Source of the DNA: an uncultured Eubacteriales bacterium | GTDB taxonomy: Bacteria > Acidobacteriota > Aminicenantia > Aminicenantales > Aminicenantaceae | Assembly: GCA_964449165.1 (NCBI GenBank) | Contig: CAYVAT010000004.1 | Span: forward strand, 91,317-155,316 | DNA length: 64,000 nucleotides | Reading direction: 5' to 3' | Shown here: one piece after another, positions 1-64,000 of the stretch | How positions within the stretch are numbered: the stretch's first letter is position 1 | How the letters are laid out: every line of letters begins with the position of its first letter | Program-made: the position numbers and the translations under genes | Notes under the pieces: generated by a model | Told to the model about the DNA's origin: nothing | Seen by the model: the letters and a program-made list of their open reading frames with translations, nothing else | The model's database searches: none

Positions 1-2040
1 TGAAGTGTATTCAGTTGAAGGTGGCGTAAAGTTGGAGGTCCAGCGAGCTATTCCTTTTGATATGCGTATCTCATCCAACCAACCATTAAAATGCTCTTCG
101 TTGCCTCTTGATCCGATATAGAATGTGTTTTTTGAATCGTATATTGAAATAAGCCCCATGTGATGCTTATGACCTATTTGAGAACCATCAACAAATGCCA
201 TAAGATCTGATCCATTTCTTAATATTGCTATGTGATACCACGTATCCAATGAGGGAGACCAAGGAAATCGTGCATCTGTGTTGTTGCTTCCGTCAGTGCT
301 GTATGAAAACTTTAAGCTGTTAAACTCTTCCTCCCAAGCAATCTGCCACGCTTTGTTAGGACTATAATAGGGGTATCCAACGAGAACCTGAGTGCGAGAA
401 GTGCTTGCAAACCTCACCCAAAAATCCACGGTGAAGTTGCCAGAGCCAAACGTCAGACCCTCATTGTCAGCAATCTCCAGACGGCCTCCGTCACCTTTAA
501 ACAGGCCGGCCCCTCCTCCAAATTTAGATTGTAATGTACTAGTATGAGCGTTGCCCTTAATATAACCTAAGGATTTTAATCTTTCTATTAACCTCTTATT
601 TTCCTGTTTGATTTCACGCTCGTGCTTCTTGGAGCTAAGAGTAACTTTCCCCAGGTTCCATTCGAAAGATGACAAGCGTTTTTTCATGCTGGCAAATACA
701 AACTTTAAATGCTCATCTGTTAGGTCGCATTCAGATTCCTCAAAACTTAGATTAAAAAGTTGAGGATATGGAGGTGCGAAACGAAGATGTTTATATTGGT
801 AAGTATTTACAAGTTTAAAATTATCTGTTTGGATGCACTCCATGTAAAAAGAAAGCTGCTGCTGATCGCCTTTGGATATGAGTTGTGAAAAAATATATTT
901 CCTTTTGAACTTTTCGCCATTTATTAAACCTCTCAAGCTTTGGCCTTTAAAGGATGAATCATCAGCGATTTTAAAGTCGGATTTTACGTAATCTAGAATT
1001 GTTGGGAGTATGTCAATATGCTGAACTTTTTCAAGAATTATCTTTCCATTTTTTTGATTCGGCAATAAAATAATGAGCGGTATTTTAATTTGTTCTTCAT
1101 AGAGTGAAGTACCATGCCCATTAATAGCTTGTCCTAAAAAATCTTTTCTCTCCCAGAAAGATTCACCATGGTCAGATGTTAAAATAATAATACTGTTTTT
1201 CATTAAGCCACGTTGTTTCAAATAACTTATCAATTTATGAAACTCGGTATCAAAAAAATTGACTTCCCCCATATAAAGTTTTTTCGAAACGCTTTTTTCT
1301 GTGGGCGTAAAATCGCTCGTATCAACCATAGTCTTAAGTTTCGCTCTTCCAGAAACATGCTTTCTTTCTTCTCCTTTCCCAATATATTTTTCTGTATATT
1401 CGATCGGGGGATCGTAAGGATTATGAGGGTCTATGTACCATAGCATTGCGAAAAACTTTTTGTACCTCTTATTATCAAGCCATTTTATAAACTTACTATT
1501 CACCTCATCGCAGTTAGTGTCTCTCCATCTAGTCTCCTCTATAAAAATATCAAATCCTCTGGCAAGTCCCTGTCTACTACTTACATGCGGATTTGTTGAG
1601 ATGCCAAAAGTCTGATATCCTTTCTTTTTTAACAATTCTGCCATGCTTTTAAATCTAGTAGGCAAGCGCCATCGATAATTGATATACCCGTGGTCGGATG
1701 GATAGACCGAGCAGAATATTGACGGAGCAGAATTCATTGTGTTAGGACTCTGAGCAACTGCATTCTTAAATAGGACTGCGTTTTTAGCAAACTCGTCGAT
1801 GTTTGGGGTAAGAGTACTATTCTTGTTATAACATCCTAGACTGTCAGCTCGCCAAGCATCAACTATCAGTAAAATAATGTTGGGTTCTTCAGGCGGATTT
1901 ATTTTGGTTTCGGTGATTACGCTTAAATATAAAACAATAAGAAAGATAATCAGGATAAACGCTGCTCTTTTAATATAGTTGGCTTTTAGAATCTTTGATG
2001 TTTCTGACCATTTTGATAATGCATTGGTTATTTTATTCAT
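1..2040 (-). CDS. Sulfatase-like (alkaline-phosphatase superfamily) enzyme with an N-terminal TM anchor and a C-terminal LamG/ConA-like jelly-roll domain; 3' end runs off the window at position 1
   Basis: Hand translation of the minus strand from the ATG at 2040: MNKITNALSKW..., TM segment AAFILIIFLIVLYLSVI, metal-binding motifs LIVDAWRADSLG and IIILTSDHGESFWER typical of sulfatase/LtaS/EptA-type enzymes; C-terminal FTVDFWVRF...WYHIAI...MAFVDG...FNGWLDEIRISKGIARW is a LamG_3-type module. No Cys-x-Pro-x-Arg formylglycine motif (the equivalent region reads SAPSIF). Frame still open at nt 1. Confidence 0.7.
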   Translation of the reverse strand, partial: MNKITNALSKWSETSKILKANYIKRAAFILIIFLIVLYLSVITETKINPPEEPNIILLIVDAWRADSLGCYNKNSTLTPNIDEFAKNAVLFKNAVAQSPNTMNSAPSIFCSVYPSDHGYINYRWRLPTRFKSMAELLKKKGYQTFGISTNPHVSSRQGLARGFDIFIEETRWRDTNCDEVNSKFIKWLDNKRYKKFFAMLWYIDPHNPYDPPIEYTEKYIGKGEERKHVSGRAKLKTMVDTSDFTPTEKSVSKKLYMGEVNFFDTEFHKLISYLKQRGLMKNSIIILTSDHGESFWERKDFLGQAINGHGTSLYEEQIKIPLIILLPNQKNGKIILEKVQHIDILPTILDYVKSDFKIADDSSFKGQSLRGLINGEKFKRKYIFSQLISKGDQQQLSFYMECIQTDNFKLVNTYQYKHLRFAPPYPQLFNLSFEESECDLTDEHLKFVFASMKKRLSSFEWNLGKVTLSSKKHEREIKQENKRLIERLKSLGYIKGNAHTSTLQSKFGGGAGLFKGDGGRLEIADNEGLTFGSGNFTVDFWVRFASTSRTQVLVGYPYYSPNKAWQIAWEEEFNSLKFSYSTDGSNNTDARFPWSPSLDTWYHIAILRNGSDLMAFVDGSQIGHKHHMGLISIYDSKNTFYIGSRGNEEHFNGWLDEIRISKGIARWTSNFTPPSTEYTS

Positions 2041-2122
2041 TCGATGTTCTAAAGGCGTGTGTTAAAGAAGCCCCTTGCGCCCCTCATCATTTTTAATCGG
2101 ATAGAACCCAGTATTTGCTGTT

Positions 2123-3283
2123 TTAGTGTTGTTTCAATTCCCCCTTGTCAATCTTTACCCAGTTCACTTGTGTAATCATCTGATGCAAAGCCGCTTTGGC
2201 CACGGCGACCTGGGTAGCATACTTCGGTGTTGTGCTTGCAGGAAAAGTTGCGAGTGTTGCGTCGCCGACAAGAAAGACATTGAAGTCTTTGCTCAGATTT
2301 TCGTAGCCGCACGTGGTGCTGATGACACACATATCTGTGGCGTATCCGGTCAGTAAAATGTGACGTACACCTTTGCTCTTCAAGTAATCGCGGACTTTTT
2401 GGTACCCTTCATCGTCATAAAACACTATATCGTTTTTTCTCAGCTCGAGAGATTTAACAATCGGAATCGGCAACTGCCCGTATCCTGGTCCGTTATAGTA
2501 GACACTGTCATCCGTGGAGGGAGTGAGACTAAAGTAGCTCTTAACGGGCGTATTTGCGTCAAGTAGAAGGGTTTTTTTCAATGGATTCCCTTCGAACTTG
2601 TGTCTGCTCAACAATTCAGCGAGCAAGTTCTTACCCTGTTCGATGTCCTGTTCTTCAGGCTTTGTTAATATTGAGGAATAGAGAAGCTTTCGAACTTGGT
2701 CTTCCGAGCCCGGCAAAGAATGTCCTACAAGAGAAACATAACCGCGCAACCGGGATAAAAAAGGGTTAATCACGTCCTGAACGTGCATGATCATTAACTT
2801 ATTTTTTTCTGGAGTGCCGAAGAATTTGCACCCCGCAGGTTCGGGCGTTTTCAGTCCATGTCCATCATCGATACCCCAAGGATGGACATTAATAATTGCT
2901 GTTGCTTTTGCCTCAAGTCGATTCTCCATCTCGACAATACCGCGGGCATTGTACCAGTAACGCCAGGACCTAACGAGCATATCGCTGGCCTTCTCGTCCA
3001 CGACCGGCGGTGCTAGAAAACGGTGATCCGATTGCAAAGGTTGGACATATTCTGGATAGTCAGCCAGCAATGGCATAGGATCTTTGATTTTTTCTAAAGT
3101 ATTATAATAATTATTTGTAGATTTTTCTCTTTTATTCAATTCGTACAACGCTTTCAGTTTTTGATTGGCAAACAGTACCAAGGAAATTGTGAGTAGTCCC
3201 CACAAAATTACGGTAATTATGCTTCTTTGTTTATGGGAATTTCTTTTTAGTACTTGCCGCGAATTCTTTACAATTTTAATCAA
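2123..3283 (-). CDS. Membrane-anchored isochorismatase-family (cysteine hydrolase) protein
   Basis: N-terminal TM (IITVILWGLLTISLVLF); C-terminal region HILLTGYATDMCVISTTCGYENLSKDFNVFLVGDATLA resembles the isochorismatase/CSHase catalytic Cys region. Confidence 0.55.
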   Translation of the reverse strand: MIKIVKNSRQVLKRNSHKQRSIITVILWGLLTISLVLFANQKLKALYELNKREKSTNNYYNTLEKIKDPMPLLADYPEYVQPLQSDHRFLAPPVVDEKASDMLVRSWRYWYNARGIVEMENRLEAKATAIINVHPWGIDDGHGLKTPEPAGCKFFGTPEKNKLMIMHVQDVINPFLSRLRGYVSLVGHSLPGSEDQVRKLLYSSILTKPEEQDIEQGKNLLAELLSRHKFEGNPLKKTLLLDANTPVKSYFSLTPSTDDSVYYNGPGYGQLPIPIVKSLELRKNDIVFYDDEGYQKVRDYLKSKGVRHILLTGYATDMCVISTTCGYENLSKDFNVFLVGDATLATFPASTTPKYATQVAVAKAALHQMITQVNWVKIDKGELKQH

Positions 3284-3391
3284 TCCTCACTCCCTTCAGC
3301 GAGCAGTTTATCGCCCAACTAAAATTCTTTATATTTTATGTATCTTATTGCTAATTTTTGATAAGTTCAGTCTGAATTTTCACAATCAATT

Positions 3392-4096
3392 TCACTTAAG
3401 AAAATTCAGTATATATTCACAGTGCATAAAATCAAACTCGGTATCGACATCCATCGATTCTTTTTCAGAGATGATTACACCTTTCATGTTCTGGTTATCC
3501 AAGATATTTTCCTTATAAATGATATGAGTTTTCATAGCATCAACCACACCATTGATTCGATAAACAGGCGGCAGAAGTTGACGCTGATAATATTTGCTGA
3601 GTTTTATGTCTCCTGAAATAAGCTCGGCACTTCCGTCTTCGGATAATCTATACATCCAGTAAGGATGGTGAACTCCTTCCACCAGGGTCATCGTCCTTAC
3701 AACATCTGCACCAGTATCTCTTATCTTCTTGACTACCCTGTCAATGATTTGCGGAGTTTTAAACGGGGTGGTAGGTCTTAAGTTTACGACAATCTCAGGC
3801 TCGTAATCATCGTTGTTTTTTAACCATTCAAGGACATGTAAAAAGACTGGCTGGTCAGGAGTGTCACTTTTGGCTAATTCAGCAGGTCTCAGGAAAGGAA
3901 CCTCCGCGCCCCATTTTCGAGCGACCTCTGCTATTTCTTCATCATCTGTTGAAACAACCAGCCGTTCGATTGAAGTCGAGTGCAATGCGGCCTCGATGGT
4001 GTAAGCAATCAAAGGCTTGCCAGCAAGAAGCCTTATGTTTTTCCTCGGAACTCGCCTGGAGCCTCCGCGAGCAGGAATTATGCCCAGCACCTTCAT
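3392..4096 (-). CDS. CMP-nonulosonate (acylneuraminate-family) cytidylyltransferase, copy 1
   Basis: MKVLGIIPARGGSRRVPRKNIRLLAGKPLIAYTIE...VSTDDEEIAEVARKWGAEV matches the NeuA/CMP-NeuAc synthetase-family N-terminus; ATG at 4096 overlaps the upstream TGA (ATGA), so start taken at the internal Met rather than the ORF-track start. Confidence 0.85.
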   Translation of the reverse strand: MKVLGIIPARGGSRRVPRKNIRLLAGKPLIAYTIEAALHSTSIERLVVSTDDEEIAEVARKWGAEVPFLRPAELAKSDTPDQPVFLHVLEWLKNNDDYEPEIVVNLRPTTPFKTPQIIDRVVKKIRDTGADVVRTMTLVEGVHHPYWMYRLSEDGSAELISGDIKLSKYYQRQLLPPVYRINGVVDAMKTHIIYKENILDNQNMKGVIISEKESMDVDTEFDFMHCEYILNFLK

Positions 4097-5229
4097 TTTA
4101 TTTTTTTTACGATATTCTTCAAATTTTCTATTATGTAGTTTTGATCCTCCACCGTAAGACCAACCCACATAGGTAAATCAATGAGTTGCTTCCATGCCTT
4201 GTAGCTCGTAGGATAGGAGTCATTTTTATACCCAAATCTCTTCTGGTAGTAAGGCTGGATGTGAATAGGGGGAAAACTCAATCGAGTGTCGATTCCTCTC
4301 GATTTTAATTCAGATACAACTCTGTCACGATCCAGCCCTTCTTTCAATGAAACGGCATACATATACCAGGCATGGCGATTGACATATTCAGGCACAAAGG
4401 GTGGAGAAATATCAGTGGATTCCCTGAATGCGTCGCTATACCTTTCAGCAATCTTGTTCTTCTCATTCAGAATAAATTCAACTCTCTTGAGCTGCTCGAT
4501 CCCGATAGCTGCTGGAATATCCGTCATACGATAGTTGTATCCCAGGTGAATATGGTGATACCGATAATCCTGTCCCTGGTTGCGAACCTGCCGTGTTAAG
4601 ACAGCTTTTTCATCATCATCGGTTGTGACCATCCCTCCTTCACCTGTTGTGATGTTCTTGTTTGGAAAGAAGCTGAATATATGTAGAGGAGCGATCGATC
4701 CCACCTTTCTCCCTTTATAAACAGCCCCCAGTGATTCTGCACTGTCAGCAATAACAATCAAGCCCTTCTCTTCTGCAAAAGCGAGCAGGTGGTCATAGTC
4801 AACCGGCATCCCATTCATGTCCACTGCAATTATGGCCTTTGTCTTGCCTGTTATTCTCTTCTCGGCATCTTCAAGGGAGATATTATAAGTCTTTGGATCA
4901 CACTCCACCAGAACCGGAATGGCTCGTTCATACAGTACAACATTAGCAGTCGAGATAAATGTTATGGTAGGAATAAGCACTTCATCGCCTTCCTCAATGC
5001 CAGATGAAATCAAGGCAAGGTGCAAAGCCGTCGTTCCACTGTTGGCTGCAATCGCATGTCTAGCTCCCACATACCTCGCAAATTCATTTTCAAATTCCTC
5101 AACCCTCTTCCCCATACTCAACCATCCGGACTTAACCACCTCGTACACAGCCTTAGCCTCTTCCTCACCGAGGTAGGGATTTGCCAAGGGAATATTTTTC
5201 ATTTGTAAGTGCTCCTTCATTTTATTCAT
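4093..5229 (-). CDS. DegT/DnrJ/EryC1/StrS-family PLP-dependent sugar aminotransferase (PseC/LegC/WbpE-like)
   Basis: NPYLGEEEAKAVYEVVKSGWLSMGKRVEEFENEFARYVGARHAIAANSGTTALHLAL...SFFPNKNITTGEGGMV typical of DegT family; true start may be the internal Met at about 5202. Confidence 0.85.
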   Translation of the reverse strand: MNKMKEHLQMKNIPLANPYLGEEEAKAVYEVVKSGWLSMGKRVEEFENEFARYVGARHAIAANSGTTALHLALISSGIEEGDEVLIPTITFISTANVVLYERAIPVLVECDPKTYNISLEDAEKRITGKTKAIIAVDMNGMPVDYDHLLAFAEEKGLIVIADSAESLGAVYKGRKVGSIAPLHIFSFFPNKNITTGEGGMVTTDDDEKAVLTRQVRNQGQDYRYHHIHLGYNYRMTDIPAAIGIEQLKRVEFILNEKNKIAERYSDAFRESTDISPPFVPEYVNRHAWYMYAVSLKEGLDRDRVVSELKSRGIDTRLSFPPIHIQPYYQKRFGYKNDSYPTSYKAWKQLIDLPMWVGLTVEDQNYIIENLKNIVKKIK

Positions 5230-5250
5230 TACTGTAGATGCCTGAATGTT

Positions 5251-6273
5251 TCATCTTATGATTTCTTCGTCATTACCTTCATATCGTGGAATAGTATCAT
5301 CAGTATACCAGTCGGTCGTCTTCATTAATCCTTTCCTTAAGGATGTTTGAGGTTCATATCCCAGAGACCGTATCTTGGCAATGCTCGGGCACCTTCTTCT
5401 TGTTCCTCCCGGGAGACGCTTGCCAGGTATTATATTAATCTTGAATTCCAGCAATCCTGCAATCTCTTTAGCGAGATCAGCAATGGTGATTTCATCTTCA
5501 GTACCAATGTGGTAGATCTCACGGCTCTTGCCGAGAGTAGCACACAGAAGTATTCCTTCTACAGCGTCATCAATGTAACAGAATGACCTGGTCTCTTCTC
5601 CTGTTCCCTGAATCGGAAAGTCAATCTCTTTCCTTCGAAAATTATCACTCAGTGTTTTCATGCGCAGTATGAATTGGGGGATGACATGACCCACTCCCAT
5701 ATCAGGACCGTAAAAATTGTGTGGACGGCATATCACGGTTCTCAAGCCAGTCTTTGCAGTATAATGAATAGCTAACAGCTCGGTTATTATTTTTCCTCCA
5801 CTGTATGAAAATCTTGGATTTTTGACATCAGGAATAATGAGCCTTTCCTCTTCGGAAGTAGGGATATGTGAAGGCTCCTGATACACTTCTGATGACGAAG
5901 TGACTAAATAATTACTTACTCCGCATCTCATGGCTGCATCTAGTGTATTCAAGGCACCCTTGACACCCACCTCAAGCACCCTTTCAGGAATTCTGTAGAA
6001 ATTCTCTGTGCCGTTGATAAAGGCAAGGTGAAACAGGGTATCAATCCCCTTGCATGCTTGATAAACCTGATTGAAATCTGTGACATCTCCTTCTCTGTAG
6101 TCAACCTTCTCCAGATACCCTTCCAGTCTGCGGACCATTCCCCTTGAGTTGTTGTCGAGGATACGTACAGAGGCACCTCCATCCACCAATCTCTTGGTCA
6201 GATTGGAACCGACGAATCCTGTTCCCCCGGTTATCAATATTTTTCCCAAGTTCGCTGTCTTTATCCTCTGCAT
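5251..6273 (-). CDS. NAD-dependent epimerase/dehydratase (extended SDR), nucleotide-sugar modifying
   Basis: ILITGGTGFVGSNL Rossmann motif, YSGGK catalytic YxxxK, about 340 aa. Confidence 0.8.
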   Translation of the reverse strand: MQRIKTANLGKILITGGTGFVGSNLTKRLVDGGASVRILDNNSRGMVRRLEGYLEKVDYREGDVTDFNQVYQACKGIDTLFHLAFINGTENFYRIPERVLEVGVKGALNTLDAAMRCGVSNYLVTSSSEVYQEPSHIPTSEEERLIIPDVKNPRFSYSGGKIITELLAIHYTAKTGLRTVICRPHNFYGPDMGVGHVIPQFILRMKTLSDNFRRKEIDFPIQGTGEETRSFCYIDDAVEGILLCATLGKSREIYHIGTEDEITIADLAKEIAGLLEFKINIIPGKRLPGGTRRRCPSIAKIRSLGYEPQTSLRKGLMKTTDWYTDDTIPRYEGNDEEIIR

Positions 6274-7943
6274 CCTATCCCTATGTATCTAATGTTATTA
6301 ACTGTTATGATATCTTTAGGTTCAAAGGTATACCAGCCATCCACGAAAATACAGTCATTCCTGGCAGAATTCAGCAAATCAAACACATCCATCTTCTTGT
6401 AGCTTTTATGATTATTCATGATCAGCACCACATCTGCATCCTTGAAGCCTTCAGCGATAGAAACCGGCTTCACACCCAATGCTGTTATCTCTTCCTGTGA
6501 CACGATCGGATCATAGCCAAAAAAGGAGCTGTCTCTCATCCCCTTTTTACGGAAGTGGTTTAATAGATCTATGGTAGTTGAGCCTCTTAGGTCAGATGTT
6601 TCTGGCTCTCCCTTAAAAGCAAATCCAATAATAAAGATTTTTAATTTATCGATCTTTTTCTTCAACTCCATGATCTGTTGATATACGTCTTCCACAATAT
6701 GGTAGGGAATAAATTCGTTTATCTGTCTCGAGTGTGAGACCATCCTGGGTTGGTGCTTTAGTTCCTTACATGAGTGGATCAGGAAGTATGGGTCCTTGGT
6801 AAGGCATGCTCCTCCAACACCAGGGCTGGGTACCGGTATCTCATCCCTTACGTATCCCAGATTTGCGGCCTGTACCAATTTAACCATATCCAGTCCCAAT
6901 TCTTTACACACCAGTGCCATCTCGTTTGCGTACCCGAACTTGACATCGCGGAAGGTGTTATTGAGAATTTTAACCATCTCTGCACCTTCCAAAGATCCTA
7001 CATCCACAATTATCGGTGTAATCTCTCTGAATAACCTGTTAACAAGCATCGTGCTTTTCTTGTCATATCCACCTATTATCTGAGGCAGTTCTTTGATTTC
7101 AGATATCGCTCTGCCTTCAATTGTTCTTTCAGGTGCATAGGCCAAATAGTAATCAATGCCTGCCTTGAGGCCTGACAGCTCGTTCAGGATTGGTAACATG
7201 ACCTCTCTTGTTGTTCTCACCGGTACCGTAGAACGTAAGACAACTAGATCGTCCGGCTTTAAGAATTTGGCTATATACCTGGCGGCTTCCTCGATATTAT
7301 CGATAATTGGTTTCTTCGTCTCAGGGTTAACCGGAGTCCCTACTGATACGATATACGTATCCACTTTCAATCCAGAGAGATCAGAAATAGGGATGAGATT
7401 TTTCCCGACGTATCTATGAAGGTAAGCCTCCAGATTGTCTTCATAAAAGGGAACGAATCCATTCTTGATTTTTTCAATCAGCTTGCCGTCTGTATCATAC
7501 CCAAATACCTTAAATCCAAATTCGGCGAGGACAACCGATAATGTCAAGCCGACATAGCCCAGTCCGATCATACAGATCTGTCGGGACTTGGCATCCAGTA
7601 AAACACTCTTATCCTTGAAGGTTATGACTCCTTTAACACGTCCGTTATCGTCTAATACGGGTATCTGGGCATACTTTTCATTGACCAGCTCCAGCATTGT
7701 CTCCCGACTCATGCCTTCTTTGACCACGATAGGAGAGCGATTCATGATGTTTTTTACGGGTTCATCTGCATCATGCCCGCTTAAGAATCCTCTCCGGATA
7801 TCTCCGTCCGTAACGATACCCACCAGGCGGTCCTCGTCATCCACAATCATGGCAAATTTTGAGGCCGATTCATTGATAGCCTTCATGACCTCAAAAATAC
7901 TCTTACCCTCGGGAACCATTATTGATTGGATATCATATAACAT
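6261..7943 (-). CDS. CBS-pair domain fused to UDP-glucose/GDP-mannose dehydrogenase-family enzyme (UDP-N-acetylhexosamine 6-dehydrogenase-like, WbpA/WecC-type)
   Basis: N-terminal about 110 aa CBS pair (IVTDGDIRRGF...GVITFKD), then CMIGLGYVGLTLSVVLAEFGFKVFGYDTD NAD-binding start and conserved GGAC(L)TKD catalytic region. Confidence 0.8.
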   Translation of the reverse strand: MLYDIQSIMVPEGKSIFEVMKAINESASKFAMIVDDEDRLVGIVTDGDIRRGFLSGHDADEPVKNIMNRSPIVVKEGMSRETMLELVNEKYAQIPVLDDNGRVKGVITFKDKSVLLDAKSRQICMIGLGYVGLTLSVVLAEFGFKVFGYDTDGKLIEKIKNGFVPFYEDNLEAYLHRYVGKNLIPISDLSGLKVDTYIVSVGTPVNPETKKPIIDNIEEAARYIAKFLKPDDLVVLRSTVPVRTTREVMLPILNELSGLKAGIDYYLAYAPERTIEGRAISEIKELPQIIGGYDKKSTMLVNRLFREITPIIVDVGSLEGAEMVKILNNTFRDVKFGYANEMALVCKELGLDMVKLVQAANLGYVRDEIPVPSPGVGGACLTKDPYFLIHSCKELKHQPRMVSHSRQINEFIPYHIVEDVYQQIMELKKKIDKLKIFIIGFAFKGEPETSDLRGSTTIDLLNHFRKKGMRDSSFFGYDPIVSQEEITALGVKPVSIAEGFKDADVVLIMNNHKSYKKMDVFDLLNSARNDCIFVDGWYTFEPKDIITVNNIRYIGIGCRG

Positions 7944-8000
7944 CTCAGACTTTCCTTTCTAAAAAACTTATTACAAATAATATTGATTTAAAAATTTCTG

Positions 8001-8837
8001 TCAGAGGAGGTTCATCACCTGCTGTGAATTCATATAATCAGCGAGGGAGATGAGCGAATCATCATCTGGAAGGAACAGGAAATTCTCATTTGAGCGGTTG
8101 AATTGCCTTGGATTTTTGAGTATCGCTCCGGATTTTATTTGAGTGATCATGTAACCCAGTTCTTTCAGCAATTGTGCAGCATGGCTCTTTGAAGGATTGT
8201 CATCCTCCCATTTCTCACGGAGTATTTCGAGCACTATTACAGGTCGGTTCTTGACAATGGTGCTTTTTGCTCCTTCAAGGACAGCGTTCTCATGACCTTC
8301 TGCATCACATTTAATCAGCGAAACTCGTCTGTCAGATAGGGTTGAATAAGCGAGGTTGTCCAGCTGATTGGCAGGGATTTGGATTTTCTGCATATGCTCA
8401 TCATTTTTTATTTGATCTGCAGTATCAACTATGGCTGCAGTAGAGGAGATGGATGTATATGGAGGGACGAACATTTTCTTGGAACAGGCCTTGTTTGAAA
8501 GAGCGATATTCAGGCAAAGAATATTGCTATGGCGTTTTGTTCTTTTTTTTAGGAACTGATAATTCCCTGGGACAGGCTCGAAAGCGACTACAATACCATT
8601 TGGTCCCACTAGATGAGAAAGTCTTATCGTCCAGGCACCAATGTATGCACCAACATCAACAGCAGCAGAATCCTTTTCAACCAGACCTGACACAGAATTA
8701 AGCAAAGTGATCTCATTTGCTGTTAATTCTTCAGTGAGAAGTATATTTATTCTCTTGTAGTTATGCTGTATGAATGATGCGGCCGATTGACCGAGAAGCC
8801 TGTATATTGTTTTACGGAGTGCTCTTGGAATTCTCAA
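8001..8837 (-). CDS. FkbM-family SAM-dependent methyltransferase
   Basis: VDVGAYIGAWTIRLSHLVGPNGIVVAFEPVPGNYQFL...LIKCDAEGHENAVLEGA is the FkbM-domain pattern. Confidence 0.7.
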   Translation of the reverse strand: MRIPRALRKTIYRLLGQSAASFIQHNYKRINILLTEELTANEITLLNSVSGLVEKDSAAVDVGAYIGAWTIRLSHLVGPNGIVVAFEPVPGNYQFLKKRTKRHSNILCLNIALSNKACSKKMFVPPYTSISSTAAIVDTADQIKNDEHMQKIQIPANQLDNLAYSTLSDRRVSLIKCDAEGHENAVLEGAKSTIVKNRPVIVLEILREKWEDDNPSKSHAAQLLKELGYMITQIKSGAILKNPRQFNRSNENFLFLPDDDSLISLADYMNSQQVMNLL

Positions 8838-9715
8838 TCTTCCCTTCTTAAAATATTTTTAACCATCTGATATTGGCTCATGATCTCTGCTGTTTTAATT
8901 CCCCTGCATTCGATGGTTATCGGTATCTTTCCCGGATCAAATCTCCTTACAGCTCTCAGTTGCCAGCAATCCGGGGCTAAAAGAACATGTTCATCTTTCT
9001 TGCCATCATTTCCAGATAAATGGATTTCAAAAATCTTGTCCTGGAAACCTTTGCTAAGGGTTTCTATGAATTCGTCTTTATTGAAACCAAAATAATTTGC
9101 GGAGATAACGAGATGCCCTAAATCTAACAGAAAGCCTATATTGTCGTCCTGTCTGCAATAATCGAGAAACTGAATAATCTCAGCCGGAGTGCAGAGTAAT
9201 GAACTATCAGGAGCATCACTAATCGGAAAGAGGTTCTCCAGACCAATCCTGACTCCCCGCATGACAGCATATTTCCTGATCTCCAAAAGCGATTCATACA
9301 TAATGGCTGATGCATATGCAGGGCTTATACCTGAATAACCATCAGCTACAAAGTAATCACTTTCTTGTGAGGCTCGTAATTCTCTCGTATAGCCTGGATG
9401 CAGCGTATAGCAATCTATTTCTAAATCATGGGCTAGATCGATGCTTCTTTTGACAAAATTGATGCTTTTTAATCTTGTTTCTTTATTACTGCTTGCAATA
9501 TTTAAAACAAAGTCTTTCTTGGATGGAGGGAAATAATTATGAATGAGAAGATTAAGAGAAAATTCTTTCTTTAAGCCTTTCAGTTTTTTCAAGATGTTGT
9601 CAGAATAGCTCAGTCCTCCGCTGAGCTCAATATTACAAATACAAATACTAGCAAGTGTGTTGATAGATTCCTCTAGAGAAGAGCTGTTAACAGCTGCAGA
9701 AGAAACATAGATCAT
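8834..9715 (-). CDS. Xylose-isomerase-like TIM-barrel sugar (phosphate) isomerase/epimerase family protein
   Basis: Motifs YTLHPGY, GLENLFP and LDLGHL spaced as in AP-endonuclease-2/xylose-isomerase TIM barrels. Confidence 0.6.
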   Translation of the reverse strand: MIYVSSAAVNSSSLEESINTLASICICNIELSGGLSYSDNILKKLKGLKKEFSLNLLIHNYFPPSKKDFVLNIASSNKETRLKSINFVKRSIDLAHDLEIDCYTLHPGYTRELRASQESDYFVADGYSGISPAYASAIMYESLLEIRKYAVMRGVRIGLENLFPISDAPDSSLLCTPAEIIQFLDYCRQDDNIGFLLDLGHLVISANYFGFNKDEFIETLSKGFQDKIFEIHLSGNDGKKDEHVLLAPDCWQLRAVRRFDPGKIPITIECRGIKTAEIMSQYQMVKNILRRED

Positions 9716-18784: not shown

Positions 18785-19833
18785 TAGAATTCCTTTAAAT
18801 CATTTTGTGCCTTTCTCAGATCCTCCATCTGACCTATATCCACCCAGTATTCATGTATGGGAAAGGTTGTGACTGGCAGCCCTTTTCTCACCAGCTCTTT
18901 GATTAAATCAGTCATGTCAAATGCTGTATTTGCAGGAATGAGGGATAATGCTTCAGGATTAAGCATGTAAATGCCGGCGTTACAAAGGAACCTCTGGTCG
19001 GGTTTTTCTTCAATCCCTAAAAGATAATGGCTGGATATATTGAGAACGCCAAAAGGAATATTCAACGTGTATTGTGTTGCTGCTACGGTCATAACACATC
19101 TGTGCAGCTTGTGGAACTCGATCAACCTTAGGAAATTGGTCTTTGTTATCACATCACCATTGATCACGAGAAGGGGGCTTGATGGAATCTCTGGTAAAAG
19201 CGTCAAGGCACCGGCTGTACCTAATTCTTTTTTCTCCTTCAGATAGGAAATGTTTACGCCATATTGGGAGCCGTCCTTAAAATAATCTTCAATCATCTCA
19301 GTTTTGTAGTTTAAGGAGATGTAGATATTAACAATTCCGCTTTCTTTTAAGTAATTGATGATATTCTCTAAGATGGGCTTATTACCCACTTTTATCATGG
19401 GTTTTGGAATATTTTCTGTAACAGGTCTTAAACGTTTACCTTTGCCGCCGGCCATAATGACTGCAAATTGATAAGCGTCCAGTTCAGAAACGATGTCTCT
19501 GAGATGTATAATCTTTAATGGACAGCCGTTCCTGTCAAGGATGGGAATGTTCCTGATCAAGTGTTTATTCATCAACTCTTTCAGTTCTTTTTCTGAAGTC
19601 CCATGAGGAGCGGTCAAGGGTTTGGTCCACATAACATCGGTCACAGGCTCATCAATGGAGCATCCTGCGAGAAGGAAGCGTCTGATATCACCGTCTGTAA
19701 CTGTGCCCTTTAAACATCCCTTTGTATCCACAATAAGGGCAATCCCCTGTTTATTTTTATCTATCACTCCCATACACTCGCGAACGGTGGCTGATTCCTT
19801 TAAACAAAATTGATTTATATTTTTGTCCTTCAT
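18784..19833 (-). CDS. CBS-pair + sugar-phosphate nucleotidyltransferase fusion (PtmE-like hexosamine-1-phosphate nucleotidyl/guanylyltransferase)
   Basis: N-terminal CBS pair (TVTDGDIRRFLL...) followed by AVIMAGGKGKRLRPVTENIPKPMIKVGNKPIL NTP-transferase signature; start set at ATG 19833 (ATGA overlap with upstream stop) rather than the ORF-track start at 19947, whose N-terminal extension overlaps the upstream gene. Confidence 0.8.
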   Translation of the reverse strand: MKDKNINQFCLKESATVRECMGVIDKNKQGIALIVDTKGCLKGTVTDGDIRRFLLAGCSIDEPVTDVMWTKPLTAPHGTSEKELKELMNKHLIRNIPILDRNGCPLKIIHLRDIVSELDAYQFAVIMAGGKGKRLRPVTENIPKPMIKVGNKPILENIINYLKESGIVNIYISLNYKTEMIEDYFKDGSQYGVNISYLKEKKELGTAGALTLLPEIPSSPLLVINGDVITKTNFLRLIEFHKLHRCVMTVAATQYTLNIPFGVLNISSHYLLGIEEKPDQRFLCNAGIYMLNPEALSLIPANTAFDMTDLIKELVRKGLPVTTFPIHEYWVDIGQMEDLRKAQNDLKEF

Positions 19834-21038
19834 CAGTATGTCATCCTTTTCTGGAGTAAACGCATATTTATATCGATTGTTGCCAGGACATGCGCTATCT
19901 GTTCTCCTGCATTCCCGGCACCATAAGGATTTTTCGAGTTTCTGCATCGTCTTCTGAATCCTTCATCATCCAAAGCCTTTCTTACCGCATTGATGATTTC
20001 GTCCCTGTTATAACCCACATCAATGACGTTATCTGCTCGCAAACGGCCATTCTGTCTTGACCCGACATTAACCACAGGACACCCCAGGGCCGGTGTCTCT
20101 TTTATGCCACTGGAGGAATTTCCTACGCAGACTCCTCTTCCTGCTCTTCCACAGATATTCAGGACTCCATGATAATTGTAGCGCCCCAGGCTCTTATAAA
20201 TCCGAAGATTCTTGAGTCTCTCTTTCCTTAATTTTTCGATCTCCTTTATAATTCGCCTCCCTCCGGCATCATTATTCGGGTAAGTGACGATAACCTGGCA
20301 GCCTTCCTTTGCCAGGATACGCATGGCTTCTAAAGAGGGCCTGACCTGTTGAGCTGCTTTTTCAAATTCGGTGGTCACAGAGTGCTGGGTAAACAGGATG
20401 ACCGGTTTATCAGGTATGAGACCGTAGGTTTCCTCGATTTCAGCAGGTGTGGCAAAATGACCAGCAACGATGAGGTCAATTGCGGGGAATCCCACATTGT
20501 AGATCCTCCAGCGCTCCTCTCCCAGGAGTCGTACACGCTCTGCTGCCTGTTCATTGGTGGTAAAATGGAGGTGTGACAACTTAGTCATTGCATGACGTAC
20601 AGAATCATCCAGGGCTCCTCCCTCTGTAATATCTCCTCCTTCTACATGGGCGGTGGGAATGTTCATCTGGGTTGCAGTTATGACCGCAGAGAATCCCTCA
20701 AAACGATCAGCATAGACAACAAGGAAATCAGGTCTTATTTTGTCCAGGATGCGGCTCAAACTCAAGATCCCAGAACCAATTGCTTGAGCTGTGGAGAACA
20801 GGGTATCTTCCTCCATTTCAATCTTTACTTCAGCATATACCTTAAAACCGTCTTTCTCGATTTCCTTCAGTGTATAGCCGAAGTCTTCCTGAAGATGTGC
20901 TCCTGAAACCAATAAAAAGTATTCCAGCTCAGGATGGGCGTCTATTGCCTTCAAGATAGGATATTGAAGCCCGTATTCAGCACGGTTTCCTGTAAAAACG
21001 GCAATTTTTCTTTTATTGGAGGGTATTTTTCTAGTCAT
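19833..21038 (-). CDS. UDP/GDP-N-acetylglucosamine 2-epimerase (hydrolysing), NeuC/LegG family
   Basis: KIAVFTGNRAEYGLQYPILKAI...HVEGGDITEGGALDDSVRHAMTKLSHLHF typical of NeuC-type 2-epimerases. Confidence 0.85.
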   Translation of the reverse strand: MTRKIPSNKRKIAVFTGNRAEYGLQYPILKAIDAHPELEYFLLVSGAHLQEDFGYTLKEIEKDGFKVYAEVKIEMEEDTLFSTAQAIGSGILSLSRILDKIRPDFLVVYADRFEGFSAVITATQMNIPTAHVEGGDITEGGALDDSVRHAMTKLSHLHFTTNEQAAERVRLLGEERWRIYNVGFPAIDLIVAGHFATPAEIEETYGLIPDKPVILFTQHSVTTEFEKAAQQVRPSLEAMRILAKEGCQVIVTYPNNDAGGRRIIKEIEKLRKERLKNLRIYKSLGRYNYHGVLNICGRAGRGVCVGNSSSGIKETPALGCPVVNVGSRQNGRLRADNVIDVGYNRDEIINAVRKALDDEGFRRRCRNSKNPYGAGNAGEQIAHVLATIDINMRLLQKRMTY

Positions 21039-22002
21039 ATCCCTTGAGTGTTAATGACAGTCCTTCAGATAATGTATATCTAGGCTTCCATCCAGTAAAT
21101 TTTTTTAGAAGGCTGTTGTCAAGGATCAGCGTTGAATTTGAAGGCTCATAATTACCTTGTGGTTGAACTTCGTTGATGGGAACAGAGCCTATGCGGCTTG
21201 CCATCTTAACCAGATTAAAAACAGTTGTTCCGATCCCAGTTGATAAATTGACAGTATAACATCCATGCTTATCTGTGGAAACAAATAGATGTATCAGGCC
21301 TTCAATAACATCATCGACGTATATGAAATCTCTTATCGGGGTTAAATCACGAACAACAATTCTTTCGCCATTTTTAATTCTTTTTATAACAGTGCTAACA
21401 ACCGTATCTTCATTGCTTCCTAGCCCATAGACATTGCCTAATCTAGCGATAAAACAGGTTATTTTAAAACTCTTTGAATGACCTGTTATTATTGCTTCTG
21501 CGGATAATTTCAAGCCGGCGTAGATATTTTGAGGAGTTGGGGAAGTTTCCTCGGTCACCGGCTGCCTATGATAATCTCCGTAAACAAGCCCGGTGGATGG
21601 GAAAATGAATTTCCCTATTTTGTTTTGTCTGCAAAATTCTAATGCCTGAAAAGTCAGTAATACATGTGATTTGAAGGCCTTTAGCGGATTTTCTTCACAC
21701 TCTCCTGCGTGAGCAATGCCTGCCATATGAAATACAGCGGTTATACCTCTTTTTTCTGACAGCAGTTCAGATAGTGCTTCATCTGATTTCTCAGGAAAAC
21801 CCCCATGGATAAAACGAAAGGAATTATGCAGGATAATTTCGGCAGAATGTTTCGGAAATTGTTTGTTGGAATCAATCCCAACAACAAATGCTCCATTATC
21901 CAGGAGAGCCTTCACTAAACGGCTGCCCAAGAATCCGCTGGCCCCTGTGACCAGGATTCCGTATCTTTCTAAACTACCAGTTTTCGATATCATCGGGGCC
22001 AA
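21031..22002 (-). CDS. NAD-dependent epimerase/dehydratase-family SDR
   Basis: ILVTGASGFLGSRLVKAL Rossmann motif, YAGLK YxxxK. Confidence 0.75.
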   Translation of the reverse strand: MAPMISKTGSLERYGILVTGASGFLGSRLVKALLDNGAFVVGIDSNKQFPKHSAEIILHNSFRFIHGGFPEKSDEALSELLSEKRGITAVFHMAGIAHAGECEENPLKAFKSHVLLTFQALEFCRQNKIGKFIFPSTGLVYGDYHRQPVTEETSPTPQNIYAGLKLSAEAIITGHSKSFKITCFIARLGNVYGLGSNEDTVVSTVIKRIKNGERIVVRDLTPIRDFIYVDDVIEGLIHLFVSTDKHGCYTVNLSTGIGTTVFNLVKMASRIGSVPINEVQPQGNYEPSNSTLILDNSLLKKFTGWKPRYTLSEGLSLTLKGYD

Positions 22003-23011
22003 TCTGAGAGTCCTTTTGAATATCTCTTGCGGCTTTCTTGCCCAGTACCCTGTTAAGTTCGGGTGCTAAAATGGCTCCAGTCCCGGGTCTTTTTACCCAT
22101 GTGTTTTCAAGAGAGAACACTTTTCCAGCCCTTACAGGAGCAATGGCCACAACAGAGGCATAGGCAAAATCGATGACTGGTTGTTCCTCCGGCAGGATAG
22201 TTTTATGGCCACCCAGGGCTGAAAATATTGCTTTTGAACCTTTTACTAGCTCTGTCAGCTCATCTGGCTCTATAGAAATTGGAACGTCGGGACCGGGCCA
22301 CTCACGAGTTATCGTGAAGTGTTTTTCAAGGGCAGCAGCCCCTAATGCCACAGCACCCAGGCATGTGTATATGCCGATGGAATGATCACTTAGCCCGACA
22401 GGTAAACCAAACATATCCTGCAGCTCCTTTATAGCGCCGAGACGAACCTTTTCATATGGGGTCGGATACATAGAAGTGCAATGCATCAGCATGAGAGGTG
22501 TTTCATATTTTTGAATAGCCTTAACTGATTTTTTAATGGATTCCACATCATTCATTCCAGTTGATAATATTATTGGCTTTCCGAACTTGGTGATATGTTC
22601 CAATAGGGGAATATTGTTGCATTCACCTGAGCCGATCTTGAAAGCTGAGACATTTATAGACTGGAGACGGTCTGCTGCCTCTCTGGAAAAGGGAGTACAG
22701 AGGTATATGATTCCTTTGTCTTCACAGTATTTCTTTATCCGTATTTCCTCCTCCCCAGTCAGCTCGCATCTCTTTATTATGTCCCAAAGACGCTCTTCGG
22801 ATATCTCACCTGGTTTCATGTCTGTGGGAATCATTTCAGCCTCTGTGATATGACTTTGAAATTTTACACAGTCAGCCCCTGCCTTGACTGCCGCATCCAC
22901 ACACTGGATTGCTTTATCAAAGCTCCCTTCATGATTGATGCCTACCTCGGCTATTATAAAAGGTGGATATTGAGGGCCGATTTTACGGTGATTTATCTGG
23001 AATTCCATCAT
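21974..23011 (-). CDS. NeuB-family nonulosonic acid synthase, copy 2
   Basis: FIIAEVGINHEGSFDKAIQCVDAAVKAGADCVKFQSH plus C-terminal SAF domain; clearly paralogous to, but distinct from, copy 1. Confidence 0.85.
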   Translation of the reverse strand: MMEFQINHRKIGPQYPPFIIAEVGINHEGSFDKAIQCVDAAVKAGADCVKFQSHITEAEMIPTDMKPGEISEERLWDIIKRCELTGEEEIRIKKYCEDKGIIYLCTPFSREAADRLQSINVSAFKIGSGECNNIPLLEHITKFGKPIILSTGMNDVESIKKSVKAIQKYETPLMLMHCTSMYPTPYEKVRLGAIKELQDMFGLPVGLSDHSIGIYTCLGAVALGAAALEKHFTITREWPGPDVPISIEPDELTELVKGSKAIFSALGGHKTILPEEQPVIDFAYASVVAIAPVRAGKVFSLENTWVKRPGTGAILAPELNRVLGKKAARDIQKDSQIGPDDIENW

Positions 23012-23101
23012 TTATTAACCTCTTTCTTACAGGATAATTGTCGAAGTGAACCATATTAAAAGGAATGATAATAAATTCTTATCTCAAAAGATTCTTTTTT
23101 A

Positions 23102-23956
23102 TCACCAGGCTGTCCAGCCGCCATCGATGACCAGAGTCGCCCCTGTCATGTAGCGGGATGCATCGCTGGCAAGGAAGAGGATGGCACCGTTATAATCTGA
23201 CCAGGTGGCCATTCTTCCTAAGGGAGTGCGTTTCACATATTCTTTATGGAATGAGCTCTCCTGGCCGTCATAGACACCACCCGGGACGAGAACATTGACC
23301 CTGACATTGAATTCTCCCCATGATGCTGCCAGATGCCTTGCTAATCCTATCAATCCTGCCTTGGATGCAGAATAGGAGGCAGGACAATTCAACGGGTCAG
23401 CACCTCCATAAATATTTTTTTCTGGTGAGCAACCTTTGTAGATCCTCTGGTCTGGCCCCACGATGCCGTATATAGAAGAAGTTAAGACGATTGAACCTGC
23501 GCGGGATTTTTTCATGTAGTTTACAGCCTCCCGGCAGCACAAAAAAGCTCCGGTCATATTTCCATTCAAAATACTCTTCCATGTGCTTACAGGATACTGG
23601 TCTAAAGGCCTATAATATCCATCTGGTTTTGTCATGACGTTGTAGATAAGGATATCCACTCTTCCCCAAGAATGATGAATCTTTTTGAATAACTCTTGAA
23701 CCTCCATTTCTTTGCTCGCATCGCATTTCAACCCCATCACAGAAGTGCCTGTCAGAGTCGTAACCTCTTTTGCCACAGCTTTACATTTTCTGGCATCGAT
23801 ATCACCTAGTGCGACATTTGCCTGTGCATATCCTAATGTAATGGCAAACTGTCTCCCCATCTTTCCTGCTCCGCCAATGATGACTGCTGTCTTTCCTTTC
23901 AGGTTGAAGAGGGACTCAACCTTATTGAGTTCGGGTATTTTAGAGTAGTCAGACAT
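23102..23956 (-). CDS. Classical short-chain dehydrogenase/reductase (PtmA-like)
   Basis: KTAVIIGGAGKMGRQFA TGxxxGxG-like motif, YSASK catalytic YxxxK. Confidence 0.8.
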   Translation of the reverse strand: MSDYSKIPELNKVESLFNLKGKTAVIIGGAGKMGRQFAITLGYAQANVALGDIDARKCKAVAKEVTTLTGTSVMGLKCDASKEMEVQELFKKIHHSWGRVDILIYNVMTKPDGYYRPLDQYPVSTWKSILNGNMTGAFLCCREAVNYMKKSRAGSIVLTSSIYGIVGPDQRIYKGCSPEKNIYGGADPLNCPASYSASKAGLIGLARHLAASWGEFNVRVNVLVPGGVYDGQESSFHKEYVKRTPLGRMATWSDYNGAILFLASDASRYMTGATLVIDGGWTAW

Positions 23957-24668
23957 TTGTTACCTCTCTGGATTGTTTCATTAAGAATTCGACAATCTTA
24001 AAATCCAATTCCGTATCAATATGAATGGACCGCTCTTCTGGAACCAGAAAGAGACGAGTACGAGGGGGGATTCGCTTGCCGATATCCATGATTGCCTCTC
24101 TTGAGTATATCCATACGGTGGTGTCAAGATCATACACAGGAGGGCACTCCTGACGGCATCCTATATCCCTGTCTGTGGGCATCAATATCTGGACAAAACC
24201 GTCTTCTAAACAAACCATATTAAAATAAGGGCTGCGGTGCGCTTCACATCCAGAGACTACGGCTTGGCAGGCACCATCATGGTGAAACAGTGACAAGGCT
24301 TCTTCTACGTCCTTGACCTTACGCAGGGGGCTGGTTGGATCTAACAATACTAGTATCTTCACTCTTTCTCTGTATATTTCCTCAACGGACTGAACGGCAT
24401 GCTGCATCACCGGCAGCATCGGTGTGTCATCCTTTGCCAATTCAGGAGGCCTGATAAAAGGGACCTCAGCTCCCCATTTTCTCGAAATTTCTGCGATCTC
24501 CGAATCGTCTGTTGAAACGATTGGCTTATCTATAAAAGAGCAGGCCCGTGCACACTCGACAGTATAAGATATCAAAGGTTTTCCCAAAAGGTGTCTGATG
24601 TTTTTCTTTTTTATACCCTTTGATCCACCCCTTGCAGGAATAAGTCCGAGCACCAGACCTGAATTCAT
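23949..24668 (-). CDS. CMP-nonulosonate cytidylyltransferase, copy 2 (LegF/PtmB/NeuA-like)
   Basis: LGLIPARGGSKGIKKKNIRHLLGKPLISYTVE...VSTDDSEIAEISRKWGAEV. Confidence 0.85.
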   Translation of the reverse strand: MNSGLVLGLIPARGGSKGIKKKNIRHLLGKPLISYTVECARACSFIDKPIVSTDDSEIAEISRKWGAEVPFIRPPELAKDDTPMLPVMQHAVQSVEEIYRERVKILVLLDPTSPLRKVKDVEEALSLFHHDGACQAVVSGCEAHRSPYFNMVCLEDGFVQILMPTDRDIGCRQECPPVYDLDTTVWIYSREAIMDIGKRIPPRTRLFLVPEERSIHIDTELDFKIVEFLMKQSREVTNV

Positions 24669-24676
24669 TCCTAAAC

Positions 24677-25708
24677 CTATTGACTTTTTATCTCAGAAGG
24701 CCTGACAGCCCTCCTGGTTTCTGAAGCTTTATGGGCAGCTAATGCTACCTTAAGAACAGCGATTCCGTCTTCAAGATCAACCGCTGGATTGTCTCCATTC
24801 TTTATCCTGTTCAGGAAGTGCTTCATGTGATCGACAAACATGGTATTCCTCTCGAATGAAGCCGGTTGATCGAAAATTCGGGCCTCTGATGTTCCTTTAA
24901 TGCTGAGCGTAACTTTACCGGAGCTGTAATCCCACGAGAGAGTACCTTTACTCCCCACAACTTCACAATCGCGTCTATAGTAGGGACTTAGGTAGTCCAT
25001 CTCGACTTGAGCCACCAGTCCATTGCCAAATCTCAGCAGAATCTGGGCAACATCTTCTGTTTCAATCTCCAGGTCAGATACATGATCGAGGAATGCGGCG
25101 ACATCGGAAACAGGGCCAAACCACCAGTAGAGATAATCCAATTCATGAATCAGGTCAAAAAGCACCCCACCTCCCTGATCTGATTTTGCACTGTAAGAAT
25201 GGCGGTAATCCTGTTCGGGGCGCCAATCAGGCAGATAGTGTCCAACGCTGGCTCTTGCTAAATAAGGCTTGCCGATTTCGCTCCTTTCCAGAAGCTCTTT
25301 TATTGATTGCAGGCCGGGATGAAATCTCATCATGCATCCAACTTCGATAACGAGTGATTTCTCCTCTCTCAGCCTCTTAAAATCCTCAATCCCTTCTAAG
25401 CTGTTCGATAATGGCTTCTCGAAGTATATATGAATTCCTCTCTTTGCAGCCGCAATGGCTGTCTCCATATGCTGATCAGTACGATTACTGATTATGACTG
25501 CATCTGGCCCGGAATCAAAGGCACTCTCTAAGGACGGAAAGACTCTAATCCCATGTTTTTTAGATAGCCCCTTACTTCTTTCTCCCCTATAACTGTAAGC
25601 AGACACAGACGTTCCTAAAGCAAGCAAATTCTTTATATGTCTGGTCCCGATTGAGCCGGTTCCCACAACAAGAACCTTTAAGTCTTTAAACAACACGGTT
25701 GGCTTCAA
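24677..25708 (-). CDS. Gfo/Idh/MocA-family NAD(P)-dependent oxidoreductase
   Basis: KVLVVGTGSIGTRHIKNL N-terminal Rossmann fold and ...IYFEKPLSNSLEG... consensus of GFO_IDH_MocA. Confidence 0.8.
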   Translation of the reverse strand: MKPTVLFKDLKVLVVGTGSIGTRHIKNLLALGTSVSAYSYRGERSKGLSKKHGIRVFPSLESAFDSGPDAVIISNRTDQHMETAIAAAKRGIHIYFEKPLSNSLEGIEDFKRLREEKSLVIEVGCMMRFHPGLQSIKELLERSEIGKPYLARASVGHYLPDWRPEQDYRHSYSAKSDQGGGVLFDLIHELDYLYWWFGPVSDVAAFLDHVSDLEIETEDVAQILLRFGNGLVAQVEMDYLSPYYRRDCEVVGSKGTLSWDYSSGKVTLSIKGTSEARIFDQPASFERNTMFVDHMKHFLNRIKNGDNPAVDLEDGIAVLKVALAAHKASETRRAVRPSEIKSQ

Positions 25709-25868
25709 TGGTTATAAAGATATACAATTTCTGTCATCCAGCAGTTCAGAAAGTTACTTAACTGGACCTTGAAAATCGGCCTTTTTTTGTTCTCGAGAAG
25801 GCCAGGATTTTCGAACTCTTTATAGAGGGCAAAAATTGCTGATAAGATTTATTGAGAAAGCATCACCT

Positions 25869-26975
25869 TTATTTTGAGGAATCTTTGCTCTTTCTTATGA
25901 AATCGACGATTAAGGCCAGAAAAAAGCCTAGGAAAAGAGAAACAAACCCGCTTATCATGACCATCCTTGTCCTTCTTGGCCGAATGGGTCTAGAACTGGC
26001 AAAAGGCTCTTGGACAACGTGAATCAACTTAACATCTGTGGATTCTTCTTTACTCTTCACTTCTTTAAGTTTTTCTAAGAGACGCTTTAAACTCGGCCTT
26101 TCTGTCAATAAGGAATCGTACCTTGAGATGAACTCTGAGAAATCTTGGCCGATATCGGGCTTTTTTATTAATTTTTCCATTATTAAAAGCTGGTTGCTAA
26201 GGTTCCTTTCAGAGTTTTCGAGCAGCTTCTGCTGAACTCCTTGTCCCTCCCTGTTAGTCTGGAGGGTTGTGTTTAATGTATCTTTATAGGCTATGTTCTG
26301 CTGAATAGTGTTTGAATAGAGTAACAGAGCAACAGGATCCCCTTTACCTCCTTCGCTCAGCATACGGTCTCTTTGTTTGATAATAGATTCTGTATTTTCA
26401 TCAATCATCTTAATCTGCTTCCTTATTTTTGTTTCTGCGTCTTTCAACAGTTTTATCTGGTTTATGTAAAATACAATTTCATTTAATATCTCTTTAAACT
26501 TGTCTATTTTCGATGTGATTTTCCACGAAAAAGATTTTTCTATCTGGTTAAGCAGTTCTCTCATTATTATCTCACCCTGTTCAGGGTCTGTTGTGTCATA
26601 AGACACATTGATAATATAGGCCTCTCCGGGTTTTTTAGCAGTAAATTGCAAGCCAAAGGGAGGGATATTTAATGCATTAAAAATCTTCGGGTTATAGATT
26701 CCACCATTGATAAAGGAAACCATCTCATCGATTTTAGCTACTGGGACAAGTTCAACTTTCATGGTTTCAGGATCTAACTCCTCGATAGCCCCAGGACTTA
26801 ATGAAGCTGTTACCCTGTATACAGGTGTTATCATGTAGCTTCTTACTAAGGCAGCAATAACTGACAAGATGACGATTCCGATAATAATAAATTTCCATCT
26901 CCAGATGACCTTAATATAGTCATAGAGATTGATATTATCCTCGTAATTATCGGTCTTATATTCCGGGTTTTTCAT
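25869..26975 (-). CDS. Wzz/PCP-family polysaccharide chain-length determinant
   Basis: N-terminal TM (WKFIIIGIVILSVIAALV), long coiled-coil periplasmic region, C-terminal TM (VMISGFVSLFLGFFLALIV): classic PCP topology. Confidence 0.7.
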   Translation of the reverse strand: MKNPEYKTDNYEDNINLYDYIKVIWRWKFIIIGIVILSVIAALVRSYMITPVYRVTASLSPGAIEELDPETMKVELVPVAKIDEMVSFINGGIYNPKIFNALNIPPFGLQFTAKKPGEAYIINVSYDTTDPEQGEIIMRELLNQIEKSFSWKITSKIDKFKEILNEIVFYINQIKLLKDAETKIRKQIKMIDENTESIIKQRDRMLSEGGKGDPVALLLYSNTIQQNIAYKDTLNTTLQTNREGQGVQQKLLENSERNLSNQLLIMEKLIKKPDIGQDFSEFISRYDSLLTERPSLKRLLEKLKEVKSKEESTDVKLIHVVQEPFASSRPIRPRRTRMVMISGFVSLFLGFFLALIVDFIRKSKDSSK

Positions 26976-27058
26976 CCTGTGTCGAACCTCCCGTTTTTAG
27001 ATTTGTGAAATTCTTGCTTCTTCTATAATGACATTCCTTTATGCTGAATTATTATAGC

Positions 27059-27433
27059 TTAATCAGTATCTCGAAGTAATCCTTTTTTCTCTGTTTGTGA
27101 TAATGGATAATTCTCATCGCTAATTTCTTTCTCTAAATCTTTCTTTAATTCTTCAATCTCAATTCTTAAGACATCGTATTCATGCAACTTTTTATCCAGA
27201 AAATGATATGTAAGCTCCATCTTTTTCTTTATGCCTTTGGGTGTCAGAATATACATATAGGCAAGCTTTTTCTTTGAGTTTTTGAATTTCTCTGCCTTGA
27301 TCAGGCCTTTATCAATAAGGGCATTGAGGACGTAGTTCACCTTGCCAAGGCTGAGACCAAGCTTTTTAGAAAGGTCACGCTGGGAGAGGGTTTTGTCCTT
27401 TGCCAGTTCCTTCAGGATTTTAAGATTGTCCAT
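27059..27433 (-). CDS. Small winged-helix transcriptional regulator (MarR-like, EPS-locus-associated type) at the head of the glycan locus
   Basis: 124 aa; LSQRDLSKKLGLSLGKVNYVLNALIDKGLI helix-turn-helix with following wing; first gene of the co-directional block. Confidence 0.55.
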   Translation of the reverse strand: MDNLKILKELAKDKTLSQRDLSKKLGLSLGKVNYVLNALIDKGLIKAEKFKNSKKKLAYMYILTPKGIKKKMELTYHFLDKKLHEYDVLRIEIEELKKDLEKEISDENYPLSQTEKKGLLRDTD

Positions 27434-28225
27434 TTCTGTTTAAGAAAATAGGATTAGAGATAGGCTACCGCCGTCGGGATCTCACTCTACCTCTTTCTCA
27501 ATAACTTACCTATCAGAGGCAGTGCGTTCAAACTCTGAACAAGTATATCCAATTAGTTTCGGAAAAGTCAACCGGAGATTTTTAACGCGGATAAAGGAGC
27601 GGACGTTAAAGGCCCTTGAAAGGAGGCAGAGGGTTTGTATGTCAAGAAGGGAAAGGTTCAATAAATTCGATATTTGATGCTTTTTCGTTATGTTATGATA
27701 CCTATATAAAGCAGGCATAAAGATTGTCAAAACAACAATTCAACAATATGACAAAATAGATAGCACACATGAACAAGTTTAATATTAATAATACTGTCTA
27801 TCTACAGTAATTTACAGCAACGAAATAGATGACTGAAGTAGCCCCCAATTGGGGCCACTTCAATGAGCTAATATCCTTATTAAACCACACACTAAAATAA
27901 TGAACCCATGATACAGGAGATTTTTTATGTCGCGTTTCATTCCTGTTTTCCAATAGAAGAAATTGATAGTTAATGAAAGATAAAAGAAAAAGAATTAGTA
28001 AGCTACCGCTGTTAGAAAAATCAGCAAAACAGATCAAATTGGTCTATCTAAATGATAGTCAAAGCCAGACTAATACTTTGATATATATTCTCAATATCCC
28101 AGAGTAGGCTGGCTAATCTTAAACTTTTTTGATTATTTTGTCCGGGTGCCATTCCAATACTTGCCATTTCTCATTTATAGTAAAAATTTTTATTATTATG
28201 GACATATCCTTAGAAGCTTCTCCAT

Positions 28226-28639
28226 TTATAATAGATAGACAATTTTATCTTCCCTGATTTCACAGGCAACAGATGGAGGCACCTGCTTAATCTTCTCAGT
28301 CAGATGCATTCCTTTCTCTATGATGAAGCCTTTGTGGCGATCATGAAAGAGTTTATTTATGTATTGATAACGTCGATTTAAGTAATAGGTATAACCGCTG
28401 TTGATTCGACGAATAGTAGGGGTAAGGTTGTTTTTACATGTTTCCATGAGATAAGCTTCCAGATCAGGTAGATGGACATAACCATAAAATGTGAGTTTAC
28501 TTTTGATCCTTTGTTGTTTGAGAAGATTTATAAAATAGCTTTTGTCCTGATCATCTTTAAAGATTTCTCGGCTGTCATTTCCTTTGGAACTGACGCGATA
28601 AGCTAAATCTTTGCCCTCAATCCTTGGGTGTCGTGTCAT
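28226..28639 (-). mobile_element. Degenerate IS200-like/COG1943 (Y1 HuH transposase, REP-associated-type) remnant, 137 aa, probably inactive
   Basis: N-terminus MTRHPRIEGKDLAYRVSSKGNDSREIFKDDQDKSYF follows the PRIExxGAxYHVxxRGN consensus of this family; the region aligning to HuH reads YVHL (one His lost) and the GRYK catalytic-Tyr region reads DRHKG. Confidence 0.5.
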
Positions 28640-28877
28640 ATAGAAGATTCCTCGTTTCTTAAAGCAGTATTTTTGATACTTTAATCTAAAGGAATTTATT
28701 TGTCAAAGGCTAACATACCAGTGTTTCAGGGCAAAGTGGTGAGGCTTTTCTCTTCTCCAAATGTCAACTGAAAGATCTTTTTGAGTATGATCAGCATCAT
28801 TGAGGGCGAAGCGAAACAGCTTTGATGTATTGATTCTACAGGGAAGATGTGTTAAATTTTTTTCTGAAGCCACAGAA

Positions 28878-31052
28878 ATGATGGAAAAAAAGAGGATTTT
28901 CTTATTCTTCATTCTTTTCATCGTAATTCCTTTGTTGATAGGCAATATCCTGTTCTCCAGTGAAGCAGGTTTCTATTCTGAGGATCTAAACATAATTGCT
29001 CGTTATCAGCAGAAGACCGAAGATCACATTCTCGCGACAGGAAATGTTGAAGTCCACTACAGGAATATTAAGCTTTTTGCTGATAGGATAGAGCTCAACA
29101 CAAAAACCAAAGATGTTTATGCTGAAGGGAATGTCTCGATTCATTTTCCTGAGGAGGTAATAGATTGTGAGAGGGTTCACTTCAATTTAGATTCCTCTCG
29201 AGGAGAACTTAAAAAAGTTTATGGCAGGATTCAGCCATCTGTTTTTTATGAGGCAGATTCAATAGAAAGAAAGGATGCGAATCTTTACAATCTCCGAAAG
29301 GCAAAAATCACGTCTTGCAATCAGGCCGTTCCTCGTTGGAAATTTTCTTGCGCAGAGGCTAACTTCAAGAAAGATGATTATATCGAGATGAAGCACTCTG
29401 TATTATCCATCAAGAAAATACCTATCTTTTACTTTCCTTATCTGAGGTATCCCCTTAATAGAGAAAGGGCTACTGGATTTTTAATGCCTCAATTTGGTTA
29501 CTCAGGAGTAAAAGGCCTTTTTTATTCGCAGGGATTTTATCTGGCTCTAAAAAGAAACATGGATGCAACCTTTAACCTTGATTATTATTCTGGAAGAGGA
29601 TTCGGAGGCGGATTGCAGTATAGATATCTTTTTTCTTCTGGAACGGGAGGAGATCTGAGTGCGTATATTTTTAAATTTAAAGAAGACCCGGAGAGGGAAG
29701 ACCTCGATAAAGCCTATATTATCCGTTTTAACCACAACCAACCCCTTTTCTTAGGCTTTTCTCTTATAGCTAACATCGATTATCAAAGTTCTTTTGATTT
29801 TTTGAAAGAGTTTGACAATAATTTCAAGCGTGCCGTCGTTTCCAACCGTGCTTCAGTGGCCTATCTTTCGAGATCCTGGTCTAGTTGGAATCTAAGTGCC
29901 CGTGTGTCGAGGTTTGAAACATATTTTGCCGAAGCAAATACCTCGAGCATTAAGCATAATTTTCCTTATATAGCCCTTAACATTTCCCAGATGAAAATCT
30001 TCTCCCCTTTATACTTTTCTCTCTCTTCTGTCTTTGACCGCTGGGAATTTGGATGGGATTTCGAATATCGTGCCGGCACGCAGAGACACTCGCAGAGTTT
30101 AAATCTCAAGCCTGAACTGACTTTTCCCTTTACTACAATACCCTGGATGACTTTGAATTCTAGATTTGTGGCCAATTTTAATTATTATTTCAAAAGCTTT
30201 GAACCCGGGAGTGTTCGCTCTCCAGGACAGGGGAAACTTATTGACGAACCCCTATTAAGCACCAATTATTTGATCAACGTGGAACTTACTGGTCCTGTGT
30301 TTAACAAAGTGTTTTTCAGGGCTGATGGCAGTCCAAAATTGAAACATATCATCGAGCCAAATATTAGCTATATATATGATAGTCCGGTATCTGCTTCCGA
30401 TAGAATTATCACCCTCACTGGCTATTATTTTCGGTATCATCAGTTAACATACAGCCTGACAAACCGCTTTTTGATAAAACAGCACGATATGACGAGAGAA
30501 GTTTTCACCCTAGGGCTATCGCAGACTTTTTATCTTGCTCCCGAGGAGAGTCCTTTACAAATGTATAAAGATTTTTTTGAGGGAGATATCCCTCGATTTT
30601 CTGATATCGAAGGATATATGAGGTTTTACCCTTCTCATAAATACAGCATCGATATCTCAACTTCATTCAATCCTTATCAAAAGGTTTTTCCAAGTTTGCA
30701 CATGGCAGTTAACTTCGGCAGGTATGGAGATCCGTTGATGTGTAGCGTGAGCTGGTTTAAGGGAACTAATCCATATTATAAAGATAGAATTTATGATCGT
30801 CATCAGATCAATTTTACGGGGGGCATGAAAATCCGGAAGCTTAACCTAGAGGCTTTTACAGTACTTGATTTCAATATTCAGGAAAAAAAGATGCTCTACT
30901 CTCTTTTCAGTCTTGTTTACCATTATCAGTGCCTTGATTTTAAGGCTGACCTTAAGATATTCTATTTCCGTGAAAAACCAGAAACACAGTTCCGCATTTC
31001 ATTCGGACTGGGGAATATCGGCAAGACTACAGACCTCTTAGGAGGATATTGA
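28878..31052 (+). CDS. lptD: LPS-assembly outer membrane protein LptD (OstA)
   Basis: Signal peptide after MMEKKRIFLFFILFIVIPLLIG; OstA-like N-terminal domain (ATGNVEVHYRNIKLFADRIELNTKTKDVYAEGNVSI) and long beta-barrel C-terminal region; start set at ATG 28878. Confidence 0.8.
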   Translation: MMEKKRIFLFFILFIVIPLLIGNILFSSEAGFYSEDLNIIARYQQKTEDHILATGNVEVHYRNIKLFADRIELNTKTKDVYAEGNVSIHFPEEVIDCERVHFNLDSSRGELKKVYGRIQPSVFYEADSIERKDANLYNLRKAKITSCNQAVPRWKFSCAEANFKKDDYIEMKHSVLSIKKIPIFYFPYLRYPLNRERATGFLMPQFGYSGVKGLFYSQGFYLALKRNMDATFNLDYYSGRGFGGGLQYRYLFSSGTGGDLSAYIFKFKEDPEREDLDKAYIIRFNHNQPLFLGFSLIANIDYQSSFDFLKEFDNNFKRAVVSNRASVAYLSRSWSSWNLSARVSRFETYFAEANTSSIKHNFPYIALNISQMKIFSPLYFSLSSVFDRWEFGWDFEYRAGTQRHSQSLNLKPELTFPFTTIPWMTLNSRFVANFNYYFKSFEPGSVRSPGQGKLIDEPLLSTNYLINVELTGPVFNKVFFRADGSPKLKHIIEPNISYIYDSPVSASDRIITLTGYYFRYHQLTYSLTNRFLIKQHDMTREVFTLGLSQTFYLAPEESPLQMYKDFFEGDIPRFSDIEGYMRFYPSHKYSIDISTSFNPYQKVFPSLHMAVNFGRYGDPLMCSVSWFKGTNPYYKDRIYDRHQINFTGGMKIRKLNLEAFTVLDFNIQEKKMLYSLFSLVYHYQCLDFKADLKIFYFREKPETQFRISFGLGNIGKTTDLLGGY

Positions 31053-31171
31053 TAAGAACAACTGGAGATACCAAAGTTAATCAGTAAAGAAATAGCGAAG
31101 GGATAAGAAAGAGATAGCTGGGAGGCGGATTTTCCTAAGGTTTTTAGGTTTCGAGAGAGAGGAGTTTTGAG

Positions 31172-32236
31172 ATGAAAGGTTTGATACTGAGCGGAGGAAA
31201 AGGGACCAGACTTAGACCTTTGACTTTCACCCAGGCTAAGCAATTGGTTCCTGTAGCCAATAAACCAGTGCTCTTCTATGGCATAGAAGCTCTGAAAGAG
31301 GCTGGGATAAGAGAGATTGGCATCGTAGTCGGAGATACAAAGGATGAGATAAAAGAAGCGGTTGGAGAAGGCAGCCGTTGGGATATTCGTATTTCTTACA
31401 TCGAGCAGGAAGCTCCTCTGGGATTGGCCCATGCTGTTAAGATTTCAGAGGAATTTCTGGGAAAAGAGCCCTTCGTCATGTACCTGGGAGATAACATCCT
31501 CAAGAGCGGCATCAAATCCTTGGTGGAGGAGTTCGAGGGGAAGAGGCCCAATTCTCTGATTCTCTTGACTCCTGTGCCCAACGCCCAGATGTTTGGGGTG
31601 GCGGAGCTGAAGGATGGGAAAGTAGTGAGGCTTGTGGAGAAGCCCAAGGAACCCAAGAGCAACCTTGCTCTTGTGGGAGTGTATATGTTTGATGACAACA
31701 TCTTTGAGGCCGTCAATGCCATAAAGCCTTCCTGGCGCAGCGAGCTGGAAATCACCGATGCCATCCAGTATCTTGTTGATCACGGCTATAAGGTTCATCC
31801 CCATATTGTCACCGGCTGGTGGAAGGATACAGGTAAGATAGAGGATATCCTTGAGGCCAACCGGCTGATTTTGGAGTCCATCCAAGGGAAGATGGAAGGT
31901 GAGGTAGATGAGGCTTCCAAAATTAACGGACAGGTGATTGTGGAGAAGGGAACGCTCATCAAGCGCAGCATCATAAGAGGTCCTGCCATCATCGGGAAGA
32001 GCTGTGAGATTGTGGACTCATACATCGGGCCTTTCACTTCTATTCAGAAGGGTTGCAGAATCGTCAGGACCGAACTGGAGCATAGCATAGTGCTGGAAAG
32101 GAGTGAAATTCAGGATGTGGGAAGCCGAATCGATGAAAGTCTTATCGGGCGAGAGGTGAAAATATTCAAGTGCCCTCCAAAGCCGTCCGTCTTCCGTTTC
32201 ATGGTAGGTGACAAGAGTGAGATTGGCATCAAGTAA
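31172..32236 (+). CDS. rmlA: Sugar-1-phosphate nucleotidyltransferase, long-form glucose-1-phosphate thymidylyltransferase type (RmlA-like with C-terminal beta-helix)
   Basis: MKGLILSGGKGTRLRPLTFTQAKQLVPVANKPVLFYGIEAL signature; 354 aa with C-terminal LbH extension. Confidence 0.75.
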   Translation: MKGLILSGGKGTRLRPLTFTQAKQLVPVANKPVLFYGIEALKEAGIREIGIVVGDTKDEIKEAVGEGSRWDIRISYIEQEAPLGLAHAVKISEEFLGKEPFVMYLGDNILKSGIKSLVEEFEGKRPNSLILLTPVPNAQMFGVAELKDGKVVRLVEKPKEPKSNLALVGVYMFDDNIFEAVNAIKPSWRSELEITDAIQYLVDHGYKVHPHIVTGWWKDTGKIEDILEANRLILESIQGKMEGEVDEASKINGQVIVEKGTLIKRSIIRGPAIIGKSCEIVDSYIGPFTSIQKGCRIVRTELEHSIVLERSEIQDVGSRIDESLIGREVKIFKCPPKPSVFRFMVGDKSEIGIK

Positions 32237-32307
32237 AGGGGGTCAGACCTTCATAAGTTTCATAGTTTGAACGAAATTTGGCTTGAGTAGAGATAAAGGA
32301 GGTAGAG

Positions 32308-32763
32308 ATGATTGATGGTGTCAAGATTAAAAAACTCAAGGTGATACCTGATGAGAGGGGTCGGCTGATGGAGATTATGCGCGCAGATGACAGCCTGTTT
32401 TCCAGATTTGGTCAGGTCTACGTGTCTACCACTTACTCCGGTGTGGTCAAAGCATGGCACAAGCATATGAAGCAGACAGACAATGTGGCCTGTGTGTGTG
32501 GCATGATCAAATTGGCCCTTTATGATTCTCGAGAAGATTCACCCACCTTCAAGGAAGTGAACCAATTCTACCTGGGCATTCATAATCCCATGCTGGTCCA
32601 GATCCCTCCTGACATTTACCACGGGTGGATGTGTGTCAGTGAAGAGGAAGCGATAATCGTCAATATTCCCACAGAGGTTTATAATTACCAAGAGCCTGAT
32701 GAGCAGCGCCTCCACCCCCATCAGAACGATATTCCCTATGACTGGAGCAGAAAAGATGGCTGA
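32308..32763 (+). CDS. Short cupin-type dTDP-4-dehydrorhamnose 3,5-epimerase-related protein (RmlC-like)
   Basis: 151 aa cupin; KIKKLKVIPDERGRLMEI...GVVKAWHKH resembles short RmlC-like epimerases; 8-nt overlap with next gene. Confidence 0.6.
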   Translation: MIDGVKIKKLKVIPDERGRLMEIMRADDSLFSRFGQVYVSTTYSGVVKAWHKHMKQTDNVACVCGMIKLALYDSREDSPTFKEVNQFYLGIHNPMLVQIPPDIYHGWMCVSEEEAIIVNIPTEVYNYQEPDEQRLHPHQNDIPYDWSRKDG

Positions 32764-33796
32764 GGAGCGCAGGATAGATGGACTGAAGCTTCTGGTTACA
32801 GGAGGGGCCGGCTTTATCGGCAGTAATTTCATCCATTACATGCTGGATCAATATCCCCGGTGTCAAATCATCAACCTAGATAAGCTAACCTATGCGGGGA
32901 ATCTCGACAACTTAAAGGATATAGGAGATAATTCCCGTTATGAATTCATCCGTGGAGATATAAAAGACAGGGAGCTTGTCAGGAAGGTTTTCAGCAGGGT
33001 TCAGGGAGTGGTCCATTTTGCTGCAGAGACCCATGTGGACCGTTCCATCATGGATGCAGGAGAATTTGTGCTGACAGATGTGTTCGGGACCTTCGTCCTT
33101 CTGGAGGCTCTGCGGGACATTGGATCTGACATCCAGTTCTTTCTCCACATCTCCACAGATGAGGTTTATGGCAGTCGCGATAAAGGATATTTTAAAGAGG
33201 ATGACTCTCTTTCTCCTTCTTCCCCTTATGCAGCAAGCAAAGCCGGCGCTGACAGGCTTGTTTATTCTTATTGGGTCACCTATGGATTGCCCATCATCAT
33301 CCTCCGGCCCAGCAACAATTTCGGCCCCTACCAGTACCCTGAAAAATTCATTCCTCTTTTTGTTACCAACGCTCTGGAGGACAGAAGCCTTCCTCTTTAT
33401 GGGAAAGGAACCAATATTCGCGATTGGCTCTATGTCAAGGACAACTGTCGGGCGATTGATTTGGTAATGCGCAAGGGAAAATTAGGGGAGGCTTACAATG
33501 TCGGAGCCAATAACGAAGTACAGAATATAAAGATAGCCGAGAGAATCGTTGAGCTTTTGGGTAAGCCCAGGAGTCTAATCAAATTTGTACCCGATCGCCT
33601 GGGGCATGACAGGCGATACGCTCTGGACTGCCGCAAGATTCAAGCTTTAGGTTGGAAACCAAGGGCTCTTTTTGATGATGCCTTGGCTGAAACCGTACGC
33701 TGGTATGAGGGAAACCCGGATTGGTGGCAGAAAATCAAGGAAAAGAGTAAAGATTTTCAACGTTTCTACCAGACTTATTATAAGGATAGGAAATGA
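32756..33796 (+). CDS. rmlB: dTDP-glucose 4,6-dehydratase
   Basis: KLLVTGGAGFIGSNFIHYML, ISTDEVYGS, YAASKAGAD motifs; start chosen at ATG 32756 (the ORF-track start at 32699 adds 19 aa overlapping the upstream gene). Confidence 0.85.
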   Translation: MAEERRIDGLKLLVTGGAGFIGSNFIHYMLDQYPRCQIINLDKLTYAGNLDNLKDIGDNSRYEFIRGDIKDRELVRKVFSRVQGVVHFAAETHVDRSIMDAGEFVLTDVFGTFVLLEALRDIGSDIQFFLHISTDEVYGSRDKGYFKEDDSLSPSSPYAASKAGADRLVYSYWVTYGLPIIILRPSNNFGPYQYPEKFIPLFVTNALEDRSLPLYGKGTNIRDWLYVKDNCRAIDLVMRKGKLGEAYNVGANNEVQNIKIAERIVELLGKPRSLIKFVPDRLGHDRRYALDCRKIQALGWKPRALFDDALAETVRWYEGNPDWWQKIKEKSKDFQRFYQTYYKDRK

Positions 33797-33839
33797 GCTC
33801 AGGACGAAAACATGGGAACTTTTCCCTATCTGAGGAGGA

Positions 33840-34799
33840 TTGATGAGAGTTTTGATCACAGGAATAACCGGGTTTGCTGGCAGCCATCTTGCTGATTACA
33901 TACTGGCCAATCATCCTGACGCGGAGGTCTGTGGGATAATCCGCTGGCGGAGCCGGCGGGAGAACATCCTGCATATCGAGGAGAAAATTACTCTCTTTGA
34001 GGCGGATCTCAAGGATGTCATCTCTTTAAAGAAGAGCTTGGCTGAGATAAAACCGGACCGCATCTTTCATCTAGCAGCCCAGAGTTTTGTTCCCACCTCA
34101 TGGAAGTGTCCAGCCGAGACATTCACCATAAACGCTGTGGGTCAGATCAATCTGTTTGAGGCCATCCTCAGCCTAAAGCTAGATCCCAAAATTCATGTGG
34201 CGGGCTCCAGCGAAGAATATGGACTGGTTCAAAGCGAAGAACTTCCCATGAAGGAGACCAACCTCCTACGGCCTCTCAGTCCCTATGCTGTGAGTAAGGT
34301 CGCTCAGGATCTTTTGGCCTGGCAATATTTCAAAAGCTATGGCCTGAGGACAGTACGAACCAGAGGATTCAATCACACCGGCCCCCGCCGGGGAGAAGTC
34401 TTCATCTGTTCCAACTTCGCCAAACAGATAGCAGAAATAGAAAAAGGCAAGAGAGATTCTGTCATCCACGTGGGGAATTTGGAGGCCAGGAGGGATTTCA
34501 CCGATGTCCGCGATATTGTGCGCGGCTACTGGTTGTGTCTAGAAAAGGGCGAAGAAGGAGAAGTTTACAATATCGGCTCAGGCAAGACCCATACCATGCA
34601 GGCAGTTTTAGATATGCTCCTTTCTATGAGCAAAGTGAATGTCAAGGTCCAAATCGATTCCCGAAGGATCCGTCCTTCCGATGTTCCGGTGCTTCTGGCT
34701 GACTCCTCCAAATTCCGCAAACTCACCGGCTGGAAGCCGGAGATTCCCTTGCGTCAGTCACTCCAAGATCTGCTCGTCTACTGGAGGGAAAGAGCTTAG
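33840..34799 (+). CDS. Extended-SDR nucleotide-sugar 4-ketoreductase/epimerase (Gmd/Rmd-like), paralog A
   Basis: RVLITGITGFAGSHLADYIL, YAVSK, HTGPRRGEVFICSNFAKQIAEIEKG...RRDFTDVRD. Confidence 0.7.
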   Translation: MMRVLITGITGFAGSHLADYILANHPDAEVCGIIRWRSRRENILHIEEKITLFEADLKDVISLKKSLAEIKPDRIFHLAAQSFVPTSWKCPAETFTINAVGQINLFEAILSLKLDPKIHVAGSSEEYGLVQSEELPMKETNLLRPLSPYAVSKVAQDLLAWQYFKSYGLRTVRTRGFNHTGPRRGEVFICSNFAKQIAEIEKGKRDSVIHVGNLEARRDFTDVRDIVRGYWLCLEKGEEGEVYNIGSGKTHTMQAVLDMLLSMSKVNVKVQIDSRRIRPSDVPVLLADSSKFRKLTGWKPEIPLRQSLQDLLVYWRERA

Positions 34800-34801
34800 G
34801 T

Positions 34802-35770
34802 TTGAAGGTTAAAATTTTCATCACAGGAGCCACAGGGTTTGTGGGGACTCACCTCAGAAGAATACTCCCTTCGTCCCAATATGAGGTTTTTGGAACATCT
34901 TATCCTGTAGTGCCTCAGGAAGAGAAGGAAGCGAGTGGAGAGAAGATATTTTACCTAGATATGCGGTCAGAAAAGGATGTCCGTGACAGTCTAAAATCCA
35001 TCAAGCCGGATTGGATTTTTCATCTTGCAGCCGTATCCAACGTCAGACTCTCATGGGAGAAGAGGAAGGAAACGCTGGAAACAAACCTGATGGGAACTTT
35101 CTTTCTTCTAGAAGCTATGAGGCAGTTTGTACCCCAGGCGAGAGTCCTTTTTGTCAGCTCTTCAGATGTTTACGGAGTCTTGATCCCTGAAGAGAAGGCT
35201 TTGGGAGAAAAGGACGCTTTGCATGTGGTTAGCCCTTATACTTTCACTAAGATAACCGGTGAGATGTTGAGTGAATTCTACTCTCGGATCGAAAAGATAG
35301 ATGCGGTTATTGCCCGTTCTTTTTCCCATACAGGACCTGGACAGAGCCCTGACTTTGTTTGCTCCGATTGGGCATCACAGATTGCCCAAATCGAGGGAGG
35401 CCTCCTGGAGCCTGTAATCAGGGTAGGAAACGGCAACATTAGGAGAGATTTTATGGATGTCAGAGATGTGGTCAGGGCTTATCTCCTCCTTGTTGAGAAA
35501 GGGAGAAGCGGTGAAATCTACAATGTTTGTTCAGGGAAAGCCGTCAAACTCAAAGATATCTTGGATCTCCTTCTCTCACTCTCCGAAGAGAGAATTGCTG
35601 TTGAAGTGGATGAACAAAGATTGAGAAAGGTGGATATTCCACTCTTGTTAGGAGATAACAAGAAAATAAGGGAAGAGACTGGCTGGCAACCCGAGATACC
35701 ATTGCGCCAGACCCTCACTGACTTACTGAATTACTGGCGCCAGAGAGTTGTCAGGGTCAGACCTTCATAA
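34802..35770 (+). CDS. Extended-SDR nucleotide-sugar 4-ketoreductase/epimerase, paralog B (tandem duplicate of 33840-34799)
   Basis: KIFITGATGFVGTHL, YTFTK, HTGPGQSPDFVCSDWASQIAQIEGG...RRDFMDVRD; same architecture as the upstream gene. Confidence 0.7.
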   Translation: MKVKIFITGATGFVGTHLRRILPSSQYEVFGTSYPVVPQEEKEASGEKIFYLDMRSEKDVRDSLKSIKPDWIFHLAAVSNVRLSWEKRKETLETNLMGTFFLLEAMRQFVPQARVLFVSSSDVYGVLIPEEKALGEKDALHVVSPYTFTKITGEMLSEFYSRIEKIDAVIARSFSHTGPGQSPDFVCSDWASQIAQIEGGLLEPVIRVGNGNIRRDFMDVRDVVRAYLLLVEKGRSGEIYNVCSGKAVKLKDILDLLLSLSEERIAVEVDEQRLRKVDIPLLLGDNKKIREETGWQPEIPLRQTLTDLLNYWRQRVVRVRPS

Positions 35771-35799
35771 GTTTTATAATTTTTTTCTCGGCCCTGCGA

Positions 35800-37269
35800 T
35801 TAAATATCGAGTTCGAGCTGGCGTTCTTGAGCTAGTTTCCTTTCTTTTTCTATAGATTCCAGAATTTCCGGAGTCACATCACCAGTGGGATAAATACCGT
35901 CAAAGCAGGCTCCGCAGAAATTGGTGAGCTTCTTGTTGCCTAACTGGACAGCTTTTTTTAGGGACTCGAGAGTTTGATATATGACCTTGTCTGCACCAAT
36001 TTTTTTAGTTATCTGGTCAAGGTTCGCATTCCGGGCGATAAACTCGGTTTTGGTTTGCATGTCGATTCCGTAGACGCAGGGATATCTCAGAGGAGGAGAA
36101 TAGGCGGAGAAGTAAACCTTTTTTGCACCACAGTCACGGATCATTTGGATGATGGCCCTGGAGGTGTTTCCTCTGACAATGCTGTCGTCCACGAGCAGGA
36201 CATTCTTTCCTTCGAGTTCTGAGACGATAGGATTCAGCTTGTGACGGACAGAAGTCTTTCGCTCTTCGTCTGCTGGCATGATAAAGGTCCGGCCAATATA
36301 GCGGTTCTTTACCAGAGCTTCTCTATATTTTAAATTAAGCCTGCGAGCGATTTCTATGGCGGCGTCCCGCGCAGAATCAGGTACAGGAACAACGACGTCT
36401 ATCTTCAGGTTGTGTTTTTTTATCTCTTCCGCCAGAAAACGGCCCAGGTTGACCCGGCAATCGTAGACATTGACATTGTCGATGAAGGAATCGGGCCGGG
36501 CAAAATAGACCCATTCAAAAAGGCAGGGAGTATGGGGACAATTGGCGATCTTTCGGGTGTGAAGACCTCGATTCCTGTCGATGAAGAGGGCTTGGCCGGC
36601 TTTCACGTTTTTGATGTCGGAGAAATTCATGATATTGAGGGAGACGCTTTCGGAAGCTATGGCGTAGGAAGTTAAAAGCCCGTCCTCCCTCTTTCCGTAG
36701 ACAAGAGGTTTGATTCCATAGGGATCGCGGAATGCAACCATCCCTTGTCCGGCTATATAAGCAACAACGGAATAGCTTCCTCTGGCTTTTTTGAACACGC
36801 CTTCGACAGCTTTGAACACATGCCTGGGAGCTAAGTTTTTGGTTTTTTGCTCGGCCAGTTCCTGGGCGAACACATTGAGGATTGCTTCCAGATCACAGTC
36901 CGAGTTTAGGAGGCGGTGGTATTTTTCGAAGATGATTTTTCTGAGTTGGTCATAGTTGATGACATTGCCATTGTGGGCCATGATGATACCGAAGGGGGAA
37001 TTAACCAGAAAGGGTTGGGCATCTTCTCCTCTTCCGCCTCCCACGGTCGGGTAGCGGGTGTGGCCGATACCGATATTTCCCCTTAAACGGTGGAGATTTT
37101 CTGCGGTGAAGATGTCCCGAACCAGCCCATTTCCCTTTTTTATGTGAAAACGACCATCATAGGTAATGATTCCTGCGGCATCCTGACCCCGATGCTGTAC
37201 AGCCAACAGGCCTTGATAGAGGTCTTTGAAGGTGTCCTCGTTTCCCCAGATACCGATAACACCACACAT
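35800..37269 (-). CDS. purF: Amidophosphoribosyltransferase (glutamine PRPP amidotransferase)
   Basis: MCGVIGIWG Ntn-Cys start, GATase-II domain, PRTase motif VLLVDDSIVRGNT, C-terminal Cys cluster; start set at the MCG Met (37269) rather than 37287. Confidence 0.9.
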   Translation of the reverse strand: MCGVIGIWGNEDTFKDLYQGLLAVQHRGQDAAGIITYDGRFHIKKGNGLVRDIFTAENLHRLRGNIGIGHTRYPTVGGGRGEDAQPFLVNSPFGIIMAHNGNVINYDQLRKIIFEKYHRLLNSDCDLEAILNVFAQELAEQKTKNLAPRHVFKAVEGVFKKARGSYSVVAYIAGQGMVAFRDPYGIKPLVYGKREDGLLTSYAIASESVSLNIMNFSDIKNVKAGQALFIDRNRGLHTRKIANCPHTPCLFEWVYFARPDSFIDNVNVYDCRVNLGRFLAEEIKKHNLKIDVVVPVPDSARDAAIEIARRLNLKYREALVKNRYIGRTFIMPADEERKTSVRHKLNPIVSELEGKNVLLVDDSIVRGNTSRAIIQMIRDCGAKKVYFSAYSPPLRYPCVYGIDMQTKTEFIARNANLDQITKKIGADKVIYQTLESLKKAVQLGNKKLTNFCGACFDGIYPTGDVTPEILESIEKERKLAQERQLELDI

Positions 37270-37443
37270 TTCTCTCTCATGATTCATTATAATCGTTTTT
37301 TTCCTTTTATGAAAGGAGGTGATATGCCCTGTAAACTCTTTCTTTTCCTTGATGAGAGAGGATTATATATCCCTCATATTAGCTATCAAGGAAATGGAAG
37401 TGCTTCTATGTGTCCTTTATAAAAGCCTGAGGCCACCATAACC

Positions 37444-39768
37444 TCAAATTTCTTGATCATTAAAGTGAATTAATAAGATTGTAAATGAGTCTTTAGTGTA
37501 TTCACCTGAATTTGGAGTAAAATTGGAGCCCCATCGGGCTATTCCCTTTGATATGCGTATCTCATCCAGCCAGCCATTGAAATGCTCTTCAGCGCCTCTG
37601 GATCCGATATGGAGCGGAGCTTCTGAATCGTATATTGAGACCTGCCCTATATCATGACTTTCACCTAGCTGAAAGCCATCAACAAAGGCCATAAGGTCTG
37701 AATCCTTCCTGACTATGGCTATGTGGTACCATCTATCCTTTGATGCAGACCAGTGGAACTTCGCATCCGTGTCGTTTTCTCCATCTGAACTATAGGAGAA
37801 CTTTATGCTTTTCGATTCTCCCTCCCATGCAATCTGCCATGCCTTGTCAGGACTGTAATACGGGTAGCCAACGAGAACCTGAGTTCCAGATGTATGTACA
37901 AATCTCACCCAGAAATCTATCGTGAAGTCTTCCGAGCTAAATGCCCAGCCTGGACGGTCTGCAACCTGCAGGTGGCTTCCGGCTCCATCAAAGAAAACAG
38001 ATGCACTGCCAAATTTTGGGTGTGCTGTATCAATCCGAACATTTCCATGAGGTATTATACTTCCCAACCGGAAGAGTTTGAATATGCCAATATGATAGAT
38101 TTCGGTGACATCGAACTCTTGATCCTTGATCCTTATTTTCTTTGGTTTATTTTGAAGTTGACTGAGAACAGGATCCTTATCCCAAGACCTGAATGAGGCA
38201 ATATATTTGATGTCTTTAATAAATAGATTTTTTGTATAATATGTAACAATATTTTTCTCGGGTATATCAGAAAGATAAGTAGCACAGGGCACCATTTTTC
38301 CAGGCATTAGTATCATTTCCTCGTTTTTCACTCTGTTTTTGACAACATTTAATCCAGCTTTTAAATCCCACAAACCGCCATACATATTATTGACTGTTGA
38401 TATGTGAGTGGAGACTAATGGAGTTATCAGCAAAAATAGAGGCAATAATAATAAATGACCTTTCGACCTGAAATGCCCTACTTTAAAAAAAACGTATACA
38501 CAGATTGGCAGAAATATTAAAAATCTTTTGAGGCTGTTTATATCAAAGCTGAGACTGAAAAACTCATGGTATGAATTTCTTATATACGGTGTGTTGAAAG
38601 CGCTATAAGCTACAATAATTCCCAATATTCCCAAAATAGATGCCACGATTATTTTTTTTTGATGTGGCCATCGCTTTAGAAAATATTCAATACCAGCGAT
38701 TGTATAAAGAGGGAACATCCACTCAATGAAATAGAAAAATCGCCAGGTTGTGTAGAAATAAAACCACAGGAAGAACAAGTACGCCAGAAAAAAGGTGTGC
38801 ACCTTCCAGTTGTTCAGCTTATTAAATTTAATCAGATGGAATAATCCAATCAAAATAATTAAAATGTTAATAATCCATACTATTTGTACCCACCAACTGC
38901 TATGAAATCTGGTTTCAGGCGTTACAGAAGCCCAATGATCAGCTGGCAAATAGGATAAGGTTATGGTACGCAACAGGGAAATAAAATCTCCTGTTGGCTT
39001 GCTTGTAACAAAAAGTTTATGCTTGAACAGGGCTGGAATATATCCACCTTTACCGATGAAAAAAAAATGATTGACCAGCAGCCAGATGGCAGAAGGCAGA
39101 AGGACGATAAAAGTTAGAAATATTAGACGCCATTTTTTTTTAGTAATAATTTTGGGCAAATTGGCAAGCACCGCTAATGCTGCGTCATACCGAGTAAATG
39201 CAGCGAGACCAGAGATGGACAAGGAGAGTTTTTCATTTGTGACATAAAAGGAGAGAAGGATCAGGACCAGCATTGTAGCCTCAGGTAGGGGTTGTGTTCC
39301 ACAATAGAGAGAAAGGCTTGAAAAAGCAAAAATCCAGCTGACAAGGAATGAATTTTTTATTCCGATCTTCTTGCTTATCTTATAGATAAGAATTATCGAA
39401 CATAGATAAGTGAAATTACTCAGAAGGATACCAGAATAAAGGATAGCTTTCTTTACTGAAATAAGCTGTGAAACCAATCCCATTAGCAGAGGGAAAAGAG
39501 GTTCTCTTAAAGTTCCAAATGGCAGATTAAAATGAAGCAGTGCTTCAGTAATATCCTTAAAAGCAAAAAAATCGCTTAAAGGAGAATAGTATTTTCCAGA
39601 GAGTAAAACTAGATAATAACAAGATATTCCTAATGTTAATGCAAGGGCCGAGATAGAAGCGACATCCTTCTTTTTGGGGTAATCACTATTTTGTGGTTTT
39701 TCACACAGTGGGAATTTGCTTTTTTTGGGTTGCAGCAATTCTCTCCATTTTTTATTCAAATTTAACAA
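37444..39768 (-). CDS. Polytopic GT-C-type membrane glycosyltransferase (ArnT/PMT-like) fused to a C-terminal LamG/ConA-like domain
   Basis: About 12 predicted TM helices over the first 450 aa with the loop and TM pattern of ArnT/GT39/GT83 enzymes; last 180 aa (FTIDFWVRFVHTSGTQVLVGYPYYSPDKAWQIAWEGE...FNGWLDEIRISKGIARW) about 70 percent identical to the C-terminus of the sulfatase-like protein at 1-2040. Confidence 0.6.
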   Translation of the reverse strand: MLNLNKKWRELLQPKKSKFPLCEKPQNSDYPKKKDVASISALALTLGISCYYLVLLSGKYYSPLSDFFAFKDITEALLHFNLPFGTLREPLFPLLMGLVSQLISVKKAILYSGILLSNFTYLCSIILIYKISKKIGIKNSFLVSWIFAFSSLSLYCGTQPLPEATMLVLILLSFYVTNEKLSLSISGLAAFTRYDAALAVLANLPKIITKKKWRLIFLTFIVLLPSAIWLLVNHFFFIGKGGYIPALFKHKLFVTSKPTGDFISLLRTITLSYLPADHWASVTPETRFHSSWWVQIVWIINILIILIGLFHLIKFNKLNNWKVHTFFLAYLFFLWFYFYTTWRFFYFIEWMFPLYTIAGIEYFLKRWPHQKKIIVASILGILGIIVAYSAFNTPYIRNSYHEFFSLSFDINSLKRFLIFLPICVYVFFKVGHFRSKGHLLLLPLFLLITPLVSTHISTVNNMYGGLWDLKAGLNVVKNRVKNEEMILMPGKMVPCATYLSDIPEKNIVTYYTKNLFIKDIKYIASFRSWDKDPVLSQLQNKPKKIRIKDQEFDVTEIYHIGIFKLFRLGSIIPHGNVRIDTAHPKFGSASVFFDGAGSHLQVADRPGWAFSSEDFTIDFWVRFVHTSGTQVLVGYPYYSPDKAWQIAWEGESKSIKFSYSSDGENDTDAKFHWSASKDRWYHIAIVRKDSDLMAFVDGFQLGESHDIGQVSIYDSEAPLHIGSRGAEEHFNGWLDEIRISKGIARWGSNFTPNSGEYTKDSFTILLIHFNDQEI

Positions 39769-40099
39769 ACAACTGATACCTTTAAACGCTTTTAGGATTT
39801 ATATATCAGGGAAAATAGGAATGTCAAATAGACTGAGAGAAGCTTCCTTCTCGATATTAAACAAAACATTTTTCTTCACAAATGAGCTGAAGATGAGCTG
39901 TGAGGGAGAAAGATGTGAGGCTGAAATTGAGATGCATTTTTCCCAAACATTTGAGTCCTGAAGGTTCCAATTCTTGAAAATGAGGCAAAGAATGGAGATA
40001 ATTATTTCTTTTTAAAGAAGGAAATTGCTATTCATTGTGAAAAAATTCTTGTCTCTGCTCATCTCTCGTCTCTTCTCGGGTTTTTTCTGGAGAGAATAG

Positions 40100-41422
40100 A
40101 TGTTCAATAATGCAAGAGCAATGTTCCATGTGATGAATGAAGCAAAGCTTCATCGCCTTGAACTCGATAAACTTGTATATCGACGTCTCAGGGCCATACT
40201 GGTATCTGCTTACCTGAACGTCCCTTACTACAGGGAACTAATGAAAAATGTAGGCTACGATCCTTCTCAGGACTATCAAGGCCCTGAGGATCTTTCCAAG
40301 CTTCCGATTACAAAGAAGGAAGTTATAAAACAGAGAAGAATCCGAGACTTTATCATGCAGCATAAAGATCTTTCTGGATGTTTAAGAGATACAACATCCG
40401 GGTCAACAGGAATTCCATTGGTAGTTTATAGAACTTGTTATGAACGCGCTTTTCAGATCGCCAAGTTTCTGCGCATCTTATTTTTGAATAGATACTCGAT
40501 GAGCAATAAAGTGATGTCGCTTACCAGACCGGATAAGCTTACAGAGGGACGGAGTGTTGTCCAGCGATTTGGATTTCTAAGAAGGAATGCGATCGACTTT
40601 CTTCGCTACTCACCAGAAGAGATGGTCGATATTCTCATCGAATACAAACCAGATGTGTTATATGGCAATCGCGCGCATCTTGAACTCATGGCACTGGAAT
40701 TGCAACGCCGTGGAATTCAGTGTGATAGCTTAAAGATTGTCTTGACAACTGGGGAAGCCATTCACGAGAATACTCGGCGGCTCTGCCAGAAGCAGTTTGG
40801 GGTTGACCCCGTGGAGACATATGGATCAATAGAGATGGGAATAATGGGATACGAAACTCCAGCGCATGATGGACTTCATCTCTATGAAAATCTGACTTAC
40901 TTTGAATTCCTGGACGAAGAAGAGAAACCAGTCCCACCTGGAAAACCTGGAAGAGTCATTGTGACGGATCTGATAGGGAAACTCATGCCTTTTATCAGGT
41001 ATGATCAAGGAGACTTTGCAGCTTTTGAGTATGGGAAAGACCTGAATGGTAATACTCAGCGGAGGCTAACCCAAACCATAGGTCGCGAGAATGACTACGC
41101 ATTGCTTCCAGATGGGACGAAACGTCCCTATAATGATTTGGTCAAGATAGTAGACAAATTTGAAGATATCAGGCAATTCCGTATTGTGCAACAAAAGCGA
41201 AGCCTATTCCAGATATTGATTGTCGCGGATACTTCTTATTTTCTCTCAATCCACGATGATCTCATGCGTCTGCTGCAGAAAAAATTTCCTCCGAATGTGA
41301 GCTTCAAAATTGCCCAGGTAGAGAAAATCGAACCAGACCCAAGCGGCAAAATGAGGGCATTCGTTTCAGAAGTTGACCGGATTTCCGATAAAGTTCCTGG
41401 AGAGATATCAGTAAAGGGATGA
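40100..41422 (+). CDS. Adenylate-forming enzyme of the phenylacetate-CoA ligase/CapK/F390-synthetase family
   Basis: DTTSGSTGIPLVVY (T-S-G-S-T-G P-loop of PaaK family) and family-typical length. Confidence 0.75.
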   Translation: MFNNARAMFHVMNEAKLHRLELDKLVYRRLRAILVSAYLNVPYYRELMKNVGYDPSQDYQGPEDLSKLPITKKEVIKQRRIRDFIMQHKDLSGCLRDTTSGSTGIPLVVYRTCYERAFQIAKFLRILFLNRYSMSNKVMSLTRPDKLTEGRSVVQRFGFLRRNAIDFLRYSPEEMVDILIEYKPDVLYGNRAHLELMALELQRRGIQCDSLKIVLTTGEAIHENTRRLCQKQFGVDPVETYGSIEMGIMGYETPAHDGLHLYENLTYFEFLDEEEKPVPPGKPGRVIVTDLIGKLMPFIRYDQGDFAAFEYGKDLNGNTQRRLTQTIGRENDYALLPDGTKRPYNDLVKIVDKFEDIRQFRIVQQKRSLFQILIVADTSYFLSIHDDLMRLLQKKFPPNVSFKIAQVEKIEPDPSGKMRAFVSEVDRISDKVPGEISVKG

Positions 41423-41530
41423 TACTCTGATCCATCCAACATTGAGATGTCTGTTCTTTTTTGATGTAGCTCAAAAATTTTTACTCTCTGGCATCACATT
41501 TTTGGCTGATGGAGCTGATGCGGAGGTACA

Positions 41531-42502
41531 TTGATATCGAGGAAAAGCGTATTCTGGGCCTTGCGAATAATAATAAGCGCAGCGCTGATTGGATACCTGC
41601 TGGCAACAGCTAACCTCGGCGAAATGTTTGTCAAAATCAAGTCATGTCATGTCTCACTTTTTTTATTCAGTCTTCTGATAGGCGTCCTTCGTAATGTGAT
41701 ATTTGCCTATCGATGGAGAGTCCTACTTACTGGAAGTGGAATTAAAGTTCCCTTTGTAACATTGGTCAAATTTTACTTCGGGGGGACTTTCTTTAATCTT
41801 TTCCTGCCTACGACTTTAGGAGGAGATGTGGTGAGAGGCTACGATCTTGCTATACATTCAGAGAAGAAGATGGATGCAGCTTCATCTGTGTTGGCAGAGA
41901 GAATCATTGGTTCCTTTGCACTCATTTTCATTGCTTTGTTTGCCATATTATTTGGACGGAAAAGGATTGAAAATACTCAAGTGATTAATGTCATTCTTAT
42001 CGTATGTATCAGTTATTTTACATTGGCGATAATCGTATTTAACGCCAGGATTATGAAGAGACTTATTGCTCTGTTCAAGTTCGGCTCACTCTGGAGCATA
42101 GGAAAGCGGCTGGATCGGATGTATAGTTCGCTGCGTGCGTTCTTTGCCAACAAAGTGATTCTATGTCTTTGTTTTGTTCTCTCCATAGTCTGCCAAACGC
42201 TGACAATGGTGGCGGTTTACCTTCTTGCATTGGCCATCAACCTGAGGCTCCCGCTTGTCTACTTTTTCATGATATTGCCCATGATTTGGATTGTAACCAT
42301 GGTTCCTCTGTCAATAAATGGACTGGGAGTAAGAGAAGGGGCTTTCGTTTTTTTCTTCACAGAAGTGGGAGTATCTGGCTCTTCGGCACTATTGTTTTCA
42401 TTCCTGAATCTTTCACGAATGATTGTTCTCGGCTTGATATGCGGGACCATCTATTTATTCTCTCAGATGCCTCTTCCATTCAAAAAACTCACAAAGAAGT
42501 GA
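41531..42502 (+). CDS. Flippase-like integral membrane protein (UPF0104 / lysyl-phosphatidylglycerol-synthase TM-region family)
   Basis: 8 TM helices; ...FYFGGTFFNLFLPTTLGGDVVRGYDL... is the family signature. Confidence 0.7.
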   Translation: MISRKSVFWALRIIISAALIGYLLATANLGEMFVKIKSCHVSLFLFSLLIGVLRNVIFAYRWRVLLTGSGIKVPFVTLVKFYFGGTFFNLFLPTTLGGDVVRGYDLAIHSEKKMDAASSVLAERIIGSFALIFIALFAILFGRKRIENTQVINVILIVCISYFTLAIIVFNARIMKRLIALFKFGSLWSIGKRLDRMYSSLRAFFANKVILCLCFVLSIVCQTLTMVAVYLLALAINLRLPLVYFFMILPMIWIVTMVPLSINGLGVREGAFVFFFTEVGVSGSSALLFSFLNLSRMIVLGLICGTIYLFSQMPLPFKKLTKK

Positions 42503-42586
42503 AGGCAGATTATTTTACGCCAAACAAGTAATATGTATTTTGTGGAATTTTTAGATGGCTATTCTTTGGAAGTGGAAGAATAAATT

Positions 42587-43561
42587 TTAGTCTGCTCGGT
42601 ATAGCTTCCTCTTAGATATATAATAATCAGCATAATAGTGAGAACATTCTTCGCACAAGGAAGGAGGCTTCTTTAGGAGATGCTTTTTCCTCATTTCCCT
42701 CATGATTTTATTTTTGAATAGACTCTGGAGATTTTCTCTTTTTGCATTTCCTATGACCATTTTTCCATCAAAATCCACACAACACGGAACAACATCTCCA
42801 TTCCACAAAACTACCAAGATTCGCCAGAGTTCCCGGCAGGGAGTATAATTTTTCTTGGTAATAGTAAAAAATTTTGGCTGGATATTCACAAAATCTGCCT
42901 TATTTTTCCATCTGATGAAAAAAGAATCAATCTCTGCAGTCGTCTCGTTAAATATCAGCATGGAAACTTCTACCCAGGTCTTTTTTTTAGAATCATTCCT
43001 CATCTGAATGAAATTTAATATATTAGACTCAATTTTTTCATAGGGAAAACCTCTCACTCTTTGATAGGTTTCCTTGCCTCCATCTACTGAAAACTTTATT
43101 ATATCCAATCCGCTTTCCAGGAGTTCTCTGGTAAGAGATTTATCCAGAAGAGTTCCATTCGTTGTTAAAGCTGTTTGCTTTCCTCTTGAATGGGCATAAC
43201 GAATCATTTCTATGATATCAGGGTGAATTAATGGTTCTCCCCAGTTGGTTAGATAAACTCTTTGAATCTCAGGATTTAAATCGATGATTTTTTTAAAAGT
43301 TTCAAATTTCATATATCCTTTTTCCCTCTTCATCTCTTTCGGTACAGGACAGCAGATACATTCAAGGTTACAAGTGTTGTTTGTTTCGATACCGACAGTT
43401 GTCAGTTTATATGCTCCAGGAATATGAGCAAGGCGGAAGAATTGATTAAGTGTTTCGCTAAATATCAATTTAGGGGTTGAATATCGAGCGAGAAGGGAAG
43501 GGAACAGCTTTGATTTGTTAAAAATTTTTGTAGTAATTAATCGAACGAGACTCTTATACAT
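42587..43561 (-). CDS. Radical SAM enzyme with C-terminal SPASM/twitch-like Cys-rich domain
   Basis: CNLECICC (CxxxCxxC), SVDG motif, C-terminal CCVDFDGKMVIGN...LCEECSHYY cysteine cluster. Confidence 0.75.
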   Translation of the reverse strand: MYKSLVRLITTKIFNKSKLFPSLLARYSTPKLIFSETLNQFFRLAHIPGAYKLTTVGIETNNTCNLECICCPVPKEMKREKGYMKFETFKKIIDLNPEIQRVYLTNWGEPLIHPDIIEMIRYAHSRGKQTALTTNGTLLDKSLTRELLESGLDIIKFSVDGGKETYQRVRGFPYEKIESNILNFIQMRNDSKKKTWVEVSMLIFNETTAEIDSFFIRWKNKADFVNIQPKFFTITKKNYTPCRELWRILVVLWNGDVVPCCVDFDGKMVIGNAKRENLQSLFKNKIMREMRKKHLLKKPPSLCEECSHYYADYYISKRKLYRAD

Positions 43562-43565
43562 CTTA

Positions 43566-44399
43566 TTAACGTGGTTTCTTAACTAAAAAAACAATCAAAT
43601 AGCCGTAATGCCTAAAGAATTCAAAGTGGTTATAGAGTGCCTCAAAAGGGGCTAGAAGGACCTCTGTTATTTTCGTTAAAGGGCGGAAATGGACATATGA
43701 AAAGAGATCTAGAATTCTTAATATTCCTGGCATAAAAAGTAAAGAAGATTGATCAAGTATTATGAAATCATTTTTTTTTAAAATCTGAGCCATCTGCTTT
43801 TTCGAAAATGACTTCTCATACCCGAAGGAATAAAGGCCTAGTTTTTGAAGCAAGAAAACCTGGAAAGGCCTTAGAAAGGGATCATATTTGTTGGGAACAC
43901 CTATAATTGCTTTGCCATCAGGTTTCAGCACCCGATACATTTCTTGGCAAGCTTTATCATATTCTAAGAAATGCTCTGCTGTTCCCATCGAATACACATA
44001 ATCAAAACAATCATTCGAGAAAGGAAGATATCTGAGATCAGCGACATTAAGAAAAAGATTATTCTCACCGGTTTTCGTGGCATCAAGAGCTTGACGAGTA
44101 ACAAAGAAGGAAATGTCCACACCGAACGCTTTGGCTTTTTCTGTGAGAATCCATTTTAGGATTCGGGTGTTTTTAGCCTCATTCCACAAGTCTGTTTTCA
44201 AGATGCTCTTCCCCTCTAAGTTAGAAAAATAATTGGAGATTATTCTCTTTTCTTGATTAAAATATATTTTTGTAGAGGGGGATCCATAAAAAGATTTAAT
44301 ATCTTTTGCGGCTCGGTTCCAGAACTGTTTAAGCTTATTTTCCGAGAAATCTTCCGGCGTTTTATTCTTTTTTGACCGGATATGTCTTAAATTTTTCAT
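43566..44399 (-). CDS. Class I SAM-dependent methyltransferase (Methyltransf_11-like)
   Basis: ...LRYLPFSNDCFDYVYSMGTAEHFLEYDKACQEMYRVLKPDGKAIIG... motifs II and III of class I MTases. Confidence 0.7.
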   Translation of the reverse strand: MKNLRHIRSKKNKTPEDFSENKLKQFWNRAAKDIKSFYGSPSTKIYFNQEKRIISNYFSNLEGKSILKTDLWNEAKNTRILKWILTEKAKAFGVDISFFVTRQALDATKTGENNLFLNVADLRYLPFSNDCFDYVYSMGTAEHFLEYDKACQEMYRVLKPDGKAIIGVPNKYDPFLRPFQVFLLQKLGLYSFGYEKSFSKKQMAQILKKNDFIILDQSSLLFMPGILRILDLFSYVHFRPLTKITEVLLAPFEALYNHFEFFRHYGYLIVFLVKKPR

Positions 44400-44524
44400 C
44401 AGAGATGGTAAAAAGATTCTCTATAACGACTCATACGATAATTAATTGGCAAGTATCATAACATCCTGGAATCCAAAATATCAACACGTAGAAAATTTGA
44501 TAATTTTGTTAAAAACCTGAAATT

Positions 44525-45505
44525 CTACAAAGCTTGTAAATGTCTCATCCCATTTATGAGTTCCTCTGTGGTGAGGGTGGCTGTGCCCAGTTTTCCGACC
44601 ACGATACCAGCTGCGGTATTGGAGAGAATGGCGGCTTCTTTTATCGATGCTCCGGAGAGAAGAGCGAGTGAGGCAACAGCAATCACCGTATCGCCTGCTC
44701 CTGTAACATCATAGACTTCCCTGGCAGTGGTGGGGATATGATAGGCTTTTTTCCTCTTTTCGAAGACGGTTATCCCCCGCTCTCCTCTTTTCAGGATGAG
44801 AAACCGGGTCAAGATGCGTGAGAGAATTCTCTCTCCGGCCTTTTCCACCTGAGAATCAGAGAGACAAGGATGATGGACAATCTTCTCTGCTTCGTGGTGA
44901 TTGGGAGTGATTAAGGTAACGGGTGAGAAGAGGAAGAAGTTCTCAATCTTGGGGTCAACGAAGACGGGGATTTTTTTTCTCTGGGCAAAGGGGAGAATCT
45001 TCTTCATCAGCGACCGGGTGAGAGTACCTTTGTTATAGTCGGAAAGGAGAATTCCATGGCAGGGATAATTATGGATGAGATCAACAATTTTTTTCTCCAT
45101 CTCTGAAGAAATAGGGTTCTTTTTCTCCAGATCCACTCTGACAACTTGCTGCTGGTGGGCGATGATCCGTGTTTTGACGATGGTGGGCCTGCTCTTGTCC
45201 ACAAGAATCCCACGGCTTTCTCCAGCATTCTCTCGGATCCATTCTCCTTCGTTGTCGTTGCCCACCATGCCCACCAGAAGGGGAGAAGATCCCAGACTTC
45301 GGAGATTGTGGCTGACATTGCCTGCTCCTCCCAGACATCGAGTGTCTTTTCTGACCTCAACAACCGGAACAGGGGCTTCAGGTGAGATGCGAGAAACATC
45401 TCCCCAGATGTATTTGTCCAGCATCAGATCACCCAAAACCAGAATCCTTCTCTTGTTGAAGTCGTGGACAATTTTACTCATCCTTTTCATATCGATGCCT
45501 ATCAT
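44525..45505 (-). CDS. PfkB-family D-glycero-beta-D-manno-heptose-7-phosphate kinase (RfaE domain I / HldA-type), kinase domain only
   Basis: RILVLGDLMLDKYIWGDVSRISPEAPVPVV...DVTGAGDTVIAVASLAL; start set at ATG 45505 (ATGA overlap with upstream stop). Confidence 0.75.
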   Translation of the reverse strand: MIGIDMKRMSKIVHDFNKRRILVLGDLMLDKYIWGDVSRISPEAPVPVVEVRKDTRCLGGAGNVSHNLRSLGSSPLLVGMVGNDNEGEWIRENAGESRGILVDKSRPTIVKTRIIAHQQQVVRVDLEKKNPISSEMEKKIVDLIHNYPCHGILLSDYNKGTLTRSLMKKILPFAQRKKIPVFVDPKIENFFLFSPVTLITPNHHEAEKIVHHPCLSDSQVEKAGERILSRILTRFLILKRGERGITVFEKRKKAYHIPTTAREVYDVTGAGDTVIAVASLALLSGASIKEAAILSNTAAGIVVGKLGTATLTTEELINGMRHLQAL

Positions 45506-46638
45506 GGTTTCTCCTTTCTTATAAAAATGGGATTGGAGAGGATCCAAGGTATATTTTTTGCTAATGGTGATCTTTCCTTAAGGTAAACCTCAATCCTGTA
45601 GATACCCGCTTCTTTGACTTCATAGACAAGGCTGTCTTCTGATGAGTTGAGGATTCTCTTTCCATTTCGGATAAGATAGATTTCTTTGGAGAAAGGAAAC
45701 GCAGCTCTGACGTGGATGATCAGCGGAGATAGGAGTCTCGATACACCGCCCATCGGGATTCTCCTCTGCCCGGCTTCCGCCCAGAAACGGAATCCTTTGG
45801 CTTGGGCCGCTGCATCGATGGCATTATAGAATCTTCCCTTTCTCAGGGCAGTGAGGATTTGATCCTTTGCTTTTCCGAAGTCTTCTGCCATGGGTTCACG
45901 GAGCAGAAGATGAAGATGAAGAAAGTCGAGAAGAGGAGCGTAAAGGAGGTGAGCGTCGATGCTGTAGTAACCATAGATGGGATGAATCAAGTTGAGCTCA
46001 TCCCATTTTCTCATATTCCTCTCAGGCCTTTTAAGCATCCTCAGCAGAGCGTATTTGGGCTTTACGAGGAATGCAGGAAGGTAGGGAATCATGCCAAGGA
46101 AGTTTTTCTTGAAAGATGTGTTGGCATTGATGATCTCTATACCTGAATAATCAATGAATTCTCCCCACGTCCAGCTTACCTTTGAATAGGGATGAGCGAT
46201 GATGGAAAATCCTCCTGCCGATTGTATTTCCAAGACAGCGTCTTCTGTATTTTGGGAAAAAGGACGATACGGGACATCGAAGCCCAACCCCACAAGATGC
46301 CCCCTGCTGACGGAAAGCTCCGATCCTGCCAACACCAGCACACCTTGCTTCCATCCCTGCTCTGCCAAGGACTCCAGGTTGGGATGTCCGTGGTCAGTAA
46401 TGATGATAAAATCCAAAGACCTGCGGGCGGCAAGTTTTGCGATTTCATCGATACTTTTTCGGCCATCAGAGAAGAGCGAATGGATGTGGTAGGCTCCTTT
46501 TATCTCCCTTGAAGAAGACGGCAGAAAAGAGTCTTCGTAAGTTCTGAACCTGAGAAGATTGAAACCCAGCCAGAATCCGTAAAGAAAAAAGAGAGCCAGC
46601 AGTACAAAAAGGAATTTATGCTTTCTTGACTTAGCCAA
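45502..46638 (-). CDS. PHP-domain metal-dependent phosphoesterase with N-terminal TM anchor
   Basis: GAYHIHSLFSDGRKSIDEIAKLAARRSLDFIIITDHGH is the PHP His/Asp-rich motif set. Confidence 0.65.
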   Translation of the reverse strand: MAKSRKHKFLFVLLALFFLYGFWLGFNLLRFRTYEDSFLPSSSREIKGAYHIHSLFSDGRKSIDEIAKLAARRSLDFIIITDHGHPNLESLAEQGWKQGVLVLAGSELSVSRGHLVGLGFDVPYRPFSQNTEDAVLEIQSAGGFSIIAHPYSKVSWTWGEFIDYSGIEIINANTSFKKNFLGMIPYLPAFLVKPKYALLRMLKRPERNMRKWDELNLIHPIYGYYSIDAHLLYAPLLDFLHLHLLLREPMAEDFGKAKDQILTALRKGRFYNAIDAAAQAKGFRFWAEAGQRRIPMGGVSRLLSPLIIHVRAAFPFSKEIYLIRNGKRILNSSEDSLVYEVKEAGIYRIEVYLKERSPLAKNIPWILSNPIFIRKEKP

Positions 46639-46644
46639 CCTGAT

Positions 46645-47925
46645 TTATCCTTTACTCCTTTTCATGTTCTTGATGCGCTGCAGGGCAAACGGTATGGTCA
46701 TCATATAGAGAAAGAGAGTGGTGATTTCGGAGTCTCCGAAATTATATTCGAAGAGACCGGCAATAACTAATCCCGAGATGGCTGCTAAAGCAGCTGCTGC
46801 TAAGGGGAAAAGGGATGGCTCTTTTTTTCTCAGCAGCTTCGCTTGAGCCACCATGGCCCAGACAAGGAAAGCTAGCCAACTGAGAAGGGTCGGGATCCCT
46901 CTTTCAGCAGCGATCTGGATGAAGTTATTGTGGAGATGAACATTTTGTCTTGCCTCATCGGAGAGGTCAAACCTGGGATCCTTGAAGACCAGGTCCACTG
47001 TGTCCGGACCTGTTCCAAAAAGCGGCTGATCCTTGATAATAGTCAATCCTGTCTTTATGTACTCTATTCGGTATCTGTTGGAGGGGGACTTCAGGTTGAA
47101 AGTGCTCAGGGCTCTCTGTTTGATGGGCTGAGGGCTGGCCAGGAAGAAAAGCCCCACAGCCACAGGTACCAAGATGAGAGTCTTAGGCTTGTAGAGGAAA
47201 AGGATGACACAGGAGGCGATGATGATCCCCAGCCAGGCACTTCGTGTCAAGGTAAGAGCCAGGGCTCCAAGAGAAAAGATATACCCTATTCCCCATAGAT
47301 ACCGCCATTTGTCTTTGGAGAAGAGAAACATGCTCGCAGCCGCAGTGCTGAAAAGAAGCAGGAGCCCTGCCTGGGTCATGTAATGGCCCATGAATCCCGT
47401 TATTCTTTCACCAGGATAGCTGCGGAAAAGAAAATAGAAGAGAGAGTAGAGGAGGCTTATCCATCCCGAAACTAAGAGCGCCCGGTGGATTTTTGAGACT
47501 GTTTTCTCTTCTTGGATACCGAGATAGATAATGGGTACGATGAGGAAGAGAAGGAGCTCTCGGCTGTCTTTTAGACTGATTTGAGGATCGACGGAGAGAA
47601 AAGAGGAGATGAGAGAGAGGATACTATAGAGGAGCAAGGGCCAGAAAAAAGATGGGAAGAGAGGCTTCTGTTTTTCGCGGATGAGAATGGCGATCCAGCA
47701 GAGGAAGGAAAGAAAGATAAAAATCTGGCTCAAGGAGATGGATATCATGGAGAAAAGAAGGTAGAGGGTGATGAACCAGGAGATGAGGGTGAAAAGAGGG
47801 ATCTTTTTCCATTTTCTTTTGCTCCTCAGTCCTTCCGCCTCTAGGATTGAATTATCCAAGCCTTGTGAGGATGCAAGGGGCGGAGAGCTTCCTCTATCAG
47901 AATGTCTTTTCACTTTTCGATTCAT
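46645..47925 (-). CDS. O-antigen ligase/polymerase-family (Wzy_C, WaaL-like) membrane protein
   Basis: About 10-12 TM helices; LTRSAWLG and periplasmic-loop HLHNNFIQIAAERGI match the Wzy_C signature. Confidence 0.7.
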   Translation of the reverse strand: MNRKVKRHSDRGSSPPLASSQGLDNSILEAEGLRSKRKWKKIPLFTLISWFITLYLLFSMISISLSQIFIFLSFLCWIAILIREKQKPLFPSFFWPLLLYSILSLISSFLSVDPQISLKDSRELLLFLIVPIIYLGIQEEKTVSKIHRALLVSGWISLLYSLFYFLFRSYPGERITGFMGHYMTQAGLLLLFSTAAASMFLFSKDKWRYLWGIGYIFSLGALALTLTRSAWLGIIIASCVILFLYKPKTLILVPVAVGLFFLASPQPIKQRALSTFNLKSPSNRYRIEYIKTGLTIIKDQPLFGTGPDTVDLVFKDPRFDLSDEARQNVHLHNNFIQIAAERGIPTLLSWLAFLVWAMVAQAKLLRKKEPSLFPLAAAALAAISGLVIAGLFEYNFGDSEITTLFLYMMTIPFALQRIKNMKRSKG

Positions 47926-47933
47926 TCTTGCCT

Positions 47934-49046
47934 TTACTTTGCTTCAGGATCATCCTCATCATGGCCATGCTTCTGAGATTCATTTCCTTTCAGGAAGCCG
48001 AGACAAGCAGTGTAGACCTCTTCTGGATCAATGCTGCGCAAGCATCTGAAGTCTCGATAGATGCATTGTCTTTGCTTGCATGGTCGACAGTCAAAGCTTT
48101 TCTCTATCAAAATCGCCTTAGCCTTCCAGGGAGCAAAGTTGGCAGGGAGAGTAGGGCCAAAATAAGCCACGATTGGGGTTGTTGTGGAAGCAGCGATGTG
48201 CATGGGGCCACTGTCAGGACCGACAAACAGGGAGGAGGAAAGGATAAGTTCTCTTAATTCCCTCAAGTTAAGATTTCCGACTAAGGAATAGATCGGAGCA
48301 GGACTTCCCTTAATAATGAGTGTTTCTGCATCTCTGTCTTCGTCTGTTCCAACCAGAACAACCTTTGCCTTGGGGTGAAGAGAGAGGCGTTTTATCAATC
48401 CAATGATTTTGTCTGCTCCCCAATTACGGAATTCATTTCCCGCGCTGATATGGATTACCACCACTTTGGAATCATGCAGGCGGTTTTCTGTGATGAAATT
48501 CTTGATTTTTTGGATATCCTCCCTTTTTGGCCGAGGAAGAGAAAGAGGAGGAATGGCGGAGACTTCTACCCCGAGGGCTTTCACCAGGTTGACATGGTTT
48601 TCCACGCTGTGATAAGGCCCGTTCTTCCTGTTTCGAGGGATAGCAATATGGTAGACAAAATTTCTGTACTTAACTTTATAACCCACTTTAAGCTTTGTTC
48701 CAGAGAAAAAAGTTATCCAGGAAGCCCGGGGTCCGCTGTGGAAATCGAGTACAGCGTCGAAGGCTTTCTTTCGGATTCTCCGGATGAGCCGCAAGAAACC
48801 CCTCGTATTCAGATTTTCGGGAAGGGCCAGGACCTCATCCACATGGGGATGGTCTTCGACAAGCTCCCTGTAAGGCTCTTCCACCATGTAGGAGATGGAG
48901 GCATTGGGGAAATTCTCTCTCAGGATGGAAAGAGCGGGGGTGGTCATGATGACGTCACCGATCCGTCTCAGCCGAATCAGGAGTATTTTGTTGATATCTG
49001 AGGGGTCAATCTTTTGTTTTTCTTTCTGGCTCAATGGTGGCCTCAT
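47934..49046 (-). CDS. Glycosyltransferase family 9 (ADP-heptose:LPS heptosyltransferase-like)
   Basis: ILLIRLRRIGDVIMTTPALSILR...VVVIHISAGNEFRNW...VGPDSGPMHIAASTTTPIVAYFGPT. Confidence 0.8.
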   Translation of the reverse strand: MRPPLSQKEKQKIDPSDINKILLIRLRRIGDVIMTTPALSILRENFPNASISYMVEEPYRELVEDHPHVDEVLALPENLNTRGFLRLIRRIRKKAFDAVLDFHSGPRASWITFFSGTKLKVGYKVKYRNFVYHIAIPRNRKNGPYHSVENHVNLVKALGVEVSAIPPLSLPRPKREDIQKIKNFITENRLHDSKVVVIHISAGNEFRNWGADKIIGLIKRLSLHPKAKVVLVGTDEDRDAETLIIKGSPAPIYSLVGNLNLRELRELILSSSLFVGPDSGPMHIAASTTTPIVAYFGPTLPANFAPWKAKAILIEKSFDCRPCKQRQCIYRDFRCLRSIDPEEVYTACLGFLKGNESQKHGHDEDDPEAK

Positions 49047-49194
49047 CGATGAGCATCACCGGAATACCTTCCTTTATGGGATAGACCCGATGGCATTTCA
49101 CGCACTTTAGACCTTTCTCATCTGAGGTCAACTTGACATCTGTCTTACATAAAGGGCAGGCAAGGATTTCTAGAAGTTGAGGGTCAAGGACCAT
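49006..49194 (-). CDS. Trm112/UPF0434 (YcaR-like) small zinc-ribbon protein
   Basis: 62 aa: LLEILACPLCKTDVKLTSDEKGLKCVKCHRVYPIKEGIPVMLIDEA; overlaps the 5' end of the GT9 gene by 41 nt. Confidence 0.7.
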   Translation of the reverse strand: MVLDPQLLEILACPLCKTDVKLTSDEKGLKCVKCHRVYPIKEGIPVMLIDEATIEPERKTKD

Positions 49195-49308
49195 TCTTTA
49201 TCTCCTTCAGGGTATAATAACCCATATTCTTTCCCTCCGTCAATCTTACGATATTTTTTGATACCATTTCCAAATCCATGATAGTTGAAGATGAGGAATA
49301 TAGTCAGC

Positions 49309-49385
49309 CACTGCGCCGGTTCCCATCCCTCCTCGCCAAGACCCTCCCACCCTCCACAATGGGCTTCAGAGATATGGGTCCTGGC
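49309..49385. repeat. Copy A of an approximately 55-nt repeated intergenic element (core GCCAAGACCCTCCCACCCTCCACAATGGGCTTC) in a divergent promoter region
   Basis: 33-nt core matches copy B with 2 mismatches; flanking CGGTTCCCATCC also shared. Confidence 0.5.
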
Positions 49386-49480
49386 TCCGATCTGCCTAAC
49401 CACACAAAATGTTTCCCTCATCACGGAAACAGAAATGCAGATTGACAGCGGGTTGAGAGGGGTGATATTTTAAGCAAAAA

Positions 49481-50584
49481 ATGAAGGTTTGCTTTCTGGG
49501 AGGTTACAATCCGAGTTATCCACGAAACACGGTCATCAGAAAAGGCTTCAGGGCACACGGGATAGCAGTTTCTCAATGCTGGCTGCCTCCTGGATATAAA
49601 TCATGGATGCGTTATCCTCTGCTTTTTTTTCGTTCCTGGTCGTGTCTTTCCGGCCATGATCTCTTTTTTGTCCCTGAGTTTTGTCAGAAAGATGTCCCTT
49701 TAGCGAAATTCATTTCCTTTTTTGCAGGAAGAAAGGTGATTTTCGATCCTCTGGCTTCCCGCTTCGAGACCAAGATACTGGACTGGAAGAGGAAACCTCC
49801 TCATTCCTGGCAGGCCAGATGGAACTTCAGGATAGATTCTTGGGCTTTCAGGCTCTCCAATCTCGTCCTCGCCGATACCCATGCCCACAAGGAATATTAC
49901 TGTCAGGACTACAGGCTTCCCGATGATAAAGTGGAGGTTGTGCCAGTGGGCTATGACAGCGACCTTTTTCAACGCATATCAGATAAAGAAAGGCAGGGAG
50001 GAGATAAGTTTAAAGTTCTTTTCTTCGGTTCTTTCCTTCCTCTTCATGGGGTCAAGACCATCATCCAGTCGGCGAGGATTCTGTCTAGAAAAGATTCCTC
50101 TGTCTTTATTAAGCTTATCGGTTCAGGACAGACAAGGCCTGAGTCCCAGGCACTGGCTTCCCGATGGAGCTTGGATAACGTTCATTTTGAAGGATGGCTC
50201 CCTCAAGAATCTCTTCCTCAGCAAATTGCCCAGGCGGATATTTGCTTGGGGATTTTTGGGAAGGGAGAGAAGGCGAGAAGGGTTGTTCCCCACAAGATTT
50301 TTCAGGCCATGGCTATGGGAAAAGCAGTTGTTACCCTCCGTACCCCTGCTGTGGAAGAGTTTTTTCACCACAGAGAGGATATATTTCTCTGTCCCTCATC
50401 CCATCCGTCAGAGGTAGCCCAGGCTGTGCTTGAGCTGAAGAGAGACTCTGAATTAAGAAGAAAAGTAGCAGAAGGAGGATATGATCTGGTAAGCCAGAAA
50501 TTTTCGCCCGAGGCCATCGGCAGCATGCTTATAGATATTTTAAAGAGGCATCATTATCTCTCCTCCCAAGGACTTCTCCATTGA
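49481..50584 (+). CDS. GT4-family (GT-B) glycosyltransferase
   Basis: C-terminal Glycos_transf_1 pattern FFGSFLPLHGVKTIIQ...KIFQAMAMGKAVVTLRTP. Confidence 0.75.
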   Translation: MKVCFLGGYNPSYPRNTVIRKGFRAHGIAVSQCWLPPGYKSWMRYPLLFFRSWSCLSGHDLFFVPEFCQKDVPLAKFISFFAGRKVIFDPLASRFETKILDWKRKPPHSWQARWNFRIDSWAFRLSNLVLADTHAHKEYYCQDYRLPDDKVEVVPVGYDSDLFQRISDKERQGGDKFKVLFFGSFLPLHGVKTIIQSARILSRKDSSVFIKLIGSGQTRPESQALASRWSLDNVHFEGWLPQESLPQQIAQADICLGIFGKGEKARRVVPHKIFQAMAMGKAVVTLRTPAVEEFFHHREDIFLCPSSHPSEVAQAVLELKRDSELRRKVAEGGYDLVSQKFSPEAIGSMLIDILKRHHYLSSQGLLH

Positions 50585-51405
50585 AACAAAAATTTGGCCA
50601 ACCTGTGCGGCTTCCTCCATTCAGGGGGAGAGTGAATTCCAGCTATGATCACCCTCGGTTTCTGGAAGCCGTCACAAATTGTGAGAGCCTTCTTGATGGC
50701 CCTGATTGTGAAATTCTGCATGAAGGACGCAATCGACTGGGTGTTGTTTCCCTTTCCCGTAAAGATGGAACCAGAGCAGATATCGTTATTAAAGAGTTCC
50801 GTACTCGCGGTGCAAACAAACTCAAGAGCATTTTTCTCCCTGGCAAAGCCTCGAAGGCGTGGAGCGGGGCGCACAGACTCTTGGAAAGAGAGATCGGCAC
50901 ACCTTTTCCTGTGGCTTACCTGGAGGAAAGAGGAAGATTCTTTCTCCGAAGAAGCTTCTATTTGAGTGAGAGAATTGAAGGAGCGGAGGAAGCGAGATCC
51001 CTGTTCCGAAACCTTCATCCACAGGAGCTTGAATCCTTGTTGCTTGCCCTTGCCAGATTTCTTTCCAATTGTCACCAAAAGTGTGTTCTCCACCGAGATC
51101 TTTCCGACGGGAACATCCTGGTCAGGAGGAGTAACCAGAGGCATCATCAGTTTTTTTTGATCGACACCAATCGGGTTCGGATAAAAAAACACATCAACCT
51201 GTTGAGCAGGGTGAAGAATCTTATTCGATTGGGTGTTCCGCCTGGAGCTCAGCGCTTTTTCTTGTCCTGTTATTTGGGGGATCACAGCGAAAAGGCATTC
51301 ATCTGGCTCTGGTATCGTTTCCACAAGTTATGTTACTCATGGTATATTGAGATGAAAAAGAAGCTCAGGCTCAGACAAATAGCCCGGAGATTAAGGATTC
51401 AGTGA
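50581..51405 (+). CDS. Lipopolysaccharide kinase (Kdo/WaaP-family; Kdo kinase KdkA-like)
   Basis: VLHRDLSDGNILV...FFLIDTNRVR protein-kinase-like catalytic loop typical of the Kdo/WaaP family; 4-nt overlap with the upstream GT4 gene. Confidence 0.7.
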   Translation: MKQKFGQPVRLPPFRGRVNSSYDHPRFLEAVTNCESLLDGPDCEILHEGRNRLGVVSLSRKDGTRADIVIKEFRTRGANKLKSIFLPGKASKAWSGAHRLLEREIGTPFPVAYLEERGRFFLRRSFYLSERIEGAEEARSLFRNLHPQELESLLLALARFLSNCHQKCVLHRDLSDGNILVRRSNQRHHQFFLIDTNRVRIKKHINLLSRVKNLIRLGVPPGAQRFFLSCYLGDHSEKAFIWLWYRFHKLCYSWYIEMKKKLRLRQIARRLRIQ

Positions 51406-51406
51406 G

Positions 51407-52678
51407 ATGCATTTTTTGTTCGAATGGAATCCTTATGCTGATCAGCCTCATAACATCGCTCCCAGAAAAGAGCGTCTCAAGCATCATCTCAGACATGCAG
51501 ATACCTATTTCAGCCTGGCTGCTTCTAACCTCCGGAGAGCTGTTCCTGTATTGACCCTTTACAGGAAATACAGGAAAAAGATGTATAAGGGACAAGTCCA
51601 GATAGGCGACCCTTTCTCTCTTTCTGTTTCACCGCATGGGGGGAGGGAGGATGAGATTGTATCACTTCTCGACGAGATAGATATCCGGAGGATACTGATC
51701 AGAATTTTCTCATGGGAGTCATCAGGCCTTGCTCAGTGCCAGAAATTTTCAGAGCTTCTCTTCTCTCGAGATAAAGAAGTGACTCTGGCTTTGCTCCAGA
51801 ACAGAGAGGATGTGATCTCTCCTTCCCGCTGGAGCGGCTTCTTGGAGGATGTTTTTTCCCGGTTCCATTCTCATGTGTCCTTCTTCGAGGTGGGGCATGC
51901 CTGGAATCGGACAAAATGGGGAGTTTGGGACTATAGGGAATATTTAAGACTGGCACGCCCGGCTGTGAATTTAGCCAAAAAATATGGTGTGAAGATCGTG
52001 GGACCGGCGGTCATCGATTTTGAGTTCCATCTCTATCCCGCTGTCCTGGCTGAAGTTACCTTTGATAAAATCAGTTCTCTTCTCTATGTGGATAGGATGG
52101 GAGCCCCGGAGGAAAAGCAGTTTGGATGGGACACGTCCAGAAAAATAGCACTTTTAAAAGCTGTGGTGGATGGCTCCGCAAAGAGGAGTCAGGATTTATG
52201 GATCACTGAGGTCAACTGGCCTTTGAAAGGGACAGGAAAATATTCTCCTGCTTCGGGAAAGCCCAATGTTTCAGAGGAGGAACAGGCTGATTATCTGGTT
52301 CGTTATTATATTCTCTGTGTGTGCAGCGGATTTGTTCAGAGAGTTTACTGGTGGCAGTTGGTTGCTCCAGGCTATGGGCTCGTTGACAGTAGAGGGAGAG
52401 AATGGAGGAAGAGACCGGGTTTCTATGCCATGAAAACCATGGCTGCTCATCTGAGGGGGAGTAAATTTTTGAGAAAGATAGATCACCATCAGGCAGAACT
52501 TTTTTCCTTCTCCAGAGGAGAAAAGAATTTTGTTGTCTGCTGGTCAAGAAACAGTGCTGTGACATATCGTTTCCCCAGAAAAATTGTGAGGGTGATCAAC
52601 CGAGATGGAAAAGAGATCTCCTGTCTTGAAAACAGAGTGGAGATCGACGGAAGCCCGAAATATGTATTTCTTGATTAG
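51407..52678 (+). CDS. Hypothetical protein, possibly a clan GH-A-like TIM-barrel glycoside hydrolase
   Basis: ITEVNW segment resembles the nucleophile strand of GH-A enzymes; otherwise no secure motif. Confidence 0.3.
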   Translation: MHFLFEWNPYADQPHNIAPRKERLKHHLRHADTYFSLAASNLRRAVPVLTLYRKYRKKMYKGQVQIGDPFSLSVSPHGGREDEIVSLLDEIDIRRILIRIFSWESSGLAQCQKFSELLFSRDKEVTLALLQNREDVISPSRWSGFLEDVFSRFHSHVSFFEVGHAWNRTKWGVWDYREYLRLARPAVNLAKKYGVKIVGPAVIDFEFHLYPAVLAEVTFDKISSLLYVDRMGAPEEKQFGWDTSRKIALLKAVVDGSAKRSQDLWITEVNWPLKGTGKYSPASGKPNVSEEEQADYLVRYYILCVCSGFVQRVYWWQLVAPGYGLVDSRGREWRKRPGFYAMKTMAAHLRGSKFLRKIDHHQAELFSFSRGEKNFVVCWSRNSAVTYRFPRKIVRVINRDGKEISCLENRVEIDGSPKYVFLD

Positions 52679-52715
52679 TCCTCATCCTCCTTTCTAGGAT
52701 TCAGGTGAAAGAAAG

Positions 52716-53369
52716 ATGATGAGCGAGAGACCTTCCAGCGTCTCTTTTCTGAAGCATGAAGTTGAGGACTACGAAAAAAAAAGGTATCGGGGCCTTGACC
52801 AGAGGTTTGTTGACCAGAGGGAAAAGAGGATTTTAAGAAGAATCCTGGGAGAGATTCATGAAGATGGGAGCATAATCCTCGATATTCCCAGCGGCTATGG
52901 CCGTTTCTCAGATCTCTTGCTGGAGAGAGGATCCGCTTTGGTGAGCAGTGACCTTTCTTTCCATATGCTCAGGCGGGCAAAGGAAAGGAGCTCGCTGGAA
53001 GGGGTTCATTCTGCGGTTGTCTCCGATGCCAAGAAGGGATTGCCTTTTAAAGGTGAGGCTTTCACTATCCTCGTTTGCATGCGTTTTTTCCATCATCTTC
53101 ACAAGAAAGAAGAACGCGAGTTCGTTCTTAAAGAGTTTGCCACCGTCTCCTCGAATTGGGTGATCCTTACCTTCTACAAAAAAAACTTCCTTCATACTCT
53201 TCAGAGAAAACTGCGCAGAAGAATAAAGAAAACCAAGCGGAGAATCAGCATGATCTCGATGAGGGAATTTCAGCAGGAGGTGAATCGGGCAGGTCTGTCA
53301 GTGGCTGAGGTTTTTCCTCTCTTCAGGATTTTCCATGCTCAGCATATCGTGCTTCTCCGAAAATCCTAA
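52716..53369 (+). CDS. Class I SAM-dependent methyltransferase
   Basis: ILDIPSGYGRFSDLLLERGSALVSSDLSFHML motif I region. Confidence 0.65.
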   Translation: MMSERPSSVSFLKHEVEDYEKKRYRGLDQRFVDQREKRILRRILGEIHEDGSIILDIPSGYGRFSDLLLERGSALVSSDLSFHMLRRAKERSSLEGVHSAVVSDAKKGLPFKGEAFTILVCMRFFHHLHKKEEREFVLKEFATVSSNWVILTFYKKNFLHTLQRKLRRRIKKTKRRISMISMREFQQEVNRAGLSVAEVFPLFRIFHAQHIVLLRKS

Positions 53370-54529
53370 AACCTTATTTTAATCCCCATTCTTAGGCTAA
53401 AGCCAGAAAAGTCCACCACAGCCTCCTTTACTTTAGAGACATCAGAACCTGCTGGCTCGTTCTTACGGATAAAGAGGAGAGGATAGGTTGCATCTCCCCC
53501 TCCCACTCCCTGATAGAAGTATAGTTTTCCTTCTTCTGTGGAGAGGGAATCTTCGGAATCTCTGTAGGTGTTTTTTCCTTCAAATCCTGTGATTCGGGCA
53601 TAACGCCCCAAGGCTTCAATGACGAAACTCAATGAAGAGTATATCTTCCATTCAAACCCGAAACCCCCGAAGAAACCAAAATCCTGGGCCTTGGCTTCTC
53701 CTTGATGTTCTTCCCAGAGTTCTCCTCTCTCCAATCTATAAAGATAGACACATTCAGCAAAATAGTATTCCACACCGGTCTTGATGTAAAAAGAGGAGAA
53801 GGGGGAGAAGGTAAGAAAAAGTCTCAAGGGAAGAGCCTGGATTTTGGGTTGGGTGATGAAACTCTGAGTGGTTGTGTCGTTCATCCTGAAGTCCACTTGA
53901 CTCTTCTTTTCGCCTTGTAAGAAATCTGCTCCCAGTCCTACAGAAATATCAGAGGAGAGAGAAAAGTTTAATTCTCCTCCAAAGACATAACTCAGGCGCA
54001 CAGACCGAACCTCCCCGCTTCCTTCTAGGGAAAGAGCATCCCTGTAGAAATCAGCCAAGCCTTTGGTTCCTGTGTTTAGGTCTCCACCATTGATGAAACC
54101 TGCGCCTCCAGAGAGGGAGAGATCAAACCGGTGTTTGATAGGTGGAGAGGGAGGAGGTATTGTCGGATAGACCTTTATTTCGGTCGGTTCCTCTTTTGAG
54201 GTCACTTCCTTTAGTTTCTGTGCTTTTTCTTTTTCCTTCGGAGGAAGAGGGCTGATCACCACAACCAAGCTTTCATGAACATAGCCGGAAGCACGCTCTT
54301 CTTCATCTGTCTCTATTATGATCTGATACCACTCTCCTTCCTTACCCGATGAGTTGAGGATGGTTCCCTCGGGCACTTGCTTGATGATGATGCTTCCGAT
54401 ATCAGGTTTAAGCCTTATGTTGGCCTGTTCGGCAACCACCTTCAACTTATAAGGGACCTCCTGGGCGAGGATGGCCATCGCTAAGAAGATGGGGATAAGC
54501 AGGGATAAAATGAGAATTCTTTTCTTCAT
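53366..54529 (-). CDS. Secreted protein with N-terminal SH3b-like domain and C-terminal outer-membrane beta-barrel-like region
   Basis: Signal peptide MKKRILILSLLIPIFLAMAILAQE; SH3b-like ANIRLKPDIGSIIIKQVPEGTILNSSGKEGEWYQI; alternating amphipathic strands and terminal ...GIKIRF (aromatic C-terminal residue typical of OMPs). Confidence 0.45.
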   Translation of the reverse strand: MKKRILILSLLIPIFLAMAILAQEVPYKLKVVAEQANIRLKPDIGSIIIKQVPEGTILNSSGKEGEWYQIIIETDEEERASGYVHESLVVVISPLPPKEKEKAQKLKEVTSKEEPTEIKVYPTIPPPSPPIKHRFDLSLSGGAGFINGGDLNTGTKGLADFYRDALSLEGSGEVRSVRLSYVFGGELNFSLSSDISVGLGADFLQGEKKSQVDFRMNDTTTQSFITQPKIQALPLRLFLTFSPFSSFYIKTGVEYYFAECVYLYRLERGELWEEHQGEAKAQDFGFFGGFGFEWKIYSSLSFVIEALGRYARITGFEGKNTYRDSEDSLSTEEGKLYFYQGVGGGDATYPLLFIRKNEPAGSDVSKVKEAVVDFSGFSLRMGIKIRF

Positions 54530-54642
54530 AGGCGAAGATTTTCTCCAAAATTATAGAAAAGCTATTTCTCGCTGTCAAGGAAGTCGATTTTAGAAAGCAT
54601 TTCTATTTCTGTTATAGTGAATGAATAGGAACAAAATCGACT

Positions 54643-54728
54643 ATAGCGACGGTTCCCGTCCATCCTTGCCAAGACCCTCCCACCCACCACTATGGGCTTC
54701 GGATGGACAGGAACCGCCGTATCGCTGT
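54643..54728. repeat. Copy B of the same element, here a long imperfect hairpin (about 20-bp arms GACGGTTCCCGTCCATCC / GGATGGACAGGAACCGCCGT) with the conserved core in the loop
   Basis: Inverted repeat and core read directly from the sequence. Confidence 0.5.
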
Positions 54729-54836
54729 TTAACTGGATAAAATATCTTCGCTTATCCCGGAAATGAAAATGCTATCCTGATTTTGCTGTTTCTTGGAAAA
54801 AGTGCTAATATCTATTAAGATCCTGAGGAGGAGACC

Positions 54837-55619
54837 ATGACGGATTTTCAGGGACAAAAAACTGCGAAAGCATTTCTTCTTGCTCTTTTTTTCTTTCTGA
54901 TTTCCATCAGCACGCTTCTCGGAGAGAAAGCTCCCAAAATAATGTTCAAGCATGAATCCTGGGATTTTGGCAGAGTAGACCAGGGAAAGATACTGACCCA
55001 TGTCTTTCCTTTCAGCAATGATGGGGATGATACCCTGCATATCAACAGGGTGAGGACTTCGTGTGGGTGCACGGCTGCCCTTGTCTCAGAAGATAAGGTT
55101 CTGCCCGGAAAAACGGGTGAAATAAAAGTCGATTTCAACACACAGGGATATGAAGGCGAGGTCAGCAAATACATCTATGTAGAGACCAATGATCCTCAAA
55201 ACCCGAAAAAACAACTGACTATCACAGCCCGGATAAACGTTCCTCCTCGCCCGAGAATAGACCTTGATCGCTACAGTATAGACATCGGTCTGATCCTGGA
55301 TACAGAGGAGATCAGGGCCAAGACAAAAATCAAAAACAGAGGGGAATTGGAACTGAAAGTGGACTGTTCTCATCAGGACGCAACATTTTATCGAGAAGGG
55401 AAGGAGATTTCTTTCCCCCTTAGAATCCCTGCCGGGAAGGAGGAAGAGGTGGAGATAAAAATACCACCACGCAAGAAAAACGGATTGATCCGGGAATATG
55501 TCTTGATTAAGTCCAACGACCCTTATCGGGGAACTCTCTCCTTGTATTTAAGCGGATATGTGGTGAATAAAAGGCAGCTCAAAGAGCTTTTTGCCAAATA
55601 CAGAGACATTATAGATTAG
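54837..55619 (+). CDS. DUF1573 (Ig-like, CGCT-motif) domain protein with signal peptide
   Basis: HESWDFGRVDQGKILTHVFPFSNDGDDTLHINRVRTSCGCTAALVS is the DUF1573 signature. Confidence 0.7.
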   Translation: MTDFQGQKTAKAFLLALFFFLISISTLLGEKAPKIMFKHESWDFGRVDQGKILTHVFPFSNDGDDTLHINRVRTSCGCTAALVSEDKVLPGKTGEIKVDFNTQGYEGEVSKYIYVETNDPQNPKKQLTITARINVPPRPRIDLDRYSIDIGLILDTEEIRAKTKIKNRGELELKVDCSHQDATFYREGKEISFPLRIPAGKEEEVEIKIPPRKKNGLIREYVLIKSNDPYRGTLSLYLSGYVVNKRQLKELFAKYRDIID

Positions 55620-55628
55620 CTGTTCTTC

Positions 55629-55952
55629 ATGATTTTTTTTGCCAACTTTCTGAACGCTTTGTCCCGGATACTTCACATTCTCTTGATGATCTATTTTTGG
55701 GTTGTTATTCTGAGGGCCATTCTTTCCTGGGTGAATATTCCAGCCCTTTACCAGCTCCATGTCATTCTCTATTATTTGACTGAGCCGGTGTTGCGTCCTT
55801 TCCGCAGAATCATGCCTCCCTATAGACTGGGAGGGATCGATATCAGCCCCATCCTTGTCATTTTAGTCATCTTATTTGTGGATTCATTCCTGGTCAAATC
55901 TCTTTCTCTGTACGCTCATCAACTGCTGAGAGAGCAGACCTTACAATTTTGA
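55629..55952 (+). CDS. yggT: YggT-family membrane protein
   Basis: 107 aa, 2-3 TM helices, ...VLRPFRRIMPPYRLGGIDISPIL... Confidence 0.7.
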   Translation: MIFFANFLNALSRILHILLMIYFWVVILRAILSWVNIPALYQLHVILYYLTEPVLRPFRRIMPPYRLGGIDISPILVILVILFVDSFLVKSLSLYAHQLLREQTLQF

Positions 55953-55991
55953 TAGATTCGAGTCCATCCCAGCGTCTCTATAAGAGGAGTT

Positions 55992-56279
55992 ATGATGGAA
56001 GGAAACAAGAGGATCTATCTTTCCATAAAGGTTAAAGCTCGGGCTCGAAAGCGCCGAGTGGAAAAGACAGGACCTTCAGAATATAGAATCAGTGTGGTTT
56101 CTCCTCCTTCCAAGGGAAAGGCCAATCAAGAAGTGGTTAGAGCCCTGGCCTCTTACTTTGACCTTCCTCCATCTCAGGTAAAGATCATAAGCGGGATAAA
56201 ATCACCGCGAAAAAGGGTCCTTATCGAGGTGCATGAGCAACGGGTTTCAGGATATGAGCAAGATAAAGAACCCGGATAA
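55992..56279 (+). CDS. DUF167/UPF0235 (YggU-like) protein
   Basis: 95 aa; ...SVVSPPSKGKANQEVVRALASYFDLPPSQVKIISGIKSPRKRVLIE; sits next to yggT as in many genomes. Confidence 0.7.
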   Translation: MMEGNKRIYLSIKVKARARKRRVEKTGPSEYRISVVSPPSKGKANQEVVRALASYFDLPPSQVKIISGIKSPRKRVLIEVHEQRVSGYEQDKEPG

Positions 56280-56291
56280 GGATAAGGAAGG

Positions 56292-57602
56292 ATGGAAATC
56301 TACAACTTAGTTAGCTTGGTGGGGATTTTTGTCCTGGCCGGATTTGCCTGGCTCTGCTCCTCTAACAAGAGAGTAGTCAACTGGCGGGTCATATTCTGGG
56401 GAATCAGCCTTCAGCTTTTGTTTGCTCTTTTCATATTCATGGTTCCAGTGGGAACGAGGTTTTTTCTCTTCGTGAATAAGATCGTTGTGGTTGTCCTGGA
56501 TAGTGCCACAGCCGGAACCAAGTTTCTTTTCGGACGCCTTGCCCTGCCGCCGGGCACATCCAATGAGGCGGGGGAGACCTCTCTGGGAAGCATGATTGCC
56601 TTCCAGGCACTTCCCACCATCATCTTTTTTGCCGCTCTAGTCGGGGCTCTCTACTATCTGAAAATTATGCCTCTTTTCATCAGGGGCTTTGCCTATGTTT
56701 TCACCAAGTTGATGAGGATTTCAGGGGCTGAGTCTCTCTGTGCCTCCAGTAATATCTTTGTCGGAGTCGAGTCAGCCCTGATAGTCAAGCCTCACCTGGA
56801 AGAGATGACCAGATCAGAACTGGCCACCATTCTTTCGGCCGGAATGGGAACCATCGCCTCGACTGTACTGGCTCTCTATGTCTTTTTTCTGCAGGGTGAA
56901 CTGCCCACCATCGCCGGGCACCTGGTCTCAGCTTCTTTCCTTTCAGCTCCGGCTGCTGTGATCATGGCCAAGCTGATTGTACCGGAGACAGAAGAGCCGA
57001 AGACATTGGGGGTGAATGTTAGACCTCACTATGAGCGGGAAGATAACCTTATTTTGGCTATCATCAACGGAGCCTACAGCGGGCTTCGTCTTCTCGGTGG
57101 TATCATCACTCTTCTTCTGGCCTTTTTGGGTTTTGTGGCTCTGATTGATCTCATTTTAGGCTGGGCGGGAGGCTATCTCAATTCCTGGCTTGGCCTTAAC
57201 TTTGAGTGGTCTCTTAAAGCTCTTTTAGGTTATGTTTTTTATCCTTTTACCATTGTTCTGGGTGTCCCTCCCAGCGATGCTCTAGAGATAGCCAGGGTTA
57301 TCGGGGAAAGGACAGTGGCCACCGAAGTGTATTCTTATCAGAAGCTCTCTCAATTGATTGCTGATGGAAAGCTTGTCCATCCTCGTTCAGCCATCATCGC
57401 TTCCTATGCTCTCTGCGGCTTTGCTCATATCGCATCCCTGGCCATTTTTGTGGGAGGCATAGGGGCTCTGGCGCCCAAGAGGTTGAAAGCCCTCTCTCGC
57501 TTGGGATTCCGGGCGCTGCTGGCTGCCACCCTTGCCTGCCTTATGACCGGAGCGGTGGCGGGTTTGTTTTTTACCAAAGGATCGATTCTCTTCGGGAAAT
57601 AG
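56292..57602 (+). CDS. nupC: NupC/CNT-family concentrative nucleoside transporter
   Basis: 436 aa polytopic; N-terminal LVSLVGIFVLAGFAWLCSSNKRVVNWRVIFWGISLQLLFALFIF consensus of the CNT family. Confidence 0.85.
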   Translation: MEIYNLVSLVGIFVLAGFAWLCSSNKRVVNWRVIFWGISLQLLFALFIFMVPVGTRFFLFVNKIVVVVLDSATAGTKFLFGRLALPPGTSNEAGETSLGSMIAFQALPTIIFFAALVGALYYLKIMPLFIRGFAYVFTKLMRISGAESLCASSNIFVGVESALIVKPHLEEMTRSELATILSAGMGTIASTVLALYVFFLQGELPTIAGHLVSASFLSAPAAVIMAKLIVPETEEPKTLGVNVRPHYEREDNLILAIINGAYSGLRLLGGIITLLLAFLGFVALIDLILGWAGGYLNSWLGLNFEWSLKALLGYVFYPFTIVLGVPPSDALEIARVIGERTVATEVYSYQKLSQLIADGKLVHPRSAIIASYALCGFAHIASLAIFVGGIGALAPKRLKALSRLGFRALLAATLACLMTGAVAGLFFTKGSILFGK

Positions 57603-57676
57603 AAAAGGGATTTCCTTGAGTTTTTGTTTTTTATTGTTAAAATATTCGTTGCATACGATAAGATAACCAGGAAGAG

Positions 57677-58567
57677 GTGAGAAAGATGTCAACATTTTTA
57701 AAAACTATACTTTGGGCAACTGATTTTTCAGATGAAGCCCAAGAGGCCTTGCTTTATGCCCAGACTTTTTCCAAGGCCTTCAAATCACGCCTCATCGGTC
57801 TCCACGTGATCCCTGATTTCACTCCATCCTTTTATAACATGGGTTCGGTCATCCAGGGAGAATTGGTCAAAAAAGTGGATTCGATGAAGAAAGAGGCTAA
57901 AAAAAGGCTTGAGTCTATAAGAAAAGCAAAGGGAATTCCCTTCGAGATCATCGTTCAAGAGGGAACCGCTTCCAAGAAGATCATAGAGATTGCCCAGGAG
58001 AAAAAGGCGGATCTCATCGTGATCGGAAGAAGGGGGTTATCGGTCATAGAGAAACTCTTTATTGGGAGTGTGGCTAACCAGGTTCTGAGGAATTCACATC
58101 TACCCATCTTGGTGACCAAAAAGAAGACAGGAAAGCCTCAATTCAAGAAGCTTCTGGTACCCACGGACTTTTCTGATCAAGAAGAGGTGGAGAGAGATTT
58201 TGCCTGGAAATTGGCCTCGGGTTTGAGCGCATCAGAGTTGACTCTTCTCCATGTTCTGGAACTCCATGATTATGAATTTTCACCAAAAGTCCTGGATGAG
58301 ATGTTTAACACGGTGCTCAAAAGACTCAAACAAAGGAAAAAAAGAAAGAATAAGGGCCTGAAGGTCGACGAAGAAATATACCGGGCTGTCAACGCCTCCG
58401 TAGGAATCGTGGATTATGCCGAGACCCATCATTATGATCTCATCGTCATATCCACCTGTACCCAAAGCAAGCTGGAACGGTTCTTCTTAGGAAGCACCAC
58501 TGAGAAAGTGATATCTTATGCCCATATTCCTATCTTCGCCATCCCCCCTTCTTATTGTGCTGGTTAA
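57677..58567 (+). CDS. Tandem-domain universal stress protein (UspA family)
   Basis: Two Usp domains (ILWATDFSDEAQEAL...ADLIVIGRRG and LLVPTDFSDQEE...YDLIVIS). Confidence 0.8.
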   Translation: MRKMSTFLKTILWATDFSDEAQEALLYAQTFSKAFKSRLIGLHVIPDFTPSFYNMGSVIQGELVKKVDSMKKEAKKRLESIRKAKGIPFEIIVQEGTASKKIIEIAQEKKADLIVIGRRGLSVIEKLFIGSVANQVLRNSHLPILVTKKKTGKPQFKKLLVPTDFSDQEEVERDFAWKLASGLSASELTLLHVLELHDYEFSPKVLDEMFNTVLKRLKQRKKRKNKGLKVDEEIYRAVNASVGIVDYAETHHYDLIVISTCTQSKLERFFLGSTTEKVISYAHIPIFAIPPSYCAG

Positions 58568-59667
58568 AGGTGGCAGATAATAAACTCTACTGGATCGCTT
58601 TAAACCTTGCCTTAGCTGATAGCCTAAGTGCTGTTAAGAAGGTCATCGGTCATTTTCAGTCGATAAGAGACGTCTTCCTCGCTTCCCGGATTGATCTTCT
58701 GGCCTTGGGCATAGGAGAAGACAATGTTCAAGCTCTCATTTCATCTTCGCTTCTTGATCAGGCTTCCCAGGAGATTGAGATTTGCAGGAAAAAGGGCTAT
58801 TTCATTCTGACTCAGGAAGAGCAGGAATATCCTGCCTATCTTAGAGAAATTTTTGATCCTCCGGTCGTCCTTTACGGTGCTGGCAGGATGGAAGTGATTG
58901 CAGGGCCTTCGGTCTCCATAGTCGGTGCCCGCAAAGCTTCTCCCTATGGAATATCTGCGGCAATCAGGTTGGCTCAGGAGCTGGCATCAAGGGGGATAGT
59001 CGTGGTCAGCGGCTTAGCCAGAGGAATTGATTCTGCTGCCCATAGGGGAGCGTTGAAAGGAGGAAAGACGGTCGCCGTGCTGGGTTCTGGTCTGGAAAAT
59101 CTCTATCCCAGGGAAAACAGGTTTCTTTTCGAGAAAACCATGGAGAAAGGAGCGGTTGTCTCTGAATTTCCTCTGGGCGCTTCTCCCTTAGGTTTTCATT
59201 TCCCGATTAGAAACAGGATCATCAGCGGACTTTCGCATGCCCTGGTGGTGGTGGAAGCCGCCCGAAGAAGCGGGTCCCTCATATCCGCCCAGCTGGCACT
59301 GGAGCAGAACAGAGAGGTCATGGCTGTTCCGGGAAACATCACCTCTGAGCTGAGCCAGGGAGCTAACTGGTTGATTAAATCCGGAGCAAAACCTGTCACA
59401 TGTTGGGAGGATGTTGTCGAAGAGCTGCCTTCTCCTCTCAGGGAGCAGATTCTCTCAAAGGAAAAACAGCAAGAGGTTCCTGCGGTCGTGAATCCTCGGG
59501 AGAGGGGGATTTTTGATCTCTTGGAGACGGATTCTCTGACTCACATCGACGATTTAGTGGAAAGGAGCGATTTTTCTGTCTCTGAAGCCCTGTCCATCTT
59601 GCTCAGTTTGGAGCTTAAAGGGTTGATCACCCAAGCTCCAGGAAAATATTTTCAAAGGAGCTGGTGA
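58555..59667 (+). CDS. dprA: DNA-processing protein DprA (Smf)
   Basis: SIVGARKASPYGISAAIRLAQELASRGIVVVSGLARGIDSAAHRGAL Rossmann-like DprA core plus C-terminal winged-helix. Confidence 0.85.
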   Translation: MCWLKVADNKLYWIALNLALADSLSAVKKVIGHFQSIRDVFLASRIDLLALGIGEDNVQALISSSLLDQASQEIEICRKKGYFILTQEEQEYPAYLREIFDPPVVLYGAGRMEVIAGPSVSIVGARKASPYGISAAIRLAQELASRGIVVVSGLARGIDSAAHRGALKGGKTVAVLGSGLENLYPRENRFLFEKTMEKGAVVSEFPLGASPLGFHFPIRNRIISGLSHALVVVEAARRSGSLISAQLALEQNREVMAVPGNITSELSQGANWLIKSGAKPVTCWEDVVEELPSPLREQILSKEKQQEVPAVVNPRERGIFDLLETDSLTHIDDLVERSDFSVSEALSILLSLELKGLITQAPGKYFQRSW

Positions 59668-61907
59668 TGGCGAAGCTTCTGGTTATCGTCGAATCTCCTG
59701 CAAAGGCGAGAACCGTACACCGCTACCTGGGAAATCAGTATCTGGTTAGGGCTTCCATGGGTCATATCCGCGACCTTCCTAGAAAAAGATTGGGAGTGGA
59801 TATTGAACACGATTTTGAGCCCGAGTACGAGGTTATTCCCGAGAGAAAAAAGACAGTAGCGGAACTGCGTAAGTTTGCCAAACAGTGCGAAGCCGTGCTT
59901 CTTGCTGCTGATCCTGACAGAGAAGGAGAGGCAATCTGCTGGCATCTGAGTAAGGTGCTGAGCAATGAGAATAGAAACATCTACCGCGTTCTTTTCCATG
60001 AGATCACCAAGAAAGCTGTTCAGGAGGCCTTTGAACAATTTGGGCAGATTGATCAGGGCAAGATCAACGCCCAGCAAACTAGAAGAATCCTGGACAGATT
60101 GGTCGGCTATCTCATCAGCCCTCTTCTTTGGAAAAAGATCGGAAAGGGTCTGAGTGCTGGACGAGTCCAGTCAATAGCCTTGCGCTTGATTTGCGAGAGG
60201 GAAAAGGAGATAAAAGATTTTGTTTCGGAGGAATACTGGACGATAACCGCCCTTCTTCAGGCAAATCAACCTCCCTCATTCAAGGCCACCCTGAGCAAGA
60301 TCGGAGGAAAGAAGGCCAAGATAGAGAATGAAAAAGAAGCCAGCGCCGTCATTGATGAACTTCACCGATCATCTTTTTTTCTGGAAAAGATCAAAATTCA
60401 GGAGAAGAAAAAAACGCCTCCACCTCCTTACATCACCAGCACTCTCCAGCAAGATGGCTTTCGTCTCCTTCGCTTTTCCGTGAAAAAGACCATGGCTGTC
60501 GCGCAAAGGCTTTATGAAGGGCTGGAACTCGGGGATAAAGGACTTGTCGGTTTAATCACTTACATGAGGACGGATTCTGTTCGTGTTTCTGATGTAGCTC
60601 TCTCCCAGGCCCGAAAATATATTCAGGAGAGTTTTGGTGATGCTTATCTTCCTAAGAAAGCCCGCATTTATAAGAATAAGAAAAAAGCACAGGATGCCCA
60701 TGAAGCCATCCGCCCCACCACCATCTCTCTTTCTCCCCAGGCCGTGAAACCTTATCTTAAAAATGAAGAATTCAGACTTTACAGCCTGATATGGAATCGT
60801 TTTATCGCATCTCAGATCCATGCAGCCTTGATCGTAGAGACGGAATTTTCGATCAGAGCTTCCGACTGCCAGTTCACGGCTAAAGGGGAAGTGGTGAAGT
60901 TTGAAGGATACCTGGCGCTCTACCCGAGCTTGAAAAAAGAAGAAAAGATTTTGCCCAGAGCAGAGGAAGGAGAGGAATTGAGGCTTCTTGAGCTGGATCC
61001 TCAACAGAATTACACTCAGCCTCCTCCTCGATACACTGAAGGAAGTTTGGTCAAAGAGCTTGAGGCAAAGGGAATCGGGCGTCCCAGCACCTATGCTCCC
61101 ATCATCTCTACTCTGCAGGACCGAGTTTATGTGATCAGGGAAAAGGGCAGGTTTATCCCTACAGATTTGGGGCTCTTTGTGACCGATTATTTGATAAAAA
61201 ATTTTCCTGATTTGATGGAGTTTGAGTTCACAGCCCGGCTGGAGGAGGAGCTTGACCATATCAACGAGGGCCAGCTGGATTGGTTAACCTATCTGAAATC
61301 TTATTATTCTCTGTTGAAGAAGGACTTAAACGAGGCCATGAAAAGTGAGGGAGTAAAAGGCAAAGGCATACCCGTGGAAGATGTCTGTCCTGAGTGCGGA
61401 CGTCAGCTTGTTATCAAGGAAGGGCGATACGGCCGTTTCCGCTCATGTTCTGGGTACCCTGAGTGCAAATATAGAGAAAGCATGCTCAAGAGGGAAGTCC
61501 AACCCTTGGATGAGAAATGTCCTGTTTGTGGCTCAAACCTGGTCATTCGTTCAGGGAAATACGGAACCTTTGTTGCCTGTTCGAATTATCCTCAGTGCAC
61601 CTACACCAAGAAAGAGAAAGTGGATACGGGGATTTCCTGTCCCTCAGGTTGTGGAGGAACCATAGTCCGCAGGAAGACCAGAAAAGGGAAAATCTTTTTC
61701 GGTTGCAGCAACTTTCCAAAGTGCAGGTTTGCCACTTGGGATGAGCCCATAGCGCGCCCTTGTCCCAAATGCGGACAGGCATTTATCCTCCGCAGGCATT
61801 CCATAAAAGGAAAGCCTTATCTATACTGTCATAACGAGAGATGTGATTACAAGGAGGAGGTGGAGGAGGAGAAGATCTGGGAGAAGGGTCCTGACTCTAC
61901 TGAATAA
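59667..61907 (+). CDS. topA: DNA topoisomerase I
   Basis: MAKLLVIVESPAKARTVHRYLG TOPRIM start, catalytic Tyr region, several C-terminal C4 zinc ribbons; TGATG overlap with the dprA stop. Confidence 0.9.
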   Translation: MAKLLVIVESPAKARTVHRYLGNQYLVRASMGHIRDLPRKRLGVDIEHDFEPEYEVIPERKKTVAELRKFAKQCEAVLLAADPDREGEAICWHLSKVLSNENRNIYRVLFHEITKKAVQEAFEQFGQIDQGKINAQQTRRILDRLVGYLISPLLWKKIGKGLSAGRVQSIALRLICEREKEIKDFVSEEYWTITALLQANQPPSFKATLSKIGGKKAKIENEKEASAVIDELHRSSFFLEKIKIQEKKKTPPPPYITSTLQQDGFRLLRFSVKKTMAVAQRLYEGLELGDKGLVGLITYMRTDSVRVSDVALSQARKYIQESFGDAYLPKKARIYKNKKKAQDAHEAIRPTTISLSPQAVKPYLKNEEFRLYSLIWNRFIASQIHAALIVETEFSIRASDCQFTAKGEVVKFEGYLALYPSLKKEEKILPRAEEGEELRLLELDPQQNYTQPPPRYTEGSLVKELEAKGIGRPSTYAPIISTLQDRVYVIREKGRFIPTDLGLFVTDYLIKNFPDLMEFEFTARLEEELDHINEGQLDWLTYLKSYYSLLKKDLNEAMKSEGVKGKGIPVEDVCPECGRQLVIKEGRYGRFRSCSGYPECKYRESMLKREVQPLDEKCPVCGSNLVIRSGKYGTFVACSNYPQCTYTKKEKVDTGISCPSGCGGTIVRRKTRKGKIFFGCSNFPKCRFATWDEPIARPCPKCGQAFILRRHSIKGKPYLYCHNERCDYKEEVEEEKIWEKGPDSTE

Positions 61908-61956
61908 GGAGAAGGTTTTTGGAAAGGGCTTCGCTCCCTGAAAAGAGTGAGTTATC

Positions 61957-62844
61957 ATGAAAAAGGAGCTTAAGGCGTTCCTTGACCATCTGCGGTATGA
62001 GAGGAATGCTTCTCCCCATACAGTGGCGAGCTACAGAAGGGATCTCCTTCAGCTGGCTGAATATCTGGAAGACAAGAAGGTAGCCTTGAAGGAGATAGAC
62101 AATTTTATCCTGCGCGGCTTTTTAGCCAGGCTTCATGAAAGGAAAAACAAAAGATCCACCATAGCCCGCAAACTGGCATCCATCCGTTCGTTTTTCCAGT
62201 TTTGTTTGAAAAGGCGCTGGCTGGAAGACAATCCCGCCCGAGTGGTGGCCACTCCCAAGCAAGAAAGGCATGTCCCTTCCTTTTTGTCCGAGGCGGAGAT
62301 GAACCATTTTTTAGATTTGCCCCATAAGAGTGAACGAATCTTGGACTTGAGAGACAAAGCCCTTCTGGAGTTGCTCTATGCGACAGGAATTCGAGTGGGA
62401 GAGCTGGTAGGGACGAACCTGGAGGACGTGAACTTTGCCGAGCGGTTGATCATAATCAGGGGAAAAGGTAAGAAGGAAAGGCTTTTGCCTTTTGGGAAGA
62501 AGGCAGAGGAGAGTTTGAGGGCTTATATTCCTAAGAGAAACCTGATCAATAGAGGAAGAATTGAGGAGGAGGCCCTCTTCTTGAATTTCCGCGGTAGGAG
62601 GCTTTCGGCTCGGTCAGTGGAGAGGATCGTGGATAAGTACCTTCGGAGAGCTGCGCTTCGGCGCAAGATAAGTCCTCATTCCCTCCGTCATTCTTTTGCC
62701 TCACATCTTTTAAGCCGGGGAGCTGATTTGAGAGTAATCCAGGAACTCTTGGGTCATGAGAGCCTGGCCACCACCCAAAAATATACCCATATCGATCTAA
62801 GACAATTGTTGGATGTCTACCACAAAAGCCACCCCCGCTCCTAA
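61957..62844 (+). CDS. Tyrosine site-specific recombinase of the XerC/XerD family
   Basis: R...HxxR...Y catalytic set: LRHSFASHLLSRGADLRVIQELLGHESLATTQKYTH. Confidence 0.85.
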   Translation: MKKELKAFLDHLRYERNASPHTVASYRRDLLQLAEYLEDKKVALKEIDNFILRGFLARLHERKNKRSTIARKLASIRSFFQFCLKRRWLEDNPARVVATPKQERHVPSFLSEAEMNHFLDLPHKSERILDLRDKALLELLYATGIRVGELVGTNLEDVNFAERLIIIRGKGKKERLLPFGKKAEESLRAYIPKRNLINRGRIEEEALFLNFRGRRLSARSVERIVDKYLRRAALRRKISPHSLRHSFASHLLSRGADLRVIQELLGHESLATTQKYTHIDLRQLLDVYHKSHPRS

Positions 62845-63047
62845 ATGAGCCGGCTTCGCTTTTGAGGAAAAGCTGCCAGGGCTCATAAAAACACCGCAAA
62901 CTCAAGTTGCCCTTCGAAACCCTGCCTCGTGAACAATCGTTGACTTTCTCCCACCCCGCATTAAATGTAATAGATTGAAATTAAATAAGATATGAATTTC
63001 TTTGGATGGCCTGAATGTTGCATACGGATAAGGGAAAGGAGGTAACC

Positions 63048-63359
63048 ATGAGAGATTTAAAGGTCAAAGGCTTGGTTTTCAGCATGATCGTTGGCTTTCT
63101 GTTTTCCTGTTTTTTAGCTTTTTCTGCGCAGCCTGCTTCAAAAGCCAGCAGTAACAAAATTAATATCAACACAGCGTCGGCTAAAGAACTGCAGGAGCTT
63201 CCTCGAATCGGCCCCAGTGTGGCCCAGAGAATCATCGAATTCCGGAAAGAACATGGCAAGTTCAAGAGGATTGAAGAGATCATGAAGGTGAGAGGGATAG
63301 GTGAGAAAACGTTTGAAAGGATAAAAAATCTTATTACAGTTGGAGAGAAGGCCAAATAG
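63048..63359 (+). CDS. comEA: ComEA-family helix-hairpin-helix DNA-binding competence protein
   Basis: Signal/TM segment, then ININTASAKELQELPRIGPSVAQRIIEFRKEHGKFKRIEEIMKVRGIGEKTFERI tandem HhH; perfect SD AAGGAGGT 6 nt upstream of ATG 63048. Confidence 0.8.
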   Translation: MRDLKVKGLVFSMIVGFLFSCFLAFSAQPASKASSNKININTASAKELQELPRIGPSVAQRIIEFRKEHGKFKRIEEIMKVRGIGEKTFERIKNLITVGEKAK

Positions 63360-63383
63360 GAGAAGGGAAAAATTCCCTTCTCC
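63359..63383. terminator. Perfect 9-bp stem hairpin (GGAGAAGGG-aaaaatt-CCCTTCTCC) between convergent comEA and rdgB; candidate bidirectional terminator
   Basis: Inverted repeat read directly from the sequence; no strong T-tract on either side. Confidence 0.4.
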
Positions 63384-63391
63384 CTCCCTGT

Positions 63392-64000
63392 TTATCTTGG
63401 GGCATGAGTTTTTTCAAGATAGTCAGTTAAGAATTTTTTCAACTTCTTAAGTGCCCGGCCACGATGACTGATCTTATTTTTTTCCTCAGGCCGAAGCTGA
63501 GCAAATGTTTTTCCAAGGGGAGGATAATAAAAAATTGGATCATAACCGAATCCGTATCGGCCTTTCTTTTCAGTGGTGATGATACCTTCCACACATTCCG
63601 TGATTTCCTTGATCACACTTTCTTTTCGGGATAGGACAAGAGCGGAGACGAAGCGGGCCTTCCTCCCTGGGGCAGGGACTTCTCTCATCAATTCCAGTAC
63701 TTTCTGAATGTTTTTCTCATCAGTGGCCTGAGGTCCTGAAAATCTGGCTGATAAAACGCCAGGTGCTCCTCCAAGGTGTTCGATTTCCAGCCCTGAATCT
63801 TCAGCCAGGGTAAGTCCGGGCCAAAATCGGCTGTAGAAGAGACTTTTATCTCGGGCATTCTCCATGAAGGTGTGTTTGTTCTCCGGAAATGTTATTTCCA
63901 GGCGAATAGTGCCAAGATGGGAAATCTTGATGGGGAGGGGAGTAAAGAAAGCCTGAATCTCTTTGGCTTTTGATCGATTTGTGGTGGCAATCAGAAGATG
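63392..64000 (-). CDS. rdgB: Non-canonical purine NTP pyrophosphatase (RdgB/Ham1), 5' end beyond the window
   Basis: ...LLIATTNRSKAKEIQAFF...FGYDPIFYYPPLGKTFAQL...KNKISHRGRAL; the reading frame stays open to nt 64000. Confidence 0.8.
   Translation of the reverse strand, partial: HLLIATTNRSKAKEIQAFFTPLPIKISHLGTIRLEITFPENKHTFMENARDKSLFYSRFWPGLTLAEDSGLEIEHLGGAPGVLSARFSGPQATDEKNIQKVLELMREVPAPGRKARFVSALVLSRKESVIKEITECVEGIITTEKKGRYGFGYDPIFYYPPLGKTFAQLRPEEKNKISHRGRALKKLKKFLTDYLEKTHAPR

Follow-up and report, generated by a model that had tools for sequence, protein, structure and literature searches.

Why should two different enzymes of nucleotide-sugar metabolism, encoded in one locus, each carry a CBS pair at the N-terminus? 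The window in which they occur, that is, the whole stretch of 64,000 nucleotides that was analysed, contains a minus-strand glycan operon of about 25 kb. The DNA belongs to an Aminicenantes-type bacterium, with Ca. Aminicenans sakinawicola as the nearest genome. An earlier note on this DNA had assigned both enzymes to a single glycan pathway; the operon instead holds two parallel gene sets, both devoted to CMP-activated ulosonic (sialic-acid-like) sugars and each equipped with a separate NeuB synthase and CMP-transferase.

The two fusions and their operon

The features of the legionaminic-type set and of the second cassette are:

23949..24668 (-), CMP-sugar synthetase of the legionaminic-type set (Pfam CTP_transf_3 3.9e-21; weak PseF-like match, 137.9 bits)
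21974..23011 (-), NeuB-family ulosonic acid synthase of the legionaminic-type set (Pfam NeuB 1.1e-79, with SAF; TIGR03569 375 bits, slightly under the cut-off of 399.65)
19833..21038 (-), NeuC/LegG-like hydrolysing 2-epimerase, directly upstream of the PtmE-like gene (TIGR03568 395.4 bits, cut-off 235.9)
19468..19833 (-), CBS pair of the PtmE-like transferase, aa 1-122 (motif GTVTDGDIRR)
18784..19467 (-), sugar-1-phosphate nucleotidyltransferase domain, PtmE-like
17786..18784 (-), LegB-type NAD-dependent 4,6-dehydratase, directly downstream of the PtmE-like gene (TIGR04180 489.2 bits, cut-off 475)
15908-17746, AsnB-like amidotransferase, in the operon
10338..11393 (-), NeuB-family synthase heading the second cassette (TIGR03569 432.2 bits, cut-off 399.65)
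9712..10344 (-), NeuD/PglD-type N-acetyltransferase (TIGR03570 217.7 bits, cut-off 160.8; synteny)
8834..9715 (-), xylose-isomerase-like TIM-barrel protein, a conserved cassette member (Pfam AP_endonuc_2 3.6e-24)
8001..8837 (-), FkbM-family methyltransferase between the TIM barrel and the dehydrogenase (Pfam Methyltransf_21 9.1e-20; TIGR01444)
7611..7943 (-), CBS pair (Bateman module) of the CBS-dehydrogenase, aa 1-111 (CBS1 GIVTDGDIRR; CBS2 GVITFKD)
6261..7580 (-), NDP-sugar 6-dehydrogenase core, aa 122-560 (Rossmann motif GLGYVG, central dimerisation domain, C-terminal nucleotide-sugar domain, catalytic Cys380 in GGACLTKD)
5251..6273 (-), extended SDR, with a 13-nt overlap at the dehydrogenase stop (PDB matches, synteny)
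4093..5229 (-), DegT-family sugar aminotransferase (Pfam DegT 2.4e-121)
3392..4096 (-), CMP-sugar synthetase closing the cassette (Pfam CTP_transf_3 4.8e-29; PseF-like 148.8 bits); its start is probably ATG 4096, which forms an ATGA overlap with the DegT stop, and not GTG 4168

The earlier note's central observation, a CBS pair fused N-terminally to each of two intact nucleotide-sugar enzymes, is confirmed by Pfam, which places true CBS and catalytic domains together in both open reading frames. The frame at 6261-7943(-), of 560 aa, combines a CBS match in two stretches over aa ~5-111 (E 6.7e-19) with a complete NDP-sugar 6-dehydrogenase, made up of UDPG_MGDP_dh_N (aa 122-299, 2.2e-40), the central domain (320-410) and the C-terminal domain (438-540). 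It starts at ATG 7943, which has the ribosome-binding site AGGAAAG ahead of it and is separated from the preceding gene by 57 nt. In the AlphaFold2 model (mean pLDDT 90.2) both modules are well folded, and a short, flexible, low-confidence linker connects them at aa 113-118 (pLDDT <50). The three-domain core, catalytic cysteine and NAD motif are shared with the UDP-HexNAc 6-dehydrogenases WecC, Cap5O and Pyrococcus horikoshii 4r16 and with CalS8, none of which has a CBS pair, and C380, K383 and D384 are invariant. The general nucleotide-sugar dehydrogenase model TIGR03026 reaches 345.6 bits (cut-off 189.8), while every named equivalogue model stays under its own (234.7 against 750; 206.9 against 459), so that substrate specificity cannot be transferred to this enzyme.

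The second fusion, at 18784-19833(-), consists of 349 aa with a CBS pair in two stretches (4e-16) and a sugar-1-phosphate nucleotidyltransferase (NTP_transferase, 1.6e-42). Its mechanical open reading frame extends to 19947 (387 aa), but 19833, the start given in the earlier note, is correct: it overlaps the stop codon of the NeuC-like gene upstream (TGATG), it is preceded by an AAAGGA ribosome-binding site, and homologues of identical architecture measure 347-360 aa. PtmE of Campylobacter jejuni (Cj1329) likewise has an N-terminal CBS pair, for which no role was found in the literature searched. The likeness between the two transferases lies in domain and gene context: the catalytic domain is common to both, the window gene stands among LegB, LegG, LegI and LegF-type genes, and its position between the LegB orthologue and the NeuC/LegG-like gene, whose models both score above cut-off, is that of PtmE. 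PtmE, a guanylyltransferase specific for GTP and acting on GlcN-1-P, provides legionaminic acid synthesis with the precursor GDP-GlcN, from which GDP-GlcNAc, the LegB substrate, derives (PMC5378307).

Kinship of the CBS pairs and their candidate ligands

The window's two CBS pairs share 37% of residues in an alignment of 116 aa (E 5e-24), and D-G-D-x-R-R plus one proline is invariant in both families. In the PtmE-like pair these positions are D47, G48, D49, R51, R52 and P97 (24 homologues), and in the variants listed for 79 pairs taken from the fetched loci neither the glycine nor the second aspartate of the motif changes. Conservation of this ligand-type motif in both families argues for a working, predicted binding site. 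For both fusions KpsF/GutQ is the top-scoring CBS-bearing NCBIfam family (43.6 and 53.1 bits); the top solved structure for the transferase pair is the KdsD CBS pair 4o9k, with motif GVFTDGDLRR, and Escherichia coli KdsD (GIFTDGDLRR) aligns across the whole pair. The other CBS proteins in the same PDB alignment lack a DGDxRR-type motif. On sequence grounds, the two pairs are thus of one KdsD/KpsF-like subtype, with an aligned G-x-x-T-D-G-D-h-R-R in common. The window proteins nevertheless stand outside the KdsD/KpsF/GutQ arabinose-5-phosphate isomerase family, in which the catalytic domain is SIS and the CBS pair is C-terminal, and identity is only 25-27%. In KdsD, too, the module sits on an entry enzyme of a CMP-ulosonic acid pathway, that of Kdo, and 4o9k may contain CMP-Kdo; no paper on this structure was found in the literature searched. 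Membership in such a subtype speaks for sensing of a pathway nucleotide no less than for adenylate energy sensing.

The reading that we favour, at a probability of roughly 0.55, is that two CMP-ulosonic-acid branches each have, on their entry enzyme, a CBS module that works as an allosteric nucleotide sensor, possibly of the end product; in this proposal the ligand is inferred, as are the substrate and product of the dehydrogenase. The PtmE-like transferase would bring a primary metabolite into the legionaminic-type branch, and the NDP-sugar 6-dehydrogenase would catalyse the first enzymatic step from a primary metabolite into the second cassette. The earlier note spoke of two committed-step enzymes; an entry role is reasonable for the dehydrogenase, the only cassette enzyme expected to act on a primary nucleotide sugar, and the transferase occupies the position of PtmE. 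Each module would bind a ribonucleotide in a cleft lined by the invariant T/S-D-G-D-x-R-R, most plausibly the CMP-activated end product or CMP/CTP, and binding would alter the activity of the attached catalytic domain, so that the end-product level may set the flux into each branch, by inhibition or by activation. A functional analogy is offered by mammalian GNE, the entry enzyme of sialic acid synthesis, which is feedback-inhibited by CMP-Neu5Ac: an activated end product controls the entry enzyme of a CMP-nonulosonate pathway, but GNE has no homology to the window fusions and its allosteric site is not a CBS pair. IMP dehydrogenase is also a dehydrogenase with a nucleotide-regulated CBS pair, where bound purine nucleotides influence both activity and assembly, and it is among the top structural matches; its catalytic fold, however, is unrelated (a TIM barrel), its module is inserted and not N-terminal, and the sequence of 1vrd, as aligned, lacks DGDxRR.

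Most characterised Bateman modules bind AMP, ADP, ATP or SAM, and the modules could by the same token be generic energy sensors that tie costly glycan precursor synthesis to the energy state of the cell, the reading that the earlier note put first. Both CBS1 and CBS2 contain the canonical ribose-binding G-h-h-T-x-x-D, a motif generic to adenosine-ligand-binding CBS pairs, and the nearest folds include adenosine-ligand complexes (MJ0100 with MTA/SAM, PAE2072 with AMP, MgtE with ATP, IMPDH with ATP), although the CBS pairs of IMPDH, MgtE, MJ0100 and KdsD match about equally and the fold comparison does not discriminate. Against this stands the particular subtype that the modules share with KdsD/KpsF and PtmE-like enzymes, and the invariance of two arginines suggests that additional negative charge is recognised, a feature that is not diagnostic. 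Moreover, on dehydrogenases the module follows NeuB/CMP-transferase clusters and not dehydrogenases generally: among loci with at least 1 kb of flank on each side, NeuB or CTP_transf_3 lies within 10 kb in 48 of 53 CBS-fused loci as against 1 of 8 unfused ones (Fisher p = 1.3e-5, a value that overstates independence because the loci are phylogenetically related). Where the flank is at least 3 kb, 39 of 42 loci have NeuB or CTP_transf_3 and 32 of 42 have both. Generic energy sensing is therefore a possible but rather unlikely explanation.

It is more doubtful still that the CBS pairs are purely structural, serving dimerisation or assembly of a higher-order enzyme complex without a small-molecule ligand. 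CBS pairs commonly form head-to-head or head-to-tail dimers, the linker to the core is short and flexible, and some close dehydrogenase relatives exist and work without the module. The D-G-D-x-R-R stretch, however, is contiguous, polar and charged, unlike a hydrophobic interface patch; it lies where CBS domains hold the ribose-phosphate of the ligand, and identical residues are kept on two unrelated catalytic domains.

The cassette around the CBS-dehydrogenase

The second cassette runs NeuB, N-acyltransferase, TIM barrel, CBS-dehydrogenase, SDR, aminotransferase and CMP-transferase, with the dehydrogenase gene packed among its neighbours by overlapping stops and starts, and this order is repeated in distant lineages. 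The cassette was found again in 18 of 42 loci, at 40-86% identity. Gene-by-gene reading or tblastn places NeuB at its head in L002-L004, L008, L026 and L038, among others, and in L006 and L007 a formyltransferase replaces the N-acetyltransferase. In type A loci the TIM-barrel gene adjoins the dehydrogenase; MJ1311 is the sole PDB relative of its product, whose invariant residues include E30, H59, N60, H106, E160, D198, H201, H232 and D241. Among the loci examined, the FkbM methyltransferase is inserted only in the window and the identical contig L001, and in none of the 42 other loci.

In type A loci, as in most loci lacking a CBS pair, the next gene after the dehydrogenase is that of the SDR. 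It is proposed to carry out C4 oxidation and decarboxylation. In the PDB it comes closest to 8vr2, to 8rdg, which is a GDP-sugar 4-epimerase, and to human UXS1, a UDP-uronate decarboxylase (117 bits), with dTDP-glucose dehydratases lower (at most 95 bits). Decarboxylation of the UXS/ArnA type is offered tentatively. The SDR is equally near the 4-epimerase, and its identity to LegB of the window is 32%. For the DegT aminotransferase, the PseC, LegC and ArnB models score 307, 283 and 276 bits, each below cut-off. The succession of dehydrogenase, extended SDR, DegT and formyl- or acetyltransferase follows the gene logic of the Ugd-ArnA-ArnB route to UDP-4-amino-4-deoxy-L-arabinose, but that pathway has no NeuB or CMP-transferase, to both of which the products of the window cassette would proceed. 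No description of the pathway encoded by this cassette was found in the literature searched.

The dehydrogenase might alternatively work outside the ulosonic pathway, making a hexuronic donor (UDP-ManNAcA or UDP-GlcNAcA) for the same surface polymer, with a CBS pair unrelated to NeuB chemistry. Its best family match is to UDP-ManNAc dehydrogenases (NF040825, 234.7 bits), a name also used by JGI annotators, 4r16 and Cap5O rank best with CalS8 among PDB matches to the core (aa 122-560), and the AsnB-like amidotransferase could amidate a uronate. Yet the family matches fall far under equivalogue cut-offs, the gene is embedded between the NeuB/acetyltransferase/TIM-barrel and SDR/DegT/CMP-transferase genes in a recurring order, and only one of the eight unfused relatives has NeuB or CTP_transf_3 neighbours, which makes this explanation improbable.

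Spread of the fusions

The earlier note had regarded the dehydrogenase fusion as not commonly described, which holds for the literature searched, where no study of it was found; in sequence data the fusion is widespread and not rare. Of the 151 best cluster representatives at 50% identity, at least 89 have it, and so have 71 of 86 fetched loci. More than 100 of the best 120 90%-identity clusters for the dehydrogenase have the identical architecture (43-100% identity), and of the best 120 clusters for the PtmE-like transferase nearly all are fused. That a wrong start, a frameshift or an assembly error joined a separate CBS gene to an enzyme is effectively refuted: start choice does matter for the transferase, whose mechanical frame exceeds the real gene, but both frames are continuous and free of internal ribosome-binding sites, neither a stop between the CBS and dehydrogenase domains nor a Shine-Dalgarno sequence ahead of internal Met124 is present in 6261-7943(-), and identical full-length architectures recur on hundreds of contigs that come independently from different samples and from different phyla.

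The presence of both fusions in one locus, to which the earlier note had drawn attention, is real in the window, but only three further loci (L002, L008 and L085) have the two at a distance of 10 kb or less. The pairing is therefore not a conserved design and is mostly lineage-specific, to Aminicenantes. The CBS-dehydrogenase marks a conserved sugar pathway.

Two CBS fusions in an operon of two gene sets

All genes from about 2.1 to 27 kb of the window run on the minus strand with little space between them, and their operon comprises two sets, each with a NeuB and a CMP-transferase. Its main features are the following:

17786-25708, minus: set 1 (legionaminic-type), with LegB, a PtmE-like protein, a NeuC/LegG-like protein, an SDR, NeuB, a second SDR, a CMP-transferase and a Gfo/Idh/MocA oxidoreductase
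18784-19833, minus: the PtmE-like protein of set 1 (349 aa), a CBS pair joined to a sugar-1-phosphate nucleotidyltransferase
15908-17746, minus: AsnB-type amidotransferase
14648-15895, minus: 415-aa protein, with only a weak match to a prenyltransferase alpha-alpha toroid
11497-14571, minus: two candidate ulosonic-acid transferases, between the gene sets
3392-11393, minus: set 2, with NeuB, a NeuD/PglD-type acetyltransferase, a xylose-isomerase-like TIM barrel, an FkbM methyltransferase, the CBS-dehydrogenase, an SDR, a DegT aminotransferase and a CMP-transferase
9712-10344, minus: NeuD/PglD acetyltransferase, the only one in the operon
8834-9715, minus: TIM barrel
6261-7943, minus: CBS-dehydrogenase (560 aa), a CBS pair joined to an NDP-sugar 6-dehydrogenase
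5251-6273, minus: SDR of set 2, its start overlapping the CBS-dehydrogenase stop by 13 nt
4093-5229, minus: DegT, the only one in the operon
2123-3283, minus: last gene of the operon (386 aa), with a hydrophobic N-terminal segment and a partial isochorismatase-like C-terminal domain

The earlier note had placed two CBS fusions in a single glycan pathway; both do lie in one operon, but that operon holds two NeuB and CMP-transferase sets, the NeuB of set 2 scoring above the TIGR03569 cut-off. From 2123 to 25708 there are two NeuB and two CMP-transferase genes but one DegT and one NeuD/PglD acetyltransferase gene. The legionaminic-type half appears to be without LegC and LegH of its own, and these functions may be common to both sets or encoded elsewhere. 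Between the sets, the first candidate transferase (488 aa) weakly matches the BFO_1060 family glycosyltransferase of the Tannerella legionaminic acid locus, and the second (531 aa) carries a KpsC/KpsS-type Capsule_synth domain. The AsnB-type protein, which scores 665 bits with the XrtA/PEP-CTERM amidotransferase model, below its cut-off, could amidate a sugar carboxylate. G+C content is 0.36-0.37 at 26001-30000, 38001-40000 and 42001-44000, compared with 0.42-0.48 elsewhere in the window, and the sign of the GC skew reverses near 28 kb, at the point where the genes turn from the minus to the plus strand.

The CBS-dehydrogenase carries two PF00571 stretches at about residues 5-111 (Pfam, 68.4 bits against a cut-off of 24, E 6.7e-19), followed at residues 122-540 by PF03721, PF00984 and PF03720, all above cut-off. 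Its NAD motif (GxGxxG) is GLGYVG at residues 127-132, and its catalytic cysteine is C380 of GGACLTKD, a residue shared by all 23 homologues compared. The gene begins at an ATG at 7943, preceded by a 57-nt gap and an AGGAAAG ribosome-binding site. Checked as a possible artefact, the frame is open from end to end, with no stop between the domains and no Shine-Dalgarno sequence ahead of the internal Met124. AlphaFold2 modelled the full-length protein with a mean pLDDT of 90.2 and a low-confidence linker at residues 113-118, which supports a two-module protein. Within the 57-nt gap, a promoter-like site at 7977-8004 on the minus strand (CTGACA, 16-nt spacer, TATTAT, 10 of 12 matches) could act as an internal promoter for the dehydrogenase-SDR-DegT-CMP-transferase half; a promoter and terminator scan of the region gave site counts no higher than the shuffled expectation.

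The dehydrogenase scores 345.6 bits with the nucleotide-sugar dehydrogenase model TIGR03026 (cut-off 189.8), and it belongs to this general family and to no named equivalogue, all substrate-specific models, among them those for UDP-ManNAc dehydrogenase, AglM, TuaD and TviB, scoring far below cut-off. The JGI name 'UDP-N-acetyl-D-mannosaminuronic acid dehydrogenase' is unsupported as a specific assignment, since the UDP-ManNAc dehydrogenase (WecC) models NF040825 and NF008286 give 234.7 against a cut-off of 750 and 206.9 against 459.

In the PtmE-like protein, Pfam finds a CBS pair in two stretches (59.5 bits, E 4e-16) and NTP_transferase (1.6e-42). The mechanical ORF runs to 19947. The correct start is the one in the earlier note, at 19833, which shares a TGATG with the stop of the preceding gene and is served by an AAAGGA ribosome-binding site. 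Homologues found by search are 347-360 aa long. Both fusions are thus confirmed by profile domains, gene starts and open frames, and by the two-module model of the dehydrogenase. In NCBIfam the PtmE-like protein has sub-threshold matches to many transferases, none higher. Its direct neighbours are LegB (489 bits) and the NeuC/LegG-like gene (395 bits), both above cut-off, and upstream of them, at higher coordinates, the operon also contains a NeuB and a CMP-transferase. In architecture and context the protein matches the definition of PtmE, whose C. jejuni representative probably also carries an N-terminal CBS pair. PMC5378307, citing Schoenhofen 2009, describes PtmE as a GTP-specific GlcN-1-P guanylyltransferase that serves legionaminic acid synthesis by making GDP-GlcN, the precursor of GDP-GlcNAc, which is the LegB substrate. 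A search with the PtmE-like protein gave 7687 matches (E<=1e-10), and among the 120 best clusters almost all were CBS-fused.

A KdsD-type CBS pair and its putative ligand

Aligned over 116 residues, the two CBS pairs share 37% identity (E 5e-24). Across 23 CBS-dehydrogenases (44-84% identity) only D46, G47, D48, R50, R51 and P95 of the CBS region are invariant, and the equivalent D47, G48, D49, R51, R52 and P97 are invariant in 24 PtmE-like proteins (43-83% identity). The motifs G-h-h-T-x-x-D and DGDxRR are conserved in the CBS pairs, the glycine and second aspartate of DGDxRR being constant among the motif variants listed for 79 CBS pairs from the loci. For both window proteins the best CBS-bearing NCBIfam family is KpsF/GutQ (TIGR00393), matched through the CBS part alone (model positions 169-268, 43.6 and 53.1 bits against a cut-off of 203.7). 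The best solved match to the transferase CBS pair is that of KdsD, 4o9k (motif GVFTDGDLRR), a structure that may have been solved with CMP-Kdo bound, and E. coli KdsD (GIFTDGDLRR) aligns with both window proteins over the whole CBS pair. The DGDxRR motif is absent from MJ1225, PAE2072 and IMPDH, aligned in the same output as 4o9k. The two pairs are one subtype, which KdsD/KpsF have in common with them. The likeness is confined to the CBS pair: no SIS domain was found in either window protein, and neither is therefore a member of the KpsF/GutQ/KdsD isomerases. A homologue search with the CBS pair alone returned only three fragments.

The earlier note had read the fusions as allosteric control of flux, and this interpretation is borne out in part, in that two intact entry-type enzymes each bear a homologous KdsD-type Bateman module with a strictly conserved polar motif. 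The module would bind a ribonucleotide and modulate the attached enzyme, and the favoured ligand would be the CMP-activated end product, or CMP/CTP. A CMP-type ligand is favoured because the same module is found on the entry enzymes of three CMP-ulosonate routes, KdsD being the entry enzyme of CMP-Kdo synthesis, because the dehydrogenase module tracks CMP-transferase genes, and because GNE, an entry enzyme controlled by its end product CMP-Neu5Ac, is a precedent for this type of control. The main rival is that the CBS modules sense adenylates. In fold searches of the CBS model, the CBS fold (beta-alpha-beta-beta-alpha, repeated twice) superposes on solved CBS pairs; such searches confirm the fold and do not separate subtypes, and they are therefore silent on the ligand. 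A purely structural role of the modules is less likely, given which CBS residues are conserved. The CBS-dehydrogenase is best seen as a variant, and a widespread one, of two kinds of protein already known, the Bateman-regulated enzyme and the NDP-sugar dehydrogenase.

Distribution and genomic context of the dehydrogenase fusion

The earlier note had also taken the dehydrogenase fusion to be not commonly described, which agrees with the literature searched, where no published study of the fusion, of either CBS module or of the cassette was found, but the fusion is abundant in sequence data. When clusters at 90% identity were ranked, more than 100 among the first 120 combined CBS with all dehydrogenase domains, at 43-100% identity, with Syntrophaceae, Omnitrophica, Elusimicrobiota and an archaeon among the source names. 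HMMER was also run exhaustively against 1.84 billion representatives (50% identity), and 89 of the 151 best had the CBS pair, as scored with an HMM of the CBS region. A metagenome scan found relatives encoded by at least 422 of at least 600 pattern-matching stretches, and the 86 loci fetched around dehydrogenase relatives include 71 that are CBS-fused and 10 that are clearly unfused. Relatives without the CBS module are found at 53-57% identity, and a neighbour-joining tree of the dehydrogenase cores, with at least 20 parsimony changes and one pure unfused clade of 33, is too crude to choose between a single fusion event and several. The closest genome to the window, Ca. Aminicenans sakinawicola (86% identity), provided the sole locus with a CBS-dehydrogenase from the genome-collection scan. 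Six CBS-dehydrogenases from outside the window (P0134, P0144, P0148, P0149, P0152 and P0266) are 791-985 aa long, with about 350-415 additional N-terminal or 270 additional C-terminal residues that matched no Pfam family. Neither fusion architecture was found among solved structures in a structure search.

The fusion is specifically tied to NeuB and CMP-transferase clusters, one of these genes lying within 10 kb in 48 of 53 fused loci compared with 1 of 8 unfused ones (Fisher p = 1.3e-5, a generous value because the loci are phylogenetically related). The order of set 2, minus the FkbM gene, recurs in loci at 40-86% identity, in 18 of the 42 loci flanked by 3 kb or more; L006 and L007 have a formyltransferase in place of the acetyltransferase, and several loci include an additional Gfo/Idh/MocA gene. 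There is no NeuC- or PseG-type gene in the cassette. Its TIM barrel, the constant neighbour of the CBS-dehydrogenase in these cassettes, has the uncharacterised MJ1311 as its only solved relative and invariant, metal-site-like residues (E30, H59, N60, H106, E160, D198, H201, H232 and D241), and the step that is missing, sugar release or epimerisation, may be its task. In a second context, exemplified by L085:9983-13411 and found also in L064, L070, L073, L081 and L082, the CBS-dehydrogenase is directly followed by a CMP-transferase (CTP_transf_3) and then a short NeuB of 323 aa with no SAF domain, SDR and DegT being absent nearby. In this context the ulosonic acid made may be another one, or the dehydrogenase may work at another stage. 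Among the loci examined, the two fusions are no more than 10 kb apart only in the window, L002, L008 and L085, so their co-location is mostly a trait of the window's lineage.

Proposed pathway and its significance

The series 6-dehydrogenase, SDR, DegT aminotransferase and N-acyl transferase in set 2 resembles the Ugd-ArnA-ArnB logic. The CBS-dehydrogenase would turn an NDP-HexNAc into a uronate, which the adjacent SDR would oxidise at C4 and decarboxylate, followed by transamination and N-acylation. The sugar would then be released, with the conserved TIM-barrel protein standing in for NeuC or PseG, before NeuB condenses it with PEP and the CMP-transferase activates the product. A 4-keto-uronate is a beta-keto acid and is expected to lose CO2; an aminopentose would result, and the product of the NeuB step would have eight carbons. 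The proposed product is a 5,7-diacylamido-3,5,7-trideoxy-octulosonic acid, a 'nor' analogue of legionaminic or pseudaminic acid whose diacetyl form would be C12H20N2O8 (about 320.12 Da).

What suggests the decarboxylase is the order of the genes. The SDR has the motifs GGTGFVG (GxxGxxG) and YSGGK (YxxxK), scores 117 bits with UXS1 and 117.5 bits with the GDP-sugar 4-epimerase 8rdg, and has the LegB model as its best NCBIfam match (140.9 bits), being 32% identical to the LegB of the window. As GDP-sugar 4-epimerase and LegB-type enzymes are equally close, a UXS/ArnA-type decarboxylase is not a firm assignment from sequence. In the full reading, the CBS-dehydrogenase would be the signature enzyme of an octulosonic-acid pathway that was not found described and that would be widespread in uncultured bacteria and marine metagenomes, with the KdsD-type CBS pair as a feedback sensor shared by the Kdo, legionaminic and new CMP-ulosonate pathways; this joint proposal is tentative, with a chance of being right of roughly one in five.

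Sialic-acid-like sugars influence bacterial surfaces, flagella, and host or phage recognition, and to our knowledge the bacterial control of flux into these costly pathways is largely unknown. The occurrence of one CBS subtype on the entry enzymes of the Kdo (KdsD), legionaminic (PtmE-like) and a third, dehydrogenase-led pathway provides a single testable regulatory hypothesis, namely that the same sensor module serves three catalytic domains unrelated to one another. The CBS-dehydrogenase is also a simple sequence marker of a conserved cassette without the usual NeuC or PseG step, and the DGDxRR motif combined with the dehydrogenase core allows genomes to be mined for this pathway, whose cassette may yield a sugar class not yet described.

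Follow-up and report, generated by a model that had tools for sequence, protein, structure and literature searches.

Probable remains of a surface-glycan locus head in an Aminicenantes-type bacterium, with a transposase-like pseudogene and two ops-like leader boxes

Organization of the interval between lptD and the glycan gene array

The interval described here lies in a 64-kb window (the whole stretch of DNA that was analyzed), between two divergent gene sets. From 2123 to 27433 every ORF is read on the minus strand; together they form a co-directional glycan gene array of ~25 kb, with about 22 genes from marR onward; on the other side, an lptD-like gene is followed by rmlA/C/B and epimerase genes that represent the conserved flank. 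Between the MarR_EPS regulator gene and a 137-aa ORF are 792 bp (27434-28225). Features are listed by window position.

27059-27433, minus strand: marR (MarR_EPS-type regulator; TIGR04176, 132 bits versus a cut-off of 88), first gene of the glycan array
27461-27476, minus strand: ops-like box 2, CGACGGCGGTAGCCTA, core GGCGGTAGCCTA, 27 nt before the ATG of marR
27542-27571, minus strand: promoter-like TTGACT-18-TATACT, a consensus match only, ~66 nt upstream of ops-like box 2
27727-27940, minus strand: 5' and 3' stubs of a gene for a 478-aa polytopic membrane protein, from comparison with relatives L005 and L069
27832-27864, minus strand: 30-nt palindrome GAAGTGGCCCCAATTGGGGGCTACTTCAGT, a terminator-like hairpin in place of 1.1 kb of deleted sequence
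27990-28197, minus strand: last ~10 codons of the transposase-like family gene and its downstream leader (alignments A3 and A5)
27999-28014, minus strand: ops-like box 1, TAACAGCGGTAGCTTA, core AGCGGTAGC, G>A at position 1, a homologue of the box found after intact copies of the gene in relatives
28063-28114, minus strand: conserved imperfect hairpin, AGCCAGNCTA...TAGNCTGGCT, with inner GAGAT/ATCTC (alignment A5)
28189-28299, minus strand: continuation of the pseudogene in another frame, codons ~113-149, LRRLSRCLHLLPVKSGKIKLSIYYKWRSF*GYVHNNK (tblastn of P0004, P0005 and P0108)
28226-28639, minus strand: 137-aa ORF, 5' remnant of a ~320-aa gene
28295-28639, minus strand: pseudogene codons 1-115, in frame, N-terminal part of a RAYT-like Y1 domain
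28640-28877, no strand: divergent intergenic region between pseudogene and lptD, with a sigma-70-like site and GAGGAA
28706-28678, minus strand: sigma-70-like site for the pseudogene, TTGACA-17-TAAAGT, a consensus match
28878-31052, plus strand: lptD-like gene (ATG at 28878/28881; PF19838, E 3.8e-18)

An earlier, sequence-only reading described about 790 bp without a convincing ORF, and 27434-28225 indeed holds only short ORFs of 42-79 aa. The same stretch was called AT-rich; its GC content is 0.345 versus 0.435 for the window, but this is an ordinary value, as other intergenic stretches range from 0.24 to 0.47. Because the GC of the spacer is usual for local intergenic DNA, it does not represent a composition anomaly. 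Nor is "non-coding spacer" an apt description, as most of the sequence can be recognized: remains of the pseudogene, another gene that was deleted, and a pair of conserved leader elements. The 792 bp form a mosaic of the pseudogene 3' end with its conserved leader, the stubs of the 478-aa gene with the 30-nt palindrome, and the marR leader. The impression that the NulO locus is lower in GC was correct: its genes have 0.427 versus 0.465 in the 45-64 kb end (Mann-Whitney p 2e-4), and a lower GC3 as well (0.426 versus 0.505, Mann-Whitney p 7e-6).

A GAGGAA ribosome-binding-like site precedes the pseudogene ATG at 28639. In a sigma-70-like scan, promoter-like sites in the region were not above chance (6 versus 6.1 expected from shuffles), and the promoter calls thus go by position only. 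TTGACT-18-TATACT at 27542-27571 is a candidate promoter of the marR-wzz-NulO gene array. An Rfam scan of 26900-29000 and nine relatives' loci returned just one chance snoRNA match (E 0.18).

Decay of the transposase-like gene and a second deleted gene

Codons 1-115 of the 137-aa ORF share 65% identity with the intact protein P0108 over 115 aa, with a conserved GRYK changed to DRHK. Near codon 115 the gene is frameshifted, and the former tyrosine helix, together with an in-frame stop, is found in the second frame at 28189-28299; the ORF itself stays in the first frame past the frameshift, to its stop at 28226. Relative L005 carries the same frameshift. Residues 150-323 were sought in the spacer by tblastn, with nothing found past 28189. 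At the DNA level, 27990-28197 is 70-78% identical to the gene end plus ~180 bp of downstream sequence in L014, L015, L017 and L018, and it joins straight onto codon ~149; ~490 bp (codons ~150-313, including the whole DnaA-like domain) are gone. Since this segment matches the gene end and downstream DNA of intact copies, the loss is best described as a ~490-bp deletion. Gradual decay of the remainder of the gene was considered and rejected, as the DNA comparison with intact copies shows deletion instead.

Relative to L005, dN/dS is 0.48-0.57 for codons 1-115 and 0.15 for lptD. The former value significantly exceeds that of lptD (p 0.006) and does not differ significantly from neutrality (p 0.11); the out-of-frame tail of the ORF reaches 0.92. 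Residues that are otherwise invariant in the family are altered at five of 20 positions. The sequence-only reading had taken the gene to be decayed or domesticated and shorter than usual; decay and short length both hold, given the frameshift, the stop, the internal deletion of ~0.5 kb, the relaxed dN/dS, the changed invariant residues and a length of 137 rather than ~320 aa. In L069, only 41 codons of the family gene are left, with the ops-like box and the following gene intact.

The gene for the 478-aa membrane protein is intact in L005 (a 93% nucleotide relative) and in L069 (71% amino acid identity). In the window it has lost ~1.1 kb internally and another ~130 nt in a second deletion at a TTGAA microhomology. 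The protein has no Pfam or NCBIfam match and only five homologues, which carry no usable annotation. The palindrome at the deletion site forms a strong hairpin (dG -24.8 kcal/mol, z -5.7), is unique in the window, and was found only in the same-species contigs L001-L004.

A Y1-like family without the catalytic motifs

The proposed similarity of the N-terminus to Y1 transposases is real but weak when the ORF is taken alone, and it becomes secure only through intact relatives. The 137-aa ORF has no PF01797 match at E<=1. Intact relatives score 15.7-18.1 bits, below the PF01797 gathering threshold of 23, and the canonical relative P0131 scores 43.4, above it. For NCBIfam REP_Tyr_transpos (NF047646; cut-off 80 bits), the ORF reaches 15.5 and relatives 21.9-45.4, all below threshold. 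Sequence searches of the PDB with the ORF and the family profile returned no Y1 transposase; the Y1 transposase fold is recognized by fold comparison. The AF2 model from a 16-sequence alignment was unusable (pLDDT 53), and a 71-sequence alignment mended this.

The intact family protein (~320 aa) combines a RAYT-like Y1 fold with a C-terminal DNA-binding domain resembling the helix-turn-helix of DnaA domain IV, which is absent from the window copy. With P0005 as query we recovered 146 relatives, and a profile search returned 24,152 cluster representatives at E<=1e-3, 692 of them at E<=1e-30; among the profile matches inspected are proteins of ~320 aa whose HuH and Tyr motifs are intact. P0131, a canonical TIRYT-type protein that passes both Pfam cut-offs, was retrieved at E about 1e-67.

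Both motif positions of the sequence-only reading have to be revised. The HuH equivalent is not YVHL but L60-E61-A62, which aligns to NHYH of canonical relatives; the supposed RYK tyrosine region is the conserved GRYK motif, and the actual tyrosine helix, RY[IV]HLNP, lies past the frameshift, where it reads SRCLHLLP in the other frame. At the HuH position the subfamily has (Q/R/L/K)-Y-(S/A/G/Y) in all 20 members inspected, including every intact one, versus H-(Y/F)-H in canonical relatives. At the Tyr position the 20 members have Y, H, N or L, and L stands in place of the Asn of the YxHxNP helix. The HuH histidines are thus absent, as had been supposed, but as a trait of the whole subfamily rather than through local decay; their absence from 20 of 20 members marks the substitutions as belonging to a resident, already non-catalytic family. 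We infer for the intact protein a regulatory role at the head of the locus, exerted through DNA binding and without catalysis.

A fixed position at the edge of a variable locus

In relatives, the rml operon and lptD are transcribed in one direction; in the other direction, wzz (where present) and the ~320-aa gene are followed by a ~170-nt conserved leader and variable sugar-biosynthesis genes. Intact ~320-aa homologues that diverge from lptD and head glycan genes occur in at least 10 independent contigs. The upstream neighbor is lptD in L014, L015, L017, L024, L027, L031, L033, L036 and L045, and wzz in L034, L038, L040 and L046; the genes downstream vary among loci. This syntenic comparison bears out the suggestion that the interval marks the edge of a variable, lower-GC glycan locus, as gene content beside lptD differs among relatives. 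It speaks against an IS200-type insertion scar, as intact homologues share one fixed position and lack terminal inverted repeats: around the intact genes of L014, L015, L017 and L024 none were consistent, with only AT-rich chance pairs. No repeated palindromic family was found in 27400-28900 or elsewhere in the window, where the family gene is single-copy and not bordered by conserved end structures on both sides. The contigs of the more distant relatives P0128, P0129 and P0131 are too short to inform on context.

ops-like boxes and a conserved leader hairpin

The window carries two ops-like boxes (GGCGGTAGC...) on the operon strand, versus 0.03 expected. They share the minus strand with the 25-kb gene array and so would have the sense-strand leader position of ops; box 2 is preceded by GGTAGAGTG, as in other loci. 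Against the ops consensus GGCGGTAGnnTG, box 2 (GGCGGTAGCCTA) matches at nine of 10 specified positions and box 1 (AGCGGTAGCTTA) at eight of 10. E. coli ops12 is GGCGGTAGCGTG, and pausing there needs TG at positions 11-12 (PMC5995543).

Among 37 loci, 35 have GCGGTAGC 55-210 nt past the stop of the family gene, ahead of glycan genes and in their orientation. It occurs 55 times versus 7.3 expected, in loci that were gathered through the family gene and are hence phylogenetically related rather than independent. Positions T-3, A-2, A-1, G1 and T13, none of them imposed by the search, are each kept in at least 31 of 36 non-redundant leaders. In the same leaders, position 12 is A in 29 and G in seven; position 10 varies, as it does in the ops consensus. 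Copies also lie deeper in loci, away from any family gene (L014 8636, L017 4163). GCGGTAG also matches in the more distant Aminicenantes loci L009 and L010; the one inspected (L010 2892) is antisense inside a coding region, lacks the flanking consensus and was dismissed as chance.

Neither the window region nor nine loci from relatives matched the Rfam JUMPstart model (RF01707) at E<=1. Queries with E. coli RfaH and NusG (tblastn, which may miss diverged paralogues) retrieved no RfaH/NusG-like gene from the window or any fetched locus, and no MarR homologues were found in the other loci. RfaH is reported as mostly limited to Proteobacteria, and no earlier report of an ops-like signal in this bacterial group was found in the literature searched. 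The boxes are putative transcription-elongation signals.

The leader hairpin has 17 pairs in alignment A5, with compensatory changes in five (e.g., GAGAT/ATCTC in the window versus GATAT/ATATC in L005); its single-sequence fold is not exceptional (z -1.4). It may serve as a terminator of the family gene or as a protein or RNA element.

Discussion

We propose, with a probability of roughly 0.7, that the interval once headed a surface-glycan locus of an Aminicenantes-type bacterium and has since degraded, leaving a pseudogene, a deleted membrane-protein gene and ops-like boxes as putative elongation signals. Comparable to E. coli ops/JUMPStart, the boxes would serve for pausing or anti-termination within the 5' leader and let RNA polymerase read through the ~25-kb gene array, and the intact family protein would regulate the locus head by DNA binding without catalysis. 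The conserved gene-plus-leader module may also provide a homologous flank for glycan-cassette swaps; under this proposal, swapping across the module would explain the truncations of the family gene. In the present lineage the gene may have become dispensable, with control moved to a marR-led unit with its own box. The pseudogene leader persists with a slightly mutated box, and the core of box 2 is perfect.

The ORF had been read as the remnant of a mobile transposase, either IS200/IS605-type or REP-associated, that inserted or recombined at the border of a horizontally acquired glycan island. The Y1 fold, the lower GC and GC3 of the glycan genes relative to the housekeeping end, the variable gene content next to lptD and the common occurrence of shortened copies would all fit such an origin; it is nonetheless highly improbable in view of the intact homologues that many contigs hold at the same locus position, the loss of HuH histidines from 20 of 20 subfamily members and their variable Tyr position (Y/H/N/L), the lack of flanking repeat arrays or terminal inverted repeats, the single copy in the window, and scores beneath the Pfam and NCBIfam cut-offs. 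It is likewise quite unlikely, if less so, that the ORF is no pseudogene but a domesticated mini Y1 domain, functional in shortened form. The ORF of L005 is also 137 aa long at 93% nucleotide identity, three same-species contigs show zero SNPs in it, a promoter-like site and GAGGAA lie upstream, and dN/dS is about 0.5, under 1. Such a protein, however, would lack the helix of the former catalytic Tyr and the entire DNA-binding domain and would end in an out-of-frame tail (dN/dS 0.92), with five of 20 invariant residues changed and a dN/dS not significantly different from neutral (p 0.11); and only 41 codons were kept in L069, though box and next gene are intact there.

The boxes themselves invite another interpretation. 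Rather than an elongation signal, GGCGGTAGC could be the DNA site that the family protein recognizes, with the DnaA-like domain using it as an operator or the dead Y1 domain using it as a hairpin or single-strand site; or it could simply belong to a promoter. We regard this as possible, though on balance doubtful. The box sits at a fixed 55-210 nt after the family gene, it is flanked by the palindrome ACAATTTAAATTGT and repeated purine-rich units typical of protein-binding sites, and protein and leader subtypes change together (P0108 type with hairpin, P0009 type with repeats). RAYTs, moreover, reportedly recognize GTAG next to a hairpin, as described in the 4ER8 work. Yet the core stays intact where the family gene is dead (box 2 of the window, L069), copies occur deeper inside loci with no adjacent gene, and nine consecutive bases equal ops in a genomic context like that of enterobacteria. 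A more speculative and rather unlikely extension is that, in this clade of Aminicenantes, a catalytically dead transposase, with its RAYT-like Y1 fold and DnaA-like domain, was recruited as the locus-head regulator of surface-glycan operons and acts through the adjacent ops-core leader; by analogy with RfaH on ops and RAYTs on GTAG plus hairpin, it might read GGCGGTAGC or the hairpin as single-stranded or structured DNA. If true, this would constitute operon read-through independent of RfaH, and an independent or shared origin of ops outside the Proteobacteria.

In itself, the window feature is a commonplace gene wreck, and what it led to is of broader interest; three things were traced from it, none of which we found described in the literature searched. 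These are a non-catalytic Y1 (RAYT/TIRYT-like) subfamily with a DnaA-type domain, whose one fixed site is where lptD-rml meets a hypervariable glycan cassette; a leader box, strongly conserved, with nine bases equal to E. coli ops, in a phylum with no reported RfaH; and several independent truncations of the family gene, which fit an exchange of cassettes across the gene-plus-leader module. Should the box act like ops, ops-type control of long polysaccharide operons would be much older and wider than thought, or would have arisen twice, and the adjacent family protein would be the obvious candidate reader.

Comparison with known systems

The family differs from RAYT (TnpA-REP; PDB 4ER8) and IS200/IS605 TnpA in several respects: none of the 20 subfamily members inspected keeps the HuH histidines or the Asn of YxHxNP, the Tyr is variable, and the gene is a pseudogene in the window. 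Neither REP arrays nor subterminal hairpins were found beside the family gene, whose position is fixed. The family shares its two-domain architecture and ~320-aa length with the canonical Y1_Tnp plus Bac_DnaA_C proteins (subclass 2.1.2, "TIRYT"; Quentin et al. 2018, PMC6006769), for which terminal inverted repeats were described. HuH and Tyr are kept in canonical members, whereas this subfamily lacks these motifs and the terminal inverted repeats and, unlike them, is tied to lptD and glycan loci.

The boxes resemble ops/JUMPStart, the RfaH-associated element of Proteobacteria, in that the core GGCGGTAGC equals ops positions 1-9 with T at 11, and in their location: coding strand, predicted leader of a long array of polysaccharide genes, conserved edge of a variable glycan cluster. 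They differ in that position 12 is mostly A rather than G, the flanks are unlike, RF01707 is unmatched and the phylum is another. Finally, compared by description, Bacteroides UpxY/UpxZ likewise feature a locus-specific regulator gene that heads each variable polysaccharide locus by its leader. The regulator there is a NusG paralogue encoded after the leader; the predicted regulator here is an unrelated protein with a dead Y1 and a DnaA-like domain, encoded before it.

Composition of the marR-lptD spacer

The organism, placed among Aminicenantes via its LptD relatives, carries at window 2123-27433 (~25 kb) a single very long co-directional glycan gene array headed by marR and wzz. Every called ORF is on the minus strand, gaps are short, and the content includes NeuB, a CMP-sugar synthetase, a UDP-GlcNAc 2-epimerase-like gene, and several epimerase/dehydratase genes. 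Same-species contigs (L001-L004) are 98.3-100% identical to the window, and a protein identical to the product of the 137-aa ORF next to lptD is present in NCBI, JGI, and Logan records.

Features between the array and lptD
28878 (start), plus: lptD-like gene
28226-28639, minus: 137-aa ORF
28189-28225: out-of-frame pseudogene continuation
27990-28197: family gene end and conserved leader
27999-28014, minus: ops-like box 1, core AGCGGTAGC
27727-27940: 5' and 3' stubs of the gene for a 478-aa polytopic membrane protein
27434-27726: region upstream of marR
27461-27476, minus: ops-like box 2, core GGCGGTAGCCTA
27059-27433, minus: MarR_EPS-type regulator (TIGR04176, 132 bits)

The sequence-only reading took the gap between marR and the ORF for an AT-rich non-coding spacer. 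Its length (792 bp) and its content of short ORFs only (42-79 aa) stand, but its GC of 0.345 is ordinary for intergenic DNA of the window, and it is made up of pseudogene remains, a conserved leader, gene stubs, and the marR upstream region.

By itself, the 137-aa ORF resembles Y1 transposases slightly, with no Pfam match and 15.5 bits to NCBIfam REP_Tyr_transpos (cut-off 80). Its close homologues are few and include longer proteins; a search with one of these returned 146 relatives, mostly of 319-323 aa. In tblastn, longer relatives match the window over codons 1-115 at 55-65% identity and resume in another frame at 28299-28189 (LRRLSRCLHLLPVKSGKIKLSIYYKWRSF*GYVHNNK), where the continuation meets an in-frame stop. 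Residues 150-323 left no trace in the window by protein search. At the DNA level, 27990-28197 aligns at 70-78% identity with the final ~10 codons of the intact gene plus ~180 bp downstream (L014, L015, L017, and L018, all relatives). A deletion has therefore removed ~490 bp, the entire C-terminal domain included, which accounts for the missing residues. The 137-aa ORF is a truncated remnant of a larger gene. The same frameshift occurs in L005, a relative at 93% nucleotide identity, and a further relative, L069, retains 41 codons. Constraint on the ORF is relaxed: between window and L005 its dN/dS is 0.48-0.57 versus 0.15 for lptD (p 0.006), not distinguishable from neutral (p 0.11), and it departs from the family at 5 of 20 otherwise invariant positions.

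The second casualty is the 478-aa membrane-protein gene, of which L005 and L069 keep intact copies. In the window, ~1.1 kb of the gene is missing and a 30-nt palindrome stands in its place at 27832-27864 (dG -24.8 kcal/mol, z -5.7), found in this species' contigs only; another ~130 nt is gone at a TTGAA microhomology. The palindrome may be filler DNA or the footprint of an element. On the operon strand it folds into a very stable hairpin with a T-rich stretch after it, and it could now terminate transcription between leader 1 and the promoter of marR. What the window itself holds is an ordinary pair of dead genes.

A resident gene with a non-catalytic Y1 fold

The intact family gene diverges from lptD in L014, L015, L017, L024, L027, L031, L033, L036, and L045, contigs that were found through the protein. 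Often wzz lies between the two (L024, L031, L045), and on shorter contigs it is the upstream neighbour of the family gene (L034, L038, L040, L046). Sugar-nucleotide and glycan genes follow 3' on the same strand and vary between contigs. No terminal inverted repeats were found flanking the intact gene in L014, L015, L017, or L024. The family gene is thus a resident, and its proposed role as an insertion scar is abandoned. In another Aminicenantes genome, L008 encodes a distant full-length Y1 and DnaA_C homologue (6762-7691, minus; 25% identity) within the rml/epimerase cluster, adjoining an epimerase gene pair inverted relative to the window order.

A search with the family profile matched 24,152 cluster representatives at E<=1e-3, of which 692 reached E<=1e-30. 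Those of ~320 aa that were inspected keep YH(V/I)xxRGN, NH(Y/F)H, GRYK, and RY(I/V)HLNP, and one of them, the canonical member P0131, exceeds the Pfam thresholds of both Y1_Tnp and Bac_DnaA_C. The AlphaFold model of P0108, representing one subfamily type, is confident (pLDDT 93.7; 71-sequence alignment). In the Aminicenantes-type subfamily, all 20 members inspected replace H-u-H with (Q/R/L/K)-Y-(S/A/G/Y), have YY for canonical YH, and carry L where HLNP has Asn; Y, H, N, or L occupies the Tyr site. Loss of the catalytic apparatus is therefore a property of the family and did not arise in the window copy. Substituted motifs had been recognized correctly but misplaced: the HuH equivalent is L60-E61-A62 rather than "YVHL", and "RYK" belongs to the GRYK motif rather than the catalytic Tyr region. 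Decay is confirmed by frameshift, stop, and deletion, but catalytic loss is not a local event. The intact protein may be a non-catalytic DNA-binding regulator.

An ops-like box in the leader

Unanchored alignment of leaders revealed an invariant block, TAAC(G/A)GCGGTAGC(C/T)TA. It occurs twice in the window, each time within the spacer and on the operon strand, against 0.03 expected (16-mer, two mismatches). Box 2 lies 27 nt 5' of the marR start codon and ~66 nt 3' of a TTGACT-18-TATACT site. Across loci, GCGGTAGC occurs 55 times in 0.99 million strand-bases versus 7.3 expected from composition, and in 35/37 it lies 55-210 nt (median 173) past the family-gene stop on the same strand. In 36 non-redundant leaders, where positions 2-9 and 11 were imposed by the search, T-3, A-2, A-1, G1, and T13 are conserved without being imposed and position 10 is free. 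The core is intact beside a dead family gene in the window (box 2) and L069, and the box recurs within L014 and L017. The Rfam JUMPstart model gave no match in the window region or in nine relatives' loci.

L069 retains codons 1-41 (5267-5389), an intact box (GGCGGTAGCGTC, 5508; matching E. coli ops at 11/12 bases), and the intact 478-aa gene (5639-7075). L017 has a 3' fragment (5556-5714, residues 253-305) of a family gene of another type, P0009, 3.5 kb downstream of an intact P0108-type head gene and followed by its own box (5934); this looks like a leftover of cassette stacking or exchange.

At P0108-type loci, the region 5' of the box is predicted to fold into a 17-pair hairpin, with compensatory changes at 5 pairs, one between window and L005. 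P0009-type loci have purine-rich repeats and a ACAATTTAAATTGT palindrome in its place. The repeat arrays, e.g., GAATAGAC and GAACAGAC, precede the palindrome 100-150 nt before the box (L024, L025, L027, L035, L036, and others) and look like iterated protein-binding sites. A 39-aa gene called by JGI in the hairpin region of other strains (L002 936-1055, L003 994-1113; window ~28048-28167, minus) is probably spurious.

The box may be a signal that controls elongation through the ~25-kb one-strand array, and the gene-plus-leader module may serve as a recombination flank. No RfaH/NusG-type reader was found by tblastn of the window and fetched loci.

A variable, recombining glycan locus

The impression that the NulO locus is lower in GC than the housekeeping end was borne out: GC/GC3 are 0.427/0.426 for genes at 1-27.4 kb and 0.465/0.505 at 45-64 kb (p 2e-4 and 7e-6). 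Gene content adjoining lptD differs among relatives; rml and epimerase genes past lptD are kept in more distant Aminicenantes, the glycan-locus side is not. Among same-species contigs, SNP patches reach 6-8% in NulO genes versus about 0-0.3% from wzz through lptD, a mosaic that suggests recombination imports. The glycan locus thus varies and recombines, and the supposed island boundary survives as its edge, not as an insertion mark. Divergent patches relative to L002 and L003 (21700-22700 and 24200-24700) cover the neuB/epimerase and CMP-sugar synthetase/oxidoreductase regions.

A second low-GC block (37400-44400, gene GC 0.388) encodes a 774-aa Laminin_G_3 protein, AMP-binding-like, LPG_synthase_TM, and radical SAM/SPASM proteins, and a methyltransferase. 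It is flanked by a purF-like gene (35800-37287) and pfkB (44525-45547), which lie side by side in relatives L007, L008, L010, and L011, so the block looks like another variable insert.

Relation to known systems

P0131 shares its two-domain architecture with subclass 2.1.2, "TIRYT", defined by Y1_Tnp and Bac_DnaA_C (Quentin et al. 2018, PMC6006769). RfaH is reported to be mostly limited to Proteobacteria, with ops recognition a late step in its evolution, and we found no literature linking ops or JUMPStart to the Aminicenantes group. In E. coli ops (GGCGGTAGCGTG), RfaH requires G4, G5, A7, and G8, and pausing needs TG at positions 11-12 (PMC5995543). The RfaH-contacted core is therefore reproduced in the box, but position 12 is mostly A. 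Both the family and the ops-like box are novel variations on known types, and follow-up is worthwhile.

Follow-up and report, generated by a model that had tools for sequence, protein, structure and literature searches.

The interval at positions 40100–44399 of the window (the whole 64,000-nt stretch of DNA that was analysed) carries four genes arranged as two convergent pairs. On the plus strand, a CapK-like adenylate-forming enzyme of the PaaK/CapK type (ANL; 40100–41422, 440 aa) is followed by a UPF0104 flippase-like membrane protein, a stand-alone LPG_synthase_TM/TIGR00374 protein (41531–42502, 323 aa). On the minus strand, a class I SAM-methyltransferase-fold protein (MT; 43566–44399, 277 aa) is the first gene, and a BtrN-like, Twitch-domain radical SAM enzyme (rSAM; 42587–43561, 324 aa) the second gene, of a conserved pair. 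These coordinates agree exactly with those of the four open reading frames in an earlier, sequence-only reading of this DNA, and its domain calls were right. No terminator-like or RNA element was detected in the 84-nt convergent spacer between the stop codons of UPF0104 and rSAM (42503–42586).

The earlier placement of these genes between a LamG-GT-C protein and lipopolysaccharide (LPS) core genes is borne out as far as the flanks are concerned, but the GT-C label is without a supporting match. The left flank encodes a polytopic membrane protein of 774 aa whose C terminus carries a LamG domain (37444–39768, minus strand); Laminin_G_3 (61 bits) is its sole significant domain match, and its membrane part has no match in Pfam, NCBIfam, or the PDB. 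A sulfatase-fold protein encoded at positions 1–2040 also has a LamG domain, 61% identical to this one. To the right, beyond a 125-nt spacer (44400–44524, minus strand), lie the rfaE kinase domain, which scores 365 bits for TIGR02198 (cut-off 345), and genes for a PHP protein, an O-antigen ligase, and a GT9 heptosyltransferase. The spacer between rfaE and MT holds one sigma-70-like site (44484–44455; 10/12 matches, with an extended −10 TG), a lead only, since sites of this kind are no more numerous across the region than expected from shuffling; the MT–rSAM pair may have its own, putative promoter there.

The MT–rSAM pair is conserved on its own. The two genes adjoin each other in every related locus (more than 20, mostly from Ca. 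Aminicenantes), regardless of neighbours; in these loci, an MT of 50%–62% identity lies directly beside rSAM, separated by anything from a 4-nt overlap to a gap of around 210 nt, and in two loci (L004 and L005) the gene order is reversed. In the window, rSAM starts 4 nt past the MT stop codon. Among 80 MT-anchored metagenome loci, rSAM lies downstream of 12 of the 14 MTs with at least 49% identity. MT followed by rSAM forms a two-enzyme module whose coupling is tight and probably translational; however, because two near-identical genomes show a clean deletion of rSAM with retention of MT, the latter can work without its partner. All NCBIfam matches of the pair are far under their cut-offs, and only guilt by association places it in a cell-envelope context: its neighbours across independent lineages include LptD and LpxD; Lnt and a GT2; OmpA; a GT4 with an approximately 800-aa membrane protein weakly similar to putative glycosyltransferases (GTs); and, in this window, rfaE, the O-antigen ligase, and the heptosyltransferase. 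Some contexts, such as those with M16 peptidases, are uninformative, and so is that of one locus (L007) in which an acyl-CoA dehydrogenase and an ABC transporter seem to be the neighbours, to judge from open reading frame translations read by eye.

The earlier view of all four genes as one cassette does not survive this comparison: whereas MT and rSAM remain paired throughout, CapK, UPF0104, and the LamG protein adjoin them only in L001, L002, L019, and L026, relatives at least 88% identical. In a more distant relative (L003), purF adjoins rfaE, the block is absent, and the MT–rSAM pair lies elsewhere, beside LptD. The block has a GC content of 0.36–0.42 against 0.44–0.47 in its flanks; the LamG gene, whose stretch has a GC content of 0.36, is syntenic in L019. 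CapK-like, UPF0104, and LamG proteins form a strain- or genus-specific decoration set, which would have entered between purF and rfaE as a low-GC block. The CapK-like protein matches AMP-binding (28.4 bits) and, in precomputed annotation, is assigned CapK_C (PF27533); its best NCBIfam matches are PaaK-like, all under cut-offs, and in the PDB it matches phenylacetate-CoA ligase 4r1l best (E 2e-19). Its motifs TSGSTG, YGSIE, RYDQGD, and GK are intact, and its 962 homologues are found in polysaccharide loci, with orthologue loci containing Wzx, GTs, PGA_cap, and LPG_synthase_TM. The UPF0104 protein exceeds the cut-offs of both LPG_synthase_TM (140.4 bits) and TIGR00374 (84.7 bits), and an LPG_synthase_TM protein occurs together with a CapK orthologue in L021. 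The CapK-like enzyme would be predicted to activate a carboxylate at the expense of ATP, and the UPF0104 protein to act in a flippase-like manner on a lipid-linked substrate.

Of the earlier label 'radical SAM/SPASM' for the rSAM protein, the radical SAM part stands, but the C-terminal domain carries the four-Cys Twitch pattern and not the seven-Cys SPASM pattern. Pfam matches both Radical_SAM (61.9 bits) and SPASM (51.6 bits). The CX3CX2C motif is C64/C68/C71, and the only four invariant C-terminal cysteines are those of an auxiliary cluster, C242, C260, C303, and C306; C261, beside the second of these ligands in a 'PCC' motif, is near-invariant, and the common pattern in the wider family is C-x17/18-C(C)-x41-43-C-x2-C. 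On alignment, the Cys set of a SPASM third cluster is absent, an outcome that the sequence-only reading had itself held to count against its proposal. In a profile search of the PDB, the best match is BtrN (E 1.3e-26), the alignment spanning the core and the Twitch domain; GDGT-MAS (E 1e-14) is matched over the core only, and anSME (E 7e-12) far more poorly than BtrN. For the isolated C-terminal domain, BtrN is the sole match, and the four auxiliary ligand cysteines align one-to-one. The AF2 model (pLDDT 89.7) has BtrN 4m7t as its top Foldseek match (TM 0.73, normalised to target), followed by the sugar-acting radical SAM enzymes BlsE and DesII at ranks 2 and 5 and the RiPP maturase SuiB at ranks 3 and 4. 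The rSAM protein is of the BtrN type and would carry two [4Fe-4S] clusters, the radical-SAM cluster and a single auxiliary one ligated entirely by Cys.

The MT protein matches Methyltransf_11 (51.7 bits), and its best structural matches are generic, lipid and quinone methyltransferases among them. Throughout the family, an invariant D-L-W-[ND]-E-A-K-N stands in the position of motif I (GxGxG), reading KTDLWNEAKN in the window protein; because the canonical GxGxG is missing, methyl transfer is only putative. Large polytopic membrane proteins generally accompany this family, which outside Aminicenantes is found in an operon with AdoMetDC, an exosortase, and a membrane protein.

We lean, by a modest degree, towards reading the interval as two functionally separate units, both serving cell-envelope glycan biosynthesis, of which the MT–rSAM pair probably tailors a cell-envelope sugar. 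The earlier proposal of sugar epimerisation or methylation is plausible in this respect, as it fits a BtrN-like Twitch enzyme and a methyltransferase in envelope-related contexts. By analogy with BtrN and other sugar-acting radical SAM enzymes, rSAM would most likely abstract hydrogen from a carbinol C–H of a sugar or cyclitol-type small molecule, presumably a nucleotide-linked or polyprenyl-linked sugar bound for LPS or the outer membrane. From the resulting substrate radical, oxidation could then yield a ketone, the auxiliary cluster taking up the electron, or re-reduction on the opposite face could result in epimerisation, for which Cys261 is a candidate hydrogen donor. The MT-fold partner may alkylate the same substrate before or after the rSAM step. 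Any cooperation between the MT–rSAM unit and the CapK–UPF0104–LamG unit would be putative.

A single four- or five-gene pathway, in line with the cassette of the sequence-only reading, would have CapK activate a carboxylate for attachment to a sugar that MT and rSAM C-methylate or epimerise, UPF0104 flip the lipid-linked product, and the LamG membrane protein transfer it to LPS. The genes are physically adjacent, their arrangement is kept in relatives of 88%–100% identity, and large polytopic membrane proteins are commonly linked to the MT family; moreover, MT-family genes of L027, L030, and L081 have remote CapK-like genes in their vicinity, and L021 groups CapK, PGA_cap, and LPG_synthase_TM with an MT, albeit one without a match to the window MT. 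We consider such a pathway unlikely, as CapK and UPF0104 are missing from all of the 20-plus more distant MT–rSAM loci, the two pairs lie on opposite strands, and in L027 and L030 the CapK-like genes reach no more than 25%–27% identity, have no rSAM with them, and adjoin the gene of a protein that looks, by eye, like a chorismatase/RidA-type enzyme. Quite unlikely is the modification of a membrane lipid or prenylated cofactor (lipid A, a phospholipid head group, or a quinone) in place of a sugar: phosphoethanolamine and phosphatidylethanolamine N-methyltransferases, UbiG/UbiE/Coq5, and CFA-synthase-like proteins are among the MT sequence and fold matches, LpxD, Lnt, and LptD are lipid-handling neighbours, and the rSAM core matches GDGT-MAS. 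Those MT matches, however, represent the generic Methyltransf_11 neighbourhood, the Twitch domain matches BtrN only, and distant homologues are found in sugar-nucleotide loci. That the 'MT' is an aminopropyl or aminocarboxypropyl transferase using dcSAM or SAM, with rSAM tailoring the same envelope molecule, is very unlikely. The altered motif I would suit this activity, as would MccD, an aminocarboxypropyl transferase, among the MT matches, the place of MT outside the rSAM-linked clade in an operon with a SpeH-type AdoMetDC (TIGR03330, above cut-off), AdoMetDC in 17 of 66 loci, many of them incomplete, and an MT::AdoMetDC fusion (P0278). Against this, no AdoMetDC was found within the window, the adenine- and ribose-binding motifs of MT are normal with no diagnostic aminopropyltransferase motif shown, and the support comes from a clade with only 41%–47% identity.

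Peptide or protein substrates for rSAM fare worse still. RiPP enzymes are common among SPASM/Twitch radical SAM proteins, many of which belong to RiPP pathways, and SuiB, CteB, and SkfB are among the fold matches; a maturase for an unannotated precursor peptide is nevertheless extremely improbable, with no RRE-type domain match, no protease or transporter present, and MT as the only partner conserved with rSAM. As the sequence-only reading had found, there is no precursor candidate: no conserved small open reading frame adjoins the pair, and the sole small one called, at 39821–39961, is a neighbour of CapK, with 51% identity to its counterpart in L019. The other earlier suggestion, an anSME-like maturase for the sulfatase-fold protein at the left end of the window (1–2040, minus strand), has in its favour the detectable anSME homology and the presence of that gene, but is already contradicted and scarcely credible. 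The rSAM protein has one auxiliary cluster instead of two and a better match in BtrN, its gene is 40 kb from the sulfatase-fold gene, its conserved partner is MT, and no other rSAM locus contains a sulfatase homologue. The target itself, correctly described earlier as lacking the usual motif, reads 'SPNTMNS', with Thr at the formylglycine position in place of the Cys/Ser of C/S-x-P-x-R.

The four-gene interval is uncharacterised, yet not exotic. BtrN is a 2-deoxy-scyllo-inosamine dehydrogenase that oxidises a secondary alcohol and has a four-Cys auxiliary cluster (PMC9012708). The architecture of BtrN (PDB 4M7T) recurs in rSAM, at about 18% identity: the radical-SAM core precedes a Twitch domain in which four Cys make up the auxiliary [4Fe-4S] site, spaced C-x17-C-x42-C-x2-C in rSAM against C-x18-C-x43-C-x2-C in BtrN. 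Unlike BtrN, rSAM has a helical extension of 55 residues at its N terminus, one more near-invariant Cys next to the second ligand, and an obligate MT partner, and its gene lies in an Aminicenantes-type LPS locus, whereas BtrN comes from an aminoglycoside cluster (butirosin pathway). HygY, SpeY, NeoN, and AviX12 are sugar-acting radical SAM epimerases or dehydrogenases, Twitch or other, of antibiotic pathways; such enzymes abstract hydrogen at a sugar carbon, and oxidation or hydrogen return from a Cys thiol follows. They resemble rSAM, by description and not by sequence comparison, in a conserved non-ligand Cys. NeoN, BtrN, and avilamycin have been cited as sugar-acting radical SAM cases (PMC10991966).

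The anSME and SPASM RiPP maturases share with rSAM the superfamily and the first half of the C-terminal domain (CX9-15GX4C), but rSAM is without their CX2CX5CX3C...C motif for a second auxiliary cluster and without a peptide substrate or sulfatase target. Compared with PaaK/CapK (COG1541), the CapK-like protein keeps all ANL motifs in its sequence and matches PaaK structures, but falls under every equivalog cut-off; compared with MprF-type LPG_synthase_TM flippase domains, the UPF0104 protein matches PF03706/TIGR00374 over its full length but has no fused synthase domain. That a radical SAM enzyme is atypical for LPS regions, as had been remarked, is overstated: a 36-kb plasmid of Brachyspira hyodysenteriae carries seven rSAM genes, in a block linked to virulence, with a proposed role in LOS biosynthesis (PMC4267127). 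Unlike the window, this plasmid, pBHWA1, has five of its seven rSAM genes in tandem and no KTDLW-type MT. Five of the seven proteins match the window rSAM and share its Cys spacing; these homologues, from an anaerobe, are around 28% identical, show the same C-x17-C(C)-x43/44-C-x2-C pattern, and have rfbF, rfbC, epimerase, and GT genes around them.

The four genes predicted from the sequence alone lie exactly where they had been placed, and their domain classes are borne out by both Pfam and NCBIfam. A PaaK/CapK-type adenylating enzyme of 440 aa (CapK; 40100-41422, forward strand), with AMP-binding and PaaK-like matches, is followed on the same strand by a 323-aa LPG_synthase_TM/UPF0104 protein (41531-42502). 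The reverse strand carries a 324-aa radical SAM enzyme (rSAM; 42587-43561; Radical_SAM 61.9 bits, "SPASM" 51.6 bits) and a 277-aa protein with a class I methyltransferase fold (MT; 43566-44399; Methyltransf_11 51.7 bits). The flanks also agree with the sequence-only reading: a 774-aa polytopic LamG-domain protein lies to the left (LamG protein; 37444-39768, reverse strand), and LPS core genes to the right, where the genes following MT encode an rfaE kinase domain that exceeds the TIGR02198 cut-off, together with a PHP protein, an O-antigen ligase, and a GT9 heptosyltransferase. A large surface-glycan region occupies the rest of the window and includes NeuB, a CMP-transferase, DegT, a PglD-like acetyltransferase, an FkbM methyltransferase, Wzz, LptD, and dTDP-sugar genes; the nearest named relatives are Candidatus Aminicenantes metagenome-assembled genomes. 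An Rfam scan of 37-46 kb returned a single chance snoRNA match and no riboswitch, and promoter and terminator counts did not rise above shuffle expectation. PADLOC gave generic viperin-core and methyltransferase-core matches only, and a defence system was rejected. The four genes form a real and correctly placed set, though nothing out of the ordinary for a locus of surface-glycan genes.

This set does not, however, behave as one unit. Neighbourhoods of rSAM homologues (41-66% identity) were collected and then searched with all window proteins. In every such locus, an MT of the same family is encoded directly beside rSAM (50-62% identical where it scores), with an intergenic gap that is 4 nt in the window and ranges across loci from a 4-nt overlap to about 210 nt; gene order is flipped in L004 and L005. 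CapK, UPF0104, and the LamG protein adjoin the pair only in four loci that are 88-100% identical to the window (L001, L002, L019, and L026). In a more distant syntenic relative, the 290-kb contig L003 (purF 77% and rfaE 64% identical), purF and rfaE are adjacent and the MT-rSAM pair lies around 8 kb away, just upstream of LptD. GC content is 0.36-0.42 in the 38-44 kb bins versus 0.44-0.47 in the flanking bins. Because they are restricted to close relatives, absent between purF and rfaE of L003, and low in GC, the LamG protein, CapK, and UPF0104 genes look like a lineage-specific insertion, and the MT-rSAM pair forms a module of its own, mobile yet self-contained. The single four-gene cassette first envisaged therefore divides into two units.

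The site upstream of LptD is the position of the MT-rSAM pair in relatives, and remnants of an ancestral copy were sought there in the window and none were found. Between Wzz and LptD, a low-GC (0.36) gap at 26976-28799 is without a large open reading frame (ORF); by eye, two small ORFs within it look like a winged-helix regulator (124 aa) and a Y1-transposase-like protein (137 aa).

The pair is not always intact. Two loci at 99.9% identity to the JdFR-80 locus of Aminicenantes (L023 and L037, one of them a 1.8-Mb contig) differ from L022 (8770-9656) by a clean loss of 887 bp, which takes out almost all of rSAM and leaves an identical MT. This is a natural presence/absence polymorphism, and loss of rSAM with retention of MT fits an accessory tailoring function.

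The cysteine pattern of rSAM was read from a 29-sequence alignment. Within the CX3CX2C motif (C64/C68/C71), C71 is invariant and C64 and C68 are present in at least 90% of sequences; in the C-terminal domain, C242, C260, C303, and C306 are invariant and C261 is near-invariant. Four invariant C-terminal cysteines fall short of the seven-cysteine SPASM motif (CX9-15GX4C...CX2CX5CX3C...C): nothing in the family alignment corresponds to its CX2CX5CX3C...C half, and no cysteine follows the CX2C. The SPASM label given by the sequence-only reading is consequently withdrawn, the Pfam model still reaching its score because it covers the half that is shared. A profile search of all PDB sequences ranked BtrN first (E 1.3e-26, with core and C-terminal domain aligned), with anSME at 7e-12, and BtrN was the sole PDB match to the C-terminal 95 residues alone. 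In both the family-profile and the C-terminal-domain alignments, C242, C260, C303, and C306 align with BtrN C169, C188, C232, and C235. The AF2 model of rSAM (pLDDT 89.7) has a beta/alpha core, in keeping with the partial TIM barrel of radical SAM enzymes, and Foldseek placed BtrN (4m7t) first (TM 0.73, normalised to the target), followed by the sugar-acting BlsE in second place, the RiPP maturase SuiB in third and fourth, and the sugar-acting DesII in fifth. A Twitch domain holds one auxiliary cluster, which in BtrN has four cysteine ligands, and the BtrN substrate is an aminocyclitol, oxidised at a secondary alcohol (PMC9012708). By sequence and modelled fold, rSAM is a BtrN-type Twitch enzyme, with a predicted radical SAM cluster and one predicted four-cysteine auxiliary cluster. 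This mends an annotation trap, in that a Pfam "SPASM" match with only four C-terminal cysteines marks a BtrN-type Twitch protein, and the assignment points to small-molecule substrates as opposed to peptides or sulfatases.

The family to which rSAM belongs is very large. A word-indexed homology search recovered 59 proteins, whereas at E <= 1e-30 an exhaustive HMMER scan yielded 13,456 cluster representatives, and its top matches share the spacing C-x17/18-C(C)-x41-43-C-x2-C. Fusions in the family are mostly tandem rSAM repeats, alongside one Hexapep (hexapeptide-acyltransferase)::rSAM fusion, and are weakly informative. The proteins P0342, P0343, P0347, P0360, P0411, and P0413 are 900-1,977 aa long with up to four tandem rSAM modules; such polypeptides may be genuine multi-domain enzymes or the product of genes merged during calling.

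Three roles can be weighed for rSAM. It had been suggested as an anSME-like maturase of the sulfatase-fold protein at the other end of the window (1-2040, reverse strand; PF00884 152 bits), which, as had been remarked, lacks the usual recognition motif, having Thr where C/S-x-P-x-R has Cys or Ser. By analogy within the alkaline-phosphatase superfamily, a sulfatase-fold protein bearing Thr would not need formylglycine. The rSAM protein has one predicted auxiliary site and not the two of an anSME, the two genes are 40 kb apart, and no sulfatase homologue was found in any other rSAM locus; this role is rejected. Maturation of a ribosomally synthesised peptide, to which the SuiB structural matches might lend some colour, is also unlikely. 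Every ORF of 20 aa or longer in 39.7-44.6 kb was examined, and the earlier statement that no precursor-peptide ORF is present stands: no conserved small ORF lies beside the pair, no RNA element was matched, and neither Pfam nor NCBIfam gave an RRE or PqqD match. The sole called small ORF in this interval (39821-39961, forward strand; 46 aa) precedes CapK by 139 nt and is likewise called in L002; its identity in L019 is only 51%, versus 88-89% for the flanking genes, and it is probably not a conserved coding gene.

Tailoring of a sugar, the other role proposed at the outset, is the best-fitting candidate role for the MT-rSAM pair on the basis of its envelope neighbours in independent lineages. 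These comprise LptD with LpxD; Lnt with a GT2; OmpA; and a GT4 with a membrane protein of around 800 aa that is weakly similar to putative glycosyltransferases. In the window, the neighbours are the heptose, core, and O-antigen-ligase operon.

Beyond the established gene structure, fold classes, ligand pattern, and conservation of the pair, a sugar-tailoring reaction can be envisaged. The Twitch rSAM would generate a 5'-deoxyadenosyl radical and abstract a carbinol hydrogen of a sugar linked to a nucleotide or a lipid. The resulting radical might then be oxidised, with its electron passing to the auxiliary cluster as in BtrN, or be quenched from the opposite face, for which Cys261 is a candidate hydrogen donor; a parallel is found in NeoN, in which Cys249 is the hydrogen donor (PMC10991966). 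The MT-fold partner may alkylate the same intermediate, and the product would presumably become part of LPS or of a glycan of the outer membrane. A separate, strain-specific decoration would be the task of CapK as a carboxylate-adenylating enzyme, the flippase-like UPF0104 protein, and the LamG protein.

The MT partner belongs to a family of some 1,800 matches with the strong private motifs APSTxYYF, KTDLW[ND]EAKN, YSMGTxEH, GVPNKxDPFLRP, and LFMPGxLRxxDL. It has a Rossmann-like seven-strand fold, an acidic residue after beta2, and an adenine-binding motif, as expected of class I; the glycine-rich motif I (E/DxGxGxG), which contacts the methionine moiety of SAM, is replaced by K-T-D-L-W-[ND]-E-A-K-N. 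Within residues 66-78, K68, D70, L71, W72, E74, and N77 are invariant, and HMM alignments start only past this segment. Scanning 80 metagenome loci anchored on MT separated two groups: rSAM is downstream in 12 of the 14 loci in which MT is at least 49% identical to that of the window, and in none of the 66 at 41-47% identity. The two exceptions in the closer group (L027, 2-2101, and L030, 691-6703; MT 52-57% identical) pair the MT-family gene with one or two CapK-like enzymes (25-27% identical) and with a protein of 375 aa that looks, by eye, like an enzyme of the tandem-RidA/chorismatase type, company that hints at an aryl-acid pathway.

In the 41-47% group (L040-L105, outside Aminicenantes), MT is the last gene of an operon with AdoMetDC, a tandem XrtH-like exosortase, and a PTPS_related protein (for example, L061 2031-6798, L066 2223-6771, and L058 2157-6774). 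With many contigs incomplete, 48 of the 66 loci carry the 655-aa polytopic PTPS_related protein (PF10131), 24 have the exosortase, and 17 encode an AdoMetDC of SpeH type that scores above the TIGR03330 cut-off. This operon may represent an uncharacterised envelope or exosortase-linked system. One protein, P0278, is an MT::AdoMetDC fusion; another, P0279, is a longer MT form whose N-terminal extension looks GNAT-like by eye. The AdoMetDC operon and the fusion raise the possibility, of low likelihood, that the MT family uses decarboxylated SAM (dcSAM). On a more novel but improbable reading, the whole KTDLW family (~1,800) would be dcSAM/SAM-dependent aminopropyl or aminocarboxypropyl transferases, not methyltransferases, that add an amine to an envelope glycan or lipid together with a large polytopic membrane enzyme—the amine being a possible exosortase acceptor in soil bacteria—and whose coupling to a Twitch rSAM in Aminicenantes gives a new LPS or outer-membrane decoration. 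Neither AdoMetDC nor an exosortase was matched in the window.

Of the second unit, CapK carries the ANL/PaaK-type core motifs, with TSGSTG, YGSIE, RYDQGD, and PSGK read from its sequence, and precomputed annotation adds CapK_C (PF27533). Residues 12-357 match PaaK crystal structures (4r1l, E 2e-19), and all PaaK-like matches fall below NCBIfam equivalog cut-offs (PaaK 96.8 versus 700). A DVU_1553/DVU_1556 cassette was rejected on similar scores (DVU_1553 118.7 versus 300; DVU_1556 methyltransferase 28.4 versus 155). Among 962 CapK homologues at E <= 1e-10, orthologues 54-57% identical are sited in polysaccharide loci beside Wzx, GT2/GT4, an acetyltransferase, and PGA_cap—and, in locus L021, LPG_synthase_TM proteins as well—contexts that are expected of variable glycan-decoration genes. 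The UPF0104 protein matches its family over its full length (PF03706 140.4 versus a cut-off of 33.4; TIGR00374 84.7 versus 43.2) and is a putative flippase. For residues 1-570 of the LamG protein, in which a GT-C membrane domain was sought, no Pfam, NCBIfam, or PDB match was obtained, and hhalign found no relationship to two MT-linked membrane-protein families. This protein's C-terminal LamG domain shares 61% identity over 211 aa with that of the sulfatase-fold protein (1-2040, reverse strand), which is truncated at the edge of the window; the similarity suggests that the domain was shuffled recently or that both proteins have a glycan target in common.

The useful results here are the reclassification of rSAM from SPASM to Twitch, the division of the cassette, and the rejection of the anSME and RiPP readings; the stakes are moderate. 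MT and the Twitch rSAM form a conserved two-gene module of uncultured Aminicenantes that is tractable for discovery of a new anaerobic sugar or envelope modification. One characterised rSAM member would annotate many others in its very large, uncharacterised family, since this extends to 13,456 representatives and to virulence-linked Brachyspira plasmid genes.

The Brachyspira genes also bear on the view that such an enzyme is atypical for LPS regions. Plasmid pBHWA1 of B. hyodysenteriae (L106, 742-13500) carries seven annotated rSAM genes, including a tandem run of five, in the company of rfbF, rfbC, epimerase, and glycosyltransferase genes; this block is tied to virulence and has a proposed role in LOS biosynthesis (PMC4267127). 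Five of its rSAM genes match rSAM of the window (best ~28% identity) and have Twitch-type cysteine spacing, and MT had no match in the plasmid collection. An archaeal distant member of the family adjoins a GT2 and epimerases. Given such distant members in glycan loci, there is nothing unusual in an anaerobe having a radical SAM gene within an LPS region. The MT-Twitch rSAM pair consists of uncharacterised representatives of enzyme kinds already known, and it breaks no known paradigm.

Follow-up and report, generated by a model that had tools for sequence, protein, structure and literature searches.

The two look-alike stretches in the 64-kb window (the whole stretch of DNA that was analyzed) are very probably copies of a noncoding, nonautonomous DNA transposon (MITE) of about 184 bp that inhabits the genomes of Aminicenantes. 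The first-pass annotation had noticed a 33-nt core in two divergent intergenic regions, and this observation holds. Specifically, there were two exact pattern matches to the core in the window (49335-49367 and 54668-54700, both on the plus strand), while none of 100 shuffles contained one, and open reading frames and Pfam matches agree on the settings: copy 1 lies between a Trm112-like gene on the minus strand and a GT4 gene on the plus strand, and copy 2 between an SH3b/OMP gene (minus) and a DUF1573 gene (plus). The original estimate of a repeat of about 55 nt was too short, however. An nhmmer profile built from other copies matched over nearly its full length at 49261-49439 (E = 4e-42, profile positions 2-179) and at 54594-54774 (E = 4e-43, profile positions 2-180), giving a repeat unit of about 184 nt, with copy 1 at 49260-49442 and copy 2 at 54593-54776, both on the plus strand. 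The same search found no third match anywhere in the window, for a total of two copies, which are also the only ones known from the source genome.

Copy 2 (184 nt; supported by nhmmer, folding, and the sites of relatives) is the better preserved of the pair. On the plus strand, its left and right terminal inverted repeats (TIRs), GAAAGCATTTCTATTTCTGTTA (54593-54614) and TCCCGGAAATGAAAATGCTATC (54755-54776), match the family consensus at 18 and 16 of 22 positions, respectively. Outside of these lie the two target-site duplications, TCGATTTTA (54584-54592) and CTGATTTTG (54777-54785), which are identical at six of nine positions and were placed by a 9-bp register set first with 35 other elements and later with 64. 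The central hairpin (54650-54716, plus strand) is supported by folds and by covariation across subfamilies, and its stem pairs 54650-54665 with 54701-54716. The core had been described as the loop of this hairpin, which is true for about 16 nt (TCCCACCCACCACTAT) but not for the outer bases: AAG(A)CCC and GGGCTT pair with one another and thus lengthen the stem. The hairpin interior therefore consists of an inner stem (AAG-CCC/GGG-CTT) and a 16-nt, C-rich loop that is nearly invariant, the opposite strand of which (GGTGGGTGGGAGGG) is G-quadruplex-like.

Copy 1 (183 nt) bears the marks of an old and decayed insertion. Its boundaries were taken from the best TIR matches, GATACCATTTCCAAATCCATGA on the left (49260-49281, 14 of 22 consensus positions) and TCACGGAAACAGAAATGCAGAT on the right (49421-49442, 16 of 22), both read on the plus strand, and the flank comparison revealed no recognizable target duplication around it. 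The fold-back of the entire element has been lost (DNA fold z = -0.63), whereas the whole of copy 2 still folds back on itself (-27.3 kcal/mol, z = -3.97). Likewise, folds of 101 nt gave z = -5.2 (plus) and -4.6 (minus) for copy 2 versus -0.8 and -1.3 for copy 1, in line with the initial impression that the second copy carries the stronger hairpin. That difference would follow from age, with copy 2 the younger insertion.

The ends of the element define its family. Among 74 copies, the 22-bp TIRs (GGAAGCATCTCTATTTCCGTGA ... TCACGGAAATAGAGATGCTTCC) are perfectly complementary in consensus, and the pair changes together between subfamilies, with nine pairs of helix 1 altered on both sides. When the flanks of 35 full copies were compared, identity rose to a sharp peak at a 9-bp register (61% versus a background of about 30%). 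Furthermore, in a set of 64 elements gathered by TIR alone, the flanking 9-mers were identical at eight or more positions in 33 and perfect in 16. Elements bounded by the same TIR range from 56 to 480 bp with interiors that are unrelated, and at other loci (L110 and L122) there are internal-deletion derivatives without the loop. The 22-bp ends together with the 9-bp duplication define a superfamily.

Related genomes capture the element in different states. In L008, both window sites are empty, and at the copy 2 site a single CGATTGA stands where the duplication sits. L003 retains 11 nt of the right end of the MITE, corresponding to the last 11 nt of the right TIR of copy 2, flanked by both copies of the duplicated target. 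At the orthologous site, L006 and L007 lack copy 2 or have it in reduced form, and L103 and L104 carry it. In L103, a second element of 177 nt is nested in the right end of copy 2, with a perfect 9-bp duplication (AAATGCTAT), and the copy 1 intergenic region of L006 holds an element of a different subfamily. The relatives showing filled, deleted, and nested states share 92-97% nucleotide identity.

The element is abundant. A scan for the core across one genome per species, a sample outside of which the source genome fell, returned at least 94 loci, and nearly all of those listed were in "Candidatus Aminicenantes" metagenome-assembled genomes (MAGs). Single Aminicenantes MAGs contained at least 19, 16, 13, 11, and 8 loci. 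Many of the matches listed lie about 40 nt or less from a contig end, and Logan contig L002 breaks off inside the core. Based on crude gene calls (ORFs of at least 120 aa), 84 of 86 copies were intergenic, that is, outside long ORFs. The ORFs called across copy 1 are short and lack Pfam matches, and their called lengths disagree between L001 and L002, two contigs of identical sequence. With the same crude calls, divergent intergenic regions held 49% of copies versus 26% of noncoding length, an approximately twofold enrichment (p ~9e-4), and orientation in codirectional regions was not biased (13 sense, 8 antisense). Across many genomes, the element adjoins unrelated genes, among them those for ThyX and DNA polymerase X, tRNA genes, and numerous further ones.

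These observations bear on three explanations put forward in the first-pass annotation. We give almost no credence to a shared operator that coregulates the two envelope gene sets. It is true that both copies fall between divergent promoters of genes for the cell envelope. Yet unrelated genes adjoin the element in many genomes, and the promoters are conserved in relatives where the element is missing (L008) or a remnant (L003); nor are 184 nt with TIRs operator-like. The promoter-like sites themselves lie outside the MITE. One follows immediately on copy 1 and serves the GT4 gene (TTGACA-18-TATTTT, 49442-49471, plus strand), and because its TTGACA is also found in L008, where there is no element, the hexamer is host DNA. 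The other precedes the SH3b/OMP gene (TTGACA-17-TATAAT, 54550-54578, minus strand) and matches the consensus at 12 of 12 positions; it lies 6 nt outside the left target-site duplication of copy 2. The proposal of a REP- or MITE-like mobile repeat was borne out for the MITE and not for the REP. A REP/BIME-type repeat moved by a RAYT (Y1/HUH) transposase would also be palindromic, intergenic, and abundant in copy number, and an ORF at 28226-28639 on the minus strand, suspected of being a RAYT-like remnant, has a faint match to the NCBIfam model REP_Tyr_transpos (E = 0.012). However, that match reaches 15.5 bits against a cutoff of 80, the ORF has no Pfam match, and the profile search of the window found no MITE copies flanking it. 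REPs are much shorter (20-40 nt) and are not known to carry terminal inverted repeats or target duplications, an anatomy that is contradicted by a 184-nt element with 22-bp TIRs and 9-bp duplications. In addition, REP/RAYT mobility involves single-strand HUH chemistry, not staggered double-strand insertion. We therefore regard this origin, and the link to the ORF, as extremely improbable.

More of the evidence turns on the central hairpin. A duplicated gene for a small structured RNA, or a cis-regulatory RNA, could account for copy 2 folding far beyond shuffles and for covariation of the stems. Across subfamilies, stem pairs changed on both sides in 99 cells versus 41 in shuffles (0 of 500 reached 99), and 84.8% of stem cells were paired versus 37-48% when partners were slid. 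Nevertheless, mismatches of the G·T type (128) and A·C type (115) were equally frequent, a symmetry between the strands that favors a DNA palindrome over a strand-specific RNA. No Rfam family reached its gathering score in the window. The minus strand of the copy 2 hairpin resembles RF03075 (DUF3800-VIII) in having a long hairpin and the elements CCGAAGCCC ... GGGU ... AGG, but its score was below threshold (29.9 versus 40.2 bits; E = 0.022 in 5.7 kb), and there was no match in copy 1 or, at E <= 1, in eight other copies. The published motifs take their definition from proximity to DUF3800 genes (PMC5737381), and no such gene was found beside the window copies, where the neighbors are GT9, Trm112, GT4, Kdo kinase, methyltransferase, SH3b/OMP, DUF1573, and YggT. 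Moreover, no terminator-like site was found after copy 2, copies may face either way with respect to genes, and TIRs and target duplications are foreign to RNA genes. Taken together, an RNA gene is very unlikely. An argument can also be made that the MITE has been co-opted, its conserved central hairpin, with the C-rich (on the other strand G-rich) loop, being a functional module that transposition spreads into promoter regions, where it would alter expression of neighboring genes. Candidates for such a module are a site bound by protein, a G-quadruplex or i-motif, and a hairpin of regulatory RNA with an anti-Shine-Dalgarno-like CCUCC. Stem pairs are kept through two-sided changes, and in a small set gathered by TIR (n = 11 copies), conservation was higher in the central stem and loop (0.87) than in the arms (0.63-0.71); transposition alone has no obvious need of either. 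The enrichment in divergent regions and the promoter-like sites directly downstream of both window copies are also compatible with co-option. Yet hairpin-templated repair, or selection for efficient transposition, can maintain palindromes, divergent regions are both long and insertion tolerant, and the gene calls behind the enrichment are crude. A sample gathered by the core favors a conserved core by construction. Furthermore, the lack of orientation bias, the strand-symmetric mismatches, the loopless derivatives, and sister families with the same ends and unrelated interiors all speak against a functional module. We consider co-option unlikely, and we place at the same low level the combined proposal that the covarying hairpin and loop are a working module (a protein-binding site, a non-B DNA structure, or an RNA hairpin) rewiring promoters via the MITE within a superfamily, with shared ends and dozens of different interiors, possibly driven by an undescribed type of transposase. 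If true, transposition in Aminicenantes would rewire how envelope genes and others are expressed.

An ordinary MITE, the reading that we favor, suggests the following sequence of events. A transposase encoded elsewhere would bind both of the identical ends, make a 9-bp staggered cut in the target, and insert the element, with repair of the stagger yielding the 9-bp duplication. The interior, a long and imperfect palindrome with the 33-nt core as its tip, may serve to hold the two ends close to each other. Copy 1 would represent an older insertion that has decayed and copy 2 a younger one that folds still. That both landed between divergent promoters probably reflects a tolerance of, or attraction for, insertions in such regions and not shared regulation of the neighboring genes. 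As genomic parasites go, the element is of an ordinary type, and it leaves the understanding of MITEs unchanged, but there are practical implications for the study of Aminicenantes, a widespread uncultured lineage. Copies break metagenome assemblies, with many contigs ending within them, and become hypothetical proteins in gene calling. When intergenic regions are compared, they can also pass for conserved regulatory motifs or for structured RNAs. At the same time, they provide a marker of recent genome dynamics.

A search of related loci totaling about 1.5 Mb found neither an autonomous element nor a transposase whose ends match those of the MITE. Metagenome assemblies often miss insertion sequences. 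In terminal sequence, there is some resemblance to the IS66 family, whose ends begin with GTAAGCG, for example, GTAAGCGTCC (PMC11946415, PMC12888890). The ends of the Aminicenantes element, GGAAGCATC and GTAAGCATC (many copies start with GTAAGCATC), share six to seven of these seven bases, and the TIRs are similar in length (20-30 bp). The element differs in having an A rather than a G at position 7 and a 9-bp duplication instead of the 8 bp made by IS66 (PMC11946415, PMC12898284), and no IS66-type genes were found adjoining any element end. Target duplications of 9 bp are attributed to the IS4 and ISLre2 families (PMC8024623, citing Siguier et al. 2015), a likeness in duplication length. No transposase of either type was found near any copy.

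The element is most at home among the MITEs that have been described in other bacteria. These include Correia/NEMIS in Neisseria, RUP in Streptococcus, ERIC/IRU in enterobacteria, and Nezha in cyanobacteria. Like them, it is noncoding, multicopy, and within a size range of about 100-400 bp, with TIRs, a duplication of fixed length, and the capacity to fold back. It is also mainly intergenic, often near promoters, and prone to breaking short-read assemblies. What sets it apart is its own sequence, its host phylum ("Candidatus Aminicenantes"), and a duplication of 9 bp, where Correia and RUP duplicate TA. Finally, the ends of the Aminicenantes element bound many families with unrelated interiors, from 56 to 480 bp, which distinguishes it from these other MITEs.

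Two divergent intergenic regions of the window carry copies of one noncoding MITE, whose 33-nt core was flagged from the sequence alone by the first-pass annotation. The core occurs exactly twice, both times on the plus strand (49335-49367 and 54668-54700), with none expected by chance, and the ORF and domain context bears out its divergent setting. Copy 1 lies between heptosyltransferase and Trm112-like genes on the minus strand and genes for GT4, Kdo kinase, an unknown protein, and a methyltransferase on the plus strand, and copy 2 separates an SH3b/OMP gene (minus strand) from the DUF1573 and YggT genes (plus strand). The repeated unit, previously put at about 55 nt, proved to be longer, with an alignable stretch between the two regions of approximately 180 nt. 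When 21 good copies were used to build a profile, it matched the window exactly twice, each time over nearly the whole element (49261-49439 and 54594-54774), and the terminal repeats set the limits of the element at 49260-49442 for copy 1 and 54593-54776 for copy 2. When both copies were folded over 101 nt, the hairpin that had been attributed to the stronger copy was evident in copy 2 (z = -5.2 and -4.6 for the two strands), with no comparably strong fold in copy 1 (z = -0.8 and -1.3). Elsewhere in the window, positions 4-303 and 37495-37794 form a 300-nt direct repeat with 75% identity and a spacing of 37.5 kb, which probably reflects two paralogous genes.

The element belongs to a dispersed family. 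Proteins encoded nearby assign the window to Ca. Aminicenantes. With AAGACCCTNCCACCCNCCAC as the query and one genome per species, the core was found at no fewer than 94 loci. Except for seven matches under other taxon names, whose ends score at chance level, the listed loci belong to MAGs of Aminicenantes or Acidobacteriota, or to unclassified "binchicken" MAGs that also carry other taxon names. Single MAGs hold at least 19, 16, 13, 11, and 8 loci among the matches listed. Many of the listed matches lie no more than a few tens of bases from the end of a contig, and one Logan contig with the same sequence as the window breaks off inside the core, as is usual for dispersed repeats that disrupt assembly. 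Built from 74 complete copies, the consensus measures about 184 nt; its 22-bp ends are perfectly complementary (GGAAGCATCTCTATTTCCGTGA ... TCACGGAAATAGAGATGCTTCC), its center forms a stem (CGGTTCCCCTCCATCC / GGATGGAGGGGAACCG), and the originally flagged core sits at the tip of the palindrome. The loop in the window (54675-54688) reads CCCTCCCACCCACC on the plus strand, including an anti-Shine-Dalgarno-like CCUCC, and GGTGGGTGGGAGGG on the minus strand, a G-quadruplex-like run at the palindrome tip. In locus L066, a MITE copy (L066:4786-4975) is interrupted by a third kind of repeat, CGTCGGATAAGCCGACGGGTCCCCCCTCCGCTACGGGGG, which is rich in GC, and the same motif is also present in L043, near 7600.

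Target duplications are a second property of the family. Across 35 full copies, the two flanks are 61% identical when compared in the 9-bp register, a sharp peak, versus about 30% in every other register. In a separate sample that was gathered from metagenomes via the terminal repeat alone, the flanking 9-mers were identical at eight or more of nine positions in 33 of the 64 elements with two good ends, and perfectly so in 16; these targets had no consensus besides a mild AT-richness (36% GC). Copy 2 is flanked by TCGATTTTA and CTGATTTTG, which match at six of nine positions, and no duplication was recognizable in the flanks of copy 1. Nearly all copies (84 of 86) are intergenic and, when ORFs of 120 aa or longer serve as a crude set of genes, 49% are found in divergent intergenic regions versus 26% of the noncoding length of the same loci (p ~9e-4). 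In two MAGs, MITE copies are 65 to 80 nt away from tRNA genes that have long variable arms (L073:6907-6992 and L023:2422-2505).

Comparison of contigs bearing orthologs of the DUF1573 gene revealed a graded series. In contig L103 (95 to 97% nucleotide identity), copy 2 is present in the same place, and nested in its right end is another element of 177 nt (L103:2281-2457) with a perfect 9-bp duplication (AAATGCTAT) and ends that are similar to those of the MITE (GAGAGCATCC...CCGTGAT / ATCACAG...GATATGCTTAG). This nested element is a sister MITE; its core (GGGCATGGTTCCTC ... TTCCTCGCTGGGGAAA) is found again in L105 and L112. The right end of copy 2 sits at the same junction in L104 (93%). In L003 and L004 (92 to 94%), both target copies are kept, separated only by GAAATGCTATC, the element's final 11 nt. 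This remnant points to an internal deletion that ran between short GAAA repeats located at the palindrome's base. Both sites are empty in the more distant L008 (70% protein identity), which has a single CGATTGA at the copy-2 site and a contiguous GTCAATC-AGGGAAGAT-TGACAG at the copy-1 site. In that contig, no GT4 gene is called between the Trm112-like and Kdo-kinase genes, where there is instead a 650-nt gap (L008:5172-5820). In contig L006 (approximately 78 to 82% nucleotide identity; DUF1573 76% identical), the copy-1 intergenic region holds a member of a different subfamily, and the copy-2 site has no element. The copy in L005 (87%) is located about 300 nt farther upstream of the DUF1573 gene, in a different synteny. 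Taken together, the series shows that the elements insert, are lost, and repeatedly strike the same regions.

The ends are shared more widely than the core. The 19-nt end AGCATCTYTWTTTCCGTGA was detected at no fewer than 120 metagenomic loci, and the core-bearing family makes up only about one-tenth of such ends among the loci listed. The remaining ends bound elements of 56 to 480 bp that have unrelated interiors and, again, 9-bp duplications. In addition, two 130-nt internal-deletion derivatives of the MITE (L110:659-788 and L122, ~1288-1417) are without the left stem and loop, and still have good ends and target duplications matching at 8 to 9 of 9 positions. Given these other interiors and loopless derivatives, the 33-nt core marks one family.

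Both window copies sit next to promoter-like sites. Copy 2 lies between a minus-strand site upstream of the SH3b/OMP gene (54578 to 54550), which is a perfect 12/12 match to the sigma-70 consensus TTGACA-17-TATAAT, and TGCTAATAT, which we read from the sequence as an extended -10-like box for DUF1573. Copy 1 ends immediately at the TTGACA belonging to the promoter-like site of GT4; this hexamer is host DNA, since L008 has it without the element. The proposal of a shared operator and the alternative of a small structured RNA are contradicted by the pattern of presence and absence, the neighboring genes, the lack of orientation bias (13 versus 8 in codirectional gene pairs, with both orientations present), and the symmetry of mismatches. 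In an alignment of 39 copies, subfamilies differ by changes on one arm that are matched on the other, in the central stem and terminal repeats alike. The 55-pair fold-back pairs 84.8% of cells versus 37 to 48% with partners slid, a fraction inflated by taking the structure from one member, and both sides have changed in 99 cells versus 41 in shuffles, with none of 500 shuffles reaching the observed value. The palindrome is thus maintained. Selection on one RNA strand should tolerate only one kind of mismatch, but G·T and A·C are equally frequent overall (128 versus 115; 30 versus 42 in the central stem), from which we conclude that it is as DNA that the palindrome acts or is simply preserved. 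At gathering thresholds, an Rfam scan of the window found nothing. Identity with the RNA motif family DUF3800-VIII (RF03075) was considered and rejected: the minus strand of copy 2 scores 29.9 bits, below the gathering score of 40.2, and the match is absent from copy 1 and eight other copies. Published DUF3800 motifs are defined by adjoining DUF3800 genes (PMC5737381), and there are none beside the window copies. Among 11 copies gathered by their ends, a small and partly selected sample, conservation of the central stem and loop is 0.87 versus 0.63 to 0.71 in the arms. Residual interest lies in this better-conserved center, on account of which a function of the hairpin's own is conceivable, although improbable.

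A coding interpretation also fares poorly: ORFs over the copies are short and match no family, and relatives lack the sequence. Hypothetical proteins of 83 and 77 aa have been called publicly over copy 1 (L001:5366-5617 and L002:1553-1786; window ~49170-49424, minus strand), and in all likelihood these are spurious calls within the MITE. Of the mobile repeat that had been suggested, the MITE part stands, as seen directly in the ends, duplications, copy number, insertion, deletion, and nesting, while the REP part is unsupported. REPs are not known to carry terminal repeats or target duplications. The suspected link to a REP-associated tyrosine transposase is likewise unsupported. The 137-aa ORF at 28226-28639 (minus strand) has a faint NCBIfam match to that model (E = 0.012; 15.5 bits versus a cutoff of 80) and nothing in Pfam or PDB; it can be no more than a very degenerate remnant and has no relation to the MITE.

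The MITE is an ordinary kind of element that is undescribed in this lineage as far as the literature was searched; no report linking Aminicenantes with MITEs was found. A candidate transposase acting in trans would recognize the 22-bp ends and make 9-bp staggered cuts. No such enzyme was found in the loci searched for an autonomous partner: the pairs of end-like sites 0.3 to 7 kb apart in all loci were separate MITE copies flanking housekeeping genes, and ORFs downstream of mateless ends had no common protein family, being ordinary enzymes or chance matches inside genes. Assignment to an insertion sequence family from the ends alone was considered and rejected. The element begins with GTAAGCATC or GGAAGCATC, similar to the GTAAGCG that marks IS66, but IS66 makes 8-bp duplications (PMC11946415, PMC12888890, PMC12898284) and the MITE has 9 bp. 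IS4 and ISLre2, which make 9-bp duplications (PMC8024623), agree with the MITE in duplication length only.
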